From NCBI GenBank assembly GCA_963755715.1, contig CAVWLW010000063.1, forward strand, positions 1-64,000: DNA of 64,000 nucleotides, in the 5' to 3' direction. Both the position numbers and the translations under genes were made by a program. Shown in pieces: positions 1-64,000 of the stretch. How positions within the stretch are numbered: position 1 is the stretch's first letter; the number at the start of each line of letters is the position of its first letter. A model generated the notes under the pieces. It saw only the letters and a list, made by a program, of their open reading frames with translations, did not search any database and was not told the DNA's origin. The stretch comes from an uncultured delta proteobacterium. GTDB lineage: Bacteria > Desulfobacterota > Binatia > UBA9968.

Positions 1-849
1 GAGCGCCTCGGCTTTATCGGCTTGGGCAATATGGGCGGCGCCATCGCGCTGCGTCTTCTGCGCGCCGGTTATCCGCTGACGGTTCTCGATCTCGACGACG
101 AAAAGATGCAGGCGCTGAAAAAAAATGGCGCCTCTGTCGCGGCGACGCCGAAGGAAATTGCCGAGCGATCGACGATTGTCCTGGCGTCGCTCCAGCCGGG
201 CGATGTGGAGAAAGTTACCTGCGGCGAAAACGGCATCGCCGCAGCGAACAATGAAAAGTTGGTCTTCGTCGATCTCAGCAGCACGGCGCCGGAGTTGGCC
301 ATCAAAGTATCCGACTCCCTGCGCGCGCGTGGCATCGAGATGCTCGATGCGCCGCTGAGCGGCGCGGATATCGGCGCCACCAACGGCAACCTGACGATTT
401 TCGTCGGTGGCAGCTATGAGGCGTATCAACGTTGTCTGCCGGTGCTGCAACACGTCGGCCGCATGGTTACGTACTTGGGCAAGAACGGCAACGGGCAAAT
501 CGGCAAGCGGATCAATCAGGTGATGCAAGCTTTGTCAGAGCTGGCGATTTACGAAGGCCTGCTATTGGCAAAAAAATCCGGCCTCGACTTGAAGATGTTC
601 GCCCGCGCGGCGTCCGGCGGTTGCGCGCAGTCATGGCGCTTGGATGAGCTGGTCGACAACGTCTTTAATAAGGGCGACACGACTTACAAACTCGGCATGC
701 GTCCGGGCCGTACGGGCCACGCGCTCAAAATGGCCGAGAAGCTCGGACTCAATCTCGCGGGAGCGAAGACCGCCGATCAAATTTTCTCGCGCCAGGGTTG
801 GCAGGTGGAGATCGATTTTCAGAGAGACGACATTCCCGATCCCGTGTAG
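1..849 (+). CDS. NAD(P)-dependent oxidoreductase, 3-hydroxyisobutyrate/tartronate-semialdehyde reductase family (5' truncated by window edge)
   Basis: Frame from base 1 reads ERLGFIGLGNMG (Rossmann GxGxMG); DAPLSG motif; catalytic Lys region GQIGKRINQ. Confidence 0.9.
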   Translation, partial: ERLGFIGLGNMGGAIALRLLRAGYPLTVLDLDDEKMQALKKNGASVAATPKEIAERSTIVLASLQPGDVEKVTCGENGIAAANNEKLVFVDLSSTAPELAIKVSDSLRARGIEMLDAPLSGADIGATNGNLTIFVGGSYEAYQRCLPVLQHVGRMVTYLGKNGNGQIGKRINQVMQALSELAIYEGLLLAKKSGLDLKMFARAASGGCAQSWRLDELVDNVFNKGDTTYKLGMRPGRTGHALKMAEKLGLNLAGAKTADQIFSRQGWQVEIDFQRDDIPDPV

Positions 850-874
850 GCGAATTACCGATTCGTTTAAACAA

Positions 875-2023
875 ATGTTTTGCAGAGGAAATTTGATCGC
901 CGCGCTGCTGTTGTTCTCGACATTGGCGATCCCGATCCCGCTCGCTGCTGTTGCGGCAGAGGTTAAAGCGTCATGGCAGGAGGACTGGGACAAGACGGTC
1001 AAAGCGGCGGAGCAAGAAGGACACGTCGCTTTATATAGCCTTTCTGAAATCGGCGATGCCATCGCCAACACCGGTTTTCAGAAGAAATTCCCCAAGATTA
1101 AGATATCGGTCGTGGCGGCGCGCGGCGGTGAGCATGTGTCTCGCGTGATGGCCGAGCGCAGAGCGGGTAAATTTCTCGCGGACGTCGGCAACCTAGGCAA
1201 TACTTCGCCTTATACGCTCTATCAGAGCAAGGCTCTCGATCCCATCGCTTCGGCGTTTATTCTTCCCGAGGTCAAGGACGAGTCGAAGTGGTGGCAGGGA
1301 AAACAGCAGTTCATCGATCCCGAGGGAAAATTCATCCTTGTCTATGTCGGCGCGCCGCTTTTCCTAGTGGGCTACAACACCAAGCTCGTCGATTCCAGCG
1401 GATTCAAATCTTACTGGGACCTGCTCGATCCCAGGTGGAAGGGCAAGATCGTCGCCTTCGATCCCAAGGCGGGCGGCTTTGCCGCCACCCGTGATCGCTT
1501 TTTTTACCACAACCCGGAGCTAGGGCCGCTATTTCTGCGCCGGTTATTCAGCGAGATGGCGCTGACTCTTTACGCCCGGTTCCCGCAAGGTGAAGACTGG
1601 CTCGCTGCGGGCAAGTATTCCATTTGCCTGTGCCGCCACCAGTCGTTGAGCGAGGCGAAGACGCAAGGACTTCCCGTCGATCTGATCGAACCGTCGTCGT
1701 TTAAAGAAGGCGTCGGCGTCGAGACGCGCGCGAAGACTTTGGTGCTGATGAATCAAGCGCCGCATCCCAATGCCGCCAAAGTGTTTCTCAACTGGTTTCT
1801 GTCGCGCGAAGGGCAAAGCGATTTTCAGAAGACTTCGGCGAAGTATATCGATGCCGGCGCCGAGGGCTCGCTCAGAATGGATATTTCAAAGGACGATATC
1901 CCGCCGCGCAATCGGTTAAATCCCGGGGTGAAATACTTGCCGCAGTGGAACCCCGATTACTTTGACATGAAGCCGATTGCCAAGCTAATCAGTGAAGCGC
2001 AGAGTGAAGCGGGTCGAAAATGA
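875..2023 (+). CDS. ABC transporter extracellular solute-binding protein (AfuA/FbpA-like)
   Basis: Signal peptide from ATG 875; AERRAGK, SYWDLLDPRWKGKI and APHPNAAKVFLNWFLSREGQ motifs. Confidence 0.85.
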   Translation: MFCRGNLIAALLLFSTLAIPIPLAAVAAEVKASWQEDWDKTVKAAEQEGHVALYSLSEIGDAIANTGFQKKFPKIKISVVAARGGEHVSRVMAERRAGKFLADVGNLGNTSPYTLYQSKALDPIASAFILPEVKDESKWWQGKQQFIDPEGKFILVYVGAPLFLVGYNTKLVDSSGFKSYWDLLDPRWKGKIVAFDPKAGGFAATRDRFFYHNPELGPLFLRRLFSEMALTLYARFPQGEDWLAAGKYSICLCRHQSLSEAKTQGLPVDLIEPSSFKEGVGVETRAKTLVLMNQAPHPNAAKVFLNWFLSREGQSDFQKTSAKYIDAGAEGSLRMDISKDDIPPRNRLNPGVKYLPQWNPDYFDMKPIAKLISEAQSEAGRK

Positions 2024-2037
2024 GGACAGGACTTCTA

Positions 2038-2115
2038 ACCACGAAGGACACGAAGAGCACGAAGGTTAATAGTAAAAATATTCAGATCCTTCGTGTCCTT
2101 CGCGTTCTTCGTGGT
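2038..2115. repeat. Intergenic palindrome built of CACGAAG units
   Basis: ACCACGAAGGACACGAAGAGCACGAAGG ... CCTTCGTGTCCTTCGCGTTCTTCGTGGT inverted arms. Confidence 0.8.
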
Positions 2116-2162
2116 GAAAATGAATTTCTTCGATTGAATGAGATCGAATGGAGAAATGACTC

Positions 2163-3413
2163 ATGCTGAGCCGTGAAGAAAATGAACTGTTGACGAAAGT
2201 CGGGCGTGGCACGCCGATGGGCGAACTGCTGCGCCGCTACTGGTATCCAATCGCCGCATGCTCCGAATTAGTCGAGAAACCCACGAAGGCGGTCCGAGTG
2301 CTCGGCGAAGACTTGGTGCTCTATCGCGACAAACAGGGGCGGCCCGGGCTCATCGGCTCGCAGTGCGCGCACCGGCGCATGTCGTTGGTTTTGGGCATTC
2401 CCGAAAAAGACGGCTTGCGCTGTCCGTACCATGGCTGGCTGTATGACCGAAACGGAAAATGTCTCGAGCAACCCTATGAGCAGGCCGAAGACCCCGACAG
2501 CACGTTTAAAGATCGCATCCACATGCCGGCATATCCGGTAGAAGAACTTGGCGGGCTGATTTTCGCTTACCTCGGTCCACAGCCCGCGCCGCTGTTGCCG
2601 CGCTGGGAATTGTTCGTGCGCGACGGCGTGCTGCGCGATATCGGCGCGGCAGTGATCCCTTGCAATTGGCTGCAGATCATGGAGAACTCCCTCGACCCGG
2701 TGCACGTCGAATGGCTGCATCAGCATTTTTTTAATTACGTGCAAGAACGGCTCGGGCGCACTGAATTCAAGGGAAATCCGGTGCGCCATAAGAAGATCAA
2801 CTTCAGAGAGTTCGAGCATGGCATCATCAAGACGCGGATGCTCGAGGGCGAGACCGAAGACAATGAAGACTGGCAAGTGGGGCATCCGGTGCTGTTTCCC
2901 AATATTCTTTTGAGCGGCAGCACGAGCCGGCCGACTTTTCAAATCCGCGTGCCGCTCGACGACACGCACACGCTGCACCTCTGGTACACCTGTTATCCGC
3001 GCGGCGACCACGAAGGGCCGCAGGAGGTGATTCCGTTCTACAACGTGCCGGTGCCGGGTGTCGACGCCACCGGCGAACCGCAGTGGGCTCTGCTCGACAA
3101 CAACAGCGGCGAAGACATGATCGCGTGGATTACCCAGGGTGGAGTGGCGGACCGGACGCAAGAAGCGCTGGGACTTTCCGACAAAGGCGTTATTCTTTAT
3201 CGTCGCCAACTCAAGGAACAGCTGGAAAAAGTTCAGGCCGGACAAGACCCGATCAACGTTTTTCGCGATCCGGCAAACAATGTGAATATCAAGCTCCGTC
3301 TTGAAGATAGCAAACTCAATAGCGGCAGTTTTCGCTCCGGCCCGCGCCGTCAGGGTGGCGCGACGAAGTACAGCCCGATCTTAAATAAAGAAGAAGAGAG
3401 AGCCGGAAAGTAA
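2163..3413 (+). CDS. Rieske non-heme iron oxygenase alpha subunit (phthalate 4,5-dioxygenase/LigX-like)
   Basis: Rieske CAH...CPYHGW; mononuclear Fe motif ENSLDPVHVEWLH; N-terminal GTPMGELLRRYW. Confidence 0.92.
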   Translation: MLSREENELLTKVGRGTPMGELLRRYWYPIAACSELVEKPTKAVRVLGEDLVLYRDKQGRPGLIGSQCAHRRMSLVLGIPEKDGLRCPYHGWLYDRNGKCLEQPYEQAEDPDSTFKDRIHMPAYPVEELGGLIFAYLGPQPAPLLPRWELFVRDGVLRDIGAAVIPCNWLQIMENSLDPVHVEWLHQHFFNYVQERLGRTEFKGNPVRHKKINFREFEHGIIKTRMLEGETEDNEDWQVGHPVLFPNILLSGSTSRPTFQIRVPLDDTHTLHLWYTCYPRGDHEGPQEVIPFYNVPVPGVDATGEPQWALLDNNSGEDMIAWITQGGVADRTQEALGLSDKGVILYRRQLKEQLEKVQAGQDPINVFRDPANNVNIKLRLEDSKLNSGSFRSGPRRQGGATKYSPILNKEEERAGK

Positions 3414-3421
3414 AATGGAAA

Positions 3422-3500
3422 AAGTTCCAAACGTCCAAGCATTTCAACCCTCTCCTTGAAAGAGGTGGGCGGCCTGAGCGATTGGAACGGCTGGAACGGA
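3422..3500. repeat. Degenerate GTTCAA/TTGAAC-unit palindromic intergenic repeat
   Basis: GTTCCAAACGTCCAAG...GATTGGAACGGCTGGAACGG; similar units at ~7055-7120 and ~23245. Confidence 0.5.
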
Positions 3501-3508
3501 AGTTATTA

Positions 3509-3967
3509 ATGTCTGTGACTTCGATTAGAATTGGGCTCGCCGGTCTCGGCACCGCAGGCAGATCATTACCGCAAGCGGTAGCGAAAACGACAGGATTTTC
3601 CTTTGTCGCTGGCGCGGATCTAAGAGAAGCGGCGCGCGAACAATACCGCGCCGAGTTTGGCATTCAGACCTTCGACAGCGTCGCGGCAATGTGCGAGCTC
3701 AAAGAGCTCGACGGCGTCTACGTTGCGACGCCCAATCCGTTTCATGCCGAACATGCCATCACCGCGCTAGAGCGCGGCAAGCATGTGATGGTCGAGAAGC
3801 CCATGGCTTTGACGCTGGAAGATTGCGACCGGATGATTGCAGCGGCAGAGAAAAGTCGCGTCAAGCTCATGGTTGCGCATACGCGCAGTTTTAATCCGCC
3901 GATTCGCCAGATGCGCGAGATTATCAGCAGCGATAAGCTTGGGCGTGTAACCCAAGTTCATACGTGA
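3509..3967 (+). pseudogene. Truncated Gfo/Idh/MocA oxidoreductase (N-terminal NAD-binding domain only)
   Basis: IGLAGLG, VATPNPFH and EKPMA motifs; stops after GRVTQVHT with no recognisable continuation before the next gene. Confidence 0.75.
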
Positions 3968-4050
3968 GAGCATTTTTTGTTTGCTGCATCACTCTTGAAC
4001 TTGCTCAAACTACGCGCTAAAAACGCGCTTGCTTATAGAGGGTCTACCCT

Positions 4051-5790
4051 ATGGCGAAAACCGAGACACTGAGCCCGGCAACCGTTAGCCGCTCCTGGCT
4101 TCCGCGCCTGGACGGCGGCACGGCCCTCATGGCGGTGCTGATCGGCGTGATGGGATTTATTGTCGTTTACCCTCTGGTGTTGATCCTGATCAACAGCTTT
4201 AACACCGCCACTATCGCCGAGCCGCCGATGTATGGATTGAAGGCTTGGCGTGAAGCCTTCAGCGAATACGGCATCTGGCGCTCGTTATGGAACAGCGTGA
4301 AAATCGGCATTGTGCTTCAAGTGCTCGCCTTGCCGCTCGGGGATTTTTATTTCGTGGTTGCTTGCCCGCACCAACATTCTTTTCGCCAACGTCTTTGAAT
4401 TCGGCTTTTGGATCTCGTTTTTCCTGCCTAGCTTGGCTACCACGTTCGGCTGGATGCTGATGCTCGATCCGAGCACGGGCCTGATCAACTCTTGGCTGCG
4501 CCAGATACCTTTTTTGAGCGGGCTCAATTTCGACATCTATTCATTCTCGGGGATTATTTGGGTGCATCTGGTTTCCACCGGCTTGTCCACCAAAGTGATG
4601 CTCATGACGCCGGCCTTTCGTCGCATGGATGCGTCTATGGAAGAGGCGAGCCGGATGTCCGGCGCGAGCGCGTTTACGACCCTATGGCGGATCACGGTGC
4701 CGGCCATGACGCCGGTGATCGTCGTTGTTTTCTTGCTCAGCGTGATCCGCATCTTCAGTAGCTTCGAAATCGAGCTTTTGCTCGGCGTGCCATGGAGCTT
4801 TTATGTGTATTCGACGAAGATCGTCGATCTGGCGCAGGCAGGAGCCGCCGTTGGTGAACCAAGCGGCTGCGTTGGGCAGCATTATTCTGGTCTTTCTCGC
4901 GGCCTTTATTCCTCTACAACGCAAATTGATTACGCGCCGGCAATTCACCACGGTGACCGGTCAATTCAAACCCAAAATCATCGACCTCGGCGCATGGCGT
5001 TATCCCGCGACGGCCTTGGTCGCGCTGGTCATCTTTCATCCTCGACGTGGTGCCGCTTTTGAGCGTCTTAGGCGGTAGCTTCATGACGCGCTTCGGCTTT
5101 TTCAACTTGCCGAAAACATGGACGCTGGAATACTGGAAAATGGCGCTCAATGATCCGCGCATTCTCCAAGGGTTGCACAACACGCTGATCGTCGCGGTCA
5201 GCGCCGGACTCGTGGGCGCAGTACTGTTCTCTTTGATCGGTTACGTTCTGGTGCGGACGAAGCTTCCGGGCCGCGCGGTGCTCGATTCGATCTGCTGGCT
5301 GCCGTCAGCGATCCCCGGCGTGTTGTCCGGGCTCGGCTTATTATGGATGTTTCTCGGCACGCCGGTGTTTCGCCCGTTCTACGGTACGCTCGTTCTTCTC
5401 ATGGTCGCGCAAATGCTCGGCGGCATCACGCTGTCGACGCAGATCCTAAAGGCGAATTTTATTCAGCTCGGCAAAGAACTGGAGGAATCGTCGCGCATGT
5501 CGGGTGCGGGTTTTTGGCGCACCTATCTGCGTATCGTGTTTCCGCTGATGGCGCAGACGATGGTCATGGTGGGCGTCATTAAATTCATGTTCGCCGCGCA
5601 GCATAATTCGGCGATCATTCTCCTGGCGACTTCGGAGACGAGGACTTTGTCGCTGCTGGCCCTGGACCAAGTGGCGGCGGGATACCGCGAAGTCGCGAGC
5701 ATTACCATCATCATGGTTACGGTACTCACGCTCGGATTGGCCATCGTTGCGAGGTCATTCGGCCTCAAGGTCGGCATCCGGGCGGAGTGA
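4051..5790 (+). CDS. ABC transporter permease, double-domain FbpB type (several frameshifts)
   Basis: Pieces 4051-4398, 4310-5062, 4803-5078, 5047-5790; two EAA motifs (MEEASRMSGA, LEESSRMSGA); many TM segments. Confidence 0.85.
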
Positions 5791-5929
5791 CTATGGGTCG
5801 AAGAAAGACGAATTGAAAGATTGGCCCGGACAGCCAATGGAAGTGATCATGAGCGATGGGAAGGATCGCGATCCTCGATCCTCATTCGTAATTGAGTCTC
5901 TTGTCAGCCGGCAGGCAAGGATCGAACAC

Positions 5930-7048
5930 GTGAGTTTTCTACGCATTCAAAATCTCTACAAAACCTTCGACCGGGTGGTTGCGGTCAATCGCATCAATCT
6001 CGAGATCAAAGAAGGCGAGTTCTTTACCCTGCTCGGCTCCAGCGGTTGCGGCAAAACGACGACGTTGCGCATGGTCGGCGGACTGGAAAAACCCGACGGC
6101 GGGGCGATCTATCTTGCCGACCGCTGCTTGGTTTCCGACGAGCAAAAACTCTTCGTCAAGCCGGAAAAGCGCACATGGGCATGGTGTTTCAATCCTATGC
6201 TCTGTGGCCGCATATGACGGTTTTCGAGAATGTCTCATATCCGCTGAAGCTGCGCGGCATCAGAGGCGCCCAGGCGGAGAAGAAAGTTGCTGAAGTATTG
6301 GCTCTCGTCGGCCTTGCCGGGTTAGAAGAGCGACAGGCTCCAGCGCTCAGCGGCGGTCAGCAACAGCGCGTTGCGCTCGCCCGTGCCTTGGTCTTTTCGC
6401 CGAAAGTCTTGTTGCTCGATGAACCGCTTGAGCAATCTCGACGCGCAACTACGCGAAGAAATGCGGCGCGAGCTTAAAGTCGTTGCAGCAGCGCGTCCAT
6501 ATCACGGTCATCTTCGTGACCCATGATCAAATCGAAGCGCTCAGTTTGTCGGATCGCATTGCCATCATGAAATTCGGCGTGCTCGAACAAGTCGGTACGC
6601 CGGAAGAGGTTTACTTTAAACCCGCGACGCCGTTCGTGCGCGATTTTTTGGGCAAGACTTTTCTTTTGCCTGGCAAAGTCGGAGCTGTTTCCGAGCAGAT
6701 CAGGTTCAAGTGGAAGTGCGCGGCGTCGGCGCTTCGGTGCTGACGCTGCAGCGCATCAACGTGATTGCGCCGTCCAACGGGTTTCCGACCGTGGGCCAAT
6801 CAGCCATGGTTGCGATCCGGCCTGAGAAAATCGCCCTATCGAACAACGGTGGTGCCGGCCAGGGCAACGTCGTCGAAGGAACATTGCAATCGGTGCAATT
6901 TCTCGGCGATCGTTACGAGTACACCGTGACGCTGGGCGAAGAAACTCGCGTTATCGTTTCGCCGGAGGCTCAGCAACTTAAGCCGGGCGGCAAAGTCTTT
7001 CTTGAGCTCAAGTCTGAGGGCATGACGCTATGGCCGAGAGCAGAATGA
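5930..7048 (+). CDS. ABC transporter ATP-binding protein, PotA/FbpC type with TOBE domain (frameshifted)
   Basis: Walker A GSSGCGKT, signature LSGGQQQRV, Walker B LLLDEP, VTHDQ, spread across frames. Confidence 0.88.
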
Positions 7049-7054
7049 TTCGAG

Positions 7055-7121
7055 CCGTTCGACGTTCAAGAAGTTCAAACGTTCAATCGTATATGGAACA
7101 ACTGAAACGTCTGAATCGTTC
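7055..7121. repeat. GTTCAA-unit short palindromic repeat
   Basis: CGTTCGACGTTCAAGAAGTTCAAACGTTCAATCG...GGAACAACTGAAACGTCTGAATCG. Confidence 0.55.
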
Positions 7122-7143
7122 TCGGCTAGAAAGCGTAACGTTG

Positions 7144-8290
7144 ATGGTATCAGCCACGACGTTCTCCCGCCTCGTAGTTCTTGCCTTCGTTTTTATTTTC
7201 GTCGATTTACCTGCCCCTTCAACAACGCTCGCCGCGGAAGCGAAGGCAAGTGGCGAAGCGGAGTGGACCCAAACCATCGCCGCGGCTAAAAAAGAAGGCA
7301 AAGTCGGTGTTTTTCTCTATCAGCGGGAAAATATCGAAGCGGCGGTCAAGGTCTTCGAGAAAAAGTTTCCCGACATTCAAGTCGTCACCGCGAGCACGTC
7401 CGCGGCGGAGACCGGACCGCGCCTGATGGCGGAACGGCGCGCCGGGAAATTTCTCTGGGATGTCTGTCTCTGCGGACCGACGACGCCGTTTACGGTGCTC
7501 TACCCGGCGAAAGCTCTGGATCCGATCAAGCCGGCGTTGCTGCTGCCGGAGGTGACGGACGTGACGAAATGGTGGGAAGGCAAGCATCAATATATGGATC
7601 CGGAGGGGAGTCACATTTTCGTTTTCATCGGCAGCGTCGATATGCCGAATCTCTTCTACAACAAGAACCTGGTCGACCCCAATGAATTCAAGTCCTACTG
7701 GGATGTCATCAAAGCAAAGTGGCGCGGCAAAATCGTCGCCGTCGACCCGCGCCAGCCCGGCCGGCCGCGCGTCGGCACGCGCATTCTGTACAATCTTCCC
7801 GACCTCGGCGAAAAATTTTTAACCCGCCTGTTCTGTGGAGATGGATGTGGCCTTGAGCCGCGACGACCGCCAAGCGCTGGATTGGCTCGCGGTGGGAAAA
7901 TATGCGCTCTGTTTATTTTGCGGCAATATCGAAGCGGCGCGGGCGCAAGGTTTACCCGTCGAAGAGTTTGAAACTTACCGCTGGAAAGAAACCCCGGCGA
8001 TCTCCTCCGGCAGCAACGGTTCGATCGCGCTGATGAATCAGGCGCCGCATCCCAATGCCGCGCGGCTGTTCGTTAATTGGCTGTTATCGCGGGAAGGCCA
8101 GCTTTCGTTTCAAAAGGTCATGAATTCCGCCGACCTGTTGGTGGAATCGATGCGCGTCGACATCGCCAAAGATGCCATTCCCGCGCCGCAGCGGCGAGTC
8201 GCAGGAATGAAATACATCATCATGGATACGCCGGAGCGAAGCAATCAAGAGCCGGTGAACAAGCTTTTAAAAGAGATTATCAAGAAATAG
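7144..8290 (+). CDS. AfuA/FbpA-like solute-binding protein (frameshift ~7835)
   Basis: Signal peptide; AERRAGK; APHPNAARLFVNWLLSREGQ; paralog of 875-2023. Confidence 0.85.
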
Positions 8291-8393
8291 CAGCAAACGG
8301 AGTCGCATAAGATTTGTATCAACGCGGCAAGCGGCATCGCCTCCTTTCGTCATTCGGCGGACACGTCTGTGAAAATAAGTCAGAAGAAGCAAG

Positions 8394-9497
8394 ATGCTGG
8401 TTTTTTGCTACGCCATAACGTTCTTGTTCCTGGCATTTGATCAAACCGTTCATGCGGCAGCCGCATGGGAAGCGGAGTGGGAGCGCACGGTCAAAGCTGC
8501 TGAGCAAGAAGGCGAACTTTCCTATTACACGGTCGGCGAGTTTAACTTTTTGAGCGAGTTCGAAAAGAAATTCCCGCGCGTCAAAGTCAAAGTCGTGCAG
8601 GGCAGGGGCAACGAACTGCTCGTGCGTATCATGACGGAACGGCGCGCAGGAAAATATCTCGCCGACGTCGCGCGCATCGGCAACACATCGCCGTATTCAC
8701 TGCATCAAGCTAAAACATTGCAGCCCATCGCCGCCGCGTTCATTTTGCCCGAAGTCAAAGACGAGTCGAAATGGTGGTCGGGCAAGCATCAATACATCGA
8801 CACGGAGGGCAAATATATCTTCGTTCCCGTGGGCAGCGTCTCGGTAAATATGGTCGCGCACAATAGCGAACTGGTGTCGCCGGGGGAATTGAGTTCCTAC
8901 TGGGATCTCCTGAACGAAAAATGGCGCGCGAAAATCGTCGTCATCGATCCGCGCTTCGCCGGATACGGCCGCAGCGGCGCGCGCACGGTTTATTACCATC
9001 CGCAATTGGGCGCGGAGTTTTTGCGCCGGCTCTTTACCGAACAGGTCGTCATGATCTCGCGGGATTATCGTCAAGCCATCGACTGGGTGGCGCAGCGACG
9101 TTTCTCGATACTGCTGTTTGGCAACGGCGACGATATCTTGCAGGCGAAAGCGCAAGGTTTGCCGATCAATGTCTTCGATACCGGAACATGGAAAGAAGGC
9201 GGCGCATTGGAGCCGGGCGCCTTCACCTTGGTTTGGCTCGACAAGTCGCCGCACCCCAATGCTTCGAGAGTTTTTATCAATTGGCTGCTTTCGCGCGAAG
9301 GACAGATGGCGGTTCAGCGCGACGGCCAGGTCAATGACTCGCTGCGCGTGGATATTTCCAAGAGCGATTTGCGCCCGATGGCCCGACGCAAAGAAGGAGC
9401 GAAATATATGGTGACATGGAAGGCGGAATGGATGGACGCCGAGCCCATGCAAAAAGTAGTGAGCCAGGCGCTGGCAAAGAGTGCCAAGAAGCCATAA
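8394..9497 (+). CDS. AfuA/FbpA-like solute-binding protein
   Basis: Signal peptide; shares GNTSPY and FILPEVKDESKWW with 875-2023. Confidence 0.88.
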   Translation: MLVFCYAITFLFLAFDQTVHAAAAWEAEWERTVKAAEQEGELSYYTVGEFNFLSEFEKKFPRVKVKVVQGRGNELLVRIMTERRAGKYLADVARIGNTSPYSLHQAKTLQPIAAAFILPEVKDESKWWSGKHQYIDTEGKYIFVPVGSVSVNMVAHNSELVSPGELSSYWDLLNEKWRAKIVVIDPRFAGYGRSGARTVYYHPQLGAEFLRRLFTEQVVMISRDYRQAIDWVAQRRFSILLFGNGDDILQAKAQGLPINVFDTGTWKEGGALEPGAFTLVWLDKSPHPNASRVFINWLLSREGQMAVQRDGQVNDSLRVDISKSDLRPMARRKEGAKYMVTWKAEWMDAEPMQKVVSQALAKSAKKP

Positions 9498-9535
9498 ATT
9501 GTCGTCACAGGCGATAACGAAAACGGGAGTAGAGC

Positions 9536-10775
9536 ATGATCAGCAAAGAAGAGAACGAACGCCTCACCCAGGTCAAAGCGGGCACACCGGTGGGAGATCT
9601 GTTGCGCCGTTATTGGTATCCGATAGCGGCGGTTTCGGAACTGGCGCGTCATCCGACCAAGTTCGTCAAGGTTCTCGGCGAAGAATTGGTGTTATTTAAA
9701 GACACGCAAGGAAGGCTGGGTCTGATCGACGCCCACTGCCCGCATCGCCGGGCGAATTTGGCTTACGGCATGGCCGAAGAAGATGGTTTGCGCTGCGCCT
9801 ATCACGGCTGGAAGTTCGATCGAACCGGGCGCTGCTTGGAGCAGCCATTCGAAGAAACCGTCAAGCCCGGCGGCTTCAAAGACAAAATTCAACTGGCGAA
9901 CTATGCCGTCGAAGAATTGGGCGGCATGATCTTCGCCTATCTCGGGCCCAAACCGGCGCCGCTCGTGCCGCGCTGGGATTTGCTCGTCGAAGACAATTTC
10001 TGGCGCGAAGTTGGTTACACGATGACTGCTGCCAACTGGCTACAGACCGTCGAGAATATTATGGATCCCGTGCACGTCGAATGGTTGCACGGCGTGTTCC
10101 GCAATTACGCCGCCGAGCGGACTGGAAACGCCGACTTGAAACGCAAACGCGTGCGCCACCAGAAGATCGGTTTCGATTTGGCCGAGTACGGCATTATCAA
10201 ACGGCGCATTCTGGAAGGCGAGAGCGAAGAATCCGACGATTGGAAGGTCGGTCACTGGCTGGTTTTTCCGACGATTCAAAAAGGCCCCGATATGCTGCGC
10301 TTCCGCGTGCCGGTGGACGAGACGCACACGGCGCAATGGTATTACTCGATCCATCCATTCGGCGAAGGCGAGAGGCAGACGGCGGAAGAAATGCCGCTGT
10401 ATCACATGCCGTCGCCCGAGCTCGACCGCCACGGACAGCCGCAGTTTCAATTCCTACAATAACGACGTCGATCCGCAGGACAACGCCATCTTTATTTCCC
10501 AGGGCGCGGTTTACGACCGCACGAAAGAGCTGCTCGGCGAGTCCGATCACGGCATCGTGCTTTACCGCCACTTGCTCGACAACCAGATCAAACTCATCGC
10601 AGCGGGCAAAGATCCGATGAATACCTTTCGCGATCCGGCGAAAAATATCCGCATCGACTTGCCGACGGAGAGCAGAGATAAATTTCTGACGGGCCGGATG
10701 GGCGCGCAAGGAATGCGGCGGCGCTATTCGCAGCGCTTTAAGCCGTTAGCCGATGCCAACAAGCCGTTGCCGTAA
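9536..10775 (+). CDS. Rieske non-heme iron oxygenase alpha subunit (frameshift ~10460)
   Basis: CPH...CAYHGW; ENIMDPVHVEWLH; C-terminus continues in the frame of ORF 10557-10775. Confidence 0.9.
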
Positions 10776-10835
10776 TTTTTCCCGTTTTACTGCGCTGAAT
10801 CCTCGGTAAATTTCAAAGCCGCGCCGGCGCTTCGC

Positions 10836-12131
10836 TTAGCCCGCGATTCGTTCCTCCTCCGCAACCTTGCCGCCCGCGGCGCTGCCGCCAATTTGGTCCC
10901 AGCGGAATTTTACAATCTCCGGTACGCGCCAAACGGTTAACAGCGTCATGATCGATATGATGATGCCGCCGGCGAAAGTCGCTTCGCGCGCGCCGATCAG
11001 CGGCACGATCAATCCGGTTTCGGTTTGCCCCAGCGGATGGAGACCGCGGTTGCTGAGTTGAAAAACCCCCATCACCCGGCCGCGAAATTTTTCCGGCGTG
11101 AGCATTTGCAGAATCGTTCCTCGGGAGGCGCCCCAAATCGTGTCCATGGCGCCGACGAATGTGAGTAATGCCAGCGCGATCGGAAAGGATGGCGACAGAC
11201 CGAACAGGGCGAAGCCGGCGCCATAAAGGATCGCCGACACAAAAAGGATCTTGCCTTGGCCCGGACGGTGCCCCATGCCGATGAAAATGCTCGAGCCGAT
11301 CACGGCGCCGAGACCGCGCGACGATTGCAAAAAGCCGAAGCCCTCGGCGCCGACTCGAAAGACGTCGCTGGCGAGAATCGTCAGCATCGCGTGGTCGAGA
11401 CCGAAAACCGAGCCGAAAGCCTCCATGACCGTAAGCCCGAGAATAATCGGCCGCGAGACGATATAAGAAAATCCCTCCTGAGTTTCACTAAAAAAGTGGC
11501 GCCGTTTTTCCGCCGGTGGAGATGACGCTCGCATGAGCAGCAAGGCGATGACGACGACCAAAAAGCTGGCGGCGTTGGCGTAAAACGCGCCGGCGGTACC
11601 CATGGCGCCGATGGCAATCCCGCCGAGAGTCGGACCGAGCAAAGCCGCGCCTTTCCAGAGCAGAGAATTTAACGCTACGGCGTTGGGCAGCACCGAGCGC
11701 GGCACCAGCGAGGGAAACAGCGCCTGGCGCGCCGGGCCGTCGAACGAGCCCACGGATGAGCTGATAAAGGTAAACAAAAAAATTTGCCAGGCTTGGATAT
11801 GGCCCGCCTGATCCAGAACGCCGAGCGCCAAGCTCAGCGCGCCGAGAATCAGCTGGGTCCAGAGCATCAGCCATCTGCGATCGTAACGATCCGCGAAAGT
11901 GCCGCTGATCAATCCGAGCGTGATCGCCGGAATCGCGCGAAACACGCCGTTCAATCCGAGCTGCACGGGAGAATTGGTCAGTTGATAGAGCAACCAATTG
12001 GTCGCCGTCATCTGCATCCATGTGCCGATGTTGGAGACGAACAAACTAAACCAGAAGAGGCGAAAGTCGCGGTAGCGAAAGGCGGCAAGGCGGCCCGGCC
12101 GTGTAGGTGGAGAACTCGGTGCGTCGCTCAT
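10836..12131 (-). CDS. MFS transporter (MFS_3/DUF894-like)
   Basis: AFRYRDFRLFW..SNIGTWMQ; GTFADRYDRR; ~12 hydrophobic segments. Confidence 0.9.
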   Translation of the reverse strand: MSDAPSSPPTRPGRLAAFRYRDFRLFWFSLFVSNIGTWMQMTATNWLLYQLTNSPVQLGLNGVFRAIPAITLGLISGTFADRYDRRWLMLWTQLILGALSLALGVLDQAGHIQAWQIFLFTFISSSVGSFDGPARQALFPSLVPRSVLPNAVALNSLLWKGAALLGPTLGGIAIGAMGTAGAFYANAASFLVVVIALLLMRASSPPAEKRRHFFSETQEGFSYIVSRPIILGLTVMEAFGSVFGLDHAMLTILASDVFRVGAEGFGFLQSSRGLGAVIGSSIFIGMGHRPGQGKILFVSAILYGAGFALFGLSPSFPIALALLTFVGAMDTIWGASRGTILQMLTPEKFRGRVMGVFQLSNRGLHPLGQTETGLIVPLIGAREATFAGGIIISIMTLLTVWRVPEIVKFRWDQIGGSAAGGKVAEEERIAG

Positions 12132-12285
12132 CAACAGAATCTTGTATACGAACGGTAAGCGGGACGAAAGGGTGGTGACGGCTTTGCCGCCATGGCGAAC
12201 CTGATGTGGTGTCGCGGCCGTGCGCCCGACTAGTGTTCCCGCAGGTGTTGTCGACGAATTTCGGAGAGGCGAAAAATGTTTTCCA

Positions 12286-13578
12286 CTATTCGAGGCCGCC
12301 GGAGAGAGCTTCGCCGCGTTTTGGCTCGTGGCGCGGCGTGTCGAGGCTGAAGCGGGGCAATTCGGAAAGTTTCAACGCCGTCGCAAGCGTCACAGCAGAA
12401 ACGATCAGCCCGCCCAATGCCGTGGCGGCGCGAGCGCCCACGACCGGAACTAATAGTCCGGTTTCGACTTGGCCGAGCGGGTTGAGGCCTTGGTTGCTCA
12501 ATTGAAAGATGCCCATGACTCGGCCGCGCAGTCGGTCGGGAGTCAGCCACTGCAGAATTGTGCTGCGCGCCGATGCCCAGATCGTATCGACGGCGCCGAC
12601 AAAAGTGAGCAATAGAAGAGCCAGAGTGAAAGACGGGGCCAAGCCGAAGAGAGCGAACCCCGCGCCGTAAAGCAGCGCCGAGATGAGCAGGATCTTGCCC
12701 TGATAAGGGCGCTGGCCGATGGTGATAAACAGAATCGAACCGATCACCGCGCCGAGGCCGCGCGCCGATTGTAGAAGTCCAAAACCCTGCGCGCCGACGC
12801 GCAAGATGTCGCTCGCGAAGATCGTCAGGATCGCGTTGTCGAGACCGAAGATCGACGTCGTTGCTTCCATGATGATTACGCCCAGAATGACATTCTGAGA
12901 GTACACAAAGGACAGACCGGCTTTCATTTCATGGACAATATGACGAGTTTGCTGCGGCGGGATCGAGTGGCTCCGCATCAAAAGGAGCGCGATGATAACG
13001 GCGAGAAAACTCGCCGCGTTGGCGTAGAACGCGCCGCTCGTGCCGATCCAACCGATGGCGATACCACCGAGCATGGGGCCGAGCAAAGCCGCGCCTTTCC
13101 ATAAAATAGAATTCAGCGCGACCGCGTTGGGCAACAGCGCGCGCGGGATCAGTGACGGAAACAACGCTTGGCGCGCCGGCCCGTCGCAGGAACTCACGGC
13201 GGCGCTGAAAAATGTGATCGTGTAAATATGCCATGGGCGGATGTTTTCCGAATGGTCGAGCACGCCAAGCAGCAGGGCCAGCGATCCTAATAGACATTGA
13301 GTCGTGAGCAATAGTTTCTTGCGATCGTAGCGGTCCGCCAGGGCGCCGCTAAAGATGCCGAGCGCGATCGCCGGCACGGCGCGGAAAAGCCCGTTGATGC
13401 CGAGTTGCAGCGGCGACTTGGTGAGCTTGTAAAGCAACCAATTTACCGCCGTCATCTGCATCCAGGTGCCGACGTTGGAAGTGAATACGCTGAACCAAAA
13501 AAGCCTGAAGTCGCGATAGCGAAAGGCGGCGAGCCGCCCGATGGATTGCGGCTCAGCCGGAGAAGAATCGTCTGGCAT
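12286..13578 (-). CDS. MFS transporter (MFS_3/DUF894-like), tandem paralog
   Basis: Closely similar to 10836-12131 along its length. Confidence 0.9.
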   Translation of the reverse strand: MPDDSSPAEPQSIGRLAAFRYRDFRLFWFSVFTSNVGTWMQMTAVNWLLYKLTKSPLQLGINGLFRAVPAIALGIFSGALADRYDRKKLLLTTQCLLGSLALLLGVLDHSENIRPWHIYTITFFSAAVSSCDGPARQALFPSLIPRALLPNAVALNSILWKGAALLGPMLGGIAIGWIGTSGAFYANAASFLAVIIALLLMRSHSIPPQQTRHIVHEMKAGLSFVYSQNVILGVIIMEATTSIFGLDNAILTIFASDILRVGAQGFGLLQSARGLGAVIGSILFITIGQRPYQGKILLISALLYGAGFALFGLAPSFTLALLLLTFVGAVDTIWASARSTILQWLTPDRLRGRVMGIFQLSNQGLNPLGQVETGLLVPVVGARAATALGGLIVSAVTLATALKLSELPRFSLDTPRHEPKRGEALSGGLE

Positions 13579-13626
13579 TCGCGAAGAACTAGTTGTCGAG
13601 CGACGATGAAAGAAAAATGCGCGCTA

Positions 13627-14532
13627 TCAATGGAGTTCCCAGTAGGCAAAACCCATGGCGCAGCCGACGCCCGTGGTGGTGCGATAGAGCGGGAAAGTAG
13701 TCGACGAGGTTTCCGCGCCGATCGGCGGCGGCCGCGGTGACGATCCAGTTACGAATTTCTGACGTCCCTTCCACCAGATCCGACGCACGCATCGCCGCCA
13801 TGTAATTCAGATCGTTTTGCTTGAGCGCCTGAATAAATTCATGGTCCAGTTGTTCGTCGATCTTGGTATGGCTGAGTCCGCCGGAACCGACGACGACAAC
13901 GCGCTGGTCACCGGAAATACGGCGCAAAACGTTCGCCAGCGCGCGGCCGAAGTGGACGCAGCGCTGCGCCGACGGCGCCGGCGGATAGTAGGTGTTGACC
14001 ATCACCGGAACTACGGCGTGCTTGGCCTGGGGGCTCACAAACTTGAGCACGCGCGCAAAGGCATGGCCGAGCCCGCCGTCATAGCGGGTTTTCTTCGAAT
14101 ACGACGGATCGAAGCCTTCTTCCATGAGGCCGTTAACAAGGCCTTCGGCGATTTTGGTGGCGACGCGATACTTGGTGCGATTTTCCGATTTGGGTTGATT
14201 TAAGTAGCGCAGGCTGAGGCTCGCTTCCACTTCCTCGCCCATGAAGATGGTGAACGGCGGCATGTTGTCGTCGACGAGATTTTCATGTTGATCGTCGCCG
14301 ACGACAACGAGAACATCAGGATTAAAAGTTGCGATCTTTTCGCGCAGCTTGCCGATCGCTTCCATGCAGCCGTTCCACTTCGACCATTTGACTTCCTGCG
14401 TTTCCTTCTCCAGGCCCGGCTTGTCGGGCAGGTGTTCGCTCTGCCGAGTGTTCAGCAGATGCCAGCTGTCGGGATTCAACATTAATTGCGGCGCGTGCGA
14501 CATCGCCGCGCAGCCGACTAAGATTTGCCATG
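13627..14532 (-). CDS. Class III extradiol ring-cleavage dioxygenase (LigB/MhpB-like), frameshifts near both ends
   Basis: SHAP, VVGDDQH, GLGHAF, SGGLSH, SEIRNW; corrected C-terminus FPLYRTTTGVGCAMGFAYWELH*. Confidence 0.85.
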
Positions 14533-14540
14533 ATTGCTTC

Positions 14541-15584
14541 CTATGCTTGCGCCGCTTTCAAATCGGATAGCTCGGGCACCGTGAGATTCAACTTAGACCA
14601 GTTGATGCCGCTGTCGTCGCTACCGAACAGATCGCCATTTCGCTGCGCTGCGTACATGCAATCGGCGTTGGCTGGATCGAAGGCGAAAGTTTCGACGAAG
14701 CTCCGGTTCGCTTGGGAAATCGCGCCGTCGAGTTTCTTCCAGCTTTGGCCGCTGTCGGTGGACTGAATGAGAAACGCTTCGGCGCCGCTATTGCGCTTGC
14801 GCCATTGGCCGGGTTGTCCGTTGGCCACCGCGGAATAAAGCACGTTGTGTTTTTTCGGATGAATCGTCAGCGGCACGGAGTATTCCTCCTTGAATTCCAT
14901 CGCCATGGGCGCCCAGTTTTTGCCGCCGTCGCTGCTCGAATAGAGCGCGCGCCCGGGAGCTTTTCCCGCGCGGCAGTCATGGCCGCCGGTGGCGATGAAA
15001 ATCTTGTTGCTGTCTTCGGGGTGGAGCACGATGGTGTGCACGTCGCAGTCGAGATTCTTGTTGAGCAGCTCCCAGTTCTTGCCGCCGTCCGTGGTCTTGA
15101 GCATGTAGCCCACTTGCAGCGCCACGTACATGGTTTTTGGGTCCTTGGGGTCGATAGTAATGTCGCGCACATGCGGCTCCACAGCGGCTACCGGGTAAGT
15201 GACTGTTGAGACCCAGGGGATATTCCAAACCGAATCGAGGCGCTCCCAGTTCTTCGCTTCATCGCGGCTGATGAAAACATCGATGGGCTCCGTTCCCGCG
15301 TAGAGAGTTTTGGCATCGTGCGGATCGAAGGACAGGCAACGCACTTTTCCCGGCCCGCGCTTGCCATAGCAGGGCTTTTTCCAGCTCGCGCCAAAATCTT
15401 CGCTGACCCAGACGCCGTCGCCGCGCGTTCCGGCGAAAACTTTATTCGGCGCATTCGGTGAAACCGCGACTTCCGGAATCTGCCAATCTTTGAGTCCGTG
15501 ATGTTCCTGTTTCCAGTTGTGGCCGTCTGCACTCTTGAGCGTGACCACGCCTTCATCCGTTGCAACATAGAGGATGGATGCCAT
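14541..15584 (-). CDS. BNR/Asp-box beta-propeller protein (Ycf48-like), no signal peptide
   Basis: Repeated S/T-x-D-x-G-x-x-W motifs (SEDFGASW, TTDGGKNW, SSDGGKNW, STDSGQSW, SDDSGINW). Confidence 0.85.
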   Translation of the reverse strand: MASILYVATDEGVVTLKSADGHNWKQEHHGLKDWQIPEVAVSPNAPNKVFAGTRGDGVWVSEDFGASWKKPCYGKRGPGKVRCLSFDPHDAKTLYAGTEPIDVFISRDEAKNWERLDSVWNIPWVSTVTYPVAAVEPHVRDITIDPKDPKTMYVALQVGYMLKTTDGGKNWELLNKNLDCDVHTIVLHPEDSNKIFIATGGHDCRAGKAPGRALYSSSDGGKNWAPMAMEFKEEYSVPLTIHPKKHNVLYSAVANGQPGQWRKRNSGAEAFLIQSTDSGQSWKKLDGAISQANRSFVETFAFDPANADCMYAAQRNGDLFGSDDSGINWSKLNLTVPELSDLKAAQA

Positions 15585-15699
15585 AGCTTTTCCCTCCCAA
15601 TTATTGATGAATTCATATCTACTATACCGCAACTGACTCGACAAGCTGAACCAAGCTTCGAAATTTAAGGGTTAATGGCCAAAGAAAAAGTCCATTTTT

Positions 15700-15885
15700 A
15701 TCGCCTCAATCCCTTGTCGACCAAATTTTTCAGCGGTTCGCAGGTGAAAAACATCGAAGGGTTTCTTCAAAGACCCGCAACAGAGCGGGATTGTTTCTGA
15801 CTGGTGATACCGCCGATACGCGGTTTGATGATCACATTGGGCAGGTTCCTATAGCTCGGATTGGCTGGCAAAGGCTAGCGCTCAG
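15700..15885 (-). pseudogene. Decayed duplicate of the 3' end of the D-2-hydroxyacid dehydrogenase gene
   Basis: Minus strand reads NLPNVIIKPRIGGITSQK...EPLKNLVDKGL versus NLPNVIITPRIAGITSQK...EPLKNLVDKELGY at 16732-16890. Confidence 0.8.
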
Positions 15886-15921
15886 CAGGCGCGTCTTTCA
15901 GCGATAGGTCTGAGGGATTGA

Positions 15922-16218
15922 TTAACCGCTAGGTTTAAGTCGTTTTCTGATCCATAATGGATTTCTACGACAATCCAATACGGCATGTACACGGACCAAA
16001 TCTCCCACCACATTTAGTAAATGGCGAAAGGAAAACGCTTGACAGGTAGCGGTGATACCGTAAACGAGTTGATGAATTCCAGCGAATAGCACCAGCGAGT
16101 CGATATCTGAGAAGAGGCAATCTAAGAAATAAGATCCAACTCCGATCTCCCGCTTTTCGTAGAAGCGGAAGCCTTCTATTAAGTCCTCTTGGGCGTCGTC
16201 GAGGATCTCGATTCTCAC
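15922..16218 (-). CDS. RelE/ParE-family toxin (internal indels likely)
   Basis: A..DL..G..FYE...G.G..F and HAVLDCRRNP.WI pattern; overlaps antitoxin stop; middle section garbled. Confidence 0.8.
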   Translation of the reverse strand: MRIEILDDAQEDLIEGFRFYEKREIGVGSYFLDCLFSDIDSLVLFAGIHQLVYGITATCQAFSFRHLLNVVGDLVRVHAVLDCRRNPLWIRKRLKPSG

Positions 16219-16433
16219 AGTAGCTTTTTGCGAATCTCCGCTTTAGCGGTCTCCCAGTCCTCAAATTGAGCGTTTCCCTCGGCGATTTTCTGGCGACGCT
16301 CATCGAGGATGTCTTTGTGCCAGGTAGGTGACTCAACGGATTCTGGAGAGCGGGCGAGGTCCTCCCAAAGCAATTCCATCGCAGCAAGCTTTTCCTGCAG
16401 GGACATTTCTCTTAAAGGCAGATTCACTGACAT
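16215..16433 (-). CDS. Addiction-module antitoxin (Unstab_antitox/TIGR02574-like)
   Basis: MSLQEKLAAMELLWEDL...SPTWHKDILDERR...DWETAK. Confidence 0.88.
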   Translation of the reverse strand: MSVNLPLREMSLQEKLAAMELLWEDLARSPESVESPTWHKDILDERRQKIAEGNAQFEDWETAKAEIRKKLL

Positions 16434-16439
16434 AAACGA

Positions 16440-16469
16440 AGTATATACCTCCAGTCCTGTTCGTTTCAA
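16440..16469 (-). promoter_or_regulatory. Putative sigma-70 promoter of TA operon (probably leaderless transcript)
   Basis: TTGAAA-N18-TATACT ending 6 nt before ATG 16433. Confidence 0.5.
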
Positions 16470-16731
16470 ACTATCGGCTTATTGGTAGGCTACGGACCGG
16501 TTTTTTTGCTATTATATTTGCCTATTGTAATAGTATCGGCAAAGCCGCCGGCAAGAAGAAGGCCTTTGTCGAGAAAGGCTGGATCTTGTCCGTGATCTTC
16601 ATTTGATCCTTTAATCGACCAAGAACACGAATGAGAAACTTTATGCACTTGCAAGCTTTGCAGTTCTGTAAAAAGTGAAGCGTAATTGGGATAGCGGAAC
16701 GCGCAGCGCTTTATCCGACTAGATTTTTGTA

Positions 16732-17682
16732 TCAATAGCCTAGTTCTTTATCGACTAGATTCTTCAACGGCTCGCCGGCGATAAAGCGCTTCAGATTGTC
16801 CGCAAAGACCGGCAACAGCGCGGGCCATTTTTGACTGGTGATGCCGGCGATGCGCGGAGTGATGATCACGTTGGGTAGGTTCCATAGTTCGGACTCTTCC
16901 GGTAACGGCTGTTTGGCGAATGCATCCAAAACGGCGCCGGCGATCCAGTGCTCCTTCAAGGCGCGCACGAGCAAAGGTTCTTCTATCGCGCGTCCGCCGG
17001 TGAGATTGATCAGATAGGCGCTTTTCTTCATCGCGCGCAATTCATTTTCGCCGATGATATTGAACGTCGACGGTACCGACGCCAAGAGCAAGACGACAAA
17101 ATCAGATTGCATGAGCAACTGCGGTAGGAATTCCGCCGTGCCCAATTCGTCGACGTAATCCGGTTTTGCCGTCGCGGTTCGTTTGGTTGCGAGAACGCGC
17201 ATGCCGAGAGCTTTTGCTTTGCGCGCCAATTCAAGTCCGACGGTGCCGAGCCCGACGATGCCGATTGTTTTTCCTTCGATCTCGAAGGGCGCGAATTTTT
17301 GCCAACGTTTCTGCTTCTGGGCGTCGATGCACTCCGGCAATTTTTTTGCGAGCATGAAGATGCAGGCAAGAGCGAATTCTGAAAACACCGTGCCGTGGAT
17401 ACCTTTGGAGCCGGTTACTTGGATCGGGCGAGACTTCACCGTTGGTGTAAGATAAGCATTGACGCCGCCGCGGGTGACATGAAGCCATTTTAAGCTTGGC
17501 ATCTGTTGAACAAGCTCGTCCGGCAAAACTTCTTCGGTGAAGACCGCTTCCACTTGCTGCAGCCAGCCGGCATCGACCCTCGATTCATCTGCTTGGTGTA
17601 GCTCACTGTCAGGGAAATGCCCTTGGAGAGCAGATAATTCTGTTTCCGGAAGTTTTACCCGCAGCCAGATTTTGTGCGCCAT
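16732..17682 (-). CDS. D-2-hydroxyacid dehydrogenase family protein
   Basis: GIVGLGTVG, GAVLDAF..PLP..S.LW..PNVIITP; usual catalytic residues look altered (NLTGG for N.xRG, TPR for TPH). Confidence 0.85.
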   Translation of the reverse strand: MAHKIWLRVKLPETELSALQGHFPDSELHQADESRVDAGWLQQVEAVFTEEVLPDELVQQMPSLKWLHVTRGGVNAYLTPTVKSRPIQVTGSKGIHGTVFSEFALACIFMLAKKLPECIDAQKQKRWQKFAPFEIEGKTIGIVGLGTVGLELARKAKALGMRVLATKRTATAKPDYVDELGTAEFLPQLLMQSDFVVLLLASVPSTFNIIGENELRAMKKSAYLINLTGGRAIEEPLLVRALKEHWIAGAVLDAFAKQPLPEESELWNLPNVIITPRIAGITSQKWPALLPVFADNLKRFIAGEPLKNLVDKELGY

Positions 17683-17736
17683 AAAATTTTTCGTATAGGA
17701 ACGGTGAAACGCTGTCAAATCATCGTTTCGTTGACG

Positions 17737-18522
17737 ATGATTACGCCCCATGTTAGTAAGCCGAATACGTGGAGAATCACAATCCAAAAACCAAAAACTC
17801 AAATCCAAAATCTTAAGCGCCGCCTCGTCGAAGGAATTCAAGTCATTACCGGCGAGGGCGTCCTTTCGGGCTCCGGCCATTTGAGCGCGCGCATTCCCGG
17901 CACGGAGACTTTCTTGATCAATCCGCGTTTTGCCGGCGTGCTCGCCGATCCAAAGGATATTTGCATCGTCGGTTTCGACGGCAAGCGCATCGCCGGCGCG
18001 GGGCCGATTCCCTCGGAGACGCCGATTCACGCAGCGGTGTATCGCGCCCGCCCCGATATCGGCAGCGTGATTCACTGCCATGCGCGCGCGTCGATACTTG
18101 TCGGCCTGCTCGACACCGGCCTGATTCCGTTCAACCGCGAAGCGCGCATCTTCGCCGATGGCGTGCCGATTTTTCCCGATAGCCACGGCATCAACAGCTT
18201 CGCATTAGCCGAGCGCATGGTCGCCAATCTCGGGCCGCACTATGCGACGCTGCTGCGCGGCCATGGCGTCGTCGTCACCGGACCGGGGATCGAGGGCGCT
18301 TGTATTTCGGCGATTCAACTCGAGCGCGCCTGCCAGGATCAGCTGTTGATGATGAGCATCACCGAGCTCAAACCGCTGGCCGATGCCGGGCGCGGCCGCA
18401 ATAACGCGCGCCTGGAGAATCCTTACCGCGCTTGGCCGTTTCTGCTGTACAAACACAAGATCAAGTCGAAGGCGCAAATCCGCAAAGACATCCGCACATT
18501 GAAAGAAGGTGAACATTACTGA
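17737..18522 (+). CDS. Class II aldolase/adducin family protein (start uncertain)
   Basis: GHLSAR, PSETPIH..VYRARPD...IHCH, LLRGHG Zn-binding motifs. Confidence 0.88.
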   Translation: MITPHVSKPNTWRITIQKPKTQIQNLKRRLVEGIQVITGEGVLSGSGHLSARIPGTETFLINPRFAGVLADPKDICIVGFDGKRIAGAGPIPSETPIHAAVYRARPDIGSVIHCHARASILVGLLDTGLIPFNREARIFADGVPIFPDSHGINSFALAERMVANLGPHYATLLRGHGVVVTGPGIEGACISAIQLERACQDQLLMMSITELKPLADAGRGRNNARLENPYRAWPFLLYKHKIKSKAQIRKDIRTLKEGEHY

Positions 18523-18564
18523 GCGGAGCGAGGATCGAAGATCGAGCATGGATCCGGCGTCAGA

Positions 18565-19590
18565 ATGAAAAACTGTTCGGCGATGAAAAAAGGTACGTGG
18601 ATATTTGCCAGCCTTGCGTTCGCGTTGATGCCCCGGATGGCTTTGGCACAAGACAAGAAACTCGATTCTTTTACGATTTCCTATGCGTCGGTCTCGGGAA
18701 CACGGGCGCCGTTATGGATCGCCAAAGATCTCGGACTATTCGAAAAGTACGGCTTGGACGGCAATCTGATTTACATCGCCTCCGGCGTGACTTCCGTCAA
18801 CGCATTGCTGGGCGGCAGCGTCGATATCATCGCCGCGTCGGGATCGTCCGCCGTCGGCGCGGCGGCGCGCGGTGCGCCGTTGGTGATCGTCGCCAGCCTC
18901 GGACATATTGCCTATAAGCTGATTGCTCACCCGTCGATTAAATCGGTGCAGGAGCTCAAGGGCAAAATCATCGGCTCGAGCCGGATCGGCGCAGGTTCCG
19001 ACTTCGCTCTGCAACGCTTGATGCCGAAGCTCGGCTTGGTTCCCGGCAAAGACGTGCAATTGCTCGCCACTGGTATCAGCGAGTCGGACCGCCGGATGCT
19101 GATGCTGTTGCAAGGCAAGATCGACGCGACGTTGGGAACCGAAGACAATCTTCTTCAATTGGCCAATCGCGGCATGAAATTTTCCGTTTTGGCGGATCTT
19201 TACGACTCCGGTGTGTTTACCACGGGCAGCGATATCGCCACGAGCCGCCAGTTGCTGAAACAACGGCCGAGACAACTCAAGGCATTTCTCATGGCGGTTA
19301 CCGAGGGAACTTGGGTCGGCCGCAACAATAAAGATCTGACCATGCGCATCTATCGCAAGTATATGAAGATCGAAGATCAAAAGCTGCTGGAGTCGATGCA
19401 CAAAAATTATTTGCTCGGCTCGATTCCCGTGCGGCCGTTTCCGAACGAAGAAGCGATACAAAACGACATCGAAGACTTGAGCCAATCCTTGCCGCATCTA
19501 CGCGGAAAAAAAGCCGCGGAGTTTCTCGATCTCTCGCTTTTGAAAAGCATGGATGAGGAAGGTTTCTTCAAGCGGCTGCAAGGAAAATAG
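18565..19590 (+). CDS. NitT/TauT (SsuA/THI5-like) ABC substrate-binding protein
   Basis: PLWIAKD.GLFEKYGLD, LKGK.IG, C-terminal D.S.L...EEGFF. Confidence 0.88.
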   Translation: MKNCSAMKKGTWIFASLAFALMPRMALAQDKKLDSFTISYASVSGTRAPLWIAKDLGLFEKYGLDGNLIYIASGVTSVNALLGGSVDIIAASGSSAVGAAARGAPLVIVASLGHIAYKLIAHPSIKSVQELKGKIIGSSRIGAGSDFALQRLMPKLGLVPGKDVQLLATGISESDRRMLMLLQGKIDATLGTEDNLLQLANRGMKFSVLADLYDSGVFTTGSDIATSRQLLKQRPRQLKAFLMAVTEGTWVGRNNKDLTMRIYRKYMKIEDQKLLESMHKNYLLGSIPVRPFPNEEAIQNDIEDLSQSLPHLRGKKAAEFLDLSLLKSMDEEGFFKRLQGK

Positions 19591-19599
19591 CCCTCAGGG

Positions 19600-20073
19600 T
19601 TGCGCGAGCGGCGAAATTTGACCGACTTCAAGCCACGGATTATTTATTACGAACTTCCCGACGGTTGGACGCTGTTGGTGGGCGCGACGGACGCCGACAA
19701 CGACTACTTAAGCATCAAATTGGCCGAGCCCGCCGATTGGTGGTTTCATGCCGATAAAGTCCCCGGCAGCCATGTGATTCTGCGCGCGAGACCGGATGCG
19801 GAGCCAAGCCGTGAGACTTTAAAGCAAGCCGCGGCCGTGGCGGCGTACCACAGCAAGGCGCGCAATGCCGGAATGATCCCGGTTCACTGCACGCGAGCGC
19901 GCTACGTGTCGAAACCGCGCGGCGCCAAAGCCGGCACGGTCAACGTGGCGCACGGCAGCGTTTTGAAAGTCCGGCCCGATATTCGTTTGGCGACCCGACT
20001 GCGCGCCGGAAAAAAATTCGACAAGCCCTCGCAGCCCCGACTGTTAGCCGATAGACGATCATGCAAAGCCTGA
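19600..20073 (+). CDS. Stand-alone NFACT RNA-binding domain (DUF814) protein
   Basis: LVG..D.DND.L, DWWFHA..PGSHV, AA.AAYHSK, VSKP.G.K.G.V. Confidence 0.85.
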   Translation: MRERRNLTDFKPRIIYYELPDGWTLLVGATDADNDYLSIKLAEPADWWFHADKVPGSHVILRARPDAEPSRETLKQAAAVAAYHSKARNAGMIPVHCTRARYVSKPRGAKAGTVNVAHGSVLKVRPDIRLATRLRAGKKFDKPSQPRLLADRRSCKA

Positions 20074-20370
20074 CACTCGCTTACCGCGACGACGATCGAA
20101 CGCCGGTGATCTGCGCCATTCGCGCGATGGCTGCGCGCCACTACGATCTCGACGTGCGCGATCGTCAAAATCAAAGACGGCGGCGACTATGAGGCGGCGC
20201 TTTTCAACGGCGCTTCACAAGCGATCGCCAACACCTACGAGATCGCGACCATCGAATACCCCGCCGCAAAAAGATTGAACCCTCTCACGCTTTGGGATCT
20301 TCACTGGTCAAAGGCTTGGATGACGCGGGTTTTATCGACGATCTGGGAAGCGGCTCTCATTTTAAACTGA
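20061..20370 (+). pseudogene. Internally deleted NitT/TauT-like substrate-binding protein
   Basis: N-terminal MQSLTLAYRDDDRTPVI...YDLDV joined directly to a C-terminal-like AIANTYEIA...LWDLHW/VKGLDDAGFIDDL. Confidence 0.5.
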
Positions 20371-20388
20371 CGAGGGCGGTAATTGCGC

Positions 20389-20458
20389 CGTCACACCGGC
20401 GAAAGCCGGTGTCCAGTCTCCTCGGAAAGCCTGGATTCCGGCGTCCGCCGGAATGACA
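20389..20458. repeat. Pair of CGTC-type palindromic repeats
   Basis: CGTCACACCGGCGAAAGCCGGTGTCCAGT and inverted CTGGATTCCGGCGTCCGCCGGAATGACA. Confidence 0.85.
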
Positions 20459-20501
20459 TGAAAGGATTCCAGCTAGTTTTTTCCCGAGGTAGCCAAGACC
20501 C

Positions 20502-20530
20502 TTGCTCACATTTCGAATCCTGGATAGAGT
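20502..20530 (+). promoter_or_regulatory. Putative sigma-70 promoter of the GIY-YIG gene
   Basis: TTGCTC-N17-TAGAGT. Confidence 0.4.
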
Positions 20531-20571
20531 TTTGGCCTTGAGACGGAGCTCTGCATTACCGGTTCCCCGTT

Positions 20572-20859
20572 ATGAAACTGCCTTGCGTGTACCTGCTGGC
20601 CAGCCAACGGAACGGCACCTTATATGTGGGCGTAACATCGGATCTGGTTCAACGTATTTGGCAACACAAAAATGACCTTGCTGAAGGATTTACAAAGCGC
20701 TACGGAGTGCACATGCTGGTGTGGTATGAGGAATGCGGCACTATGGAAGCTGCCATTTCGCGCGAAAAGGCGATCAAAGAGTGGAAACGGGCCTGGAAGA
20801 TTCGCCTTATTGAGAATCGCAATCCCGAATGGAAGGACATATACAATGAGTTGCTATGA
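20572..20859 (+). CDS. Small GIY-YIG nuclease family protein
   Basis: VYLLAS..NGTLYVGVT.DL.QR..QH, FTKRYGV..LVWYE, AI.REK.IK.W.R.WK..LIE..NP.W.D. Confidence 0.93.
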   Translation: MKLPCVYLLASQRNGTLYVGVTSDLVQRIWQHKNDLAEGFTKRYGVHMLVWYEECGTMEAAISREKAIKEWKRAWKIRLIENRNPEWKDIYNELL

Positions 20860-20887
20860 CTGGACACCGGCCTTCGCCGGTGTGACG
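20859..20887. repeat. CGTC-type repeat, inverted copy of 20389-20417
   Basis: ACTGGACACCGGCCTTCGCCGGTGTGACG. Confidence 0.85.
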
Positions 20888-20962
20888 GTTAATCTAAGTG
20901 TCAGCTTTGGGCGGTAACTGACTCGATAAGGCGACGCGAATATCGTTCAAGAGGAATAGACC

Positions 20963-22267
20963 ATGATCACCGCTGAAGAAAATCAACTACTCACTCAAAC
21001 CGACCCGCAGACGCCGTGCGGCGAGCTTTTACGCCGCTATTGGCAGCCCGTCGCGCTTAGCGAGGAACTGCCGAAAGACGGCGCGCCGTTGAAGGTTAAA
21101 ATCCTCGGCGAAGAATTGGTGCTGTTTCGCGACGATCAAGGCCGGCTGGGATTGATCGGGCTGCACTGCTCGCATCGGGGCACCGACTTGAGTTACGGAC
21201 GCATCGAAGACGGCGGGTTGCGTTGCCTCTATCACGGCTGGCTTTACGATGTCTGCGGCCGAATCCTCGATCAACCCGGCGAACCGGGCGGCGGCGCGAA
21301 CAAAAACGAGATCCGCCATCGCGCCCACCCATGCCAGGAAGCCGGCGGGGTGATTTTCACTTACATGGGGCCTGGCGATCCGCCATTGCTGCCGAATTAT
21401 GAATTTCTCACCGTGCCGGGCGAATACCGGACCGTGACCAAGATCTTTGAGACTTGCAACTATCTCCAGGGCAACGAAGGCAACATCGATCCTGTCCACC
21501 TTTCTTTTTTGCATCAATGTCTCGACGAAGCGCAGATTGCGCAGCGACGAACTGTACCGGGCAGCAACGCCACTGACAATAAATTGCTCGCTGAAGATAT
21601 CGCGCCGACGATCGAAGTCGAAATCACGGACTATGGTCTGAGGATCTACACGCTCAGAGGCGCCGGGCGAGACAAACGTTATTTGCGGGTTACCAATTTT
21701 GTCATGCCCAATTTGTCCGTCTTCGGCGGGTCTTCTGTGGGACAAGGTTATTCGATTCACTGGCACGTGCCGATCGACGACACCAGCCACTGGAAATACA
21801 TTTTCGCTTTCAGCCGCGAAAAGCCGCTAGATGATTTTATGCGAACGAGGAGCCGGGCGGAGCTGACCGCCGATTATCGATTGACGCGGAATGCTTCGAA
21901 CCGCTATCAGCAAGACCGCGCCTCGATGAACACGCAGACTTTCACCGGCATGGGTTTGAACTTTCAAGCGCACGACGCGTTCGCTACGGAGAGCCAAGGC
22001 CCGGTGCAAGATCGCACGGCGGAGCATCTGGTGACTTCGGACAAGGCAATCGTCGCCGCGCGTAAATTGCTGTTGAACGCGATGAGAGACGCAAAGAACG
22101 GCCGCGACCCGCAACACGTAATTAGAGATGCCAAAGCAAATCGGCTCCTGCACTTACAAGCGTTGTCGGAGGTCATTCCCCTCGCCGTGGATTTTAAGGG
22201 GCATATTCGCGAGCGTATCGCGGAAATCGACCGGGCCTACACATCACGCGGGGAAGGTCATCGATGA
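20963..22267 (+). CDS. Rieske non-heme iron oxygenase alpha subunit (LigX/phthalate dioxygenase-like)
   Basis: CSHRG...CLYHGW; EGNIDPVHLSFLH; HD...ESQG. Confidence 0.92.
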   Translation: MITAEENQLLTQTDPQTPCGELLRRYWQPVALSEELPKDGAPLKVKILGEELVLFRDDQGRLGLIGLHCSHRGTDLSYGRIEDGGLRCLYHGWLYDVCGRILDQPGEPGGGANKNEIRHRAHPCQEAGGVIFTYMGPGDPPLLPNYEFLTVPGEYRTVTKIFETCNYLQGNEGNIDPVHLSFLHQCLDEAQIAQRRTVPGSNATDNKLLAEDIAPTIEVEITDYGLRIYTLRGAGRDKRYLRVTNFVMPNLSVFGGSSVGQGYSIHWHVPIDDTSHWKYIFAFSREKPLDDFMRTRSRAELTADYRLTRNASNRYQQDRASMNTQTFTGMGLNFQAHDAFATESQGPVQDRTAEHLVTSDKAIVAARKLLLNAMRDAKNGRDPQHVIRDAKANRLLHLQALSEVIPLAVDFKGHIRERIAEIDRAYTSRGEGHR

Positions 22268-23241
22268 TTCGCAAGTTGTGGCTCGTGATTGCTTTGCTGC
22301 TGCTTGTGCCGGTTGGCTCGCGCGCGCAAGAGCGCTACACGATTGCTTACGCCGGGTTCGCCGGTTTTCAATCGCCGCTGTGGGCGACTAAGGAGCTGGG
22401 CCTACTCGCCAAGTACGGCATTAACGGCGACTTGGTTTTAACGCCGGGCTCGACTCGTCAGATCCAGGCGCTGGTGGGCAATAGTGTTCACTTTGCTCAG
22501 GTGGACGCGGTAACGACGGTAAATGCCATCGCGCAGGGCGCGGATCTGGTCATGATCTCGGGTTCGCTCAATACGTTTCCTTTCAGCTTTGTCGCACAAA
22601 AGGAAATCCGCAAGCCCGATGATCTTAGCGGCAAGAAAATCGGCATCGTCGGTTTCGGCGGCGCCAACGAGCTGGCGATATTGCTCGCGCTCAAAGAGTG
22701 GAATGTACAGCGCCAGGCCGTGACTCTCTTGCAGGCGGGCGGCGCGTCACAGCGTCTGGTCGCGATGAGCGCCAAAGCGCTCGACGCCACCGTGCTCGCG
22801 CAACCGGAGCTCGGCGAAGCGCAGCGCATGGGCATGAACGTGCTCGTGCACATGCGCGACATGAAAGCCGCGGCGTTTCCGATGAACGCCATCGTGGTGC
22901 GCCGGTCGTTCCTCCAGCAAAATCGCGACGTGGTCAAACGTTTCCAGGAGGCCTATGCCGAAGCGACCTATCAGTTGCTGAACAATAAAGACAAAGCGAC
23001 CGCGGTATTGGCGAAATGGTTGCAGCAGAAAAATCCCAAGGCGATCGAGGAGACCTATCAGTACATCGCGACCAGTTTTTCTTTCCCGACGCGTATCGCG
23101 GCGCAGGGGCTGCGCAACACCTTGGATATGGTCGCGCAGCGAAATCCGAAGATCGACATGAACCTTGCCAAATACGTCGATGAAAGCACGCTCGACGAAT
23201 TCGAAAAAGAAGGGTTCTTCAAGCGCATCACGGGAAAGTGA
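22264..23241 (+). CDS. NitT/TauT substrate-binding protein
   Basis: Signal peptide and family motifs; ATGA overlap with the oxygenase. Confidence 0.88.
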   Translation: MIRKLWLVIALLLLVPVGSRAQERYTIAYAGFAGFQSPLWATKELGLLAKYGINGDLVLTPGSTRQIQALVGNSVHFAQVDAVTTVNAIAQGADLVMISGSLNTFPFSFVAQKEIRKPDDLSGKKIGIVGFGGANELAILLALKEWNVQRQAVTLLQAGGASQRLVAMSAKALDATVLAQPELGEAQRMGMNVLVHMRDMKAAAFPMNAIVVRRSFLQQNRDVVKRFQEAYAEATYQLLNNKDKATAVLAKWLQQKNPKAIEETYQYIATSFSFPTRIAAQGLRNTLDMVAQRNPKIDMNLAKYVDESTLDEFEKEGFFKRITGK

Positions 23242-23277
23242 CTCGCGTTCAGGCCGTTCAAGACGAAGGCGGTTCTC

Positions 23278-24105
23278 ATGCCAACTAAAATTCAGCACGC
23301 GGCGATCGTCAGTGAAAACTTTGTCCGAGAAGCGAAATTCTATGAAGCCATATTCGGCATGAAGCGGTCGAAACCGGGCTCCGAAGAGGAACAGAAGGCG
23401 ATCCGGAACAATTATGCCGTCAGCATCAGCGACGGTTACGTCGGTGTGACTGTGATCGGCAGAAAGCCGGGTTATATACCGGGCTTGCACCATTTCGGCG
23501 TCGATGTCGACGACGTCGACGAAGCGATGTCGCGTATCAAGAAAAATTATCCGGAAGTCGCGGTGCTCAAGCGGCCTTCCAACCGTCCCTTTGCGACTTA
23601 CGGCGCCCATGATCCTGAAGGTAATTATTTCGACCTCACGCAGGAAGGCATGTCGAACCGCCGCGATGTTTATGTGCAACAACAGCGTGAACAGCCGCGG
23701 CGCATACATCACCTCAAATTGCGGGTCATGAATCCGTCGAAGATTGCCGCATTCTACCGCGATTCGTTCGACCTGACCGAAGCGGAAAAGGCGCTCGAAG
23801 ATCCGAACTTCTATCTCACCGACGGCAAGATGACACTGATCATCGCACCGTGGAAGATGAGCGATTTTGAAGGCGCCGGCATCGATCGCCCGGGCTTGGA
23901 ACATATTGGTTTTAAAGTCGAGAGCGTCGAGTCGGTGAAAACAGAATTAGCCGCATTGCGCGAAGCCAATGCCGAAATGCGCGAACGCATCATCAGCGAG
24001 CCGAGTGAAGGAGAAAGACGGCTTGCATTGATTGCGTCATGCCGCCATGGACAGCATCAATGTTCGAGTCCGGACGGGGTGTTTATCGATCTGTCGGAAC
24101 GATAA
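23278..24105 (+). CDS. Two-domain VOC (glyoxalase/extradiol dioxygenase fold) protein
   Basis: IQHAAI..FY; GLHHFG.DV; DPEGN; second repeat IHHLKL, GLEHIGF.V, PDGV. Confidence 0.85.
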   Translation: MPTKIQHAAIVSENFVREAKFYEAIFGMKRSKPGSEEEQKAIRNNYAVSISDGYVGVTVIGRKPGYIPGLHHFGVDVDDVDEAMSRIKKNYPEVAVLKRPSNRPFATYGAHDPEGNYFDLTQEGMSNRRDVYVQQQREQPRRIHHLKLRVMNPSKIAAFYRDSFDLTEAEKALEDPNFYLTDGKMTLIIAPWKMSDFEGAGIDRPGLEHIGFKVESVESVKTELAALREANAEMRERIISEPSEGERRLALIASCRHGQHQCSSPDGVFIDLSER

Positions 24106-24219
24106 ATCGCGTTCGGATAAAAAATTACAATTGTAACCCCGATCGATAGCGAACCTGTCGTCATGGATTTGTTTATCGCCGTGTCGGATCTGATGAAAAA
24201 TTAGAACGGGAGACCGCCG

Positions 24220-25233
24220 ATGGTGCTAAGCAAATGTCGGGGAAAAATGCCGGCGCCTGTGGCGCTGTTGTTTGGCTTTGCGCTCGCTTTTCTTCCCTCG
24301 GATCTAGACGCCGCCGACCGAATCTACAGTGCTTACTTCTCTCCCGCTCCCGGAGCTTCGGCGGTGATCTGGGTCGCCAAAGAGGCGCGGCTGTTCGAAA
24401 AGCACGGACTCGATGTCGCGCCCGTGCTCATTCCCAGCAGCGTGCGCACGCTCCAAGCGATCTTGGCGGGGGAAAGCGCTGTTGCCGAGAGCGCCGGCCC
24501 CGCGGTCGTCAGCGCGCGTCTCGCCGGCGGCGACGTGGTCGCGATTGCCGGCAGCGTAAATATTCTGACCTACTATTTTGTGACGCTGCCCACGATCAAA
24601 CGGGCCGAGGATCTCAAAGGAAAAATCGGCGCCAACCAAAGCCCCGGCACGATTGCCGATTTCGCCCTGCGCGTGAGCCTGAGAAAGTTAGGTCTGGATC
24701 CGGCGAAGGATGTCAGTCTGCGCTCCATCGGCGTTCTTTACGACCGCATCGCGGCGATGCAAAAAGGCATCGTGCAGTTCACCGTGGTCACCGAAGCGGA
24801 GAAGCCGGTCGTCGACAAGCTGGGATTTCCGGTTTTGCTCGATCTGATCTCGCTCAAGATCCCATTTCCCCAGCGTGGCATCTACACGACCGGCAAGACG
24901 ATCAAAGAGCAGCCGGATCTGGTGCGGCGCTACGTGCGGGCCTATGTGGAGGCAATTCACTATTTCAAGACGCGCAAAGAGGAAACCATGCAGATCATGC
25001 GCAAATATTCGCGCGTGGAAGATCGCGGCGTGCTCGAACACACGCAGTCGTGGTTCACGGAAAACATGCCGGATTATCCCTATCCGCCTATGGAAGGATA
25101 TCAAGTCGTGGCGCAGGAAATGGCGTCGATCCAACCCAAAGCAGCGGGGCTCAACGTGAAAGAGTTAGTCGACGCTCGCTTCGTCAAAGAATTGGAAGAT
25201 GCCGGATTCGTCGCCAATCTCGCCAAAAAGTAA
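24220..25233 (+). CDS. NitT/TauT substrate-binding protein
   Basis: WVAKE..LFEKHGLD, EDLKGK, D.RFVKELE..GF. Confidence 0.88.
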   Translation: MVLSKCRGKMPAPVALLFGFALAFLPSDLDAADRIYSAYFSPAPGASAVIWVAKEARLFEKHGLDVAPVLIPSSVRTLQAILAGESAVAESAGPAVVSARLAGGDVVAIAGSVNILTYYFVTLPTIKRAEDLKGKIGANQSPGTIADFALRVSLRKLGLDPAKDVSLRSIGVLYDRIAAMQKGIVQFTVVTEAEKPVVDKLGFPVLLDLISLKIPFPQRGIYTTGKTIKEQPDLVRRYVRAYVEAIHYFKTRKEETMQIMRKYSRVEDRGVLEHTQSWFTENMPDYPYPPMEGYQVVAQEMASIQPKAAGLNVKELVDARFVKELEDAGFVANLAKK

Positions 25234-25281
25234 CCGGTGTCCGGTCCCAAAGTTTTTTAGCGAAGGTGTTCACGTCTCAGC

Positions 25282-25380
25282 TGTCATACCGGCGGAAGCC
25301 GGTATCCAGAACGGGCGTATGCCACACGCCCCTACAAGAATTTCTGGATTCCCAGTTGCCCGCGGGATTCGCCGGGAACA
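25282..25380. repeat. CGTC-type repeat pair enclosing a GTAG-type REP
   Basis: TGTCATACCGGCGGAAGCCGGTATCCAG - GGGCGTATGCCACACGCCCCTAC - CTGGATTCCC...GCCGGGAA. Confidence 0.7.
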
Positions 25381-25399
25381 TGTGCGAGCGCATTCGCCG

Positions 25400-26180
25400 C
25401 TATTCCATCGCGCGCCGCGAAATATTTTCCGGCGTCAGGCCGCCGGCCCAGGGATAGCTTTGCAAGCTGTGACTGGTTTTACCGTTTACCAAGGTCTCCG
25501 CATGGCGAATCCCGACCAGCTTGGTATTGATCACCGGCACCTTGAGTTCGGCTTCCAATTCCAGCGGCGAAACTACGTAGGGCACAAGGCGCCCGCCCAG
25601 CGGGATGATCGCGTGGGCGCCTTGCGCGATCAATTCCCTTCCCACGGCGAGCATGCGCTCGACGAGAAGATCGTGGTAAGCCGATAGATCGCCCGTCTCG
25701 TAGGTGTTGATCGCCTGGATACCCGATATGAATCGTCCCATCCGATAATTCTCGATGATGCGCCGCGCATAGACGGCGTGGCTATCCAACGGCGCGATGA
25801 GGCCGAAACGATCACAAAGGGTCGCGGCAAAATGGCAGGATGCGCGCAGCACGCCGACGACCGGAATGCGCACGGCGCAGCGCGCCACTTCCACGCCCGG
25901 ATCGAACGTATTGCTCTGCACAACGGCATCGAAGCCCAAGCGTTCGGCTTCGATAACTTTCTTGACCAAAGCGGGTGTTTCCAGGGCATGGTGCAGCCCG
26001 GCTAATGCCTGGCTCTTGCGCAGGTGGCTCGTCACTTCGCTGCCGCCGAGATCTTCAGGATAATGCATCTCGATCGTCGTGCCCGGTGAAGCATAACTCT
26101 GGAGCAACGCCGCCACGCGGGCTTCGTATTCGCGGGCTTCCTTCACGTTTAGACTGGTGATTCAAGATCATGATGCGCAT
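25400..26180 (-). CDS. Asp/Glu/hydantoin racemase-fold protein (frameshift near start)
   Basis: RBS AGGAGG then MRIMILN; AE..GFDAV...FDPG...R..V.IPVVG; GA.AII; VPVI. Confidence 0.75.
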
Positions 26181-26315
26181 CGTCGTGCCTCCTGGTTCTC
26201 CCTACGGAGAAATTTAAAATTGCCGATTTCAGATCGGCGATGGAAATCTTCCCTACACAATTTCGCAAGGATTCGCGCCTCGGTAGCGACATGGCTACTT
26301 GCCTGATAAAAATTC

Positions 26316-27350
26316 TCACTGGCCGAAAATTTCTCGCATCAGCTTGGCGTACTCGACGATGTTTTCGCCGAGCTCGGGGCTCACGGGGACCATCTGGAGC
26401 CCTCTGGCCTTAGTCATCTGTTCCTGCATCAGCTCCACGCGCGCGAGATATCGCCCCAGCTCCGCGAGAGTTTTCTGTCCCTCCAGCGACAAGACAAAAT
26501 CCACGTAGAGTCGTGCCGCATTAGGATGTACCGGCTGGGACGCGATACCGATGCCGATCAGCGAAGCGGGCGCGGGCGGAAAAGCCACCCAATCGATGGG
26601 CGCGCCGCGCTTGCGCACCCGATCCACGGACGGAGCCGGAATATCGATATCCAAGGATGCCTCGCCGGCGGCCACTAGCTGGGCGATCAAATCGTGACCG
26701 ATGCGATTCATAATTTTCTGCTTGGCCAACTCCCTCATGTACTTCAACCCCTTTTCTTTGCCCATGACCTGCAGCACGCCGCCGAACCAATCCACCTTGG
26801 TCGGCTCCATCATCATTTTTCCCTGCCACATGGGGTGAAGCAGATCTTCGTATCGACGCGGCAGATTCTCTCTGCCGACCATACGGGAATTGTAGGCAAC
26901 GACGTAGGGGTTGGTATAAACCGTCGTCCAGTACCCTTCTTCTTTGTATTCCTTGCCGTAGTAGCCGTTTTCCGCAGAAAGGTAGTGGCCCAGCTGCTGA
27001 TTCTTCTTAAGCGTGTGCATGGCGAAGCCAAGAGTCTGGATGGCATCGGCAAAGGATTTTTTAGCTCTTGCCTCGATGAGTATTTTGGTGAGGAGCTTTT
27101 CACTGTCGGTTCGGTTGACCTTAACTTTTACAAACGGATATTTTTGCTCGAAACGCGCGATCATCGTGTTGGTTTCTTCGAGATTCATGGACGCATAGAG
27201 AATCACCTCGCCTTCCTTCTTGGCGCCTTCAATCCATTGCTCCTTGCTTGCGGCTGCGGAAAACTGCGCGGTAGGAAGAGCCGCGACGAGCAAGACCCAA
27301 GGTGTGAGGGCCTTCAGGGTTTCTAGAATCCGCCTGGCCATGTAACCCAC
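26316..27350 (-). CDS. AfuA/FbpA-like solute-binding protein
   Basis: AKKEGEV, YEDLL.P.W.GK, HPNAARLYVDFVLS.EGQ. Confidence 0.88.
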   Translation of the reverse strand: MGYMARRILETLKALTPWVLLVAALPTAQFSAAASKEQWIEGAKKEGEVILYASMNLEETNTMIARFEQKYPFVKVKVNRTDSEKLLTKILIEARAKKSFADAIQTLGFAMHTLKKNQQLGHYLSAENGYYGKEYKEEGYWTTVYTNPYVVAYNSRMVGRENLPRRYEDLLHPMWQGKMMMEPTKVDWFGGVLQVMGKEKGLKYMRELAKQKIMNRIGHDLIAQLVAAGEASLDIDIPAPSVDRVRKRGAPIDWVAFPPAPASLIGIGIASQPVHPNAARLYVDFVLSLEGQKTLAELGRYLARVELMQEQMTKARGLQMVPVSPELGENIVEYAKLMREIFGQ

Positions 27351-27418
27351 TTAGTAGCGCCGAGATCGCCGTGACACAGAGTTCTCGATTGCCACTGCCC
27401 CAGAGTGACTAAACCTTA

Positions 27419-29100
27419 TTACTTTCCGGCCGTTGCCTTGCGCCGGCCGATGGCGGCTTCGCCTCTCGGACTGATCGCGCGCTCGACGGCGACATTCAAC
27501 AGCGCAGGCCGGCCGGCGGCGAAGGCTCGCTCTAGCGCGGGCGCAAGATCTTCAGGCCGCTCGACAAATTCGCCATAACCACCCAACCCCTGCACGACTT
27601 GCTCGTAGCGGGTCTGGAGCAGATCCGTTGCGACTGAGCGACCGTAGAGACCGAGCTGAATTTGCCGGTCGATGCCCCAGGCTGAATCGTTGCCGAGGAT
27701 GGCGACGACATTGAGTTTGTGGCGCACCGCGGTGTCGAACTCCATGGCATTGAAACCGAACGCGCCGTCGCCGCTGAGCATGATCACGCGCGAGTCGGGA
27801 TACGCGACTTTGGCGGCGAGCGCCTGGGGCAGCGACGAGCCCAACATGCCTAAGCTCGAGACGTAGAGCCAATGCTTGGGCTTGAGCGCGGGCAACAAGG
27901 AGCGTCCGAAATGGCAAAAGTCGCCGCCGTCGAAGACGAGGCAATCATCCGGGCGCAGCAGCGATTGAATAGTTTTGTGCACGAACGAGAGCGTGCATCG
28001 GCGATTTGCGGGCGCGCCAGTTTTTCTGTCCATTCCGCCTGAGCGGCGCGCACGGCGCGCAGCTCTTCGATCCACGGCAACTCCTTCCAGGCGTGAGTTG
28101 AAGCTTCCTTGGTCAGCTGATCCAAGACGCTGGTGACGTCGCCGACCATGCCGACAGCGACGCCGCGATTGCGGCCAATCTCCAGGGGCGACGGATCGAT
28201 CTGAATGATCTTGGCATCGGCGGAAACATGAGGCGGCCGACAAAAACCAATAACGAAATCCTGCTTGCGCCCCAAGAGTACGACCACGTCGGCGTCGCGG
28301 ACTTTTGCCGCGGCGCGATTCAAGCCGCGCTCGAAAAATCCGAAAGCGTACGGATGATCGTCGGGAATAAGTCCACGCGCCTGCTCTTCGGTCACGACCG
28401 GCACGCGCGTGGTTTCGACGAAACGCTGCAGAGCGTCGCCGGACAGCGTGTAACCAGCGGCGCAGCCGGCGATTGCCAGCGGCCTGCGCGCTTCGCGCAA
28501 GAGCGCGATGGCGCGGCGCACGAGCTCAGCGTCCGCAGTCACTGATTCTCTGGGGCGATATTCTTCGGGTTTGACGAAGGCGATTTCATTTTCCTCGACG
28601 CTTTGCTCCTGCACGTCGATGGGTATTGTCAGATGCACCGGCCCACGCCGTCCACTGAAAGCCAGACGCATCGCGCGCGCAATGAATTCAGGAATTCTTC
28701 GCGCGTCAGGAACCATGAACGAGCCTTTGCACATCGGCGCGGCCATGGCGACCTGATCGATTTCCTGCTGCGCGCCGCGACCCAAGTCGTGCGCGTCGGC
28801 GCAGCCGGCGATCGAAATGACCGGTCCCTCGGTATGCATCGCGTTGGTGAGGCCGGGAATCGCGTTGGCGAAGCCCGGCGTCGTGTACATGCAAACTCCC
28901 GGCTGCTCGGTGATCCGGCTCCAGGCATCGGCCATATGAACGGCGGCTTGCTCATGACGCGTATCGATGATGCGGAAGTCTTGGTCCGCCATGACGTCGA
29001 GCAGCGGCAAGATGTGATCGCCGGCCAAGCCGAAAATATTTTTCACGCCTTCGAGTTGGAGCGCCTTGCAGACGAGATGACTTCCTGTGATTCGTGCCAT
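27419..29100 (-). CDS. ThDP-dependent enzyme (acetolactate synthase-like/2-hydroxyacyl-CoA lyase family), frameshift ~28000
   Basis: RHEQAA; GPVHL.IP.DV; GDGAFGF...NDSAWG ThDP-binding motif. Confidence 0.88.
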
Positions 29101-29159
29101 GGATCGTCTCCTGAATCGTTAAAAGTTGTATCCTCTATAACATCGCCCAAGCGGTCATT

Positions 29160-30479
29160 CTATGGACAACTTGCCGGCGCGAGCATCGCCATGCGCTTTG
29201 TCCAGGGACGGATTAGGAACAAAACCAGTAGCGTGGCGAACAGCAGCAGAGCGAGCAAGATCCACAAGACCGCCAGGTAACTCTGGGTGCGGTCGTAAAT
29301 TGCGCCGGCCATGACGGGACCGGCGAAGCTTCCCCACATGTAGAAGAAACTCATCATGCCGCGGATCGTCGCGAAATTACGCCGGCCGAAAAAATCTCCT
29401 ACGGTTGCCCAGATGATGGGAAACGACGCGTCCAAAAAAGTGAACGTCGTCGTGAACAGCAAGAGTTGCCAGTAACCTGAATCGACAAAAAGGGGTGGCA
29501 GAGAAAGCGCCGGAAGAAAATGGCAAGCGGCTAAGAGTTTGGGTTTGTTGACGCGGTCGGCGATCCAACCGAGCAGGAAATGCGCCACCAGATTGATCGA
29601 CGCAAACGCCCCGAGAAGAGTCGCGGCAGCTCCTTCGGATAAGCCTTTCCAAACCATCAACGGAATAAAATGGACAGTCGCGGTGCTGTAACAGGTCACG
29701 CGCGCAGTCATGGAAATAACCAGTAGCCAGAACACCCAAGTTTTCATGGCTTGGCGGCTCGTGAAGTCGGCGATGGCATTATTGTCCGTTGCCGCATCTG
29801 CGCCAGCATTGCTGGCGGAATTCGGCGGGGCGACTTCACCGTCCGGCCGCAGCCCCATACTTTCCGGCGAGCGCTTTAACTGAAAACTCAAAGGCAAGCA
29901 GACCAGCAAGAAGATGCAGCCCGAAGCAAATGCCGCCCACCGCCAACCCAGCGAAGCGACGCCGACAGCAAGCAACGGAGAGATCAAGGCGCCGCCGATG
30001 GGCACGGCGGCACTTACGACCGTCATGGCGCGAGCGCGCTGGCGAATGAACCAACTATTGGCGACCACCATGGGCGAGTGAACGAAGCCGGCAATGAATG
30101 CCAGGCAGATCACGCCGAGGTAGACGACCATGAAGCCGACGTATGTAGTCACCCAGGAAAGGAGGATGTAGCCAACACCCGCAAGAAAAACCGCCGTGAC
30201 GATGATCGGCCGCGGGCCGTAACGGTCGATGAGATAACCGACGAGCGGCGCTTCGATCGCACCCTGGGCGCGCGATAATGAAAACGCCAGCGAGGTTGCC
30301 GCGCGACTGATGCCGAGATCCTGGCTGATCGGCAGAAAGAACACCGTGAAGCCAAACTGATGCAGCCCGCCGCCGACGATGCGAATGGCCGATACCAATC
30401 CGACCATGCGCCAGCCGTAAAAAATGCGCGAGGAAATATTGGATATAAATTTGCGACTAATGGCGGCGCGAGAAGTCAC
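29160..30479 (-). CDS. MFS transporter
   Basis: FYGW, GYLIDRYGPR motif A, ~12 TM segments. Confidence 0.88.
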   Translation of the reverse strand: MTSRAAISRKFISNISSRIFYGWRMVGLVSAIRIVGGGLHQFGFTVFFLPISQDLGISRAATSLAFSLSRAQGAIEAPLVGYLIDRYGPRPIIVTAVFLAGVGYILLSWVTTYVGFMVVYLGVICLAFIAGFVHSPMVVANSWFIRQRARAMTVVSAAVPIGGALISPLLAVGVASLGWRWAAFASGCIFLLVCLPLSFQLKRSPESMGLRPDGEVAPPNSASNAGADAATDNNAIADFTSRQAMKTWVFWLLVISMTARVTCYSTATVHFIPLMVWKGLSEGAAATLLGAFASINLVAHFLLGWIADRVNKPKLLAACHFLPALSLPPLFVDSGYWQLLLFTTTFTFLDASFPIIWATVGDFFGRRNFATIRGMMSFFYMWGSFAGPVMAGAIYDRTQSYLAVLWILLALLLFATLLVLFLIRPWTKRMAMLAPASCP

Positions 30480-30571
30480 AGCGCCGACGTTATGTGAACG
30501 AAAGGTCGGGCGTCAAGGGATAAGAAGGGATTGGAACTCGGCGCCGAACCGTTGGACAAAAAACTTCCGGC

Positions 30572-31997
30572 TCATGGCGATAAAAAACTTTCCGCCGCCG
30601 CATTGGTTCCCGCCATCCGTCCCAAGCCGAGGCATTCGCCGAGATTGCCACCGCTTTGGTACAAAAATCCCCAGACCGATCCGAGCTCGCCGGCGCTATA
30701 GAGCCGCTTGATGGGTTTTCCCCACACGTTCAAAATTTGGCCGCGAGAGTTTCTTTTGGGACCGCCTTGGGTGTTGAGCAGGCAAGGCCATAGCGGCAGG
30801 CCGTAGAGCGCGCCTTGAAATTCAATAAGCGTTCGCGGCGAGCGACCGAATTCGTCGTCCCTGCCGCGGTGGCAAGCTTCCTGATACATGTCGAGTGTCG
30901 CGCTTAGCTGGGCTTCGTCGCGTATGCGCTAGTTTATGCGCAAGCTCATGCGCGTCTTTTCCAGATGAAATCCAGCCGCGATCGATCTCGATTTGATTAT
31001 TAGAGCTCCATTCGTAGCCTCGGTTGGCGCCATGTCCGACGCTGGTGATGGGACCGCTCTGTCTCGTGCGCTCGTCAAATATGACATACGACGGTATGCG
31101 CGAGTATCGGAGCGCGGTCATGTCGAATGTCGTGACCGCCATCCACATGCTGTAATGCTCAAGGCCGGTCTCGTTGCAAAACCGCCGGCCGTCTTGATCG
31201 ACGATGATATAACCATCGGCCGGCATGCGCATGATGAAAGCAGATTCATATTCGGGAAACTTAAAGCCCATGGGAGCAGCGACTGACTTCATGTGCCACA
31301 GATCGGCGCCCGCATCCTGCGCCAGCTTAACACCATCTCCCGTGTTACCTGGATGGCCATAAGCGTAGATTGGGTAGCCGGCGAGATATTCCCGCTTCAT
31401 CTCCTCGTTGTATTCAAAGCCGCCGGTCGTCAAAATGACTGCCCGCTTGGCGCCAATTCTAATGCGCCGACCTGCCTGATTCGCTTCGACGCCGATGATC
31501 TCATCTTCCGCGCGTAGAAGTTTTGTCACCGCAGTTCGTCTAAGGATGCGGATTTTTCGCGCTTCAACGTTGCGAGCAAGCAGGCTCCAGAGCGATTCGC
31601 CGCCTCGTTCACTCTCGCTCGCTTTGACTCGGTAACGAATCATGGTCTCGGCGCCGGGAAGAGAAGGAAAAGTTGCTCCCGGCGGACAGATTTCAACTTC
31701 TCCACCGAGCTCCCGGATAAAGTCATTGTTTTGGGACATCCAGTGGAGACAAGAATCCAACGTCTGCTGGTCCAACGTGCCGGATGACAGCGCTTGGATG
31801 TGCTGCTGAGCGGCTGCATTATTCTGCGGGCTGATAAAGGTCCGAGTCGCCAGTTTCGTATTGCCGCCGCCGTCATTTTTTTCAACGATCAAAACCTTGG
31901 CGCCGGCATCATGTGCCGCGACGGCTGCGCTCGCTCCGGCGCCTCCATAACCGACAATCACCACGTCGGCTTCATCATCCCAGTGGGGAGCCATCAT
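30572..31997 (-). CDS. FAD-dependent oxidoreductase, fumarate reductase/3-ketosteroid dehydrogenase-like flavoprotein (frameshift ~30920)
   Basis: DVVIVGYGGAG, LTTGGFE.N, NTGDG, NTQGG, LYSAGE, GGNLGE. Confidence 0.85.
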
Positions 31998-32023
31998 TCA
32001 TCCTTGGCAAATTCATGAGCCTT

Positions 32024-32161
32024 TAGCAGGCTGTTGAAAGACCTTCTCGGAGTCCTTCGACCGCGCTCAGGACGAACGGAGGGATTTTGATATCGTTGAG
32101 AATTTTCCGTTCATGGTGAGGCTCTCGAACCATTCCGAACCTATCTTTCAGTAACCTGCTA
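32024..32161. mobile_element. MITE with IS-like terminal inverted repeats enclosing a REP-like pair
   Basis: TAGCAGGCTGTTGAAAG ... CTTTCAGTAACCTGCTA; inside CCTTCGACCGCGCTCAGGACGAACGG ... CCGTTCATGGTGAGGCTCTCGAACC. Confidence 0.75.
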
Positions 32162-32224
32162 GTCCTCTTTGTTACATCGGCATTTTTTTAGCGGCTGTTT
32201 ACGCGAGCTTCATTGCCTGCAAGC

Positions 32225-33233
32225 CTAACCCTGAATACCAAAGATCGAGCGAAACTGCTTTCTCCAATCGTCTTCTTTCTCGGCTGCATTCGGCGACATC
32301 GGCAGCAGGTGCAGCCGGCGCGGATCGAGCTTGGCGGAAAGCGGTTCCAAATCCGCCCGTGACGGAATGCGGTAGTAGTTTCTCAATTGCGCTTGGCCGC
32401 TCTTCGAAAGAACGAAATCTATCAAAAGCTTTCCGGCGTTGGGATGCTGAGCCTTGGCCGCTAAACCGAGCGGACCGCCTGTGGTGATGATTGGATTCAT
32501 CGTCGATACCCAGTCCATAGGAGCTTTTTGCGACTTGAGAAGCTCCACTCGGTGCGCGTAAACAAAACCTAACGGGTATTCTCCGGCGACAATGAGCTGG
32601 GCGATCAAAGTATTCCCCTTGCGAAACTGAACTTGCTGCTGCGCGAGTTTGCGGAAATACGCGAGCGCTTTTTCCCGTCCCCAAATTTGCTCGAGACCGC
32701 CAAACAACAAATGATTATCAGGATCCAAACCGATCTGGCCGCGCCATTTCGGGAGCAGCAGATCTTCCCAGTCCCGCGGCGCGTCGCGCTCCGAAACCAG
32801 CCGGGTATTGTAGCCGACGACAAAGTAATTGTCGTCGGTGGAAGTCCAGTAACCTTGTTTGTCTTTCCAACCGGCACTATAGCCTTCGCGTTCCGCAGAC
32901 TCATAAGGCTGCACCAATCCTTTTTGGATCAACTGCGCGAAGGTAAACGTCGACTGACGCACGACATCAAACAGATAGCTTCCCGCCCGCGCTTCGTTGA
33001 AAATCCGATTGAGCAGCGGGTAGACCGTCGAGCGCACGACTTCCACTTTCACGAATGGATATTTCTTCTCAAACTCCTGGGCGATTTGCAGCGATTCCCC
33101 GGCGACGGTGTACCAAACCACTCGCCCTTCACGTCGCGCTGCTTGAATTAGATTCGATTCCTGGGCGAACAGCGTAGCGATCGTCAGAGTGAATGACTGC
33201 GATCAGGCAAGCGATAAAAATAACGTGTTTCAT
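32225..33233 (-). CDS. AfuA/FbpA-like solute-binding protein (frameshift near N-terminus)
   Basis: MKHVIFIACLIAV signal; EG.VVWYT; HPNAGKLLIDFVLS. Confidence 0.85.
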
Positions 33234-33427
33234 GCTCATGCGATCGGAAGCGATTTCAATGCCAAGGTCAGTCGCGATAAAAATCAAGATCTTTTCCGCG
33301 GCGCGGATGTTGGGAAAAGTACCTGCCCATTTGGTATTCAGACGATGCAAAATATTTGTGCACCACCTCAGTCATCGCGACATGCCGCGATCCAAGGAAC
33401 AAAGACTCTTCCTTCAGAGTCGGGGTT

Positions 33428-33456
33428 TTGACTCCTTCTTGCAAAGCACCTATGAT
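33428..33456 (+). promoter_or_regulatory. Sigma-70 promoter of hicBA
   Basis: TTGACT-N17-TATGAT, followed by GGAGG RBS and ATG 33476. Confidence 0.7.
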
Positions 33457-33475
33457 TCCTTCCACGGAGGACTCC

Positions 33476-33676
33476 ATGAAACTGAAAGTCGTGATCGAAT
33501 CTTCGGAGGAAGGCGGTTTCACAGTCTACGTGCCTTCTTTGCCTGGCTGTGTGTCAGAAGGAGAAACCGAACAAGAAGCGATGCAAAACATCCGTGAAGC
33601 AATCGAGCTCTATCTTGAGCCCGTGGACGATGACCTCGCGGGAATAGGCAAAGACGTGAGGGAAATCGTCTTGTGA
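33476..33676 (+). CDS. hicB: HicB-family antitoxin
   Basis: EEGGFTVYVPSLPGCVSEGETEQEA..NIREAIELYLE. Confidence 0.92.
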   Translation: MKLKVVIESSEEGGFTVYVPSLPGCVSEGETEQEAMQNIREAIELYLEPVDDDLAGIGKDVREIVL

Positions 33677-33786
33677 GCGTATTGAAAATCACAGTTCCCG
33701 CCCACCGCCCCGTAAAACGAGGCACATTATCTCATATTCTCAAAGCCGCTCAGCAATCGGTCGAACAATTTAACTCCTTGCTGTAA
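33673..33786 (+). pseudogene. hicA: HicA toxin remnant (N-terminal half deleted)
   Basis: GTGA overlap; VSVLKITVPAHRPVKRGTLSHILKAAQQSVEQFNSLL*; lacks the GSH catalytic motif. Confidence 0.75.
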
Positions 33787-33839
33787 CGCGTTCGACCGAT
33801 TCGTCCGGCTGACCTGATCTTTATTTTTCGCTCACATGT

Positions 33840-34948
33840 TTACTTGACCTCGAACGGTATCCCTGTCTTTCTTGATATATCCAGCAAATCGTCCACCACC
33901 GGCTGGATCAGCGGAATCCCTTCTTTGCTTCGAATCGCTTCGGCTTCTCGTTCGGGATCGCCAGGGATCAGCGGGCCGTTGTGCCCGGCGCTGGCTTGGT
34001 TTTTCTGAAGACATGAATCCAGTCGTCGATCTGTTTTTTGAACTCGTCTTTGTCGATGAAGCCGTCGATCTGCAGGGCGCCGAAGAAGTGGCCGATGCCT
34101 TTGCCGACGCTACGCTCGGGGATTTCTTGGCGCAGCGCGAAGGGCGGGGCGAAGGGTCCCCAATTGGCGCCGCTAAGAACGCAAGAGAGTATATCGACCA
34201 TTGACGCGAGCCCGTAACCTTTATGGCCGCCCATCTCTCTCTCTGAGCCGAGCGGCAACTGCGCGCCGCCGTCGATCATCTCTTGGGGATTGATCGTATC
34301 ACGGCCTTCTTTGTCGACGATCCAACCTTTGGGCACGGGTTCTTTCTTGCGCAAGGCAATTTCGATTTTCCCATAAGCGACCGCACTCGTCGCCATGTCG
34401 ATGACTATGGGCGGTTCTTTGTAGCCTGGGAATGCGATCGCAATCGGATTCGTTCCAAGCATTCTTTCCGCGCCCCAGAGCGGCACGACGAGCTTGGTCG
34501 TATTTGTCATCGCCCAGCCGATTAAATCTCTTTCCAGCGCTTTCAACGGATAGTAACCGGCAATACCGAAGTGGTTTGTGTTGCACACGCTAACCCAGCC
34601 GGAGCCGTGCTGTTCGGCTTTGTCCATGGCGATCTCATTCGCTTTTGGTCCTACCACCAAACCCAAGCCATTATCGCCGTCGACGGTTGCCACGCTCGCT
34701 TTCTCGCGAATAATTTGGATCTTCGGTCGCGGATTGATTCGGCCCAATTCGAGCATTTCGAAATAGGTATGCAGACGCGCCACGCCGTGCGAGTCGATGC
34801 CGCGAAGGTCGCTTCGCGCCAAGACGTCGGCGGCCTGTTCGGCATCCGCTTTTGGGACGCCGAAATGCATGAACACTTGAGCGGAAAAATTCCGAAGGTA
34901 AGCATCAGGAAATATTTGCAAATCTGTCTGGTCGGCAAGCGGGCTCAT
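33840..34948 (-). CDS. Ldh_2 family malate/L-lactate/sulfolactate dehydrogenase (frameshift near C-terminus)
   Basis: DLRGIDSHG, DGDNGLG, NHFGIAG, GTNPIA, DMATS, GHKGYGL; corrected end IPGDPE...GIPFEVK*. Confidence 0.9.
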
Positions 34949-34989
34949 TTGGCCCAAACTAACGAGGAGGGAGTGCCCGTGTCAACGAC

Positions 34990-36012
34990 TCAAGGGTCGG
35001 AGTCGGGCAGGAGAAACTGTAAAAGTAAAGTTTGCTGGAAACTGCTGTAGTTATCGTCAGATACGATAAAGATCATCGTTCCATTCGAAGTTTGTTGAAC
35101 CGCAATGCCTTCGAAATTTTCAACCGCCAGCGGTTGCTCCAGTTTAAGCAATTCTTTCCCGGCGAGCTTGGCGCCTGGTCGAAGACTGCCGGCTTTGACG
35201 CGCGTCAGCCGTGCCGACAAAATGCCGAAAGGCACATAACGACGCTCGAGAACAAGCACGTCTCCATTGTTAAGCGCGGCACAGTCGGTGACGCGAAAAC
35301 CTTTGGCCGGCAAATAAGATAACTCCGTAAATTGGCCGTCGTCGAGCACCCAGGCCTTGACACTGCCATCGGGATTCTCTAACTCCTCGGCGATTATCAG
35401 CAGCCGGCCGTCCGCAAGCGTCGCGAGCGCTTCGATGCCGCCGTTGCTAGGAGCCTGTGCGACCGCAGATGGAATTTGCACAGAAACCGGGGTTGATTCG
35501 AAAGTTTTTGGCGGCGGACTATAGAGCGAAATCCGATGGAGACCTTCAAAGGCAACCAAGAATGATCCGTCACGCGCCTGCGCCAACGCTTCGGCGTCTC
35601 TCAACCTTCCACGCACCGGTAGCTTAGTCGTCGTCAGTATTGGTGCAATGCGCCAGTCAACGAGATCCTTCAAGGCGTCGTCTGGTCCCAGCAGCATGCT
35701 CGCCGACAGCCAGTAGCCGTGGTCGGAGACCGCGTAAAGGCGGCCGTCCCGGCCAACGGACAGACCCGACAACCCGCCGAAGCGTTTGTCTTTCGACGCC
35801 AACTGAAAAGCACTGAGGAGCGTCAAGGCACCGAAGTTTCGCCGCTCGACTCTCTTTGGATCGACGTCGATCGGGACTAATTCGACCAGACGAGCATGCG
35901 TCGTCTTCCGATCCACTGCGGCGTCGGAGCATGAAACTAAAGAAAAGGAAACCAGAACTCGTACAATGATAGCCCACATCAGGTTCATTTGTTGTGCCAA
36001 CATGAATACCAA
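34990..36012 (-). CDS. Esterase-like activity of phytase family protein
   Basis: FGGLSGL, AVSDHG, DAEAL, NGGIEAL, VLERRY, NFEGIA, VSDDN.S..Q.TLL. Confidence 0.88.
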   Translation of the reverse strand: MVFMLAQQMNLMWAIIVRVLVSFSLVSCSDAAVDRKTTHARLVELVPIDVDPKRVERRNFGALTLLSAFQLASKDKRFGGLSGLSVGRDGRLYAVSDHGYWLSASMLLGPDDALKDLVDWRIAPILTTTKLPVRGRLRDAEALAQARDGSFLVAFEGLHRISLYSPPPKTFESTPVSVQIPSAVAQAPSNGGIEALATLADGRLLIIAEELENPDGSVKAWVLDDGQFTELSYLPAKGFRVTDCAALNNGDVLVLERRYVPFGILSARLTRVKAGSLRPGAKLAGKELLKLEQPLAVENFEGIAVQQTSNGTMIFIVSDDNYSSFQQTLLLQFLLPDSDP

Positions 36013-36322
36013 TCAGTGACCGGATGTCGCGCGTCACGCTAACGAACTAGCAGGGTGCATGTCAACGACAGCGGGCCCGACAGCGCCACGGGCGATTTGT
36101 GGCCGGACTTGAAGTTGCGGGCCCAACGCTCTCACATTTGCGGATAGTCCGCCCGCTATCGCGCGGATTGCGGCCACACGCAGGGAATACGTTTCAGTTC
36201 TCGCCGGAGCTGCGTCGCCCGGCCTGGTTGTCAGAACTCCACGCGTAGCCCCGATTAGCGCCATGTCCGACGCCCGTGATAGGACTGCTCCTGTCCATGT
36301 GTGCGTACCAAGACGGAAGGAT

Positions 36323-36351
36323 TTGACCATGAGTGGCCGGGACGGTATAGG
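36323..36351 (+). promoter_or_regulatory. Putative sigma-70 promoter
   Basis: TTGACC-N17-TATAGG about 50 nt upstream of ATG 36401. Confidence 0.45.
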
Positions 36352-36400
36352 AAGGAAGATACAGTTTCCGCTCCGTTATAAAAAGGAACTACTCTCTCAC

Positions 36401-38638
36401 ATGAACACGATACAAAAAACATTTTCCATCGTGGGCCAGTCGGTGCCGCGCGTCGACGGCGCGGCTAAGGTCACCGGCAACGCCAAGTACGTTGCCGATC
36501 TCTCGATTCCAGGAATGATCGAAGGCAAGTTTTTGCGCAGCCCATACGCGCACGCGCGCATCCGCTCGATCGATACTGCTGAAGCCGAAGCGATGCCCGG
36601 CGTGGTGGCGGTGCTGACGAGCAAGGATCTCAAGGATATCGGACCCTACATCGGCCGCGGCAAGAACAAAGACCAGCCGGTCATCGCCCTGAACCGGGTG
36701 ATTTTTGCCGGGCAGCCGGTGGCTGCGGTGGCGGCGCTCGACCGCGCCACGGCCGAAGAAGCCTTGACCAAAATTCACGTCGACTACGAAGAGTTGCCGG
36801 CGGTGATTAGCGTCGAAGACGCGATGGCCGACGGTGCGCCGCGCTTGCACGATTTCGCCGAGCGGAACCTTTGCGCGCATCATGAGCTGGTCAAGGGCGA
36901 CGTGGAAAAAGGTTTCGCCGAAGCGGACCTGATCGTCGAAGACGAATTTGATTTTCCCATGATCTATCACTACTCGATGGAACCGCACACCGCGATCGCC
37001 CAGGTCGACGGCGACGGCATTACGATCTGGACCTCCACCAGCCAAGCGTTCGGCGTGCGCCAGGATGTCGCCGATGTGTTTCACGCGCCGCTATCGAAGG
37101 TCCGCGTTCACGTAAACTTCGTCGGCGGCGCCTACGGCAGCAAATCGGGCGGTAAAATCGAGCCGTTAGTCGCGGCGCTGGCGCATAAAGCGCAGCGGCC
37201 CGTGCGGGTTGTGACGTCGGTTGCCGAGGCGATGGTGACTTGCCGCCGTCACGCGATCACGTGCAAAGTTAAAACCGGCGTTAAGAAAGACGGCACTTTG
37301 GTGGCGAAGCAAGCCGATATTTTTCTCAACACCGGCGCCTATGCGGAGACCGGTCCGACGGTTGCCGGACGCACTTTGACGCGCATCCTCGGGCCCTATC
37401 GTTATCCGAATCTAAAAATCAATTCCTACTGCGTTTACACCAACACGGTTTCAGCCGCTTCGTTTCGCTCCATCGGCGGGCCGCAAACCGCCTGGGCGAC
37501 GGAATCGCAGATGGACATCATTGCGCAGAAGCTCGCTATCGATCCGGTAGAGTTGCGGCTAAAAAATCTCGTCAAAGAAGGCGAAGAGCTCAGGCCGAAA
37601 TACCGGCCGCTGGACACCGATCTGGCAAAAGGGTTCAAGCTGGTCACGGACAAGTTGGGCTGGGATGGTCCGGTTTCGAAAGAAGGGCATGGGCGGGGAG
37701 TAGGTTTTGGCACGACCGACCCGGGCGCGCCGCTGGCGTCGACGGCGACGGTGCATGTGCTCGCGGACGGCAGCGTCGTTTTTATGTGCGGCACTTCCGA
37801 GCTGGGTCAGGGAGCGAAAACGATTATGAGCCAGATCATTGCCGAAGAACTGCACGTGCCCCTCGATCGGGTCACCATCCGGCCCATCGATACGGCATTC
37901 ACGCCGTTCGACCGCTCCACGGGATCGAGCCGTTCGACCACAGTCATGGGTAAAGCAATTGAGTTGGCGGGTGGCGACGCGCGCCGGCAGATCGTCGAAC
38001 TTGCCATGGAGCATTTCGAGTGCCCGGAAGACGCGATTACGCTCAAAGACGGCGAAACCATCGCCGGCGGCAAGAAAATCAGCTATGGCGCATTGATCAA
38101 CAAGCACTTCGCCGATCAGGGCGGTGAATTGGTCGGCACCGGTTACGCACATAGCGGCATGGCGCCGACGCCGGCCAATCCACTGTTCTGGGAAATCGGC
38201 ATCGGCGCGGTGGAAGTTTCAGTCGATAAGGAGACCGGGAAAGTTCACGTCGAAAAATATGTCACGGCCGCCGATGCCGGCAAAGCGATCCATCCGCTGC
38301 AATGCGAGGGACAGGACGAAGGCGCGGCGATGATGGGATTCGGCCACACGTTTTATGAAGCGTACCAGTGGGAGGGCGGGCAGATTATCAATTCCTCCCT
38401 GGTCGATTACAAAGTGCCGACCTTTGAGGACGTGCCGGACGAATTCGAATCGATTCTGATCGAAGACGGCAACGGGCCGGGACCCTACGGCGCCAAGGGT
38501 TTGGGCGAAGGCGGCATCATTCCGGTCGCGCCCGCTGTGGCGAATGCGGTTTTTTGGTGCACCGGCGCGCGGGTAAAGTCATTGCCGCTGACGCCGGAAA
38601 AAGTATGGCGGGCGATCAAGCAGACGCAGGAAAAATAA
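36401..38638 (+). CDS. Xanthine dehydrogenase family molybdopterin-binding (large) subunit
   Basis: R.DG..KVTG...Y..D, RSPYAHA, MEPH, VGGAYGSK, FRSIG.PQ, ELGQG, GAKGLGE. Confidence 0.93.
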   Translation: MNTIQKTFSIVGQSVPRVDGAAKVTGNAKYVADLSIPGMIEGKFLRSPYAHARIRSIDTAEAEAMPGVVAVLTSKDLKDIGPYIGRGKNKDQPVIALNRVIFAGQPVAAVAALDRATAEEALTKIHVDYEELPAVISVEDAMADGAPRLHDFAERNLCAHHELVKGDVEKGFAEADLIVEDEFDFPMIYHYSMEPHTAIAQVDGDGITIWTSTSQAFGVRQDVADVFHAPLSKVRVHVNFVGGAYGSKSGGKIEPLVAALAHKAQRPVRVVTSVAEAMVTCRRHAITCKVKTGVKKDGTLVAKQADIFLNTGAYAETGPTVAGRTLTRILGPYRYPNLKINSYCVYTNTVSAASFRSIGGPQTAWATESQMDIIAQKLAIDPVELRLKNLVKEGEELRPKYRPLDTDLAKGFKLVTDKLGWDGPVSKEGHGRGVGFGTTDPGAPLASTATVHVLADGSVVFMCGTSELGQGAKTIMSQIIAEELHVPLDRVTIRPIDTAFTPFDRSTGSSRSTTVMGKAIELAGGDARRQIVELAMEHFECPEDAITLKDGETIAGGKKISYGALINKHFADQGGELVGTGYAHSGMAPTPANPLFWEIGIGAVEVSVDKETGKVHVEKYVTAADAGKAIHPLQCEGQDEGAAMMGFGHTFYEAYQWEGGQIINSSLVDYKVPTFEDVPDEFESILIEDGNGPGPYGAKGLGEGGIIPVAPAVANAVFWCTGARVKSLPLTPEKVWRAIKQTQEK

Positions 38639-38744
38639 AAGGGACGATTGCGCGGCCAAAGCCAAAAACGTTATGCGAGTTTTCCTCGATACGCATGACA
38701 GCAATTGTCCCGCATTATACAGCGCGCGTACATTGCCAATACTT

Positions 38745-39732
38745 ATGATTTCAGCAAGGCTTCATCCTTTGGCGCGCCTGGCGAACTACTGTCTGCTGTG
38801 GATGTTCGCCTTCCCCATTGCCCTGCCGGCTCAGGATCTTGCCAAGCTGACCGTTGCCTATTCGAGCCGAAGCATCGCGCCGATCGATTACTTCATCGCG
38901 GAGCAATCGGGGTATTTCAAAGCCGAGGGCCTTGACGTCCGGCTGGTTCAGATCAGAGCGGCCGTCGCCGTTGTTGCCATGCTGGCGTCCGAGGTGGAGG
39001 TGTTGGGCTCAATTTCAACCGCGATCAGTGCCGCTCAGAGAGGCGCGCCGATAAAGGTCCTGGCCGTCACTCTGCACCGGCCAGCTCTTCTGGTTAGTTG
39101 CCCGGCCGGAGTTCAAGAACATTGCAGATCTGAAAGGTAAAGTTGTGGGGGTCGTCAGCATCGGCGGCGCGCAGCATACTGCGCTTAGGTACATGCTGCG
39201 CAAGGGCGGGCTCAATCCCGATGTTGACGCTACGACAATCCTAGCGGGGGATGTTCCCGCTCAGCTGCAGGCTTTGGCGAGCAACGCGATACAGGCGGCC
39301 GCGCTCTCACCTCCGATCGTGATTGTCGCTCGAGATCGCTTTAAGATGAACGTGCTGGCAAGCGTGCTGCAGGAATATCCCACGATTCAAAATGGGGTCG
39401 CCACTACGGAGCGGACGTTCAAAGAGGAACCGAAGCTCATACGGGCTCTGCTGAGGGCCCGCGCGAGGGCAAGTCGGCAGTTTCATGAAAATCCGCCAGT
39501 TCCGATAGACGTGATCTCGAAGGTGTTGCACGTGGACAAGGAGACGGCGCGGGAGACGTATCTTTTGTCCAAGCTTGGCTTTACCCAAAATGGCATTGTT
39601 TCGGAAGGAGATGCCCGGGAGTATCTCAAAGCGGATGCGGAGCGGCTGAAATTGAAAGAGCCCGCACCGGTCTCGCGAATATTTGATTTTTCTTTGCAGG
39701 AGCAGGTTAATGCAGAACTAGGAGTCCGCTAA
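38745..39732 (+). CDS. NitT/TauT substrate-binding protein (frameshift ~39090)
   Basis: GYFKAEGLDV, DLKGKVVG, IFDFSL. Confidence 0.82.
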
Positions 39733-39780
39733 TCTCATAGTATACTTCGCGCCAACAGGGCGTCACGGAAAGGAACGTGC

Positions 39781-40278
39781 ATGGAAAGAGAGAAAGCGCA
39801 GCATAGTCGTCCAAGGGAATGAAGGAGGCCGGCATCAACTTCGCTGTTGGGTTTGCCGGACTCTCAGTTTCATGAAGTTTACGAGATGATCACCAAGACC
39901 CGGGCTTCCAATACGTGGGCGTTGGCAACGAAGGCGAGGGTGCTGCGAGTGGCGATGGGGGCGTGGTGCGGTGGGAAAAAAACCGCGTTGATCATTGCAA
40001 CGTCCGGACTCCTGGTCGCGACATTCTCTCTCGCGCGGCTGCATCTAAAGGAAATACCGCTGGTGCTGATTGTCCCCTACCGTGGAGACTTGGGAGATCC
40101 GCGCTGGATGGGGATTTATAAGAAATACACCGAGCCGATGCTGAACGTGATGGATATCCCCTACCGGGTAGTCACTCGTTCGGCAGAAACAAGGAGCGCG
40201 ATTAAAGATTGTCAGGTGTGCACGGAAGCATGGCTCAAGCCGGCTGCTGTTTTATTGACCGGGGAGGCTCTATGGTAA
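39781..40278 (+). CDS. Sulfopyruvate/phosphonopyruvate decarboxylase alpha-like subunit, copy 1 (multiple frameshifts)
   Basis: GLPDSQF, ATSGLLVA, PYRGDLGDPRW; paralog of 44336-44833. Confidence 0.75.
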
Positions 40279-40923
40279 AGCGCTGTCGATCTTATAAAGG
40301 CTTTTGCATCGATGGTTGGCGAGGAGACTCTCGTCGTAACCCCTATCGGCAGCACCACAGCTTACTGGGAGGAATTGGGGAAAGGGCCCACGAGTCTCAC
40401 CTCAGTCAGCTTGGGAATGTGTACAGCCACTGCTTTGGGGGTGGCTCTTGCTTTGCCGCATCGCAAGGTGGTGGCGCTGGATTCGGACGGCAATCTTATT
40501 CTGAACCTGTGCAGCCTCGGAACTGTCGGGAATCAAAAACCCCGCAATCTGCTTATCGTCGTTTTCGACAATGGAAATTATTTATCTGGCGGTCCCGGTG
40601 GCGGCCAAGCCGGGAATGCCCACAGCAACCGGCGGGCGCCATGAATCTGGAGGCTGGTCGCCAGGGGATGCGGTATTGAGAAATCCTGCACGATCCGCAA
40701 TGAGGAAGAGTTTCGAACGGCCGTAGCAGAAATATCTTGACGGAAGATGGACCCTGCGTTTGTGGCCGCCAAGATAGAACCGGTGGAGATGCACGCGAGA
40801 GAAAGGGAGGTCGCGGGCCGGGAGATGCCGGCCAAGACACCCGCGAGAACAAATACTCGTTTCGTGCATCATGTGGAACGCTTGGAAAACATAACGATCT
40901 TAAAGAAGGGAGGCGGCGGCTGA
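40272..40923 (+). CDS. Sulfopyruvate/phosphonopyruvate decarboxylase beta-like subunit, copy 1 (multiple frameshifts)
   Basis: LGM.T..ALG.ALALP.RKVVALDSDGNLILNL...DNGNY; RENKY; paralog of 44827-45456. Confidence 0.75.
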
Positions 40924-40985
40924 GCCGAGCTTTCTTTAAGTTTTGTATAGGGGAGCATGTTGAACCCCAAAAGAGGTTACTCGAT

Positions 40986-41971
40986 ATGATTTCATGGCCT
41001 AAAAGCTGCGCAGGACTTTCGCTCTTTCTCGGTATGTTTGCCGTCCACGTTCCATCGATTCACGCCGAGAAGGCAATCTTCGGGTACCCTAGCCCCTCAA
41101 CGAGCTTTTTGCCGCTGGTCGTTGCGCAAAAAAAGGGCTTTTTTGATGGCGAAAATCTTCAGGCGGAATTAGTGCAAATTCGGCCTGCGGTCGCCATTCC
41201 AGGGTTAACCAATGGCAGTGTCGATTATGCGACGGTGCTAGGCAGCTCCATCGCGGCGCGGATGCGTGGTGCTCCACTCGTCATCATAGGTGTTTTCGCC
41301 AACAAGCCGATGGATTTTCTGGTCGGCGGTAAGGGAATAACGTCAGCGAAAGAATTAAAAGGAAAGGTTGTTGGTATTAGCGCATTAGGGAGTACGACGC
41401 ACTTTTTAACGGTCAGAGTTCTGCGGGCGATTGGGCTCGATCCTGACAAGGATGTGACTCTGCGAGCCGTGGGCGATGAGGGACTGCGGCTGCAGGCGCT
41501 AGGCACGGGCTTGGTGCAGGCTGCGCTATTGGGCTCTCAAGGTGTGATTCAAGGCGACAAGGAGGGACTTAAGGTGATTGTCGCTGCCGCGGACGTAATC
41601 GATAGTCTCGCATTTGCCGGTCTCGCACGACCTTCGCGAAAATAAAGGATAACGCCCAGCAAGTTAGTAGAGTCATGCGCGCTGGCCTTAAAGGAATCCG
41701 CTACGTGCTAGATAACAAAGCTGGAACGGTAGACCTACTCCAGAGTTGGTATCGATTGGATCAAGGAACGGCTGCGGCCAGCTACGACCTCGCAGTAAAA
41801 TCCTATAGTCAAAATGGCGAGGTTAGCGAGAAGGGCATCTCTCTAAGCATGGAGTTCGTGAGAATGGGCAGCAAAATCGAAAAAGAGATTACGCCTGCGG
41901 AGATGGTCGATTTCAAGCTGCTACGAGAAGCCAGGAAAGAACTTGGCTGGCCGTCAGGCGCTTTGAAATAA
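40986..41971 (+). CDS. NitT/TauT substrate-binding protein (frameshift ~41630)
   Basis: YPSPSTSFLPLVVAQKKGFFD; close paralog of 56390-57355. Confidence 0.85.
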
Positions 41972-42132
41972 CTGTACCGAGGCTGTTGCGTTATGGCCGT
42001 GCGCGCGACGGCGATGTTGCCAATGGACGACTCACAGGCGATGAGTTCCTTAACGCAATTGCCTGGCCTACCGGCGCGCGGATTAAAAGTCTGCAGCTAA
42101 GGCCGGACAAAGTAGGGCGCGAAGGAGTGCCA

Positions 42133-43190
42133 ATGAAACCGACAATCGAGAGATTTAAACTGATAGTTTTGAGCGGTGTATTCGTTCTCGTCGCTGCCGC
42201 AACGGCGTTCTCCCAGGCGACGTTTTATCAAGGAAAAACCATCACGATCATTCGCGGCAGCGCTCCCGGCGGCGTCGGCGAAATGCGCACAAGGGCGGTG
42301 GCAAACTATCTAAAGAAGCACGTCCCGGGAAATCCGACAGTCATAATCGAGTTCATGGCGGGCGCTGGCGGCACCAAGGCCGCTAACCATCTTTATCGCG
42401 GCGCGCGCGCCGACGGCCTTATCATTGGCAGCGCGCCGAGCGGGATGGTGTCATCTGCGATCCTGGGAGAGGCGGGCGTTCAATACGATCTCGACAAGTT
42501 CATCTATCTCGGCTCGCCGAACAGCGAATCGCATTACGTGTTTTTCACCAATCGAAAACTCGGTTTGGGCAGCATGGAAAAATTGCGCGCTCACTCGGGA
42601 TTGCGGATCGGTGCCCAGACTGTTGGCCACCCGATCTACCATACCGGTCGCCTGTTCGCTTTGATCCTGGGTTTGAAGGATCCAAAGTTTGTCGTCGGTT
42701 ACTCTTCTCCGGAGCTGGATGTGCGCTGATGAGCGGGGAACTCGATGCAGTGCCGGGCGTCGCCAGCAATGTCGTTAAGCAGAACCCTGAGTTTCTGGAC
42801 AAGGGTTTAGTGGATTTCCAGGCCATCGTGGAGATTCCTCGAGGGGACAAGCATCCCCGCTTTGCCCGGCTGCCGGAACTGGATAGCTTCGTCAAGTCGG
42901 ACAAGGAGCGCAAGCTGCTCGAGTTGCACCGCACCTTCAGGCTCGCCGGCTCACCCTTCGTACTGCCCCCCGGCACGCCGAAAGACCGGGCGGACATCTT
43001 GCGCGAGGCAATGCGAAAAATTTACGCGGATCGGGAATTTCTTGCGGAGTATCAGAAGATGACCGGCGAAGAGGCGTCGCCGCTTTTGCCGGACGCCAAC
43101 GACAAGGCGATCAAAGAATTGCCCCGAGATCCTGAGGTGGTTGAATTCTACAAGCTGTTAGGGGGCACTCAACCGCTTCCAATGCGTTGA
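42133..43190 (+). CDS. Tripartite tricarboxylate transporter (TctC/Bug-like) substrate-binding protein (frameshift ~42725)
   Basis: FYQGKTITII.G.APGG, PGNPT.I....GAGG..AAN.LY, PPGTP.DR...LR.A. Confidence 0.85.
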
Positions 43191-43236
43191 AAGTTTGGCG
43201 GGCGAATAGACAAATTCGAATAAAATAGGAGGAGGA

Positions 43237-44312
43237 ATGATCGGCAGCCTGGGAAAAACAGTAGATTATTTTTTCTCGTCGTTTCGTGCCTGGTCGTTTC
43301 GCCGCGGCAGTCGGTCAGCGCGACGGTCGAAGAAACGCTCGCCGCGCTGAATGCCAAGCCGGCGGAAGAGCGGCAAAAAATATTGGTTGAAAACGCCAGG
43401 AAAGAAGGCAGCGTCACCTTCTACGCGGCCACCAATATGCGCGATACGCAGGAAATTGTCGCGGGCTTCAATAAATTCTATCCGTTCGTCAAAGTCGGCA
43501 TCACCAGTCTGGGCGGCCCCGGTGTTTTGAACAAAGTGACGACCGAAGAGCGCGCGGGGGTTGCGCTTGCCGACGTGGTGACCATGACCGGCGGCTATGT
43601 GCCGGAGCTGATTGAAAAGAAAATGTTGGCCAAGTATCGCAGCCCGATGGTGCCGTTTGTGCGAAAGGGCTTCGTCGACGCCGAAGGATACTGGCCGGGC
43701 GTTTACGCGATCGGCTACACGATTATTTACAATAACAAGCGCGTGTTGCAGAAAGATGCGCCCAAGCGATATGAAGATCTGCTGCAACCACGCTGGAAAA
43801 ATAATCTCCTCATGGACGCTGAAGCGCACGACCTGCTCGCTGGGCTGATCGATCTTTGGGGCGAAGCCAAAGCGACTACTTTTCTAAGGCAAATCGCGCA
43901 AGACCAAAAGGTCACACTCTCGCGGCAATCGCACACATTTATGACCCAGTTGGTGGCCACGGGAGAGCACGACGTGATCGTCGACGGCTACGTTCACAAC
44001 GCCGTGGCGCTGAAAGAAAAGGGCGCGCCCATCGATTACGTCGTCATGAACCCGACTATTGTAAGGCCGCCGTCGATCATCGCTATCCTCGCGCGAGCGC
44101 CCCATCCTTATGCTTCCGCTTTATTCCTGGATTACCATTTATCCAAAGAGGCGAGCGAAATCATGGTGAAAAGCCAGGGCCGCTGGGCGCCGCGCAAAGA
44201 TGTGCCGTGGACTGTGGAACCGCAGGGCGATCTGCACGTTGTTCCAGCGTTGCAGTGGGGGCCGAACATGAGAAAGCTGGTGGCGCTGTTTAACAAAAGC
44301 ATCGGTCAGTAA
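43237..44312 (+). CDS. AfuA/FbpA-like solute-binding protein (frameshift in signal region)
   Basis: Strong RBS AGGAGG; ARKEG; APHPYAS.LFLDY.LS; close paralog of 48460-49533. Confidence 0.85.
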
Positions 44313-44335
44313 AACTAAGATTACGGAGGACCAGG

Positions 44336-44833
44336 ATGAAACCGGAAAAAGCAAAACTGGTCGTCGACGGACTCAAGGAGGCGGGAGTGGATTTTACCGC
44401 CGGAGTGCCGGACGCCCAGTTTATTCAAGTTTATAAGATGCTCGAAGAGGATCCCGACATTCGTTACGTCGGAACGGCCAACGAAGCCGAAGCCGCGGGC
44501 GTTGGTTATGGCGCATGGTTCGGCGGGAAAAAGCCGGCCTTGATGTTGGCTACGTCAGGCTTGTTGGTGGCGACCTATCATTTGGCGCGCATCAATATTC
44601 TCCATGAAGTGCCGCTGCTGATCGTGATTCCTTACCGCGGCGATATCGGCGATCCGCGCTGGATGGGACTTTATAAAAAAACCACCGAGCCGGGACTCAA
44701 CGCCATGGACATTCCCTACCGAGTCGTGAGCCGGTCCAGCGACATTGTGCGCACGATCAAGGAGTGCAACGAGAGTGCCCGGGCCTGGCTCAGGTGCATC
44801 GCGGTGATTCTGAATGAGGAGGCATTATGGTAG
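44336..44833 (+). CDS. Sulfopyruvate decarboxylase alpha-like (ComD-like) ThDP pyrimidine-binding subunit, copy 2
   Basis: LKEAGVDF..GVPD, ANEAEAAG...GAW.GGKKP, SGL, YRGD.G. Confidence 0.8.
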   Translation: MKPEKAKLVVDGLKEAGVDFTAGVPDAQFIQVYKMLEEDPDIRYVGTANEAEAAGVGYGAWFGGKKPALMLATSGLLVATYHLARINILHEVPLLIVIPYRGDIGDPRWMGLYKKTTEPGLNAMDIPYRVVSRSSDIVRTIKECNESARAWLRCIAVILNEEALW

Positions 44834-45456
44834 CTCGCTTGGCATTGATAAAAGAATTGGCTTCGATCGTGCCGCAAGAGGTCCTGGTTGTGACGAGTAT
44901 CGGCAACAACAGCTACTTTTGGGCGGAGCTCACCGACAGGGAAGCAACGTTGTTTCATTCCACGCTCGGCATGTGCACTCCCGCGGCGTTCGGGCTGGCG
45001 ATGGCTTTGCCGCGGCGCAAAGTGCTCGCGCTGGATTCCGACGGAAATCTGATCTTGAATCTCGGAGTTCTCGGTACCATCGCCAACGAAAATCCGACCA
45101 ACCTCACCGTCCTGGTAATGGATAATGGCAATTATCTTGGCAGCCATAAAAAAGAACCGGGGATGCGCACCGCAACCGGCGGAAAGATGAAACTGCAAGA
45201 AGTGGCCAAAGGCTGCGGCATCGCGAGCGCGCACTCGATTCAGGACGTCGCGACGTTTCGCGAGAAAATTCAGATGGCGCTCAAAAGCGACGGGCCGCAT
45301 TTTATTTGCGCACAAGTCGAAGCGCTCGATCCTGAGAGACCGCCCAAGACCAAGCACGTGCTCGACCCGCGCGAGAACAAGTATCAATTCGCAAAATACA
45401 TCGAGAGAACCGAAGGGGTGCAGATTCTTGGCGGCGGTTTGGGTAATTTCGGTTGA
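44827..45456 (+). CDS. Sulfopyruvate decarboxylase beta-like (ComE-like) ThDP diphosphate-binding subunit, copy 2
   Basis: LGMCTPAAFGLAMALPRRKVLALDSDGNLILNLG.L.TIA...P.NL...DNGNY. Confidence 0.8.
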   Translation: MVARLALIKELASIVPQEVLVVTSIGNNSYFWAELTDREATLFHSTLGMCTPAAFGLAMALPRRKVLALDSDGNLILNLGVLGTIANENPTNLTVLVMDNGNYLGSHKKEPGMRTATGGKMKLQEVAKGCGIASAHSIQDVATFREKIQMALKSDGPHFICAQVEALDPERPPKTKHVLDPRENKYQFAKYIERTEGVQILGGGLGNFG

Positions 45457-45481
45457 TTGCACTCGTGCGGAGGCGCGCTAG

Positions 45482-46457
45482 ATGAAACGGTTGGCGAAAA
45501 CTCTGATCGTTGCTCTCGCGGTATTCAGTTGTGTCGTCGTCTCTCGCAGCTTTGCCGCGGAATCGAAGAAAATCGTCTTCGCCTATTCTTCCATCGGCTC
45601 CATGGCGACCGGAGTCTGGATGGCGAAGGATAGCGGGGCGTTCGACAAATACGGCATTCCCGCCGATATCATTTTTATTTCTTCCGGTCCGGTCGTGGTG
45701 CAGGCGCTGATCGGCGGCGACCTGCAGGGCGGCAGCGGCGCGAGCAATGCGGTGATCAACGCGGTTCTGAACGGCGCGCCGATCGTTGCCATCGGCGGCA
45801 CGGCCAATCGTCCGTATCATCGGCTGTTCGTGCAGTCGGAGATCAACCGTATAGAGGACCTCAAGGGCAAAATCCTTGGGGTCACGCGGTTCGGCTCGAT
45901 TACGGATAATCTGACGCGCATTCTGCTGCGCAAGTACGGACTCGAGAATAGCGTCAACGTGCGCCAGATGGGCGGCACGCTTGAAGTCGCCGCGGCTTTC
46001 CAAAATCGCCAGATCGCCGGCGCCGTTACCGGCGATCTACGCGTTACGCCACCGAGCCAACCGAAGATTCTCCTGCAGCTCGATCGATCTGGGCATTCCT
46101 TACTCGATGAACATGCTCGCGGTTTCGCGCGAGATGTTGAAGCGCGATCCGGACACGGCCGAGAAAATCGTGCGCGCCTACTCGGAGGGCGTCGCATTCA
46201 TGAACCAGAACAAAGAGCGCGCTCTAAAAATCATCGCGAAATATGCGCATATGACGGACCCCAAGCAGACGGAGGTTCATTATCGCGATTCGGTCACGTA
46301 TTTAGACCGCATCCCCCGCGCCGAGCCGGAAGCGGTGCAAACGATTCTCGAGTTCATGGGCAAAAAGGGTGTCGCGCCGGAGACGTTTCAGGATAATTCG
46401 ATCATCGATAAACTCAACCGCGAGGGATTTTTCGACAAGCTTTATAAGAAATCGTAA
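45482..46457 (+). CDS. NitT/TauT substrate-binding protein (frameshift ~46080)
   Basis: WMAKD.GAF.KYG, EDLKGK.LGVTRFGS; paralog of 47482-48450. Confidence 0.85.
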
Positions 46458-46502
46458 CGGGCCACTACCTACGGCTCGATTCTGCGAGCAGGAGCGCAAA
46501 CA

Positions 46503-47237
46503 ATGACAAGAATCGTCACGCGCGGATTAAAAGAAGAGAAGGACGGCATTCAAGGTTTCATCGCCTACCCGGAGCGCGCCGAGAAAGGCCCCGGTCTTTT
46601 GCTCATTCATCAACATTCGGGCCTGACGGGGTATTTGAAAACCGCTGCTTATAACTTCGCCCAGCTCGGTTATACGACGGTGGTTCCCAATCTCTATCAC
46701 ATGCTCGGCTATCCGGCCGAGACGCATATCGACAAGGGCACGGAGATTCAAAACAAAACGCCGGATCCGGATTTCGTTCGCGTGATCGATCGCGGCTGGC
46801 GCTATTGCCTGTCGCGGAATGACGTCGATGGCTCGCGCGTCGGCGTGGTTGGTTATTGCATGGGTGGGCGGCTGGGAATTCACTTCGTTGCCGCCACGCC
46901 CGCGGCGCGCGCATTTGTCGCGTACTATCCCTCGGTGCGCGACGAACAACCGACGAAGATCCGCCCGCGCCATCCGTGCGACGCGGCGCGGGAAATCAAA
47001 TGCCCTTCCATGATCCTTTACGGCGGCCACGATCAGCACAGCACGTTTCCGGTGCAGCAGCGGGTGATGGAAAGCTTTCACTCGAATGGCCAGTCATTGG
47101 AGTGGCACTATTTTCATTTCGGTTATCATGGTTTCGCTTCCACCGAATCGGACGGCTACCAACCCTATCTCGCCGATCTCGTCTGGCCGTTGGTGACGGA
47201 GTTTTTGGGGCGCGAGTTGATTGGGCCGGCACTTTGA
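46503..47237 (+). CDS. Dienelactone hydrolase family protein
   Basis: Nucleophile GYCMGG; YGG.D; HGF. Confidence 0.9.
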   Translation: MTRIVTRGLKEEKDGIQGFIAYPERAEKGPGLLLIHQHSGLTGYLKTAAYNFAQLGYTTVVPNLYHMLGYPAETHIDKGTEIQNKTPDPDFVRVIDRGWRYCLSRNDVDGSRVGVVGYCMGGRLGIHFVAATPAARAFVAYYPSVRDEQPTKIRPRHPCDAAREIKCPSMILYGGHDQHSTFPVQQRVMESFHSNGQSLEWHYFHFGYHGFASTESDGYQPYLADLVWPLVTEFLGRELIGPAL

Positions 47238-47374
47238 ACTTCGGAGTTTTTTTCTTTGGCGAAATCTGAAGCGCCGTTGCCAAATGCTTGAGCATACCGT
47301 GACTCACTCATAGGCACTCGATCGCGTTGAGATTCGGAAACACACCTGAAGTCACGCTTTTTTTGCAAAAAACG

Positions 47375-47390
47375 GTGGCATGCGAGTTGC
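47375..47390 (+). promoter_or_regulatory. Sigma-54 (-24/-12) promoter
   Basis: TGGCAT-GCGAG-TTGCT matches TGGCAC-N5-TTGCW with exact spacing; preceded by TTTTTTGCAAAAAA tract. Confidence 0.7.
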
Positions 47391-47481
47391 TCGATAAACA
47401 ATCACCGTTTGTCGCCGCACGCCGGAGCCACCTTCGCTGCTGCGTTCAAAAATCAATTCAGCCCATTGGGAGTGTCACGAA

Positions 47482-48450
47482 ATGAAACAGTTCGTACGAT
47501 CTTTGATCGTCTTTCTGCCGTTGATCTGCTTTACATCGGTCGGAGCAGCCGCCGAATTAAGAAAAGTCGTCTTCGGCTATTCAACCATCGGCGCCATGGC
47601 GGCGGGCGCCTGGATGGCCAAAGAGATCGGCGCTTATGAAAAATACGGCATTGATACCGAGCTGATTTATATTTCCTCCGGACCGACCGTAGTACAAGCG
47701 CTGCTCGGCGGCGACGTGACCGGTGGAATTGCCGCGACCAATGCCGTGATTGCCGCGGTGTTGCGCGGCGCGCCGTTGGTTTCTGTCATCAGCACAGCCA
47801 ACCGTCCCTATCACCGCTTCTGGGTGCGGCCGGAAATAGCCCGTATTGAAGATCTCAAGGGGAAAACCGTTGGCGTCACGCGCTTTGGTTCGGTGACCGA
47901 TAACCTGACTCGAATGGTGCTCAAAAAATATGGTTTGGAAAGCACGGTCAATGTGCGCCAGATGGGCGGGTCGGCGGAGGTCGGCGCGGCCTTTCAAAAC
48001 AAACAGATCGCCGGCGCGGTCACTTCGAGTCTGCGCGTCGATGCCACCGTGCAGCCCAGGCTGCTGATGAAACTGGAAGATCTGGGATTTCAATATTCAA
48101 TGGATGTGATCGCCTATTCGCGCGACGATATGAAGCGCGCGCCGCAGGTGGTCGAAGGCATGGTGCGCGCCTACACCGAAGGCGTGGCGGCGATTCATTC
48201 TCAAAAGGAAAAGGCTTATAAGGCGATCGCGAAATACGCGCGCCTTCGCGATCAAAAGAAGATCGATGAGATTTACCAAGATTCCATTCTCTATCTGGAG
48301 AAAACTCCACGGGTAGAGCCGGAGGCCATCAATTCGATTCTGGACTTCATGGGGAAAAAAGGCGTGCCAGTGGAAACCTTTGCCGACAATACGCTTGTCG
48401 ACAAAATGGTGCACGAGGGGTTCATCGATAAGCTCTATAAGAGGCCGTAG
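47482..48450 (+). CDS. NitT/TauT substrate-binding protein
   Basis: Signal peptide; WMAKEIGA.EK.G; GFIDKLY. Confidence 0.88.
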   Translation: MKQFVRSLIVFLPLICFTSVGAAAELRKVVFGYSTIGAMAAGAWMAKEIGAYEKYGIDTELIYISSGPTVVQALLGGDVTGGIAATNAVIAAVLRGAPLVSVISTANRPYHRFWVRPEIARIEDLKGKTVGVTRFGSVTDNLTRMVLKKYGLESTVNVRQMGGSAEVGAAFQNKQIAGAVTSSLRVDATVQPRLLMKLEDLGFQYSMDVIAYSRDDMKRAPQVVEGMVRAYTEGVAAIHSQKEKAYKAIAKYARLRDQKKIDEIYQDSILYLEKTPRVEPEAINSILDFMGKKGVPVETFADNTLVDKMVHEGFIDKLYKRP

Positions 48451-48459
48451 GGAGAGACG

Positions 48460-49533
48460 ATGATTCGGTTACATGGTCGGAAGGCTTGTTTCTGCATCCT
48501 TGCCGTTATTTTTTATCTTGTTGTTCCTCTGACTGCCGCCGCCGCAGTCGAAGATATACTTGCCGAGCTCAATGCAAAATCACCGGAAGAGCGGCAGAAA
48601 GTAATTGTCGAGAACGCAAAAAAAGAAGGCGAGGTAACCCTCTACACGGCGGTCAACATGCGCGACGCCCAAGAGCTGATCGCCGGTTTCAACAAGAGTT
48701 ATCCCGGGATACGAGTAGCAGTTTCAAGCCTGGGCGGACCGGGCGTGCTCAACAAAGTCCTGACGGAGAACCGCGCCAACGCCTATCTCGCTGATGTCGT
48801 GGCGCTCAACGGGATCAGCTCGGTGGAACTGATCGATAAAAAGATTGCGGCTCGATACAAAAGCCCCATGGTCGGTTTTCTGCGCAAGGGTTTCGTCGAT
48901 GCGGAGGGCTACTGGCCCGGCCTCTACGCCATCGGCTACACGATTATTTACAATAACAAACGCGTCTCGCAAAAAGAGGCGCCTAAACGGTACGAAGACT
49001 TGCTCCAACCGCGCTGGAAAAATAATTTGGTCATGGACGCAGAGGACCACGATCTGCTCGCCGGCCTTATCGATCTTTGGGGCGAAGCCAAAGCGACTGG
49101 GTTTTTAAAGCAAATCGCGCAAGACCAAAAGGTCACTTTCTCGCGCCAGTCGCACACATTTATGACCCAGTTGGTGGCCACCGGCGAGCACGACGTGATC
49201 GTCGACGGCTACGTTCATAATGCCGTGGCGTTGAAGGGAAAAAGTGCGCCCATCGATTACGTCATGACCAACCCAACCATCATCCGTCCGCCGACGACCA
49301 TCGCCATCATGGCGCGGGCGCCCCATCCCTACGCCGCCGCTTTGCTCTTGGATTATCATTTGTCCAAACCGGTGAGTGAAATCATGGTGAACAGTCAGGG
49401 CCGCTGGGCGCCGCGCAAAGATGTGCCGTGGGCCGTAGAGCCTCCAGGCGAGTTGCATTCGATCAATATGCTCGAATGGGGGCGAAAATACCGTCAGTTG
49501 GTGGCGCTGTTCAATAAGATGACGAGCCAGTGA
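48460..49533 (+). CDS. AfuA/FbpA-like solute-binding protein
   Basis: AKKEGEV, YEDLLQPRWK, APHPYAA. Confidence 0.88.
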   Translation: MIRLHGRKACFCILAVIFYLVVPLTAAAAVEDILAELNAKSPEERQKVIVENAKKEGEVTLYTAVNMRDAQELIAGFNKSYPGIRVAVSSLGGPGVLNKVLTENRANAYLADVVALNGISSVELIDKKIAARYKSPMVGFLRKGFVDAEGYWPGLYAIGYTIIYNNKRVSQKEAPKRYEDLLQPRWKNNLVMDAEDHDLLAGLIDLWGEAKATGFLKQIAQDQKVTFSRQSHTFMTQLVATGEHDVIVDGYVHNAVALKGKSAPIDYVMTNPTIIRPPTTIAIMARAPHPYAAALLLDYHLSKPVSEIMVNSQGRWAPRKDVPWAVEPPGELHSINMLEWGRKYRQLVALFNKMTSQ

Positions 49534-49688
49534 TGATGCGGATATTCAAAACCTGCGGCGAGCTATAACCCATTCTCGCGAGTTGACATCGTTGGGCTCG
49601 CGCTTTTTTCCGCCGGTTGGCAGGAGACGGCAAATTCGATATATCAACGGCAGGGCGAGCGAATATTTTTGTTTCAGGAGACGCGGCG

Positions 49689-50403
49689 ATGCAAATTGCG
49701 GAATGGAGAAAGACGATCGGTGAGATGGTGCGCGAGCATATGCGCTCGCCGGAGCTGGAGCATTATTTTTCGGTCAAGATGAACAAACCGCGGGCGCAGC
49801 TGATGATCACGCAGCTGGGACTTTACATTCGCCACCGGCGGGATTGTTGGGCGCTGGTGTCGGCCAATTGCCCGGTAATGGCGATCAAGCAAGCGATTTT
49901 GCAACACGAGTACGGCGAAGTGATCAAAGATCAGTTTTCCGATTACGGTCATTTGCACTTGATTATTCGCCAGGCAGCGAAAACTGGGCTTGACCCCGCA
50001 AGAAGTGATCGGCACCAAACCGATCGTCAGCACGACGGCGACGCTTTATGCTTGGGCCTGGCTCACGCACGCCAAGAGCTGGATCGAAGGGTTGTCCGCT
50101 CTGACGGTTACGGAGTGGACCAACGACGACCGGCTACTGAACGATATCGGCGGCGGCCATTCGAGCCGCATGGGCAAACGCTGGACAGAAGACATGGGAA
50201 TTGCCTGGCGCGACATGCCGAATTTCGTCGCGCATTCCCAGGCAGACGAAGAACACAGCGATATGTTTCTGCCATTTTTGGAGGAGTACGCGACGGGTGA
50301 AAAAGAAAAGATGGCGTTGGATGCCGTAAAGGAGTCCCTCGATCTTTTCGCGCTTTACCGTGAAGGTGTGGCGCGCGCAATGGAGAAAATTCCGTTGAAC
50401 TGA
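49689..50403 (+). CDS. Heme-oxygenase-like diiron (CADD/PqqC/TenA-fold) enzyme, paralog 1 (frameshift ~49985)
   Basis: RHRRDCW; HEYGE...GH; TEW; HSQADEEH (H-x3-D-x2-H). Confidence 0.78.
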
Positions 50404-50412
50404 ACCCACAGT

Positions 50413-50496
50413 TGTCATTCCGAGGAGCGCAGCGACGAGGAATCTCGTCCGATGTCAAGAATTCGGTCGAGATCCTTCACTTCGTTCAGGATGACA
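50413..50496. repeat. CGTC-class palindromic repeat pair
   Basis: TGTCATTCCGAGGAGCGCAGCGACGAGGAATCT ... AGATCCTTCACTTCGTTCAGGATGACA. Confidence 0.8.
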
Positions 50497-50575
50497 GCGC
50501 GGAAGAAGTCACGGTAAAAAAATGAGTAGTTGATCGGTCGTATTTTGTGATGACGTAAAAAATTAGGAGGCTAAC

Positions 50576-50914
50576 ATGGAAAAACCAAGAATCAGGCATA
50601 TCGCAATCAACGTCGAAGATCTCGACAAGACCGCAGAGTACTACAAAAAAGTTTTCGGCATGGAAGAAAAACATCGGCGGCCTGGGGGAACTATTTATCT
50701 ATCCGACGGCCATCTCGATCTCGCGCTCATCCATACCGAGAAATATCCGTGGGGAATCCACCACTTTGGTTTCAAGGTCGATAGCGTCAAAGAAATCGAG
50801 AAAATTGCCGACACGAAAGCCGAGGACAACACCTACGGAGCCATTGCGGAAAGTTGGATCAAAGACGCCGAAGGCAACCGCGTCGACGTGTCCGAGCACG
50901 GCTGGCCGATCTAG
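50576..50914 (+). CDS. VOC family protein
   Basis: IRHIAI.V.D......YY..VFG; GIHHFGF.V; DAEGN.VD. Confidence 0.88.
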   Translation: MEKPRIRHIAINVEDLDKTAEYYKKVFGMEEKHRRPGGTIYLSDGHLDLALIHTEKYPWGIHHFGFKVDSVKEIEKIADTKAEDNTYGAIAESWIKDAEGNRVDVSEHGWPI

Positions 50915-51043
50915 CAGCCCTGCTGAAAAAGACTCATATGCTTCGTTGCGCTCGATCGCCTCGCGTCAACGTACTGCCGATGTACGCCTCCGCTCGTCGA
51001 TTTTTCGCGCGCCTCGCCTCTGAGATCTTTTTGAGCAGCCTGC
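50914..51043. mobile_element. MITE with IS-like terminal inverted repeats
   Basis: GCAGCCCTGCTGAAAAAG ... CTTTTTGAGCAGCCTGC; begins at the TAG stop of the VOC gene; ends resemble 32024-32161. Confidence 0.7.
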
Positions 51044-52014
51044 AATCCAAGTTTTTCCGCACCCTAAGAGTCCGATTCCACGCCGCGTTAATTTTGTTCT
51101 TTCTGGTGCTGGTGCATGGGCTTGCAACGGCGCAGAGCCCGCCGAAGGTTAGCGTCGCTTATGCTGCCATTAGCCCCATATTCGCGGGGGTATGGATGGC
51201 GCAGGAGATCGGCGCCTTTGAAAAGCATGGGCTAAAATCGGAATTGGTCTACATAAGCTCCGGAAGCATCACCGTCCAGGCCATGGTCGGTGGCAATTTG
51301 GACATGAGCGTTGCCGCAAGCAACGCTGTGGTGAGCTCGATCTTGCGCGGAGCGCCGCTGGTGGCCGTCGGCAGTATCACCAACCGGCCCGCCATGAGTT
51401 TGTTCGTCCAATCGGAAATCTCCAGACCCGATCAGCTTCAAGGCAAAGCGCTCGCGATCACCCGGCACGGGTCATCGACACATTTTTTAACTCTCTTCGT
51501 CCTCGAAAAGCTCGGTCTGAAAGACAAGGTTAAGATTCAGCCCATGGGCGGCACGAGGGAAGTCGACGCGGCCGTCCGTACCGGCATGGTTGCGGGAGCC
51601 GTGCGCAGCATGAAGCCGGGTCCAAAGACGCACATGCTAGTCGACTTGCCGGATCTAGGAATTCCTTTCTCGATGGATCTCATCGCGGTGAAGCGGGATT
51701 TCTACAAGAACTCGCCGCGCACGGTAGAGGCGATGTTGAAAGCTTACATCGAAGGCGTCGCCGCGCTGAAAACCAGAAAAGAGCTAGCCTACAAAGTTCT
51801 GGGAAAATACCTGCTCGGCGCGAGTGATTCGCTGGACGAGGCCTACGAATACGCCATCAAATATCTCGATCGTCAAGCGAGGATAGATCCGGCGGTGATT
51901 CAAACGGTGCTCAATTGGGAGAACAAAGGCGACACGCCGGTCAATGAGTTTTTCGACAATTCGGCTGTCGATCGGATTATCAAAGAGGGATTCGTCGAGC
52001 GGTTATACAAGTAG
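50938..52014 (+). CDS. NitT/TauT substrate-binding protein (start uncertain; in-frame ATGs lie inside the MITE)
   Basis: YAAISP...WMAQEIGAFEK.G; paralog of 53687-54652. Confidence 0.82.
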   Translation: MLRCARSPRVNVLPMYASARRFFARLASEIFLSSLQSKFFRTLRVRFHAALILFFLVLVHGLATAQSPPKVSVAYAAISPIFAGVWMAQEIGAFEKHGLKSELVYISSGSITVQAMVGGNLDMSVAASNAVVSSILRGAPLVAVGSITNRPAMSLFVQSEISRPDQLQGKALAITRHGSSTHFLTLFVLEKLGLKDKVKIQPMGGTREVDAAVRTGMVAGAVRSMKPGPKTHMLVDLPDLGIPFSMDLIAVKRDFYKNSPRTVEAMLKAYIEGVAALKTRKELAYKVLGKYLLGASDSLDEAYEYAIKYLDRQARIDPAVIQTVLNWENKGDTPVNEFFDNSAVDRIIKEGFVERLYK

Positions 52015-52029
52015 CCGCTGGAGATCGTT

Positions 52030-52737
52030 ATGAAGCGAGCAGAGTGGAGAAAAGAGCTGGGAGAGCTGGTGCGTGACGCGATGCGCTCACCTGAGCTGGA
52101 TCACTATTTCAAAGTGAAAATCACCAAGCCGGGCGCGCAGATCTTGATCACGCAGCTCGGTCTTTTTATTCATCACCGCCGTGACTGTTGGTCGCATGTG
52201 TCGGGCAACTGCCCGCATATGTCGGTGAAACAAAAAATTCTCCAGCATGAATACGGCGAAGTCATCAAGGACAATTACACCGAGCACGGCCACATGGAGC
52301 TGATCGTTCGGCAAGGCAAGGCGCTCGACCTGACTCCTGAGCAGGTGATGAATGTCGAGCCGCTGCCATCGACCATGGCCACGCTTTATGCCTGGGCTTG
52401 GATGACCCGCGAGAAGAGTTGGCTCGAAGGGCTCGCTTCTCTGACAATCACCGAGTGGGCCAACGATGACCGGTTGCTGCACGATGTCGGCGGCGGGCTG
52501 TCGAGCCGCATGGCCAAACGCTGGATGGACGATCTCGGCTTTGGCTGGGAGCAGATGCCGAACTTCAAAGTGCACAGCGAGGCAGACGAAGAGCACAGCG
52601 ACATGTTTCTGGAGGATCTGGAAAAATTCGCCACGGGTGAGAAGGAGACGCAAGTCTACCAAGCAGCGAAGGAATCCATGGACCTGCTGAAAATATTTCG
52701 CGGCGGGATAGCGAAGGAAATGGAGAGATTCGGTTAG
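52030..52737 (+). CDS. Heme-oxygenase-like diiron enzyme, paralog 2
   Basis: HHRRDCW; HEYGE...GH; TEWANDDRLL; HSEADEEH. Confidence 0.8.
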   Translation: MKRAEWRKELGELVRDAMRSPELDHYFKVKITKPGAQILITQLGLFIHHRRDCWSHVSGNCPHMSVKQKILQHEYGEVIKDNYTEHGHMELIVRQGKALDLTPEQVMNVEPLPSTMATLYAWAWMTREKSWLEGLASLTITEWANDDRLLHDVGGGLSSRMAKRWMDDLGFGWEQMPNFKVHSEADEEHSDMFLEDLEKFATGEKETQVYQAAKESMDLLKIFRGGIAKEMERFG

Positions 52738-52782
52738 CGCGGTGATAAGGTGCCGCGTTTTCATCGGAGAAACCCCGCCAAA

Positions 52783-52862
52783 TTTGAAAAAGGGGGTAAG
52801 GGGGATTTGGCGCTGACGATGAAAAAGAAAATCCCCCTTCATCCCCCTTTTTCAAAGGGGGA
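52783..52862. repeat. G/C-tract palindromic repeat
   Basis: TTTGAAAAAGGGGGTAAGGGGGATTT ... AAATCCCCCTTCATCCCCCTTTTTCAAAGGGGG. Confidence 0.8.
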
Positions 52863-52950
52863 GTTTAGGAGCTCGAAGCTTTAGTTTTTGAGCCAGTAAC
52901 AATGTCAAGCTGCTTCACCGGTGCATGAACATTAACTAGGAGTATTTAGG

Positions 52951-53657
52951 ATGAATGCGAACGAATGGTCCGCCGCTTTCGGCGAGTTGGCACGGCAAAC
53001 AATGTCTTCGGCGGAACTGGAACGGTATTTTTCAATTCCAATTACTAAAGCCCGCGCGCAAATTATTCTGCAGCAACTTTCGCTTTACGTGCGCCACCGG
53101 CGCGATTGTTGGGCTTTTGTCTCGGGCAACTCGCCGGTCCTATCAGTGAAGCAAAAGATACTCGGCCACGAGTATGAAGAGGTGATTCGTGATCAACACT
53201 CGGAGCATGGCCACTTGGATTTGATTTTTCGCCAAGGGAAATGCATCGGGCTCGGTGCCGACGACATCCTGAATACCAAGCCGATTCCCAGCACCACCGC
53301 GACGCTCTACTCTTGGGGCTGGATGTGCAAGAAAAAGAATTGGCTCGAAGGGCTGGCGGCGATGACGATGACCGAATGGAATCAGGACGATCGACTGCTG
53401 GGAGATTTGGGCGGTGGCCACGCCTTTCGCATGGGGCAGCGGTGGGTCGAGCACTGGGCATCACGTGGGACGATCTGCCGAATTGGAAAGCGCACCGCGA
53501 GGCCGACAAGGGCCATGTCGATATGTTTCTTCCCGTCTGGGAGGAATTCGGCAAAGGCGAAAACGAAAAAATGATCTTGCAGGCGGCGAAAGAGTCGGAA
53601 GAATTATACCGCGTCTATCAAGCAGGTCTTGCCGATGCCATGGAACGACTGGTTTGA
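52951..53657 (+). CDS. Heme-oxygenase-like diiron enzyme, paralog 3 (frameshift ~53455)
   Basis: RHRRDCW; HEYEE...GH; TEWNQDDRLL; HREADKGH in the shifted frame. Confidence 0.78.
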
Positions 53658-53686
53658 TCGATTGAAGACTTCCTGAGGTTTTACGG

Positions 53687-54652
53687 ATGCGGATTTTTCG
53701 ACTCGCAATACTGCCTTTGATTCTTCTTGCTACAACTCAAACCGTTCGCTCCGCTGAAATTGCCAAAGAAAAAATCACGTTCGCTTACGCCTCCATCAGT
53801 CCGAGTATGTCGGCCGTCTGGATGGCGAAAGAGATTGGCGCGTTCGAAAGAAACGGGTTGAATGCCGAGCTGGTTTACATCAGCTCGGGCGCCACGACGA
53901 TCCAGGCGTTGGTGGGCGGCAGCGTTCAAGCCGCGCTGGGCGCGAGCAACGCGGTGGTCGCTGCCACCCTCAAGGGCGCGCCGATCATCGCCGTCGGGGG
54001 CAACAGCAGCCGCCCCGGCATGCAGCTTTGGGTGCAGCCGGAGATTCAGCGCGCGGAACAATTACAGGGAAAGACGCTTGCCATCACCCGTTTTGGCTCG
54101 ACGAGCGACTTCGTGACTCGGCTGATTCTGCGAAAACTGAATCTCGAAGGAAAGACGGAACTGCGCCAGTTCGGCGGCGTGGTGGAAGCCGATATGGGGT
54201 TTCGTGCGCGTCAGGCAGAAGGGCGAGTCTCATCTCAGGCGCCGGGGCCGAAGGCAAGAATGCTGGTGGACGCCGCGGAACTCGGCATTCCTTTTTCAAT
54301 GAATCTGTTGGCCGTGAGCAACGATTATTTACAAAAATCGCCGAAGTCGGTGGACGCGATCGTCAGAGCTTATATCGAAGGAATCGCAGCGCTGAAGACG
54401 CGAAAAGCGCAAGCGCTCAAGTTGTTCGAGAAATACATGGGGCAGCGCGGCGGCAGCGCCGAGATGCACCATGATTTTGTCATGAGATATTTGGATTCTG
54501 TTCCGCGCATCGATCCGGCGGCGGTGGATACGGTGCTCGAAATGGTCGGCGCCAAAGGCGCGCCCAAAGACAGGCTTTACGATAACACCATCATCGATCG
54601 GCTGATTCACGAAGGTTTCACCGACAAGCTTTACAAAGGAGCAAAGCCATGA
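53687..54652 (+). CDS. NitT/TauT substrate-binding protein
   Basis: Signal peptide; WMAKEIGAFE; ATGA overlap with next gene. Confidence 0.88.
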   Translation: MRIFRLAILPLILLATTQTVRSAEIAKEKITFAYASISPSMSAVWMAKEIGAFERNGLNAELVYISSGATTIQALVGGSVQAALGASNAVVAATLKGAPIIAVGGNSSRPGMQLWVQPEIQRAEQLQGKTLAITRFGSTSDFVTRLILRKLNLEGKTELRQFGGVVEADMGFRARQAEGRVSSQAPGPKARMLVDAAELGIPFSMNLLAVSNDYLQKSPKSVDAIVRAYIEGIAALKTRKAQALKLFEKYMGQRGGSAEMHHDFVMRYLDSVPRIDPAAVDTVLEMVGAKGAPKDRLYDNTIIDRLIHEGFTDKLYKGAKP

Positions 54653-55359
54653 CGGAAAAACAGTGGCACGAGTGTCTAGGGGAATTGGTGCGCGACTATA
54701 TTCGTTCGCCCGAGCTGGAATTTTATTTTTCGATCAAGATGAACAAGCCCCGGGCCGCCGTCATGGTGAAACAGCAGAGCTTGTTTGTGCGCCATCGGCG
54801 CGACTGCTGGGCACATGTGTCGGCCAATTGCCCGGTGCTGGGCGTCAAGCAGCGCATCTTGGAGCATGAATACGAGGAAATTATCCGCGACGATTTTTCC
54901 GACTACGGCCATCTTCATCTCATTATTCGGCAAGGAAAATCAGTCGGTCTCGAGCCCGAGGAAATTATCCGTGCGGAACCTTTGCCGGAAACTCTTGCGA
55001 CGCTTTATGCCTGGTCGTGGATGACCAGCGAGATGCCTTGGACCGAGTCGCTTGCCGGCATGACGATCACCGAATGGTGCAACGATGACCGGCTGCTCGG
55101 CGATTTAGGCGGCGGGCAGTCGACGCGCATGGCAAAAAAATGGATGGAGGACATGGGCTTTACCTGGAAAGAGATTCCCAACCTGCAGGCGCACAGCCAG
55201 GCGGACGAGAAGCACAGCGATATGTTTTTGCCGTTTCTCGCCGAATACGCCACCGGCAATAAAGAAGCGCCGGCGATTCAAGCCGCGAAAGACTCTTTGG
55301 CGTTTAATGCGATGTATCGCAAGGGTATCGCGCTGGCGCAGGAAAAGATTCCGCTGTGA
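54649..55359 (+). CDS. Heme-oxygenase-like diiron enzyme, paralog 4
   Basis: RHRRDCW; HEYEE...GH; TEWCNDDRLL; HSQADEKH. Confidence 0.8.
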   Translation: MTEKQWHECLGELVRDYIRSPELEFYFSIKMNKPRAAVMVKQQSLFVRHRRDCWAHVSANCPVLGVKQRILEHEYEEIIRDDFSDYGHLHLIIRQGKSVGLEPEEIIRAEPLPETLATLYAWSWMTSEMPWTESLAGMTITEWCNDDRLLGDLGGGQSTRMAKKWMEDMGFTWKEIPNLQAHSQADEKHSDMFLPFLAEYATGNKEAPAIQAAKDSLAFNAMYRKGIALAQEKIPL

Positions 55360-56393
55360 TATCTTTTCAAAAGTTTCATTTTTCAAGAATAATTGCCGCG
55401 CTCTTTGTGTCGCTCGCACTGCTCGGAGCGTTGCCTTGCAGCGCTTTCGCCGCGGACGCGAAAATCATCGAAGCAGCCAAGAAGGAAGGCGAGCTCGCTT
55501 GGTGGAGCACCATCGCCCAGGATCAGTCGCAGAAAATCGTCGACGAGTTCATGAAACTCTATCCGTTCATCAAAGCGAGCTATTGGCGCAGCGGCAGCGT
55601 AGGATTGCACAACAAGATCTTGATCGAAGCTCGGGCAGGTCGTTCGAGTTGGGATGTGGTATCGCAGACCACGCCGGAATTTATTTTCGATCTTAAACAG
55701 AAAAAATTGATCGCGCCTTACAATTCTCCGGAGCGCGGCCAGTTCAGCGCGGATCTAAAAGATCGAGAGGGCTATTGGACGGGAACCTATGCGTTACCAA
55801 CGGGCCTGGGCTTCAATACTCAACAGGTGAAGAAGGAAGACGCGCCCAAGAGTTACAAAGACCTGCTCGACGGCAAGTGGAAGGGCGGCAAGATTTCTAT
55901 CGATGATGAAAACTACGAGCTTTTGGTCGGCCTCGAGCAAGCGTGGGGGAAAAAGCCCGCCGTAGAATATTTGAAAGCTTTAGCGGCGCAAGCGCCGACG
56001 ATAGGGCGAGGAGCGACTCAACGAACCCAGCTCTTGGCGGTCGGTGAATTTCCGCTGGCGATTTCCTATACGCACACGGTCGAGTGGTCTAAGTCTCAAG
56101 GCACCTCGGTCGATTGGGTCAACTTGGAGCCGGTGGTGATCAAGTTTGACGGCATCATGCTCGGCGCCAAGGCGGCGCATCCGAACGCCGCGAAACTATT
56201 TATCGACTTTGTCCTGTCGCAAGCCGGGCAGGAACTATTACAGAGTTTTAGCCGGGTCACGCTCCGCAACGGCGTGGAGCCCAATCCGCCGCGATTGATA
56301 AAAGGGTTCAAACGCGTTGTCCTTCATCCGGAAAAAGCCCAGGATGCCCAAGAGAGCCTGAAGCTTTATCGGGAAATATTTGGTCTGCCATGA
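55356..56393 (+). CDS. AfuA/FbpA-like solute-binding protein
   Basis: AKKEGEL; HPNAAKLFIDFVLS; GTGA overlap with the upstream gene. Confidence 0.88.
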   Translation: MISFQKFHFSRIIAALFVSLALLGALPCSAFAADAKIIEAAKKEGELAWWSTIAQDQSQKIVDEFMKLYPFIKASYWRSGSVGLHNKILIEARAGRSSWDVVSQTTPEFIFDLKQKKLIAPYNSPERGQFSADLKDREGYWTGTYALPTGLGFNTQQVKKEDAPKSYKDLLDGKWKGGKISIDDENYELLVGLEQAWGKKPAVEYLKALAAQAPTIGRGATQRTQLLAVGEFPLAISYTHTVEWSKSQGTSVDWVNLEPVVIKFDGIMLGAKAAHPNAAKLFIDFVLSQAGQELLQSFSRVTLRNGVEPNPPRLIKGFKRVVLHPEKAQDAQESLKLYREIFGLP

Positions 56394-57355
56394 GCGCGCT
56401 GCGCACTTATCTAATTGCGCTGGTCATCAGCCTATGGGTTTCCGGGGCCGGCTTGGTCCGCGCCGAAAAAATCATCTTTGCCTATCCAAGTCCTTCGACG
56501 AGTTTTTTGCCTTTGGTCGTGGCGCAAAAGAAGGGTTTCTTCGATCCGGAAAACCTGCAACCGGAATTGGTGCAGATTCGCCCCGCGGTCGCCATTCCCG
56601 GCCTAACCCTTGGCAGCGTCGATTACACCACGGTGCTCGGCAGCACGATCGCGGCGCGCATGCGTGGCGTGCCCCTCGTCATCACCGGCGTGTTCGCCGA
56701 CAAGCCGATGGACTTTTTGGTCGGAGCGAAAGGAATCGCGTCACCAAAAGATCTCAAGGGCAAAATTATCGGGATCAGCGCTTTGGGCACCGCCACACAC
56801 TTCTTGACGGTAAGAGTTCTTAAAGCGGTCGGCCTCGACCCGGAAAAAGATGTGACCCTGCGCGCGGTGGGCGACGAGGGACTACGCTTGCAAGCGCTGA
56901 GCACGGGGTTGGTGCAGGCTTCACTATTAGGCTCGCAAGGCGTGATCGAAGGTGAAAAAGCCGGCCTTAAAGTGATCGTCGCAGCAGCGGACGTGATTGA
57001 GAGTCTTCCTTTCGCCGGCGTCACAACCACTCTGGCCAAACTCAAAGAAAATCCCCAGCAGATCAAAAGAGTCTTGCGCGCGGGACTGCGCGGCCTTCGG
57101 TATGTTCAAGATAATAAAGCCGGAACGGTCGACGTGATTCAGAGCTGGTATCGAGTCGAACGCGAAATCGCCGCGTCGACCTACGATCTGGCCCGCAAGT
57201 CTTTTAGTGCGAACGGAGAGGTAAACGAGAAAGGGATCTTGCTCAGCATGGAATTTGCGCGCACGAGCGGGAAGTTTGAGAAAGAAATTTCTCCCTTGGA
57301 AATCATTGATTTCAACCTGTTGCGCGAGGTGAAAAAGGAGCTCGGGTGGCGCTGA
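56390..57355 (+). CDS. NitT/TauT substrate-binding protein
   Basis: Close paralog of 40986-41971; ATGA overlap. Confidence 0.88.
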   Translation: MSALRTYLIALVISLWVSGAGLVRAEKIIFAYPSPSTSFLPLVVAQKKGFFDPENLQPELVQIRPAVAIPGLTLGSVDYTTVLGSTIAARMRGVPLVITGVFADKPMDFLVGAKGIASPKDLKGKIIGISALGTATHFLTVRVLKAVGLDPEKDVTLRAVGDEGLRLQALSTGLVQASLLGSQGVIEGEKAGLKVIVAAADVIESLPFAGVTTTLAKLKENPQQIKRVLRAGLRGLRYVQDNKAGTVDVIQSWYRVEREIAASTYDLARKSFSANGEVNEKGILLSMEFARTSGKFEKEISPLEIIDFNLLREVKKELGWR

Positions 57356-57439
57356 CCGTGCTTTTGCAGAAGCGCGAAGATGAAGGTATGGTGGACACAC
57401 TGATAATTTTTTTGAAAGAGCAACAAAGGGGAGGTCACT

Positions 57440-58138
57440 ATGAGTCTCTGGCCAAAAGTGCGCGAAGAACTGAACACGATTGTGAACCGTCATTTTGAAA
57501 CGCCGGAGTACCGGCAGTTGTTTGCGGTGAAACTGACTCCCGCGCGGCAAGCGATCTGGGATGTGCATTATCCGCACTACATCAAGAGCCGGCGCGATTG
57601 CTGGGGCGCGGCAGCGGTGAAGGCGCCGCTCGATGTGAAGCGCGCGATCTGGGAGCACGAGAAAGACGAGTTGATTTATGACGCACGGATGGGATCGGCG
57701 CACTTGACCGACCAGCAGATGGCCGAAGCCGCCGCGGAAGCGAATTTACTTCCCGGCGTGCGCGCGGCGCTCATGGCTTGGATGTATTTGTCGACGACGA
57801 GCCCGTGGATCGAAGCCTTGACGGTCAATCACATTACCGAGCGCAAGAACAACCCGGCGATCGTCAAAGGCGGCGGTTTCACGGCGCGCTTTGCGCACAA
57901 GCGAGTCGCCGATCAGGGCGGCACGATCGAGGGTCTCGACATCAACACCAAAGTTCACATGGTGGCGGATGAAGATCATTCCGACATGTTCGAGCCGATC
58001 TACGATCGCCACATTACCGATGAGCGGACAGCGCAGGCAGTGATTCGCTCGGCGCTCGACAGTCTCGCCGTCGATCGCGCTTATCGCAGTGCGTTAGCCA
58101 CCGCGATGGCTCAGATCGAGGAATCGGCGGCGGCGTGA
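57440..58138 (+). CDS. Heme-oxygenase-like diiron enzyme, divergent paralog 5
   Basis: SRRDCW; HEKDE...AH; ITE; HMVADEDH. Confidence 0.72.
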   Translation: MSLWPKVREELNTIVNRHFETPEYRQLFAVKLTPARQAIWDVHYPHYIKSRRDCWGAAAVKAPLDVKRAIWEHEKDELIYDARMGSAHLTDQQMAEAAAEANLLPGVRAALMAWMYLSTTSPWIEALTVNHITERKNNPAIVKGGGFTARFAHKRVADQGGTIEGLDINTKVHMVADEDHSDMFEPIYDRHITDERTAQAVIRSALDSLAVDRAYRSALATAMAQIEESAAA

Positions 58139-58231
58139 AGGATCAGTTTCGAGTTTCAAGAACCACAAGAAACTGAATGGAGGCCGGGCGACGGTTGCCT
58201 CTGATGTCATCCACGATGGGAACGATCGAGA

Positions 58232-58265
58232 AGGGGGTGCCGCTTGCTTGGGCACCCCCTCTTTT
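58232..58265 (+). terminator. Putative intrinsic terminator
   Basis: AGGGGGTGCC-N9-GGCACCCCCT hairpin followed by CTTTT. Confidence 0.65.
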
Positions 58266-58356
58266 GTCTTCAAGATGAAATCGCCCGGGGCGTAACGGCA
58301 ACCAGGCGGCGCGCGCTGGTCATCTTGTGCGGCGTTAACAATTTTCAGAAATCGCT

Positions 58357-59499
58357 ATGGAAATAAAATTCGGTCTGATCAGTTCCGATTCGCACGGCCA
58401 GCTTGGCAAGGACGCCTATACAAGCCGCATGTCCGAGCAAAAGTGGGGAGAAAAAATCCCGCACTTGGTCGAGGTTCGGGAAGACAAGTTTCCTTTTCCC
58501 GTCGAGCGCTGGATGGTCAACGGCGAGATTCAAGGCGGCAACGTTTGTAATTGTCCGACGGCGATGAAACAGCGGAGCTACTATCCACAGCGCTGGGAGG
58601 AAGTTCCTCTCGAAGTCTACGATCCCGCGCGTCGCCTCGAAGCGCTGGACAGAGACCGGGTCGATGGCGAAGTTTTGTTTCCCAACGGACCGGGTGGCAC
58701 TTTCTTCTACGGCGACCCGGAGTTCGAGCTTGACTGCGTCAGGGCCTATAACGACGCGCTCGCCGAATTTCGCCGGGTGAGCGACCGCTTCATTCCGCTT
58801 GCCGCGGTGCCTTACATGAGTTCCATCGAAACGATCGTCGGCGAGGTGGAGCGCGCCGTTCAAACCGGCCACATGGGCATCAACATGTTGGCGGATCCGA
58901 GCGTCGCGGTGCAAGGTCTCAAAAATCTCAGCGATCCTTTTTGGCATCCGCTGTGGAATATTTGCCAGGAGCTTGGCGTCGGCGTCCATTTACATGCGTC
59001 TGCCGGGCTCGCTGGAAAGTTGTCATTGCCCCAATGGAAAGGCTACACGCGGCGACAGTCGCATTGCGTCTCGACGCTGCGCAATTTCTGCACGGCTACG
59101 CAGTTCGTGCCGTATTTGATTTTTTCCGGCATGCTCGACAAATTTCCTCGGCTCAACTGGGTCTTTGCTGAAACGGGGCTAGGCTGGGTGAGCTCGGTTC
59201 TGGAGGCTTGCGATTGCGAATGGGAAAAGCGCCACCTTTGGACCGAAGGGATTCTTACTCGGCCCAGCGAGCTGTTTCGGCGCCAGATCTACGTCGATTT
59301 CTGGTTCGAAACGGTCGGCATCCAACTGCGTGATTGCATCGGCGTCGACAATATTCTTTGGGAATCCGACTTTCCGCACATCACTTCCACATATCCGAAC
59401 TCCTGGAACGCCGTCGAGCATTCGCTGGCAGGTGTTTCAGCCGCCGATCGCGAAAAAGTGTTGTTTCGCAACGCCGCGCGGTTGTATCGATTGACGTAG
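58357..59499 (+). CDS. Amidohydrolase_2 family protein
   Basis: ISSDSH; D.DRVDGEVLFP; AYND; AETG.GW; WESDFPH; NAARLY. Confidence 0.9.
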   Translation: MEIKFGLISSDSHGQLGKDAYTSRMSEQKWGEKIPHLVEVREDKFPFPVERWMVNGEIQGGNVCNCPTAMKQRSYYPQRWEEVPLEVYDPARRLEALDRDRVDGEVLFPNGPGGTFFYGDPEFELDCVRAYNDALAEFRRVSDRFIPLAAVPYMSSIETIVGEVERAVQTGHMGINMLADPSVAVQGLKNLSDPFWHPLWNICQELGVGVHLHASAGLAGKLSLPQWKGYTRRQSHCVSTLRNFCTATQFVPYLIFSGMLDKFPRLNWVFAETGLGWVSSVLEACDCEWEKRHLWTEGILTRPSELFRRQIYVDFWFETVGIQLRDCIGVDNILWESDFPHITSTYPNSWNAVEHSLAGVSAADREKVLFRNAARLYRLT

Positions 59500-59526
59500 C
59501 TAGTCTACCAACGGCAAAAGTTAAAC

Positions 59527-60658
59527 ATGGAATTTAAACACGGTCTGATCAGCGCGGACGATCATGTGCAGGAACATCCTGAGGTTTGGACTGCGCGCCT
59601 GTCGCGGGAAAAATGGCGCGACAGGATTCCCCACGTGGCGCGCATGGCCGATGGCAGCGACGCTTGGATCGTCGACGGTCAACGCCTGTCCTTGCCTGGC
59701 GTCGCGATAGCCGGCGCGGCTATGGCAGATCGCGGCCAGGAGGTGAGGTGCTGGGACGATGTGCCGCCGATGGTATTTAGCGCGCGCGAACGATTGAAAG
59801 CGATGGACGTGGACGGCGTCGACTGCGCGATACTGTATCCCAGCGTAAGCGGTTTGGCGGCGGAAACTTTCGGCAAGCTCGACGATTCGGATTTGGAGCT
59901 CGCTTGCGTGCAGGCTTACAACGATTGGTTGATCGACGAGTGGGCCGACGTCAGCCCGCGGTTCGTGCCGCAATGCATCGTGCCGATCTGGCCGATGGAG
60001 CGGACGGTGGCGGAGATCGAGCGCGCCGTTGCCAAGGGTCATAAGGGTGTCATCTATCCGGCGTCGCCGATGGAGCTTCGCGCCGTGCCGCATATCAACG
60101 AGCCGGCTTACGATCCGCTCTGGGCCACTTGCCAAGAGCTCGGCGTGCCGCTTTGCTTCCACGCGGGCGGGTCGCCCAAGATTCAGATGCGGCCGGGCGA
60201 TGCATTCTCACCGGCGGTGGCCGCGGCATTCAGCGGTGTGGTGCGCTCGGTGAGCTCGATTGCGGTGGTGGCGAATTTTCTGCTTTCGCGCATCCTCGAC
60301 CGCTTTCCCAAGCTGAAAATCGTGTTCGCCGAAAGTTCGCTCGGCTGGGGCGCCTACGAAATCGAGTATGCGGACTATCAGTCGGAGGCCGACGGTTTGC
60401 CGTCGGAAGGCTATACTTCGAAGCCGTCGGAACTGTTCCAGCGCCAATGTTATTTTACTTGCTGGTACGATCACATGAGTCTTCGGGTGCGGCGCTATCT
60501 CGGCAGCGCAAATATTTTGTGGTCGAGCCATTTTCCGCTGGCGACCTCGAGTTGGCCCAATACCAAGCAGCGCGACTGAGCGGAGTTTTGCCGAGGTGCC
60601 GGATCAGGAGAAGCGGCAAATTCAATGGGAAAACGCCGCGAAGCTGTATTCGCTTTGA
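59527..60658 (+). CDS. Amidohydrolase_2 family protein (frameshift near C-terminus)
   Basis: ISADDH; AYNDW; AES..GW; WSSHFP; corrected end NAAKLYSL*. Confidence 0.87.
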
Positions 60659-60690
60659 GCAAATCGAATCAACGAGCAGGAGGTAAAAAC

Positions 60691-61044
60691 ATGAGACCTA
60701 AAGTTCGACATGTGGCCGTGATGACGAAAAATCGCGAGAAGATGGTGGAGTTCTATCAGAAAATATTCGGCCTGGAGCCGAAACGCGGATTCGGCGGGGC
60801 GATTTATATGTCCGACGGCGACGTCAACATCGCGCTCATCGAAGCCAAACGCGACGACCAAAAAGAGGGCATCAACCATTTCGGCTTCGAGGTCGACGAT
60901 CTCGACGACATCAAGCGACGATTGAAGGAAGCAGGATTTAACGCCGAGATCGATTCGAAGTCGGATAAAGACTCGGACCATCGAATCCAGGATCCCGATG
61001 GCCATTGGGTCGATATGGCGGTCGATCGCCGCTGGCCGAAATAA
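60691..61044 (+). CDS. VOC family protein
   Basis: VRHVAV; GINHFGFEV; DPDG; C-terminal WP shared with 50576-50914. Confidence 0.88.
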   Translation: MRPKVRHVAVMTKNREKMVEFYQKIFGLEPKRGFGGAIYMSDGDVNIALIEAKRDDQKEGINHFGFEVDDLDDIKRRLKEAGFNAEIDSKSDKDSDHRIQDPDGHWVDMAVDRRWPK

Positions 61045-61087
61045 ATTTCAATTAAAAGTAAGTGCAAGCGATTACGAGGAAGGTTCG

Positions 61088-62107
61088 ATGAGTTTGGTTC
61101 GGCGAAAGCTTTGCCTCGCTTGGTGTATCGTCGCTTCATTCGCGATTTCCGCGTATGCGCAAGACGGGTCGGACCCGAAAGTAGTCCAGGCGGCGCGCAA
61201 GGAAGGCGAGATCGTTTGGTACACGACGATGAGCTCGGATCAGAGCAACGCTTTCATGGCGCGTTTCCAACAGAAATATTCCTTCCTGAAGCCCTCCGTC
61301 ATTCGTTTAGGCGGGAGCGCGTTGCTGAATCGAGTTCTAACCGAGGCAAAAGCCGGGAAAAACTTTTTTGACGTCGTGCACGGCACCGGCGAGATCGTTT
61401 TGCCGCTCATGGATATGGGACTATTGGCGCCTTACATGTCGCCCGAGCGCAAAATGGTTGCCGATGACTTGAAAGATAGAAAGGGCTTCTGGACATCGGT
61501 TTACGTCAACTCGGTGGTGCTCGGCTACAATACCAATCTGCTCAAAGGACAAGTCGTGCCGCGCAGTTACAACGATCTTTTACAGCCGAGATGGAAAGGG
61601 CGAAAAATTTCCGTCGACGATACGTACGCGACCTTTCTGCAAGGGCTGATTGCCGTTTGGGGCAAAGACAAAGCGCTCGATTATCTGAAAAAATTGGCGG
61701 AACAAGAGCCGGTGGTCATGCGCGGCAGCACCGTGCGCGTTCAGTTGGCCGCCGCCGGCGAATTTCCCCTGGTGATCGCCTATGCCAACATCATTCAATA
61801 CCTCGCCGAGAAAGGGGCGCCGATTGATTGGGTGCCTCTTGAGCCCGCGGTGATCTCGGTCAACACCGTGATGGCGGGAGCCAAGGCGAGCCATCCGAAC
61901 GCGGCGAAGCTGTTTATCGATTTTACACTTTCGAAAGAAGGCCAGGAAAAACTTTGGGATTTCCAACGGATCCCATCGCGGAGCGACGTCGAACCCAAAC
62001 CGGCAAGACTGTTTCGCGGCTACAAGCGTTACGTGGTGCACCCCGAGGAAATGCAAAATCTCGACGAGACGGCCAAGCTCTACTCGCAGATTCTCAAAAC
62101 GCGCTAG
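61088..62107 (+). CDS. AfuA/FbpA-like solute-binding protein
   Basis: ARKEGEIVWYT; HPNAAKLFIDF.LS.EGQ. Confidence 0.88.
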   Translation: MSLVRRKLCLAWCIVASFAISAYAQDGSDPKVVQAARKEGEIVWYTTMSSDQSNAFMARFQQKYSFLKPSVIRLGGSALLNRVLTEAKAGKNFFDVVHGTGEIVLPLMDMGLLAPYMSPERKMVADDLKDRKGFWTSVYVNSVVLGYNTNLLKGQVVPRSYNDLLQPRWKGRKISVDDTYATFLQGLIAVWGKDKALDYLKKLAEQEPVVMRGSTVRVQLAAAGEFPLVIAYANIIQYLAEKGAPIDWVPLEPAVISVNTVMAGAKASHPNAAKLFIDFTLSKEGQEKLWDFQRIPSRSDVEPKPARLFRGYKRYVVHPEEMQNLDETAKLYSQILKTR

Positions 62108-62154
62108 GCGGCGCCAGTCATCGAAGGCGCGCCGCGCATTCACGGCAGGAATCT

Positions 62155-63730
62155 ATGGCAAAAGAATTTTCCACGATCGCGAAAAACGGCATGGTCGCCT
62201 CGAGCCAGCCGCTGGCGACGTTGGCGGGCGTGCAGATTCTCATGAGCGGCGGTAACGCCATCGACGCGGCGATCGCAACCGCAGCTGTGTTGGGGGTCGT
62301 GGAAGCTTCATCCATCGGCATCGGCAGTGATGCGTTTTGCCTTTTTTATTCGGCCAAAGAAAAGAAGATTAGGGCGCTGGACGCCAGTGGCCGATCGCCT
62401 TACGCGGCGAGCCTCGACTTCTGCCGCAAGAGCGCTTTCAAAGAAATGCCGCAGCGCGGCATTCACTCCGTCACCGTTCCCGGCGCCGTCCATGGTTGGG
62501 CGACCCTGCTGAATTCCTACGGGAAGAAAAAGCTGGGGGATGTGTTGCAAGCAGCGATCCGTCACGCGGAAGAAGGCTTCCCGGTGGCGGAGTTGACGGC
62601 GGAACAGTGGAAAGAGTCTGAAGCGAGACTGAAAGCGGATGAAGGTGCGGCGATCAATTATCTCATCGATGGTCGCACACCCAAGGCCGGCGAGGTTTTC
62701 CGAAACCCCCGAATGGCGGCAACGCTGAAGCAGATTGCCGCGGAAGGCGCCGATTATTTTTACAAAGGCGAAATCGCAAAAAAGATTGTGCGCTGCTCCG
62801 AAAAGCTCGGCGGACTTTTTGCGGTCAAAGATTTTGCCGATCATTGTTCGGATTGGGTGGAGCCCATCACCGCCAATTATCGTGGCTTTGATATTTACGA
62901 GATGCCGCCGACCACGCAGGGTTTCGTGGCGTTGGAGATGCTGAAGATTCTCGAAGGCTTTGATCTGAAGAACGCGGGACCGCAGAGCGCCGATGCGCTG
63001 CATTGGATGATCGAGGCGAAGAAACTCGCGTTCGCCGACCGCGACCGGCACTTGGCCGACCGCGATTTCATGAAAGTGCCGGTGCGAGATCTTTACGCGA
63101 CAAAGCGTGTGGAAAAGATGCGGTCGCAAATTCGCCTGGATCGAGGCTGCGAGTGAATACGAGAACGTGCCCACCGGAACGGATACCGAATACGTCGCAG
63201 CCGCCGACAGCGAAGGCAATCTGGTTTCTTTCATTCAAAGCAACTTCATGGGCTTCGGCTCGGGCGTGGTCGAGCCCGAGACCGGAATCATTTTGCAGAA
63301 CCGCGGCCATCTCTTTTCGTTGGATGAAAATCATCCCAACTGCATCGGGCCGCACAAGCGCTGCGTGCATACGTTGATGCCAGGGCTGATTTTCAAAAAT
63401 GGCAAACCTTATGCCGCGCTCGGGTTGAAAGGCGGCCACGTGCAGCCGCAAGTGCAGGTGCAGATCATTTCGAATCTCATCGATTTCGGCATGACGCCGC
63501 AGGAGGCGATCTCGGCGCCGCGGTTTAATCATATCGAAGGAGCAAAAGTCGGATTGGAGCCGGATATCGCTCAATCGGTCAAAGACGAACTAACCCGCCG
63601 CGGCCACCAAGTCGTTGGCGGCAATCCGGAAAGCTTCGGCGGCGCGCACGCGATCATGATTCACCCCGAATCAGGAGCCTTCGTCGGCGGCTCCGACCCG
63701 CGCAAAGGCGGCTGCGCGCTGGGATTCTAA
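62155..63730 (+). CDS. ggt: Gamma-glutamyltransferase family protein (frameshift ~63140)
   Basis: GGNAIDAAIA, VPG, MPP.TQG, Thr nucleophile region DTEY, FGSG, NRG, GSDPRK.G.A. Confidence 0.9.
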
Positions 63731-63738
63731 GATTCAGT

Positions 63739-63831
63739 CCCGGATTCCGCAGCGCTGCATCCGGGCTACAGAGTTCAGGACGCAGTTCGAAGGGCTAGTC
63801 GTAGCCCGGATGAAGTGAAACGAAATCCGGG
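63739..63831. repeat. Pair of GTAG-type REP sequences in inverted orientation
   Basis: CCCGGATTCCGCAGCGCTGCATCCGGGCTAC and GTAGCCCGGATGAAGTGAAACGAAATCCGGG. Confidence 0.88.
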
Positions 63832-63841
63832 GTCTTTGAGT

Positions 63842-63870
63842 TGGACAAGATGAGTCTTCCGTCGTACAAC
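63842..63870 (+). promoter_or_regulatory. Putative sigma-70 promoter of RAYT (leaderless)
   Basis: TGGACA-N17-TACAAC ending 5 nt before ATG 63876. Confidence 0.4.
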
Positions 63871-63875
63871 TCCTC

Positions 63876-64000
63876 ATGGTTTTCTACCGCCGCAATTTCG
63901 TTGCGGGTGGAACTTACTTTTTCACGGCAGCGCTGACTGACCGCAAGTGCGATTGGCTCGTGAGGCATGTCGATTTACTCCGCGTGGCTTTTCGTCACGC
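63876..64000 (+). CDS. REP-associated tyrosine transposase (RAYT), 5' part only; not in the ORF track
   Basis: MVFYRRNFVAGGTYFFTAALTDRK...LLRVAFRH, typical RAYT N-terminus, next to GTAG REPs. Confidence 0.85.
   Translation, partial: MVFYRRNFVAGGTYFFTAALTDRKCDWLVRHVDLLRVAFRH

Follow-up and report, generated by a model that had tools for sequence, protein, structure and literature searches.

What might an uncultured soil bacterium of the Binatia do with five homologous genes for heme-oxygenase-like di-metal oxidases/oxygenases (HDOs) that adjoin one another and are interspersed with genes for solute-binding proteins? The array lies in a 64-kb stretch of DNA (the window), in which the array and its annotated neighbors are on the forward strand. 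The five paralogs are real: tblastn with HDO2, HDO4 and HDO5 matches the window only at 49689-50397, 52030-52734, 52951-53651, 54649-55356 and 57461-58135, where a preliminary description had placed five homologous genes. HDO1 (49689..50403) is read from tblastn in two frames and translations, and HDO3 (52951..53657), which has 26 intact orthologs in other loci, from tblastn and translations. HDO2 (52030..52737, 235 aa) is intact, HDO4 (54649..55359, 236 aa) is the most conserved paralog (36 orthologs, mean identity 0.81) and HDO5 (57440..58138, 232 aa) is divergent, with 31-35% identity to HDO2/HDO4. As had been described, a binding-protein gene directly precedes four of the five, and 53687-57355 is linked by stop/start overlaps (ATGA, GTGA and ATGA at 54649, 55356 and 56390, respectively); HDO2 and HDO3 are neighbors with no binding-protein gene between them, and HDO3 has none of its own. 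The expectation of five ORFs of about 230-240 aa held for HDO2, HDO4 and HDO5, the only intact HDO ORFs in the window as given (232-236 aa), and failed for HDO1 and HDO3, which are frame-split.

The frame of HDO1 changes near 49980, where one extra base stands within an A run, and that of HDO3 at 53454, where one base is missing. In three soil metagenomes, each from a separate study, contigs lack a base at 49980 (X1, depth 52.9/56.7; X4, 3.47/5.47; X10, 6.57/6.57), and an extra T follows 53454 in all three (42.7/42.7, 3.46/3.46 and 11.5/11.5, respectively); both changes restore the reading frames, in contigs that are 90-99% alike and may represent related strains. Since these contigs lack the shifts and the HDO1 and HDO3 orthologs of other MAGs are intact, the frameshifts are most likely assembly errors, at most strain variants. 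Near-identical DNA occurs in soil metagenomes of at least nine studies, and short contigs from an RNA library cover parts of HDO1 (50168-50339) and HDO2, a weak line of evidence.

All five paralogs belong to the HDO superfamily. The AF2 model of HDO4 is all helical (pLDDT 97.0, pTM 0.92), with CtCADD (E 1.5e-7, TM 0.75-0.83), SSO2700, PqqC, 3dde, BesC, UndA and FlcD as best Foldseek matches and VIA-align Z scores of 24.9 to SSO2700 and 24.1 to CADD (rmsd 2.2 A, 210 residues). HDO5 (pLDDT 83.8; best Foldseek matches PqqC and CADD) has no Pfam match and shares the fold and ligand set of the other paralogs, while the PF14518 cut-off (28.9 bits) is cleared by HDO2 (44.3 bits, with PF03070 at 36.4 bits) and HDO4 (50.4 bits). 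By family profile, SSO2700 ranks closest (E 1.8e-31), the nearest characterised relatives are the p-aminobenzoate synthases 9pj4 (1.9e-24) and CtCADD (6e-16, as for CADD), and PqqC (~1e-12) and TenA (3oql, 0.17) are more remote. An identity as CADD, PqqC or TenA was ruled out by family models: the CADD model TIGR04305 (cut-off 200 bits) scores HDO2 at 38 bits, does not match HDO4 or HDO5 and is cleared by no gene of the whole genome (best 90 bits), and no NCBIfam TenA/PqqC model matches the HDO proteins at E<=0.001, which places the paralogs outside these models, where membership would have spoken against the early proposal.

The family profile pairs E77, H88, E142, H182, D186 and H189 of HDO4, the putative ligands, with residues 81, 88, 142, 174, 178 and 181 of CADD, and the six columns are invariant in all 134 full-length homologs (46 loci plus the window), whereas PqqC has no counterparts of E77, H88 and H182 in the same alignment. 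Each paralog is predicted to keep a full three-His/three-carboxylate di-metal site, and the CADD-type ligand layout on an HO fold that had been proposed agrees with this set, the AF2 and Foldseek results and the profile alignment. The motifs noted earlier are likewise present, namely RRDCW (residues 50-54 of HDO4), HE-x2-E-x10-H, TE and H-x3-D-x2-H in the HDOs and DDRLL-x-D-x-GGG in HDO1-4, those past the frame change of HDO1 and HDO3 being legible only in the shifted frame. The 134 homologs likewise all agree at R50, R51, W54 and G154-156, and 130 of them have C53. D52 of HDO4 lies 25 residues before E77, similarly to the extra ligand Glu189 of SznF, which lies 26 residues before Glu215. The spatial arrangement of the six residues and the position of D52 and C53 near the metals are putative, as read from alignment and helix order.

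The paralogs are old duplicates that are maintained as separate orthogroups, HDO1-5. The clades of HDO1, HDO2, HDO3 and HDO4 have SH-aLRT values of 97-100 and that of HDO5 has 99; mean identity within orthogroups is 0.71-0.81, and the paralogs are 30-58% identical to one another. Seventeen alignment columns are fixed within the groups and different between them, of which 76, 87, 143 and 145 adjoin ligands. The clade has a narrow distribution, with 261 representative clusters at E<=1e-3 among 1.84 billion and matches in 19 of 151 genomes of the class, all from three families of one order. HDO1-5 thus form an uncharacterised clade that is confined to one Binatia order among the genomes searched, which, with the prevalence of C53, upholds the earlier idea of an uncharacterised subfamily with an RRDCW cysteine. 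The accompanying view that HDOs usually occur as single copies does not fit the present genome, which has 24-33 HDO-like genes.

The paralogs might instead be subunits of one hetero-oligomeric enzyme (e.g., HDO4 with HDO5, or HDO2 with HDO3) rather than enzymes with separate substrates. In 27/27 loci that have enough downstream DNA, HDO5 is found no more than 5 kb downstream of HDO4, which it directly adjoins in 17; HDO2 and HDO3 are likewise adjacent, and the neighboring tandem amidohydrolases bring to mind AibH1H2, a heterodimer named after two subunits. Two HDO domains are fused in tandem in P0171, a natural protein of 523 aa, but it comes from a remote FPHW branch of the family and, since its two halves resemble each other, speaks for dimerisation as such rather than for mixed dimers. 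The ligand positions are, however, kept in every orthogroup, no paralog resembles a degenerate scaffolding subunit, and the paralog set differs by genome, with HDO4 and HDO5 only in locus L004 and three paralogs in the sister family; a hetero-oligomer is thus considered unlikely.

The binding proteins around the array are of two types. The NMT1-like proteins include a periplasmic one at 45482..46396 that is out of frame in its C-terminal part in the assembly (Pfam NMT1 over residues 43-179 only, then an Arg-rich tail; nearest paralog 47482, 54% identity), the NMT1/THI5-like periplasmic NMT_a (47482..48450; signal peptide, Pfam NMT1 E 1.3e-22), NMT_b (51130..52014; E 1.7e-19, 48-50% identity to NMT_c), the periplasmic NMT_c (53687..54652; Pfam NMT1), the stop of which overlaps the HDO4 start, and NMT_d (56390..57355; Pfam NMT1), which is of a different clade (nearest paralog 40737-41645, 78% identity). 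The listed ORF of NMT_b begins at TTG 50854; since its first ~90 codons cross a dispersed repeat (50905-51070), the true start is probably downstream. The Fe3+-type proteins are FeS_a (48460..49533; Fe3+/PhnS-type, Pfam SBP_bac_6/8, 77% identity to 43383-44312), directly upstream of HDO1, FeS_b (55356..56393; SBP_bac_6, best solved relative the iron-binding protein 7f6p, E 9.5e-25) and FeS_c (60998..62107; SBP_bac_6 E 1.2e-22), orthologs of which (72-81% identity) come after the two amidohydrolase genes in 10 loci. Binding-protein family models score far under any equivalog cut-off (e.g., SsuA_fam 51-85 bits vs 163.5), and no riboswitch or regulator naming a ligand was found, the search of the window for a TPP riboswitch included.

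Adjacency to a binding protein is by itself weak evidence in this genome, since about 456 NMT1-like ORFs (with 168 of Fe3+ type, ~9% of all ORFs) occur among 7161, compared with 113 permease-domain matches, and 11.8% of these crude ORFs have an NMT1-like neighbor. The synteny conserved across 46 loci is not chance. An NMT1-type gene lies directly upstream of HDO4 in 34/37 loci of Binatia MAGs, and these genomes conserve a core made up of this binding protein, HDO4 and HDO5, which sustains the proposed link of binding proteins to HDOs. Array content otherwise varies: in 27 loci, the space between HDO4 and HDO5 holds FeS_b alone in 7, FeS_b with NMT-type genes in 2 and nothing in 17, and both FeS_b and NMT_d are optional. 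The binding proteins flanking HDO1-4 (45482, 47482, 50854 and 53687) are each other's closest paralogs among the 456, which suggests that binding-protein-plus-HDO modules were duplicated together. Of the interleaved uptake system that had been envisaged, the conserved adjacency stands; neither an ABC permease nor an ATPase is encoded in the cluster (the closest permease genes lie at 4310-5790, permease/ATPase 4310-6217), 55356 and 56390 are variable inserts that most related loci lack, and HDO3 has no binding protein of its own.

The binding-protein genes might instead be bystanders, with an endogenous HDO substrate and an interleaving that only mirrors how extremely dense such genes are in the lineage. 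Their number in the genome, the share of ORFs with an NMT1-like neighbor, the missing permease and the variable FeS_b and NMT_d favor this, and 13 of 19 other HDO-like genes of the genome lack a binding-protein neighbor. The remaining six touch an NMT1 binding protein, in excess of the 11.8% background (binomial p 0.019). Against bystanders, 28 of the 34 loci retain the 4-base overlap of NMT_c and HDO4, NMT_c proteins are 67-98% identical across loci, and the flanking binding proteins form one clade that includes C18_8408, which adjoins another HDO of the same clade on contig C18; this alternative is decidedly unlikely. One or more paralogs, HDO5 above all, might be CADD-like self-sacrificing proteins that cut a cofactor precursor from their own tyrosine in a single turnover, as outlined for CADD, which produces pABA from its own Tyr27 (PMC9522330). 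Besides the kinship to p-aminobenzoate synthases, Tyr occupies the Tyr27 column in 31/31 HDO5 orthologs; however, this column is Leu, Ile or Met in HDO1-4, the Lys152 column is Ala, TIGR04305 is not cleared, no folate genes were seen in the neighborhood, and separate orthogroups at 30-58% identity are unlike the dosage amplification of a suicide enzyme, leaving a CADD-like role very unlikely. It is scarcely credible that the paralogs are metal-free TenA/PqqC-type enzymes with a nucleophilic conserved cysteine, paired with an NMT1-family protein as in the salvage of thiamin pyrimidine, where ThiY is outlined as binding formyl aminopyrimidine and TenA as hydrolysing aminopyrimidine (PMC3020362): the fold is the same, many homologs are labelled 'PqqC' by JGI and Pfam TENA_THI-4 (cut-off 22) is cleared by HDO2 (36.4 bits), the HDO3 fragment (25.1) and HDO4 (23.8), but these matches span only about residues 40-149, and the ligand residues, family profiles and riboswitch search described above speak against it.

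The array also has several enzyme genes as neighbors. Upstream lies a split TPP-dependent decarboxylase (44336..45456; alpha-like 44336-44833, beta-like 44827-45456; Pfam TPP_enzyme_N and TPP_enzyme_C), also found upstream of the array in L021, L024 and L031, which resembles sulfopyruvate/phosphonopyruvate decarboxylases at scores under the cut-offs (TIGR03845 78.8 vs 147.95, TIGR03846 97.9 vs 221.5 bits). A dienelactone-hydrolase-family protein (46503..47237; Pfam DLH E 2.1e-32) has orthologs of 85-93% identity in L009, L011, L022, L025, L036, L039 and L040. Small VOC/glyoxalase-fold proteins are encoded at 50576..50914 (Pfam Glyoxalase E 2.8e-11) and 60625..61044 (4.7e-15). The first of two tandem Pfam Amidohydro_2 proteins (58357..60579), at 58357-59499, carries the motifs DSH and DFPHIT and is similar to PtmU3 and DitZ, dinuclear oxygenases related to amidohydrolases (PDB matches: PtmU3 3.8e-33, DitZ 3.4e-29, 8sm6 1.2e-13); the second, at 59527-60579, carries DDH and HFPLAT. 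A gamma-glutamyltransferase without signal peptide (61954..63730) is split over two frames in the assembly (61954-63156 and 63107-63730); the orthologs of L009, L015, L022 and L025 are intact and match Pfam G_glu_transpept, and that of L009, also without an N-terminal signal peptide, clears TIGR00066 (377.4 vs 357.85 bits).

Joint inheritance with periplasmic solute-binding proteins makes it probable that the HDOs oxidise small molecules taken up by the cell. The whole reading, in which cytoplasmic HDOs of ~235 residues from an uncharacterised clade oxidise molecules imported via the binding proteins, is judged a little better than evenly probable. A periplasmic binding protein would catch a small polar, probably acidic, organic molecule, which would enter via an ABC permease encoded elsewhere. 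The HDO would load two Fe(II), or Fe/Mn, activate O2 and oxidise the molecule by N-oxygenation or C-H/C-C cleavage, with the acid group of the substrate held by the invariant R50/R51 and D52/C53 placed on an auxiliary helix along the Fe1 side of the pocket. The group-specific residues adjoining the ligands may assign a separate substrate or step to each paralog, and each binding-protein/HDO pair might, as was initially supposed, handle a related imported molecule. The products would be processed by the PtmU3/DitZ-like proteins, the VOC proteins, the cytoplasmic gamma-glutamyltransferase and a UbiD-type decarboxylase nearby. On this reading, and judged by the family names of its genes, the neighborhood would be catabolic or serve salvage rather than form a natural-product cluster.

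When the three intact paralogs are used as tblastn queries, homologs of the heme-oxygenase-like di-metal oxidases (HDOs) are found at exactly five sites of the window: HDO1 (49689-50397), HDO2 (52030-52734), HDO3 (52951-53651), HDO4 (54649-55356) and HDO5 (57461-58135). The five-paralog array of the preliminary description is, thus, real. All five had been taken as ORFs; HDO2 (235 aa), HDO4 (236 aa) and HDO5 (232 aa) are intact, whereas HDO1 and HDO3 are frameshifted in this assembly. HDO1 is split over two frames with the shift near 49980 (within ...GCGAAAACTGG...), and HDO3 is split over two frames with the shift at 53454 (within ...GAGCACTGGGC...). All of the motifs previously listed for the paralogs are readable in HDO1 and HDO3 when both frames are read. 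The gene overlaps (ATGA at 54649, GTGA at 55356 and ATGA at 56390) and the binding-protein gene directly ahead of four of the five HDO genes are likewise present as described.

The nearest genomes are 76-86% identical in DNA, and metagenome contigs were used instead for the frameshift question. Contigs from three soil metagenomes of three studies (X1, X4 and X10) have one base missing at 49980 (depth 52.9/56.7, 3.47/5.47 and 6.57/6.57, respectively) and an extra T behind 53454 (42.7/42.7, 3.46/3.46 and 11.5/11.5). These two variants restore the reading frames of HDO1 and HDO3, the orthologs of which are unbroken in other MAGs (e.g., loci L003 and L033). Several other genes of the window are split, including an NMT1 binding protein (38673/39145, the gene spanning 38673-39732), the binding protein at 45482 and a gamma-glutamyltransferase (61954/63107), which fits an indel-prone assembly. 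An ABC ATPase (5747-6217) and a TPP enzyme (27850-29100) also look split or truncated. Because the metagenome contigs restore the frames, the orthologs are intact and other window genes are split, the two shifts are most likely assembly errors, and the two apparent 'pseudogenes' intact genes. Less probably, the shifts mark strain-specific pseudogenes, as the metagenome contigs are 90-99% alike and could stem from sister strains.

Short contigs of one RNA library lie on parts of HDO1, the VOC gene, a repeat and HDO2, which is not proof that the array is transcribed. Promoters and terminators predicted in 47000-62000 are no different in number from those of shuffled sequence (9 vs 6.7 and 25 vs 20.8, respectively); thus, operon boundaries could not be drawn. 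A MITE- or REP-like dispersed repeat lies at 50905-51070; it measures about 125-145 bp, has terminal inverted repeats, finds 25 matches in the genome, the query included, at 73-100% identity, and has copies in relatives. Its predicted fold is a long hairpin (-47.7 kcal/mol, z -2.2), and it artificially lengthens the binding-protein ORF at 50854. A second short repeated hairpin (52783-52862), located between HDO2 and HDO3, has copies in two related genomes and explains weak miRNA-like Rfam matches.

The HDO assignment of the paralogs is well supported. AlphaFold2, given 36 diverse homologs, predicts for HDO4 with very high confidence an all-helical structure (pLDDT 97.0, pTM 0.92) that has the heme-oxygenase-like fold characteristic of the HDO superfamily. 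CtCADD is the top Foldseek match (E 1.5e-7), ahead of SSO2700, PqqC, 3dde, BesC, TenA, UndA, HamA and FlcD. The model superposes by VIA-align on SSO2700 (Z 24.9), CADD (Z 24.1, rmsd 2.2 A over 210 residues), PqqC (22.7), HrmI (21.7), BesC (21.2), TenA (20.6) and UndA (19.9), with Z of 19.9-24.1 across CADD, PqqC, HrmI, BesC, FlcD and UndA. As these values are close together, the fold points to the heme-oxygenase-like group and does not choose among its branches. The HDO5 model (pLDDT 83.8) has PqqC and CADD as its first matches. Superposition on CADD and UndA, thus, agrees with the preliminary description, as does the profile search: PF14518 (Haem_oxygenas_2, gathering cut-off 28.9 bits) is passed by HDO2 (44.3) and HDO4 (50.4), and no NCBIfam model of PqqC or TenA is matched at E<=0.001. 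The C-terminal fragment of HDO1 scores 21.9 bits, below the PF14518 cut-off; the HDO3 fragments have no PF14518 match, and HDO5 has no match to any Pfam family. HDO2 and HDO4 also pass PF03070 (TENA_THI-4), over about residues 40-149 only.

The search of all PDB sequences with the family profile finds SSO2700 first (E 1.8e-31), followed by the '4-aminobenzoate synthase' 9pj4 (1.9e-24), CtCADD (6e-16), PqqC (about 1e-12), BesC (1.5e-9), FlcD (1.7e-5) and the TenA 3oql (0.17). The CADD family model TIGR04305 (fol_rel_CADD, cut-off 200 bits) gives 38 bits for HDO2, over a C-terminal stretch only, and no match for HDO4 and HDO5; the best score in the whole genome is 90 bits, and no gene passes. 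Matches in the ESM Atlas were confined to unnamed 'iron-containing redox enzyme / TENA' clusters. Judged by sequence, the paralogs are HDO-superfamily proteins with a predicted complete ligand set that fall outside of CADD and PqqC and probably outside of TenA, and the automatic label 'PqqC' on these proteins is probably wrong.

The metal site was examined in 134 full-length homologs from 46 related loci and the window; tblastn matches covering <90% of the query, including the window's own HDO1 and HDO3, were dropped from this set. Three histidines and three carboxylates (E77, H88, E142, H182, D186 and H189, HDO4 numbering) are each invariant in 134/134 homologs. In the profile alignment, these align with CADD residues 81, 88, 142, 174, 178 and 181, which we take to be the metal ligands of that enzyme. 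The H/E/D ligand layout claimed previously is, thus, borne out at the level of aligned positions, and the geometry of a di-metal site is predicted from it. The counterparts of E77, H88 and H182 are absent from PqqC in the same alignment. The numbering of CADD is derived from the Tyr27 peptide in the available text of PMC9522330. According to the available part of PMC7848743, HDOs have six predicted iron ligands, and in the N-oxygenases a carboxylate contributed by an auxiliary helix is the seventh.

Beyond the ligands, R50, R51, W54 and G154-G156 are invariant in the 134 homologs. An acidic residue (Asp or Glu) occupies position 52 in 131 of the 134, and the RRDCW cysteine, which had been described as conserved, is found as C53 in 130. 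The segment aligned to RRDCW is FPKY in CADD and FPRW in more distant homologs. In the HDO4 model, RRDCW sits on a long helix (33-60) ahead of the first ligand helix and, judged by the order of helices, this would be auxiliary helix 2. In the sections of PMC7848743 consulted, auxiliary helix 2 is connected with substrate binding and is the source of Glu189, the extra ligand of SznF; N-oxygenases of the SznF/RohS type are described there as 3-His/4-carboxylate enzymes with the extra carboxylate supplied by this helix. D52 precedes E77 by 25 residues, and Glu189 of SznF precedes Glu215 by 26 (same source, in part). By this analogy, D52, and perhaps C53, may serve as an additional ligand or contact the substrate. 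The assignment is hypothetical, as the SznF residue lies on a beta-turn insertion and the HDO4 helix is modeled as continuous. A Cys beside the SznF-type extra-carboxylate position was not found described in the portions of the HDO literature available.

The paralogs are predicted to work most like HDOs, with the CADD-type p-aminobenzoate synthases as the nearest characterized relatives. CADD (CT610; PDB 1RCW, 8VA9 and 8VAG) and PDB 9PJ4 are HDO-type p-aminobenzoate synthases that resemble the paralogs in fold, aligned ligand positions, size and single-domain organization. By contrast, identity is 13-14%, TIGR04305 scores are far below cut-off, FPKY takes the place of RRDCW, and the paralogs are set among binding proteins and oxygenases, not folate genes; membership in the CADD group fails. 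The sacrificial Tyr27 of CADD and its neighboring Lys152 also lack a common counterpart in the alignment. HDO1-4 carry Leu, Ile or Met at the Tyr27 column and an invariant Tyr three residues after it; at the column itself, Tyr (residue 24) is found in 31/31 HDO5 orthologs. The Lys152 column is Ala. SSO2700 (PDB 4LQX) and Sden_3740 (PDB 3DDE) are structural-genomics proteins of the HO fold that are functionally uncharacterized. SSO2700, the best match to the paralogs by both profile and structure, differs by an extra ~100 N-terminal residues, and neither protein has RRDCW in the aligned segment.

The HDOs with assigned reactions include the N-oxygenases SznF, RohS and HrmI, the C-C cleaving, olefin-forming UndA and BesC, FlcD, and PolF. 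As far as the available text of PMC7848743 goes, these share with the paralogs an HO-like core and a His/carboxylate di-metal site, which is predicted for the paralogs; structural matches are at Z 18-22 with 9-15% identity. In these enzymes, the auxiliary helix that precedes the first ligand helix is proposed to determine the substrate, and by helix order the RRDCW helix would correspond to it. In the sources seen in part, the assigned HDOs reside in natural-product clusters or make olefins, whereas the paralogs reside among binding proteins and catabolic-type genes.

The paralogs fall into average-linkage orthogroups of 36 (HDO4, mean identity 0.81), 32 (HDO1/2, 0.71), 31 (HDO5, 0.79) and 26 (HDO3, 0.80) members, with identities of 0.30-0.58 between groups. 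A maximum-likelihood tree of 56 rows (up to nine random members per group, the window rows and eight other paralogs of this genome) recovers the HDO1, HDO2, HDO3 and HDO4 clades at SH-aLRT 97-100 and groups HDO5 (SH-aLRT 99) with dispersed paralogs from contigs C52, C59, C65 and C51. Across all five groups, 27 columns are fixed and identical, and 17 are fixed within groups and differ between them; positions 76, 87, 143 and 145 of the latter adjoin ligands. This pattern is what would be expected for old duplicates that are all still catalytic and have diverged in specificity. The pattern is also compatible with the paralogs forming a mixed complex (hetero-oligomer), as they may. The genome at large encodes 24-33 HO-fold 'iron-containing redox enzyme' genes, none of which passes the CADD family cut-off; examples are a tandem pair (C51:58154-59612), a divergent pair (C55:32003-34018) and C45:61006-61716.

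HDO4 homologs number 621 at E<=1e-5 in a collection of 5.8 billion proteins; the best 120 of these are 75-94% identical, and many are soil metagenome proteins. A library of 1.84 billion representatives gives 261 clusters at E<=1e-3 and 26 at 1e-30. Contigs sampled at one genome per species contain 46 loci, nearly all titled as Binatia or 'delta proteobacterium' MAGs; single loci are labeled Chloroflexota, Thermodesulfobacteriota, Verrucomicrobiia, Eisenbacteria or Proteobacteria, and a few Syntrophobacter or Syntrophobacteraceae. Matches at E<=1e-20 occur in 19 of 151 genomes of the class; these genomes belong to three families of the order that includes the window (8/9, 2/2 and 8/8 genomes for f1, f2 and f3, respectively), and no genome of the other 16 families searched matches at this threshold. 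The clade is, by this distribution, lineage-restricted.

Gene order recurs across these loci as NMT_a - HDO1 - NMT_b - HDO2 - HDO3 - NMT_c - HDO4, followed by an optional Fe-type binding protein, an optional NMT_d, HDO5, two Amidohydro_2 genes and a VOC gene, and ending in an Fe-type binding protein, a gamma-glutamyltransferase and a UbiD-like decarboxylase (NMT_a to NMT_d being NMT1-like periplasmic binding proteins at 47482, 50854, 53687 and 56390). An HDO4 ortholog with its N-terminus is carried by 39 loci, of which 37 have at least 1 kb upstream, and an NMT1-type gene is directly upstream of HDO4 in 34 of these 37. The adjacency of binding-protein and HDO genes noted from the window, thus, recurs in other Binatia MAGs. 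The 34 NMT1/HDO4 junctions are 4-base overlaps in 28 cases, 1-base overlaps in three, a 14-base overlap in one, and gaps of 1 and 294 bases in one each. HDO5 lies within 5 kb downstream of HDO4 in all 27 loci with at least 2.3 kb of downstream DNA, directly adjacent in 17 and with one Fe-type binding protein between in seven. The largest form is the full five-gene array, while the form at locus L004 comprises NMT_c, HDO4, an Fe-type binding protein and HDO5 alone. A sister family has an HDO5-like gene, a gamma-glutamyltransferase and two further HDOs; in its cluster at L053 (G016:C1:2541000-2560000), a TctC-type binding protein, an SBP_bac_5 protein and a TauE/SafE-family exporter are nearby. 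The search for longer fused forms yielded a sole protein, P0272, in which the apparent NMT_c-HDO4 fusion is a frameshift artifact joining the two. P0171 of the representative library is a natural 523-aa protein with two mutually similar tandem HDO domains of a distant FPHW branch.

The weight of adjacency depends on how common binding proteins are in the genome. A crude greedy caller gave 7161 ORFs in total and in places took antisense shadow ORFs (52087-52842 for HDO2; L053:9760-11121); thus, the genome-wide ORF counts are approximate. HMMs, that for the NMT1-like group made from window proteins, find about 456 NMT1-like and 168 Fe3+-type binding-protein ORFs, or roughly 9% of genes; at least 150 Pfam NMT1 matches are over the cut-off among 566 candidates, and ABC permease-domain matches number 113. 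Lone periplasmic binding proteins are extremely expanded, with window examples at 18565-19590, 40737-41645, 26316-27350 and 32225-33121. An NMT1-like neighbor is found at 848 of the 7161 ORFs (11.8%) and, against this background, adjacency to a binding protein is weak evidence on its own. The adjacency argument of the preliminary description is rescued in part by the conserved NMT_c/HDO4 overlap, by a single binding-protein clade and by the rest of the genome, where an NMT1-type gene adjoins 6 of 19 HDO-like genes (binomial p 0.019 against the 11.8%). The clade unites the binding proteins at 45482, 47482, 50854 and 53687, which are mutual nearest paralogs among the 456 (42-54% identity), with C18_8408 and C26_97514, genes on other contigs; NMT_d belongs to another clade. 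C18_8408 adjoins another HDO of the clade that is 49% identical to HDO4. A local segmental duplication is also apparent, in which 43383-44312 corresponds to 48460-49533 (Fe-type, 77% identical) and 45482-46396 to 47482-48450 (NMT1-type, 54%) in the same order.

Profiles place the binding proteins in families that, by sequence, name no ligand. PF09084 (cut-off 20.5 bits) is passed by those at 47482, 50854, 53687 and 56390 (51-81 bits), and the SsuA family model TIGR01728 (cut-off 163.5) is not passed by those at 47482, 53687 and 56390 (51.5-85 bits). As NMT_c gives weak matches to solved structures (3qsl, 9e-5; taurine-binding TauA, 3e-3), no ligand is inferred. ThiY is a member of the NMT1/THI5 family. 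The ThiXYZ-TenA system of thiamin-pyrimidine salvage has a similar layout, pairing a periplasmic binding protein with a cytoplasmic HO-fold enzyme that acts on the imported compound (PMC3020362, in the part available). TenA is, by contrast, a metal-free hydrolase, and the six invariant metal-ligand positions of the paralogs and the missing TPP riboswitch argue against ThiY-TenA chemistry for the array. No Rfam family is over threshold in the whole window, and the relaxed search of 43000-62000 gives only chance-level miRNA-like and viral matches and no riboswitch. The cluster has no permease or ATPase gene, which, together with the lack of a riboswitch and binding-protein scores far below the equivalog cut-offs, argues against a self-contained uptake system. 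The uptake-plus-oxidation model proposed at the outset is, thus, plausible and partly supported: the conserved NMT_c/HDO4 overlap and the shared binding-protein clade favor it, and the absence of transporter components from the cluster weighs against it.

Downstream of HDO5, two Amidohydro_2 genes lie in tandem (58357-59499 and 59527-60579). Among solved structures, the first protein is closest to PtmU3 (E 3.8e-33) and DitZ (E 3.4e-29), which are amidohydrolase-related dinuclear oxygenases defined by D-x-H and C-terminal D-x-P-H-x-D/E motifs in the text of PMC13154177 available. SfbO and AibH1H2 also belong to this group. The N-terminal D-x-H is present in both genes (DSH in the first, DDH in the second), whereas the C-terminal motif differs: it is DFPHIT in 10/10 orthologs of the first gene and HFPLA[TS] in the second (HFPLAT in the window), matched by regex in 4/10 orthologs. 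Both genes lack the D-x-P-H-x-D/E motif and would be missed by the filter of PMC13154177, as far as its text was available. The homology to PtmU3 and DitZ is strong all the same; the two proteins are, accordingly, relatives with a variant motif rather than members by that definition, and the automatic 'amidohydrolase' label is probably wrong. The gamma-glutamyltransferase ortholog of locus L009 passes TIGR00066 (377.4 vs 357.85 bits) and is without a signal peptide. Other neighbors include two VOC-fold proteins, a dienelactone hydrolase and a split TPP decarboxylase, with a UbiD-type decarboxylase in other loci. The neighborhood looks like one of catabolism or salvage, not a natural-product cluster, and names no substrate. 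Upstream in the window are three Rieske (LigXa-like) oxygenases, a LigB-type extradiol dioxygenase and a molybdenum hydroxylase (2163-3413, 9536-10462, 20963-22267, 13589-14503 and 36263-38638), and genes of oxidative catabolism abound throughout the region.

A joint reading of these features is speculative and, on balance, improbable. The RRDCW clade would be a functionally new HDO class in which an Asp/Cys pair of the substrate helix supplements the di-metal site. With the two PtmU3/DitZ-like proteins included, up to seven two-metal oxygenases would make up a pathway specific to Binatia, in which each module of binding protein and HDO cleaves or N-oxygenates one of a family of imported small acids. 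Weak hints as to these acids come from the SsuA/PhnS-like binding proteins, an enzyme resembling sulfopyruvate/phosphonopyruvate decarboxylase, the cytoplasmic gamma-glutamyltransferase and the TauE gene near the sister-family locus; candidate substrates are, thus, organosulfonates, phosphonates or gamma-glutamyl amines. No published description was found, in the literature searched, of this array or of the expansion of binding proteins in Binatia; the clade may already be an unnamed cluster in the supplementary tables of PMC7848743.

The HDO superfamily, which is expanding, was counted at about 9,600 sequences in PMC7848743, with only a handful of known reactions that, in the available parts of PMC7848743 and other papers, belong to natural-product or cofactor synthesis or to olefin formation. 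The RRDCW clade is distinctive in being very well conserved, restricted to one lineage of abundant uncultured soil bacteria and amplified into stable orthogroups, and in being tied to a matching clade of binding proteins and set among catabolic-type genes. If the joint reading is true, HDO chemistry would here be seen for the first time in nutrient catabolism, outside of natural-product and cofactor synthesis. Ligands bound by the paired binding proteins offer a concrete handle on HDO substrates, and substrates found in this way would help to explain the hundreds of lone binding proteins of Binatia. Should these substrates be common soil compounds, the array would represent a new oxidative route in the turnover of soil carbon, nitrogen, sulfur or phosphorus.
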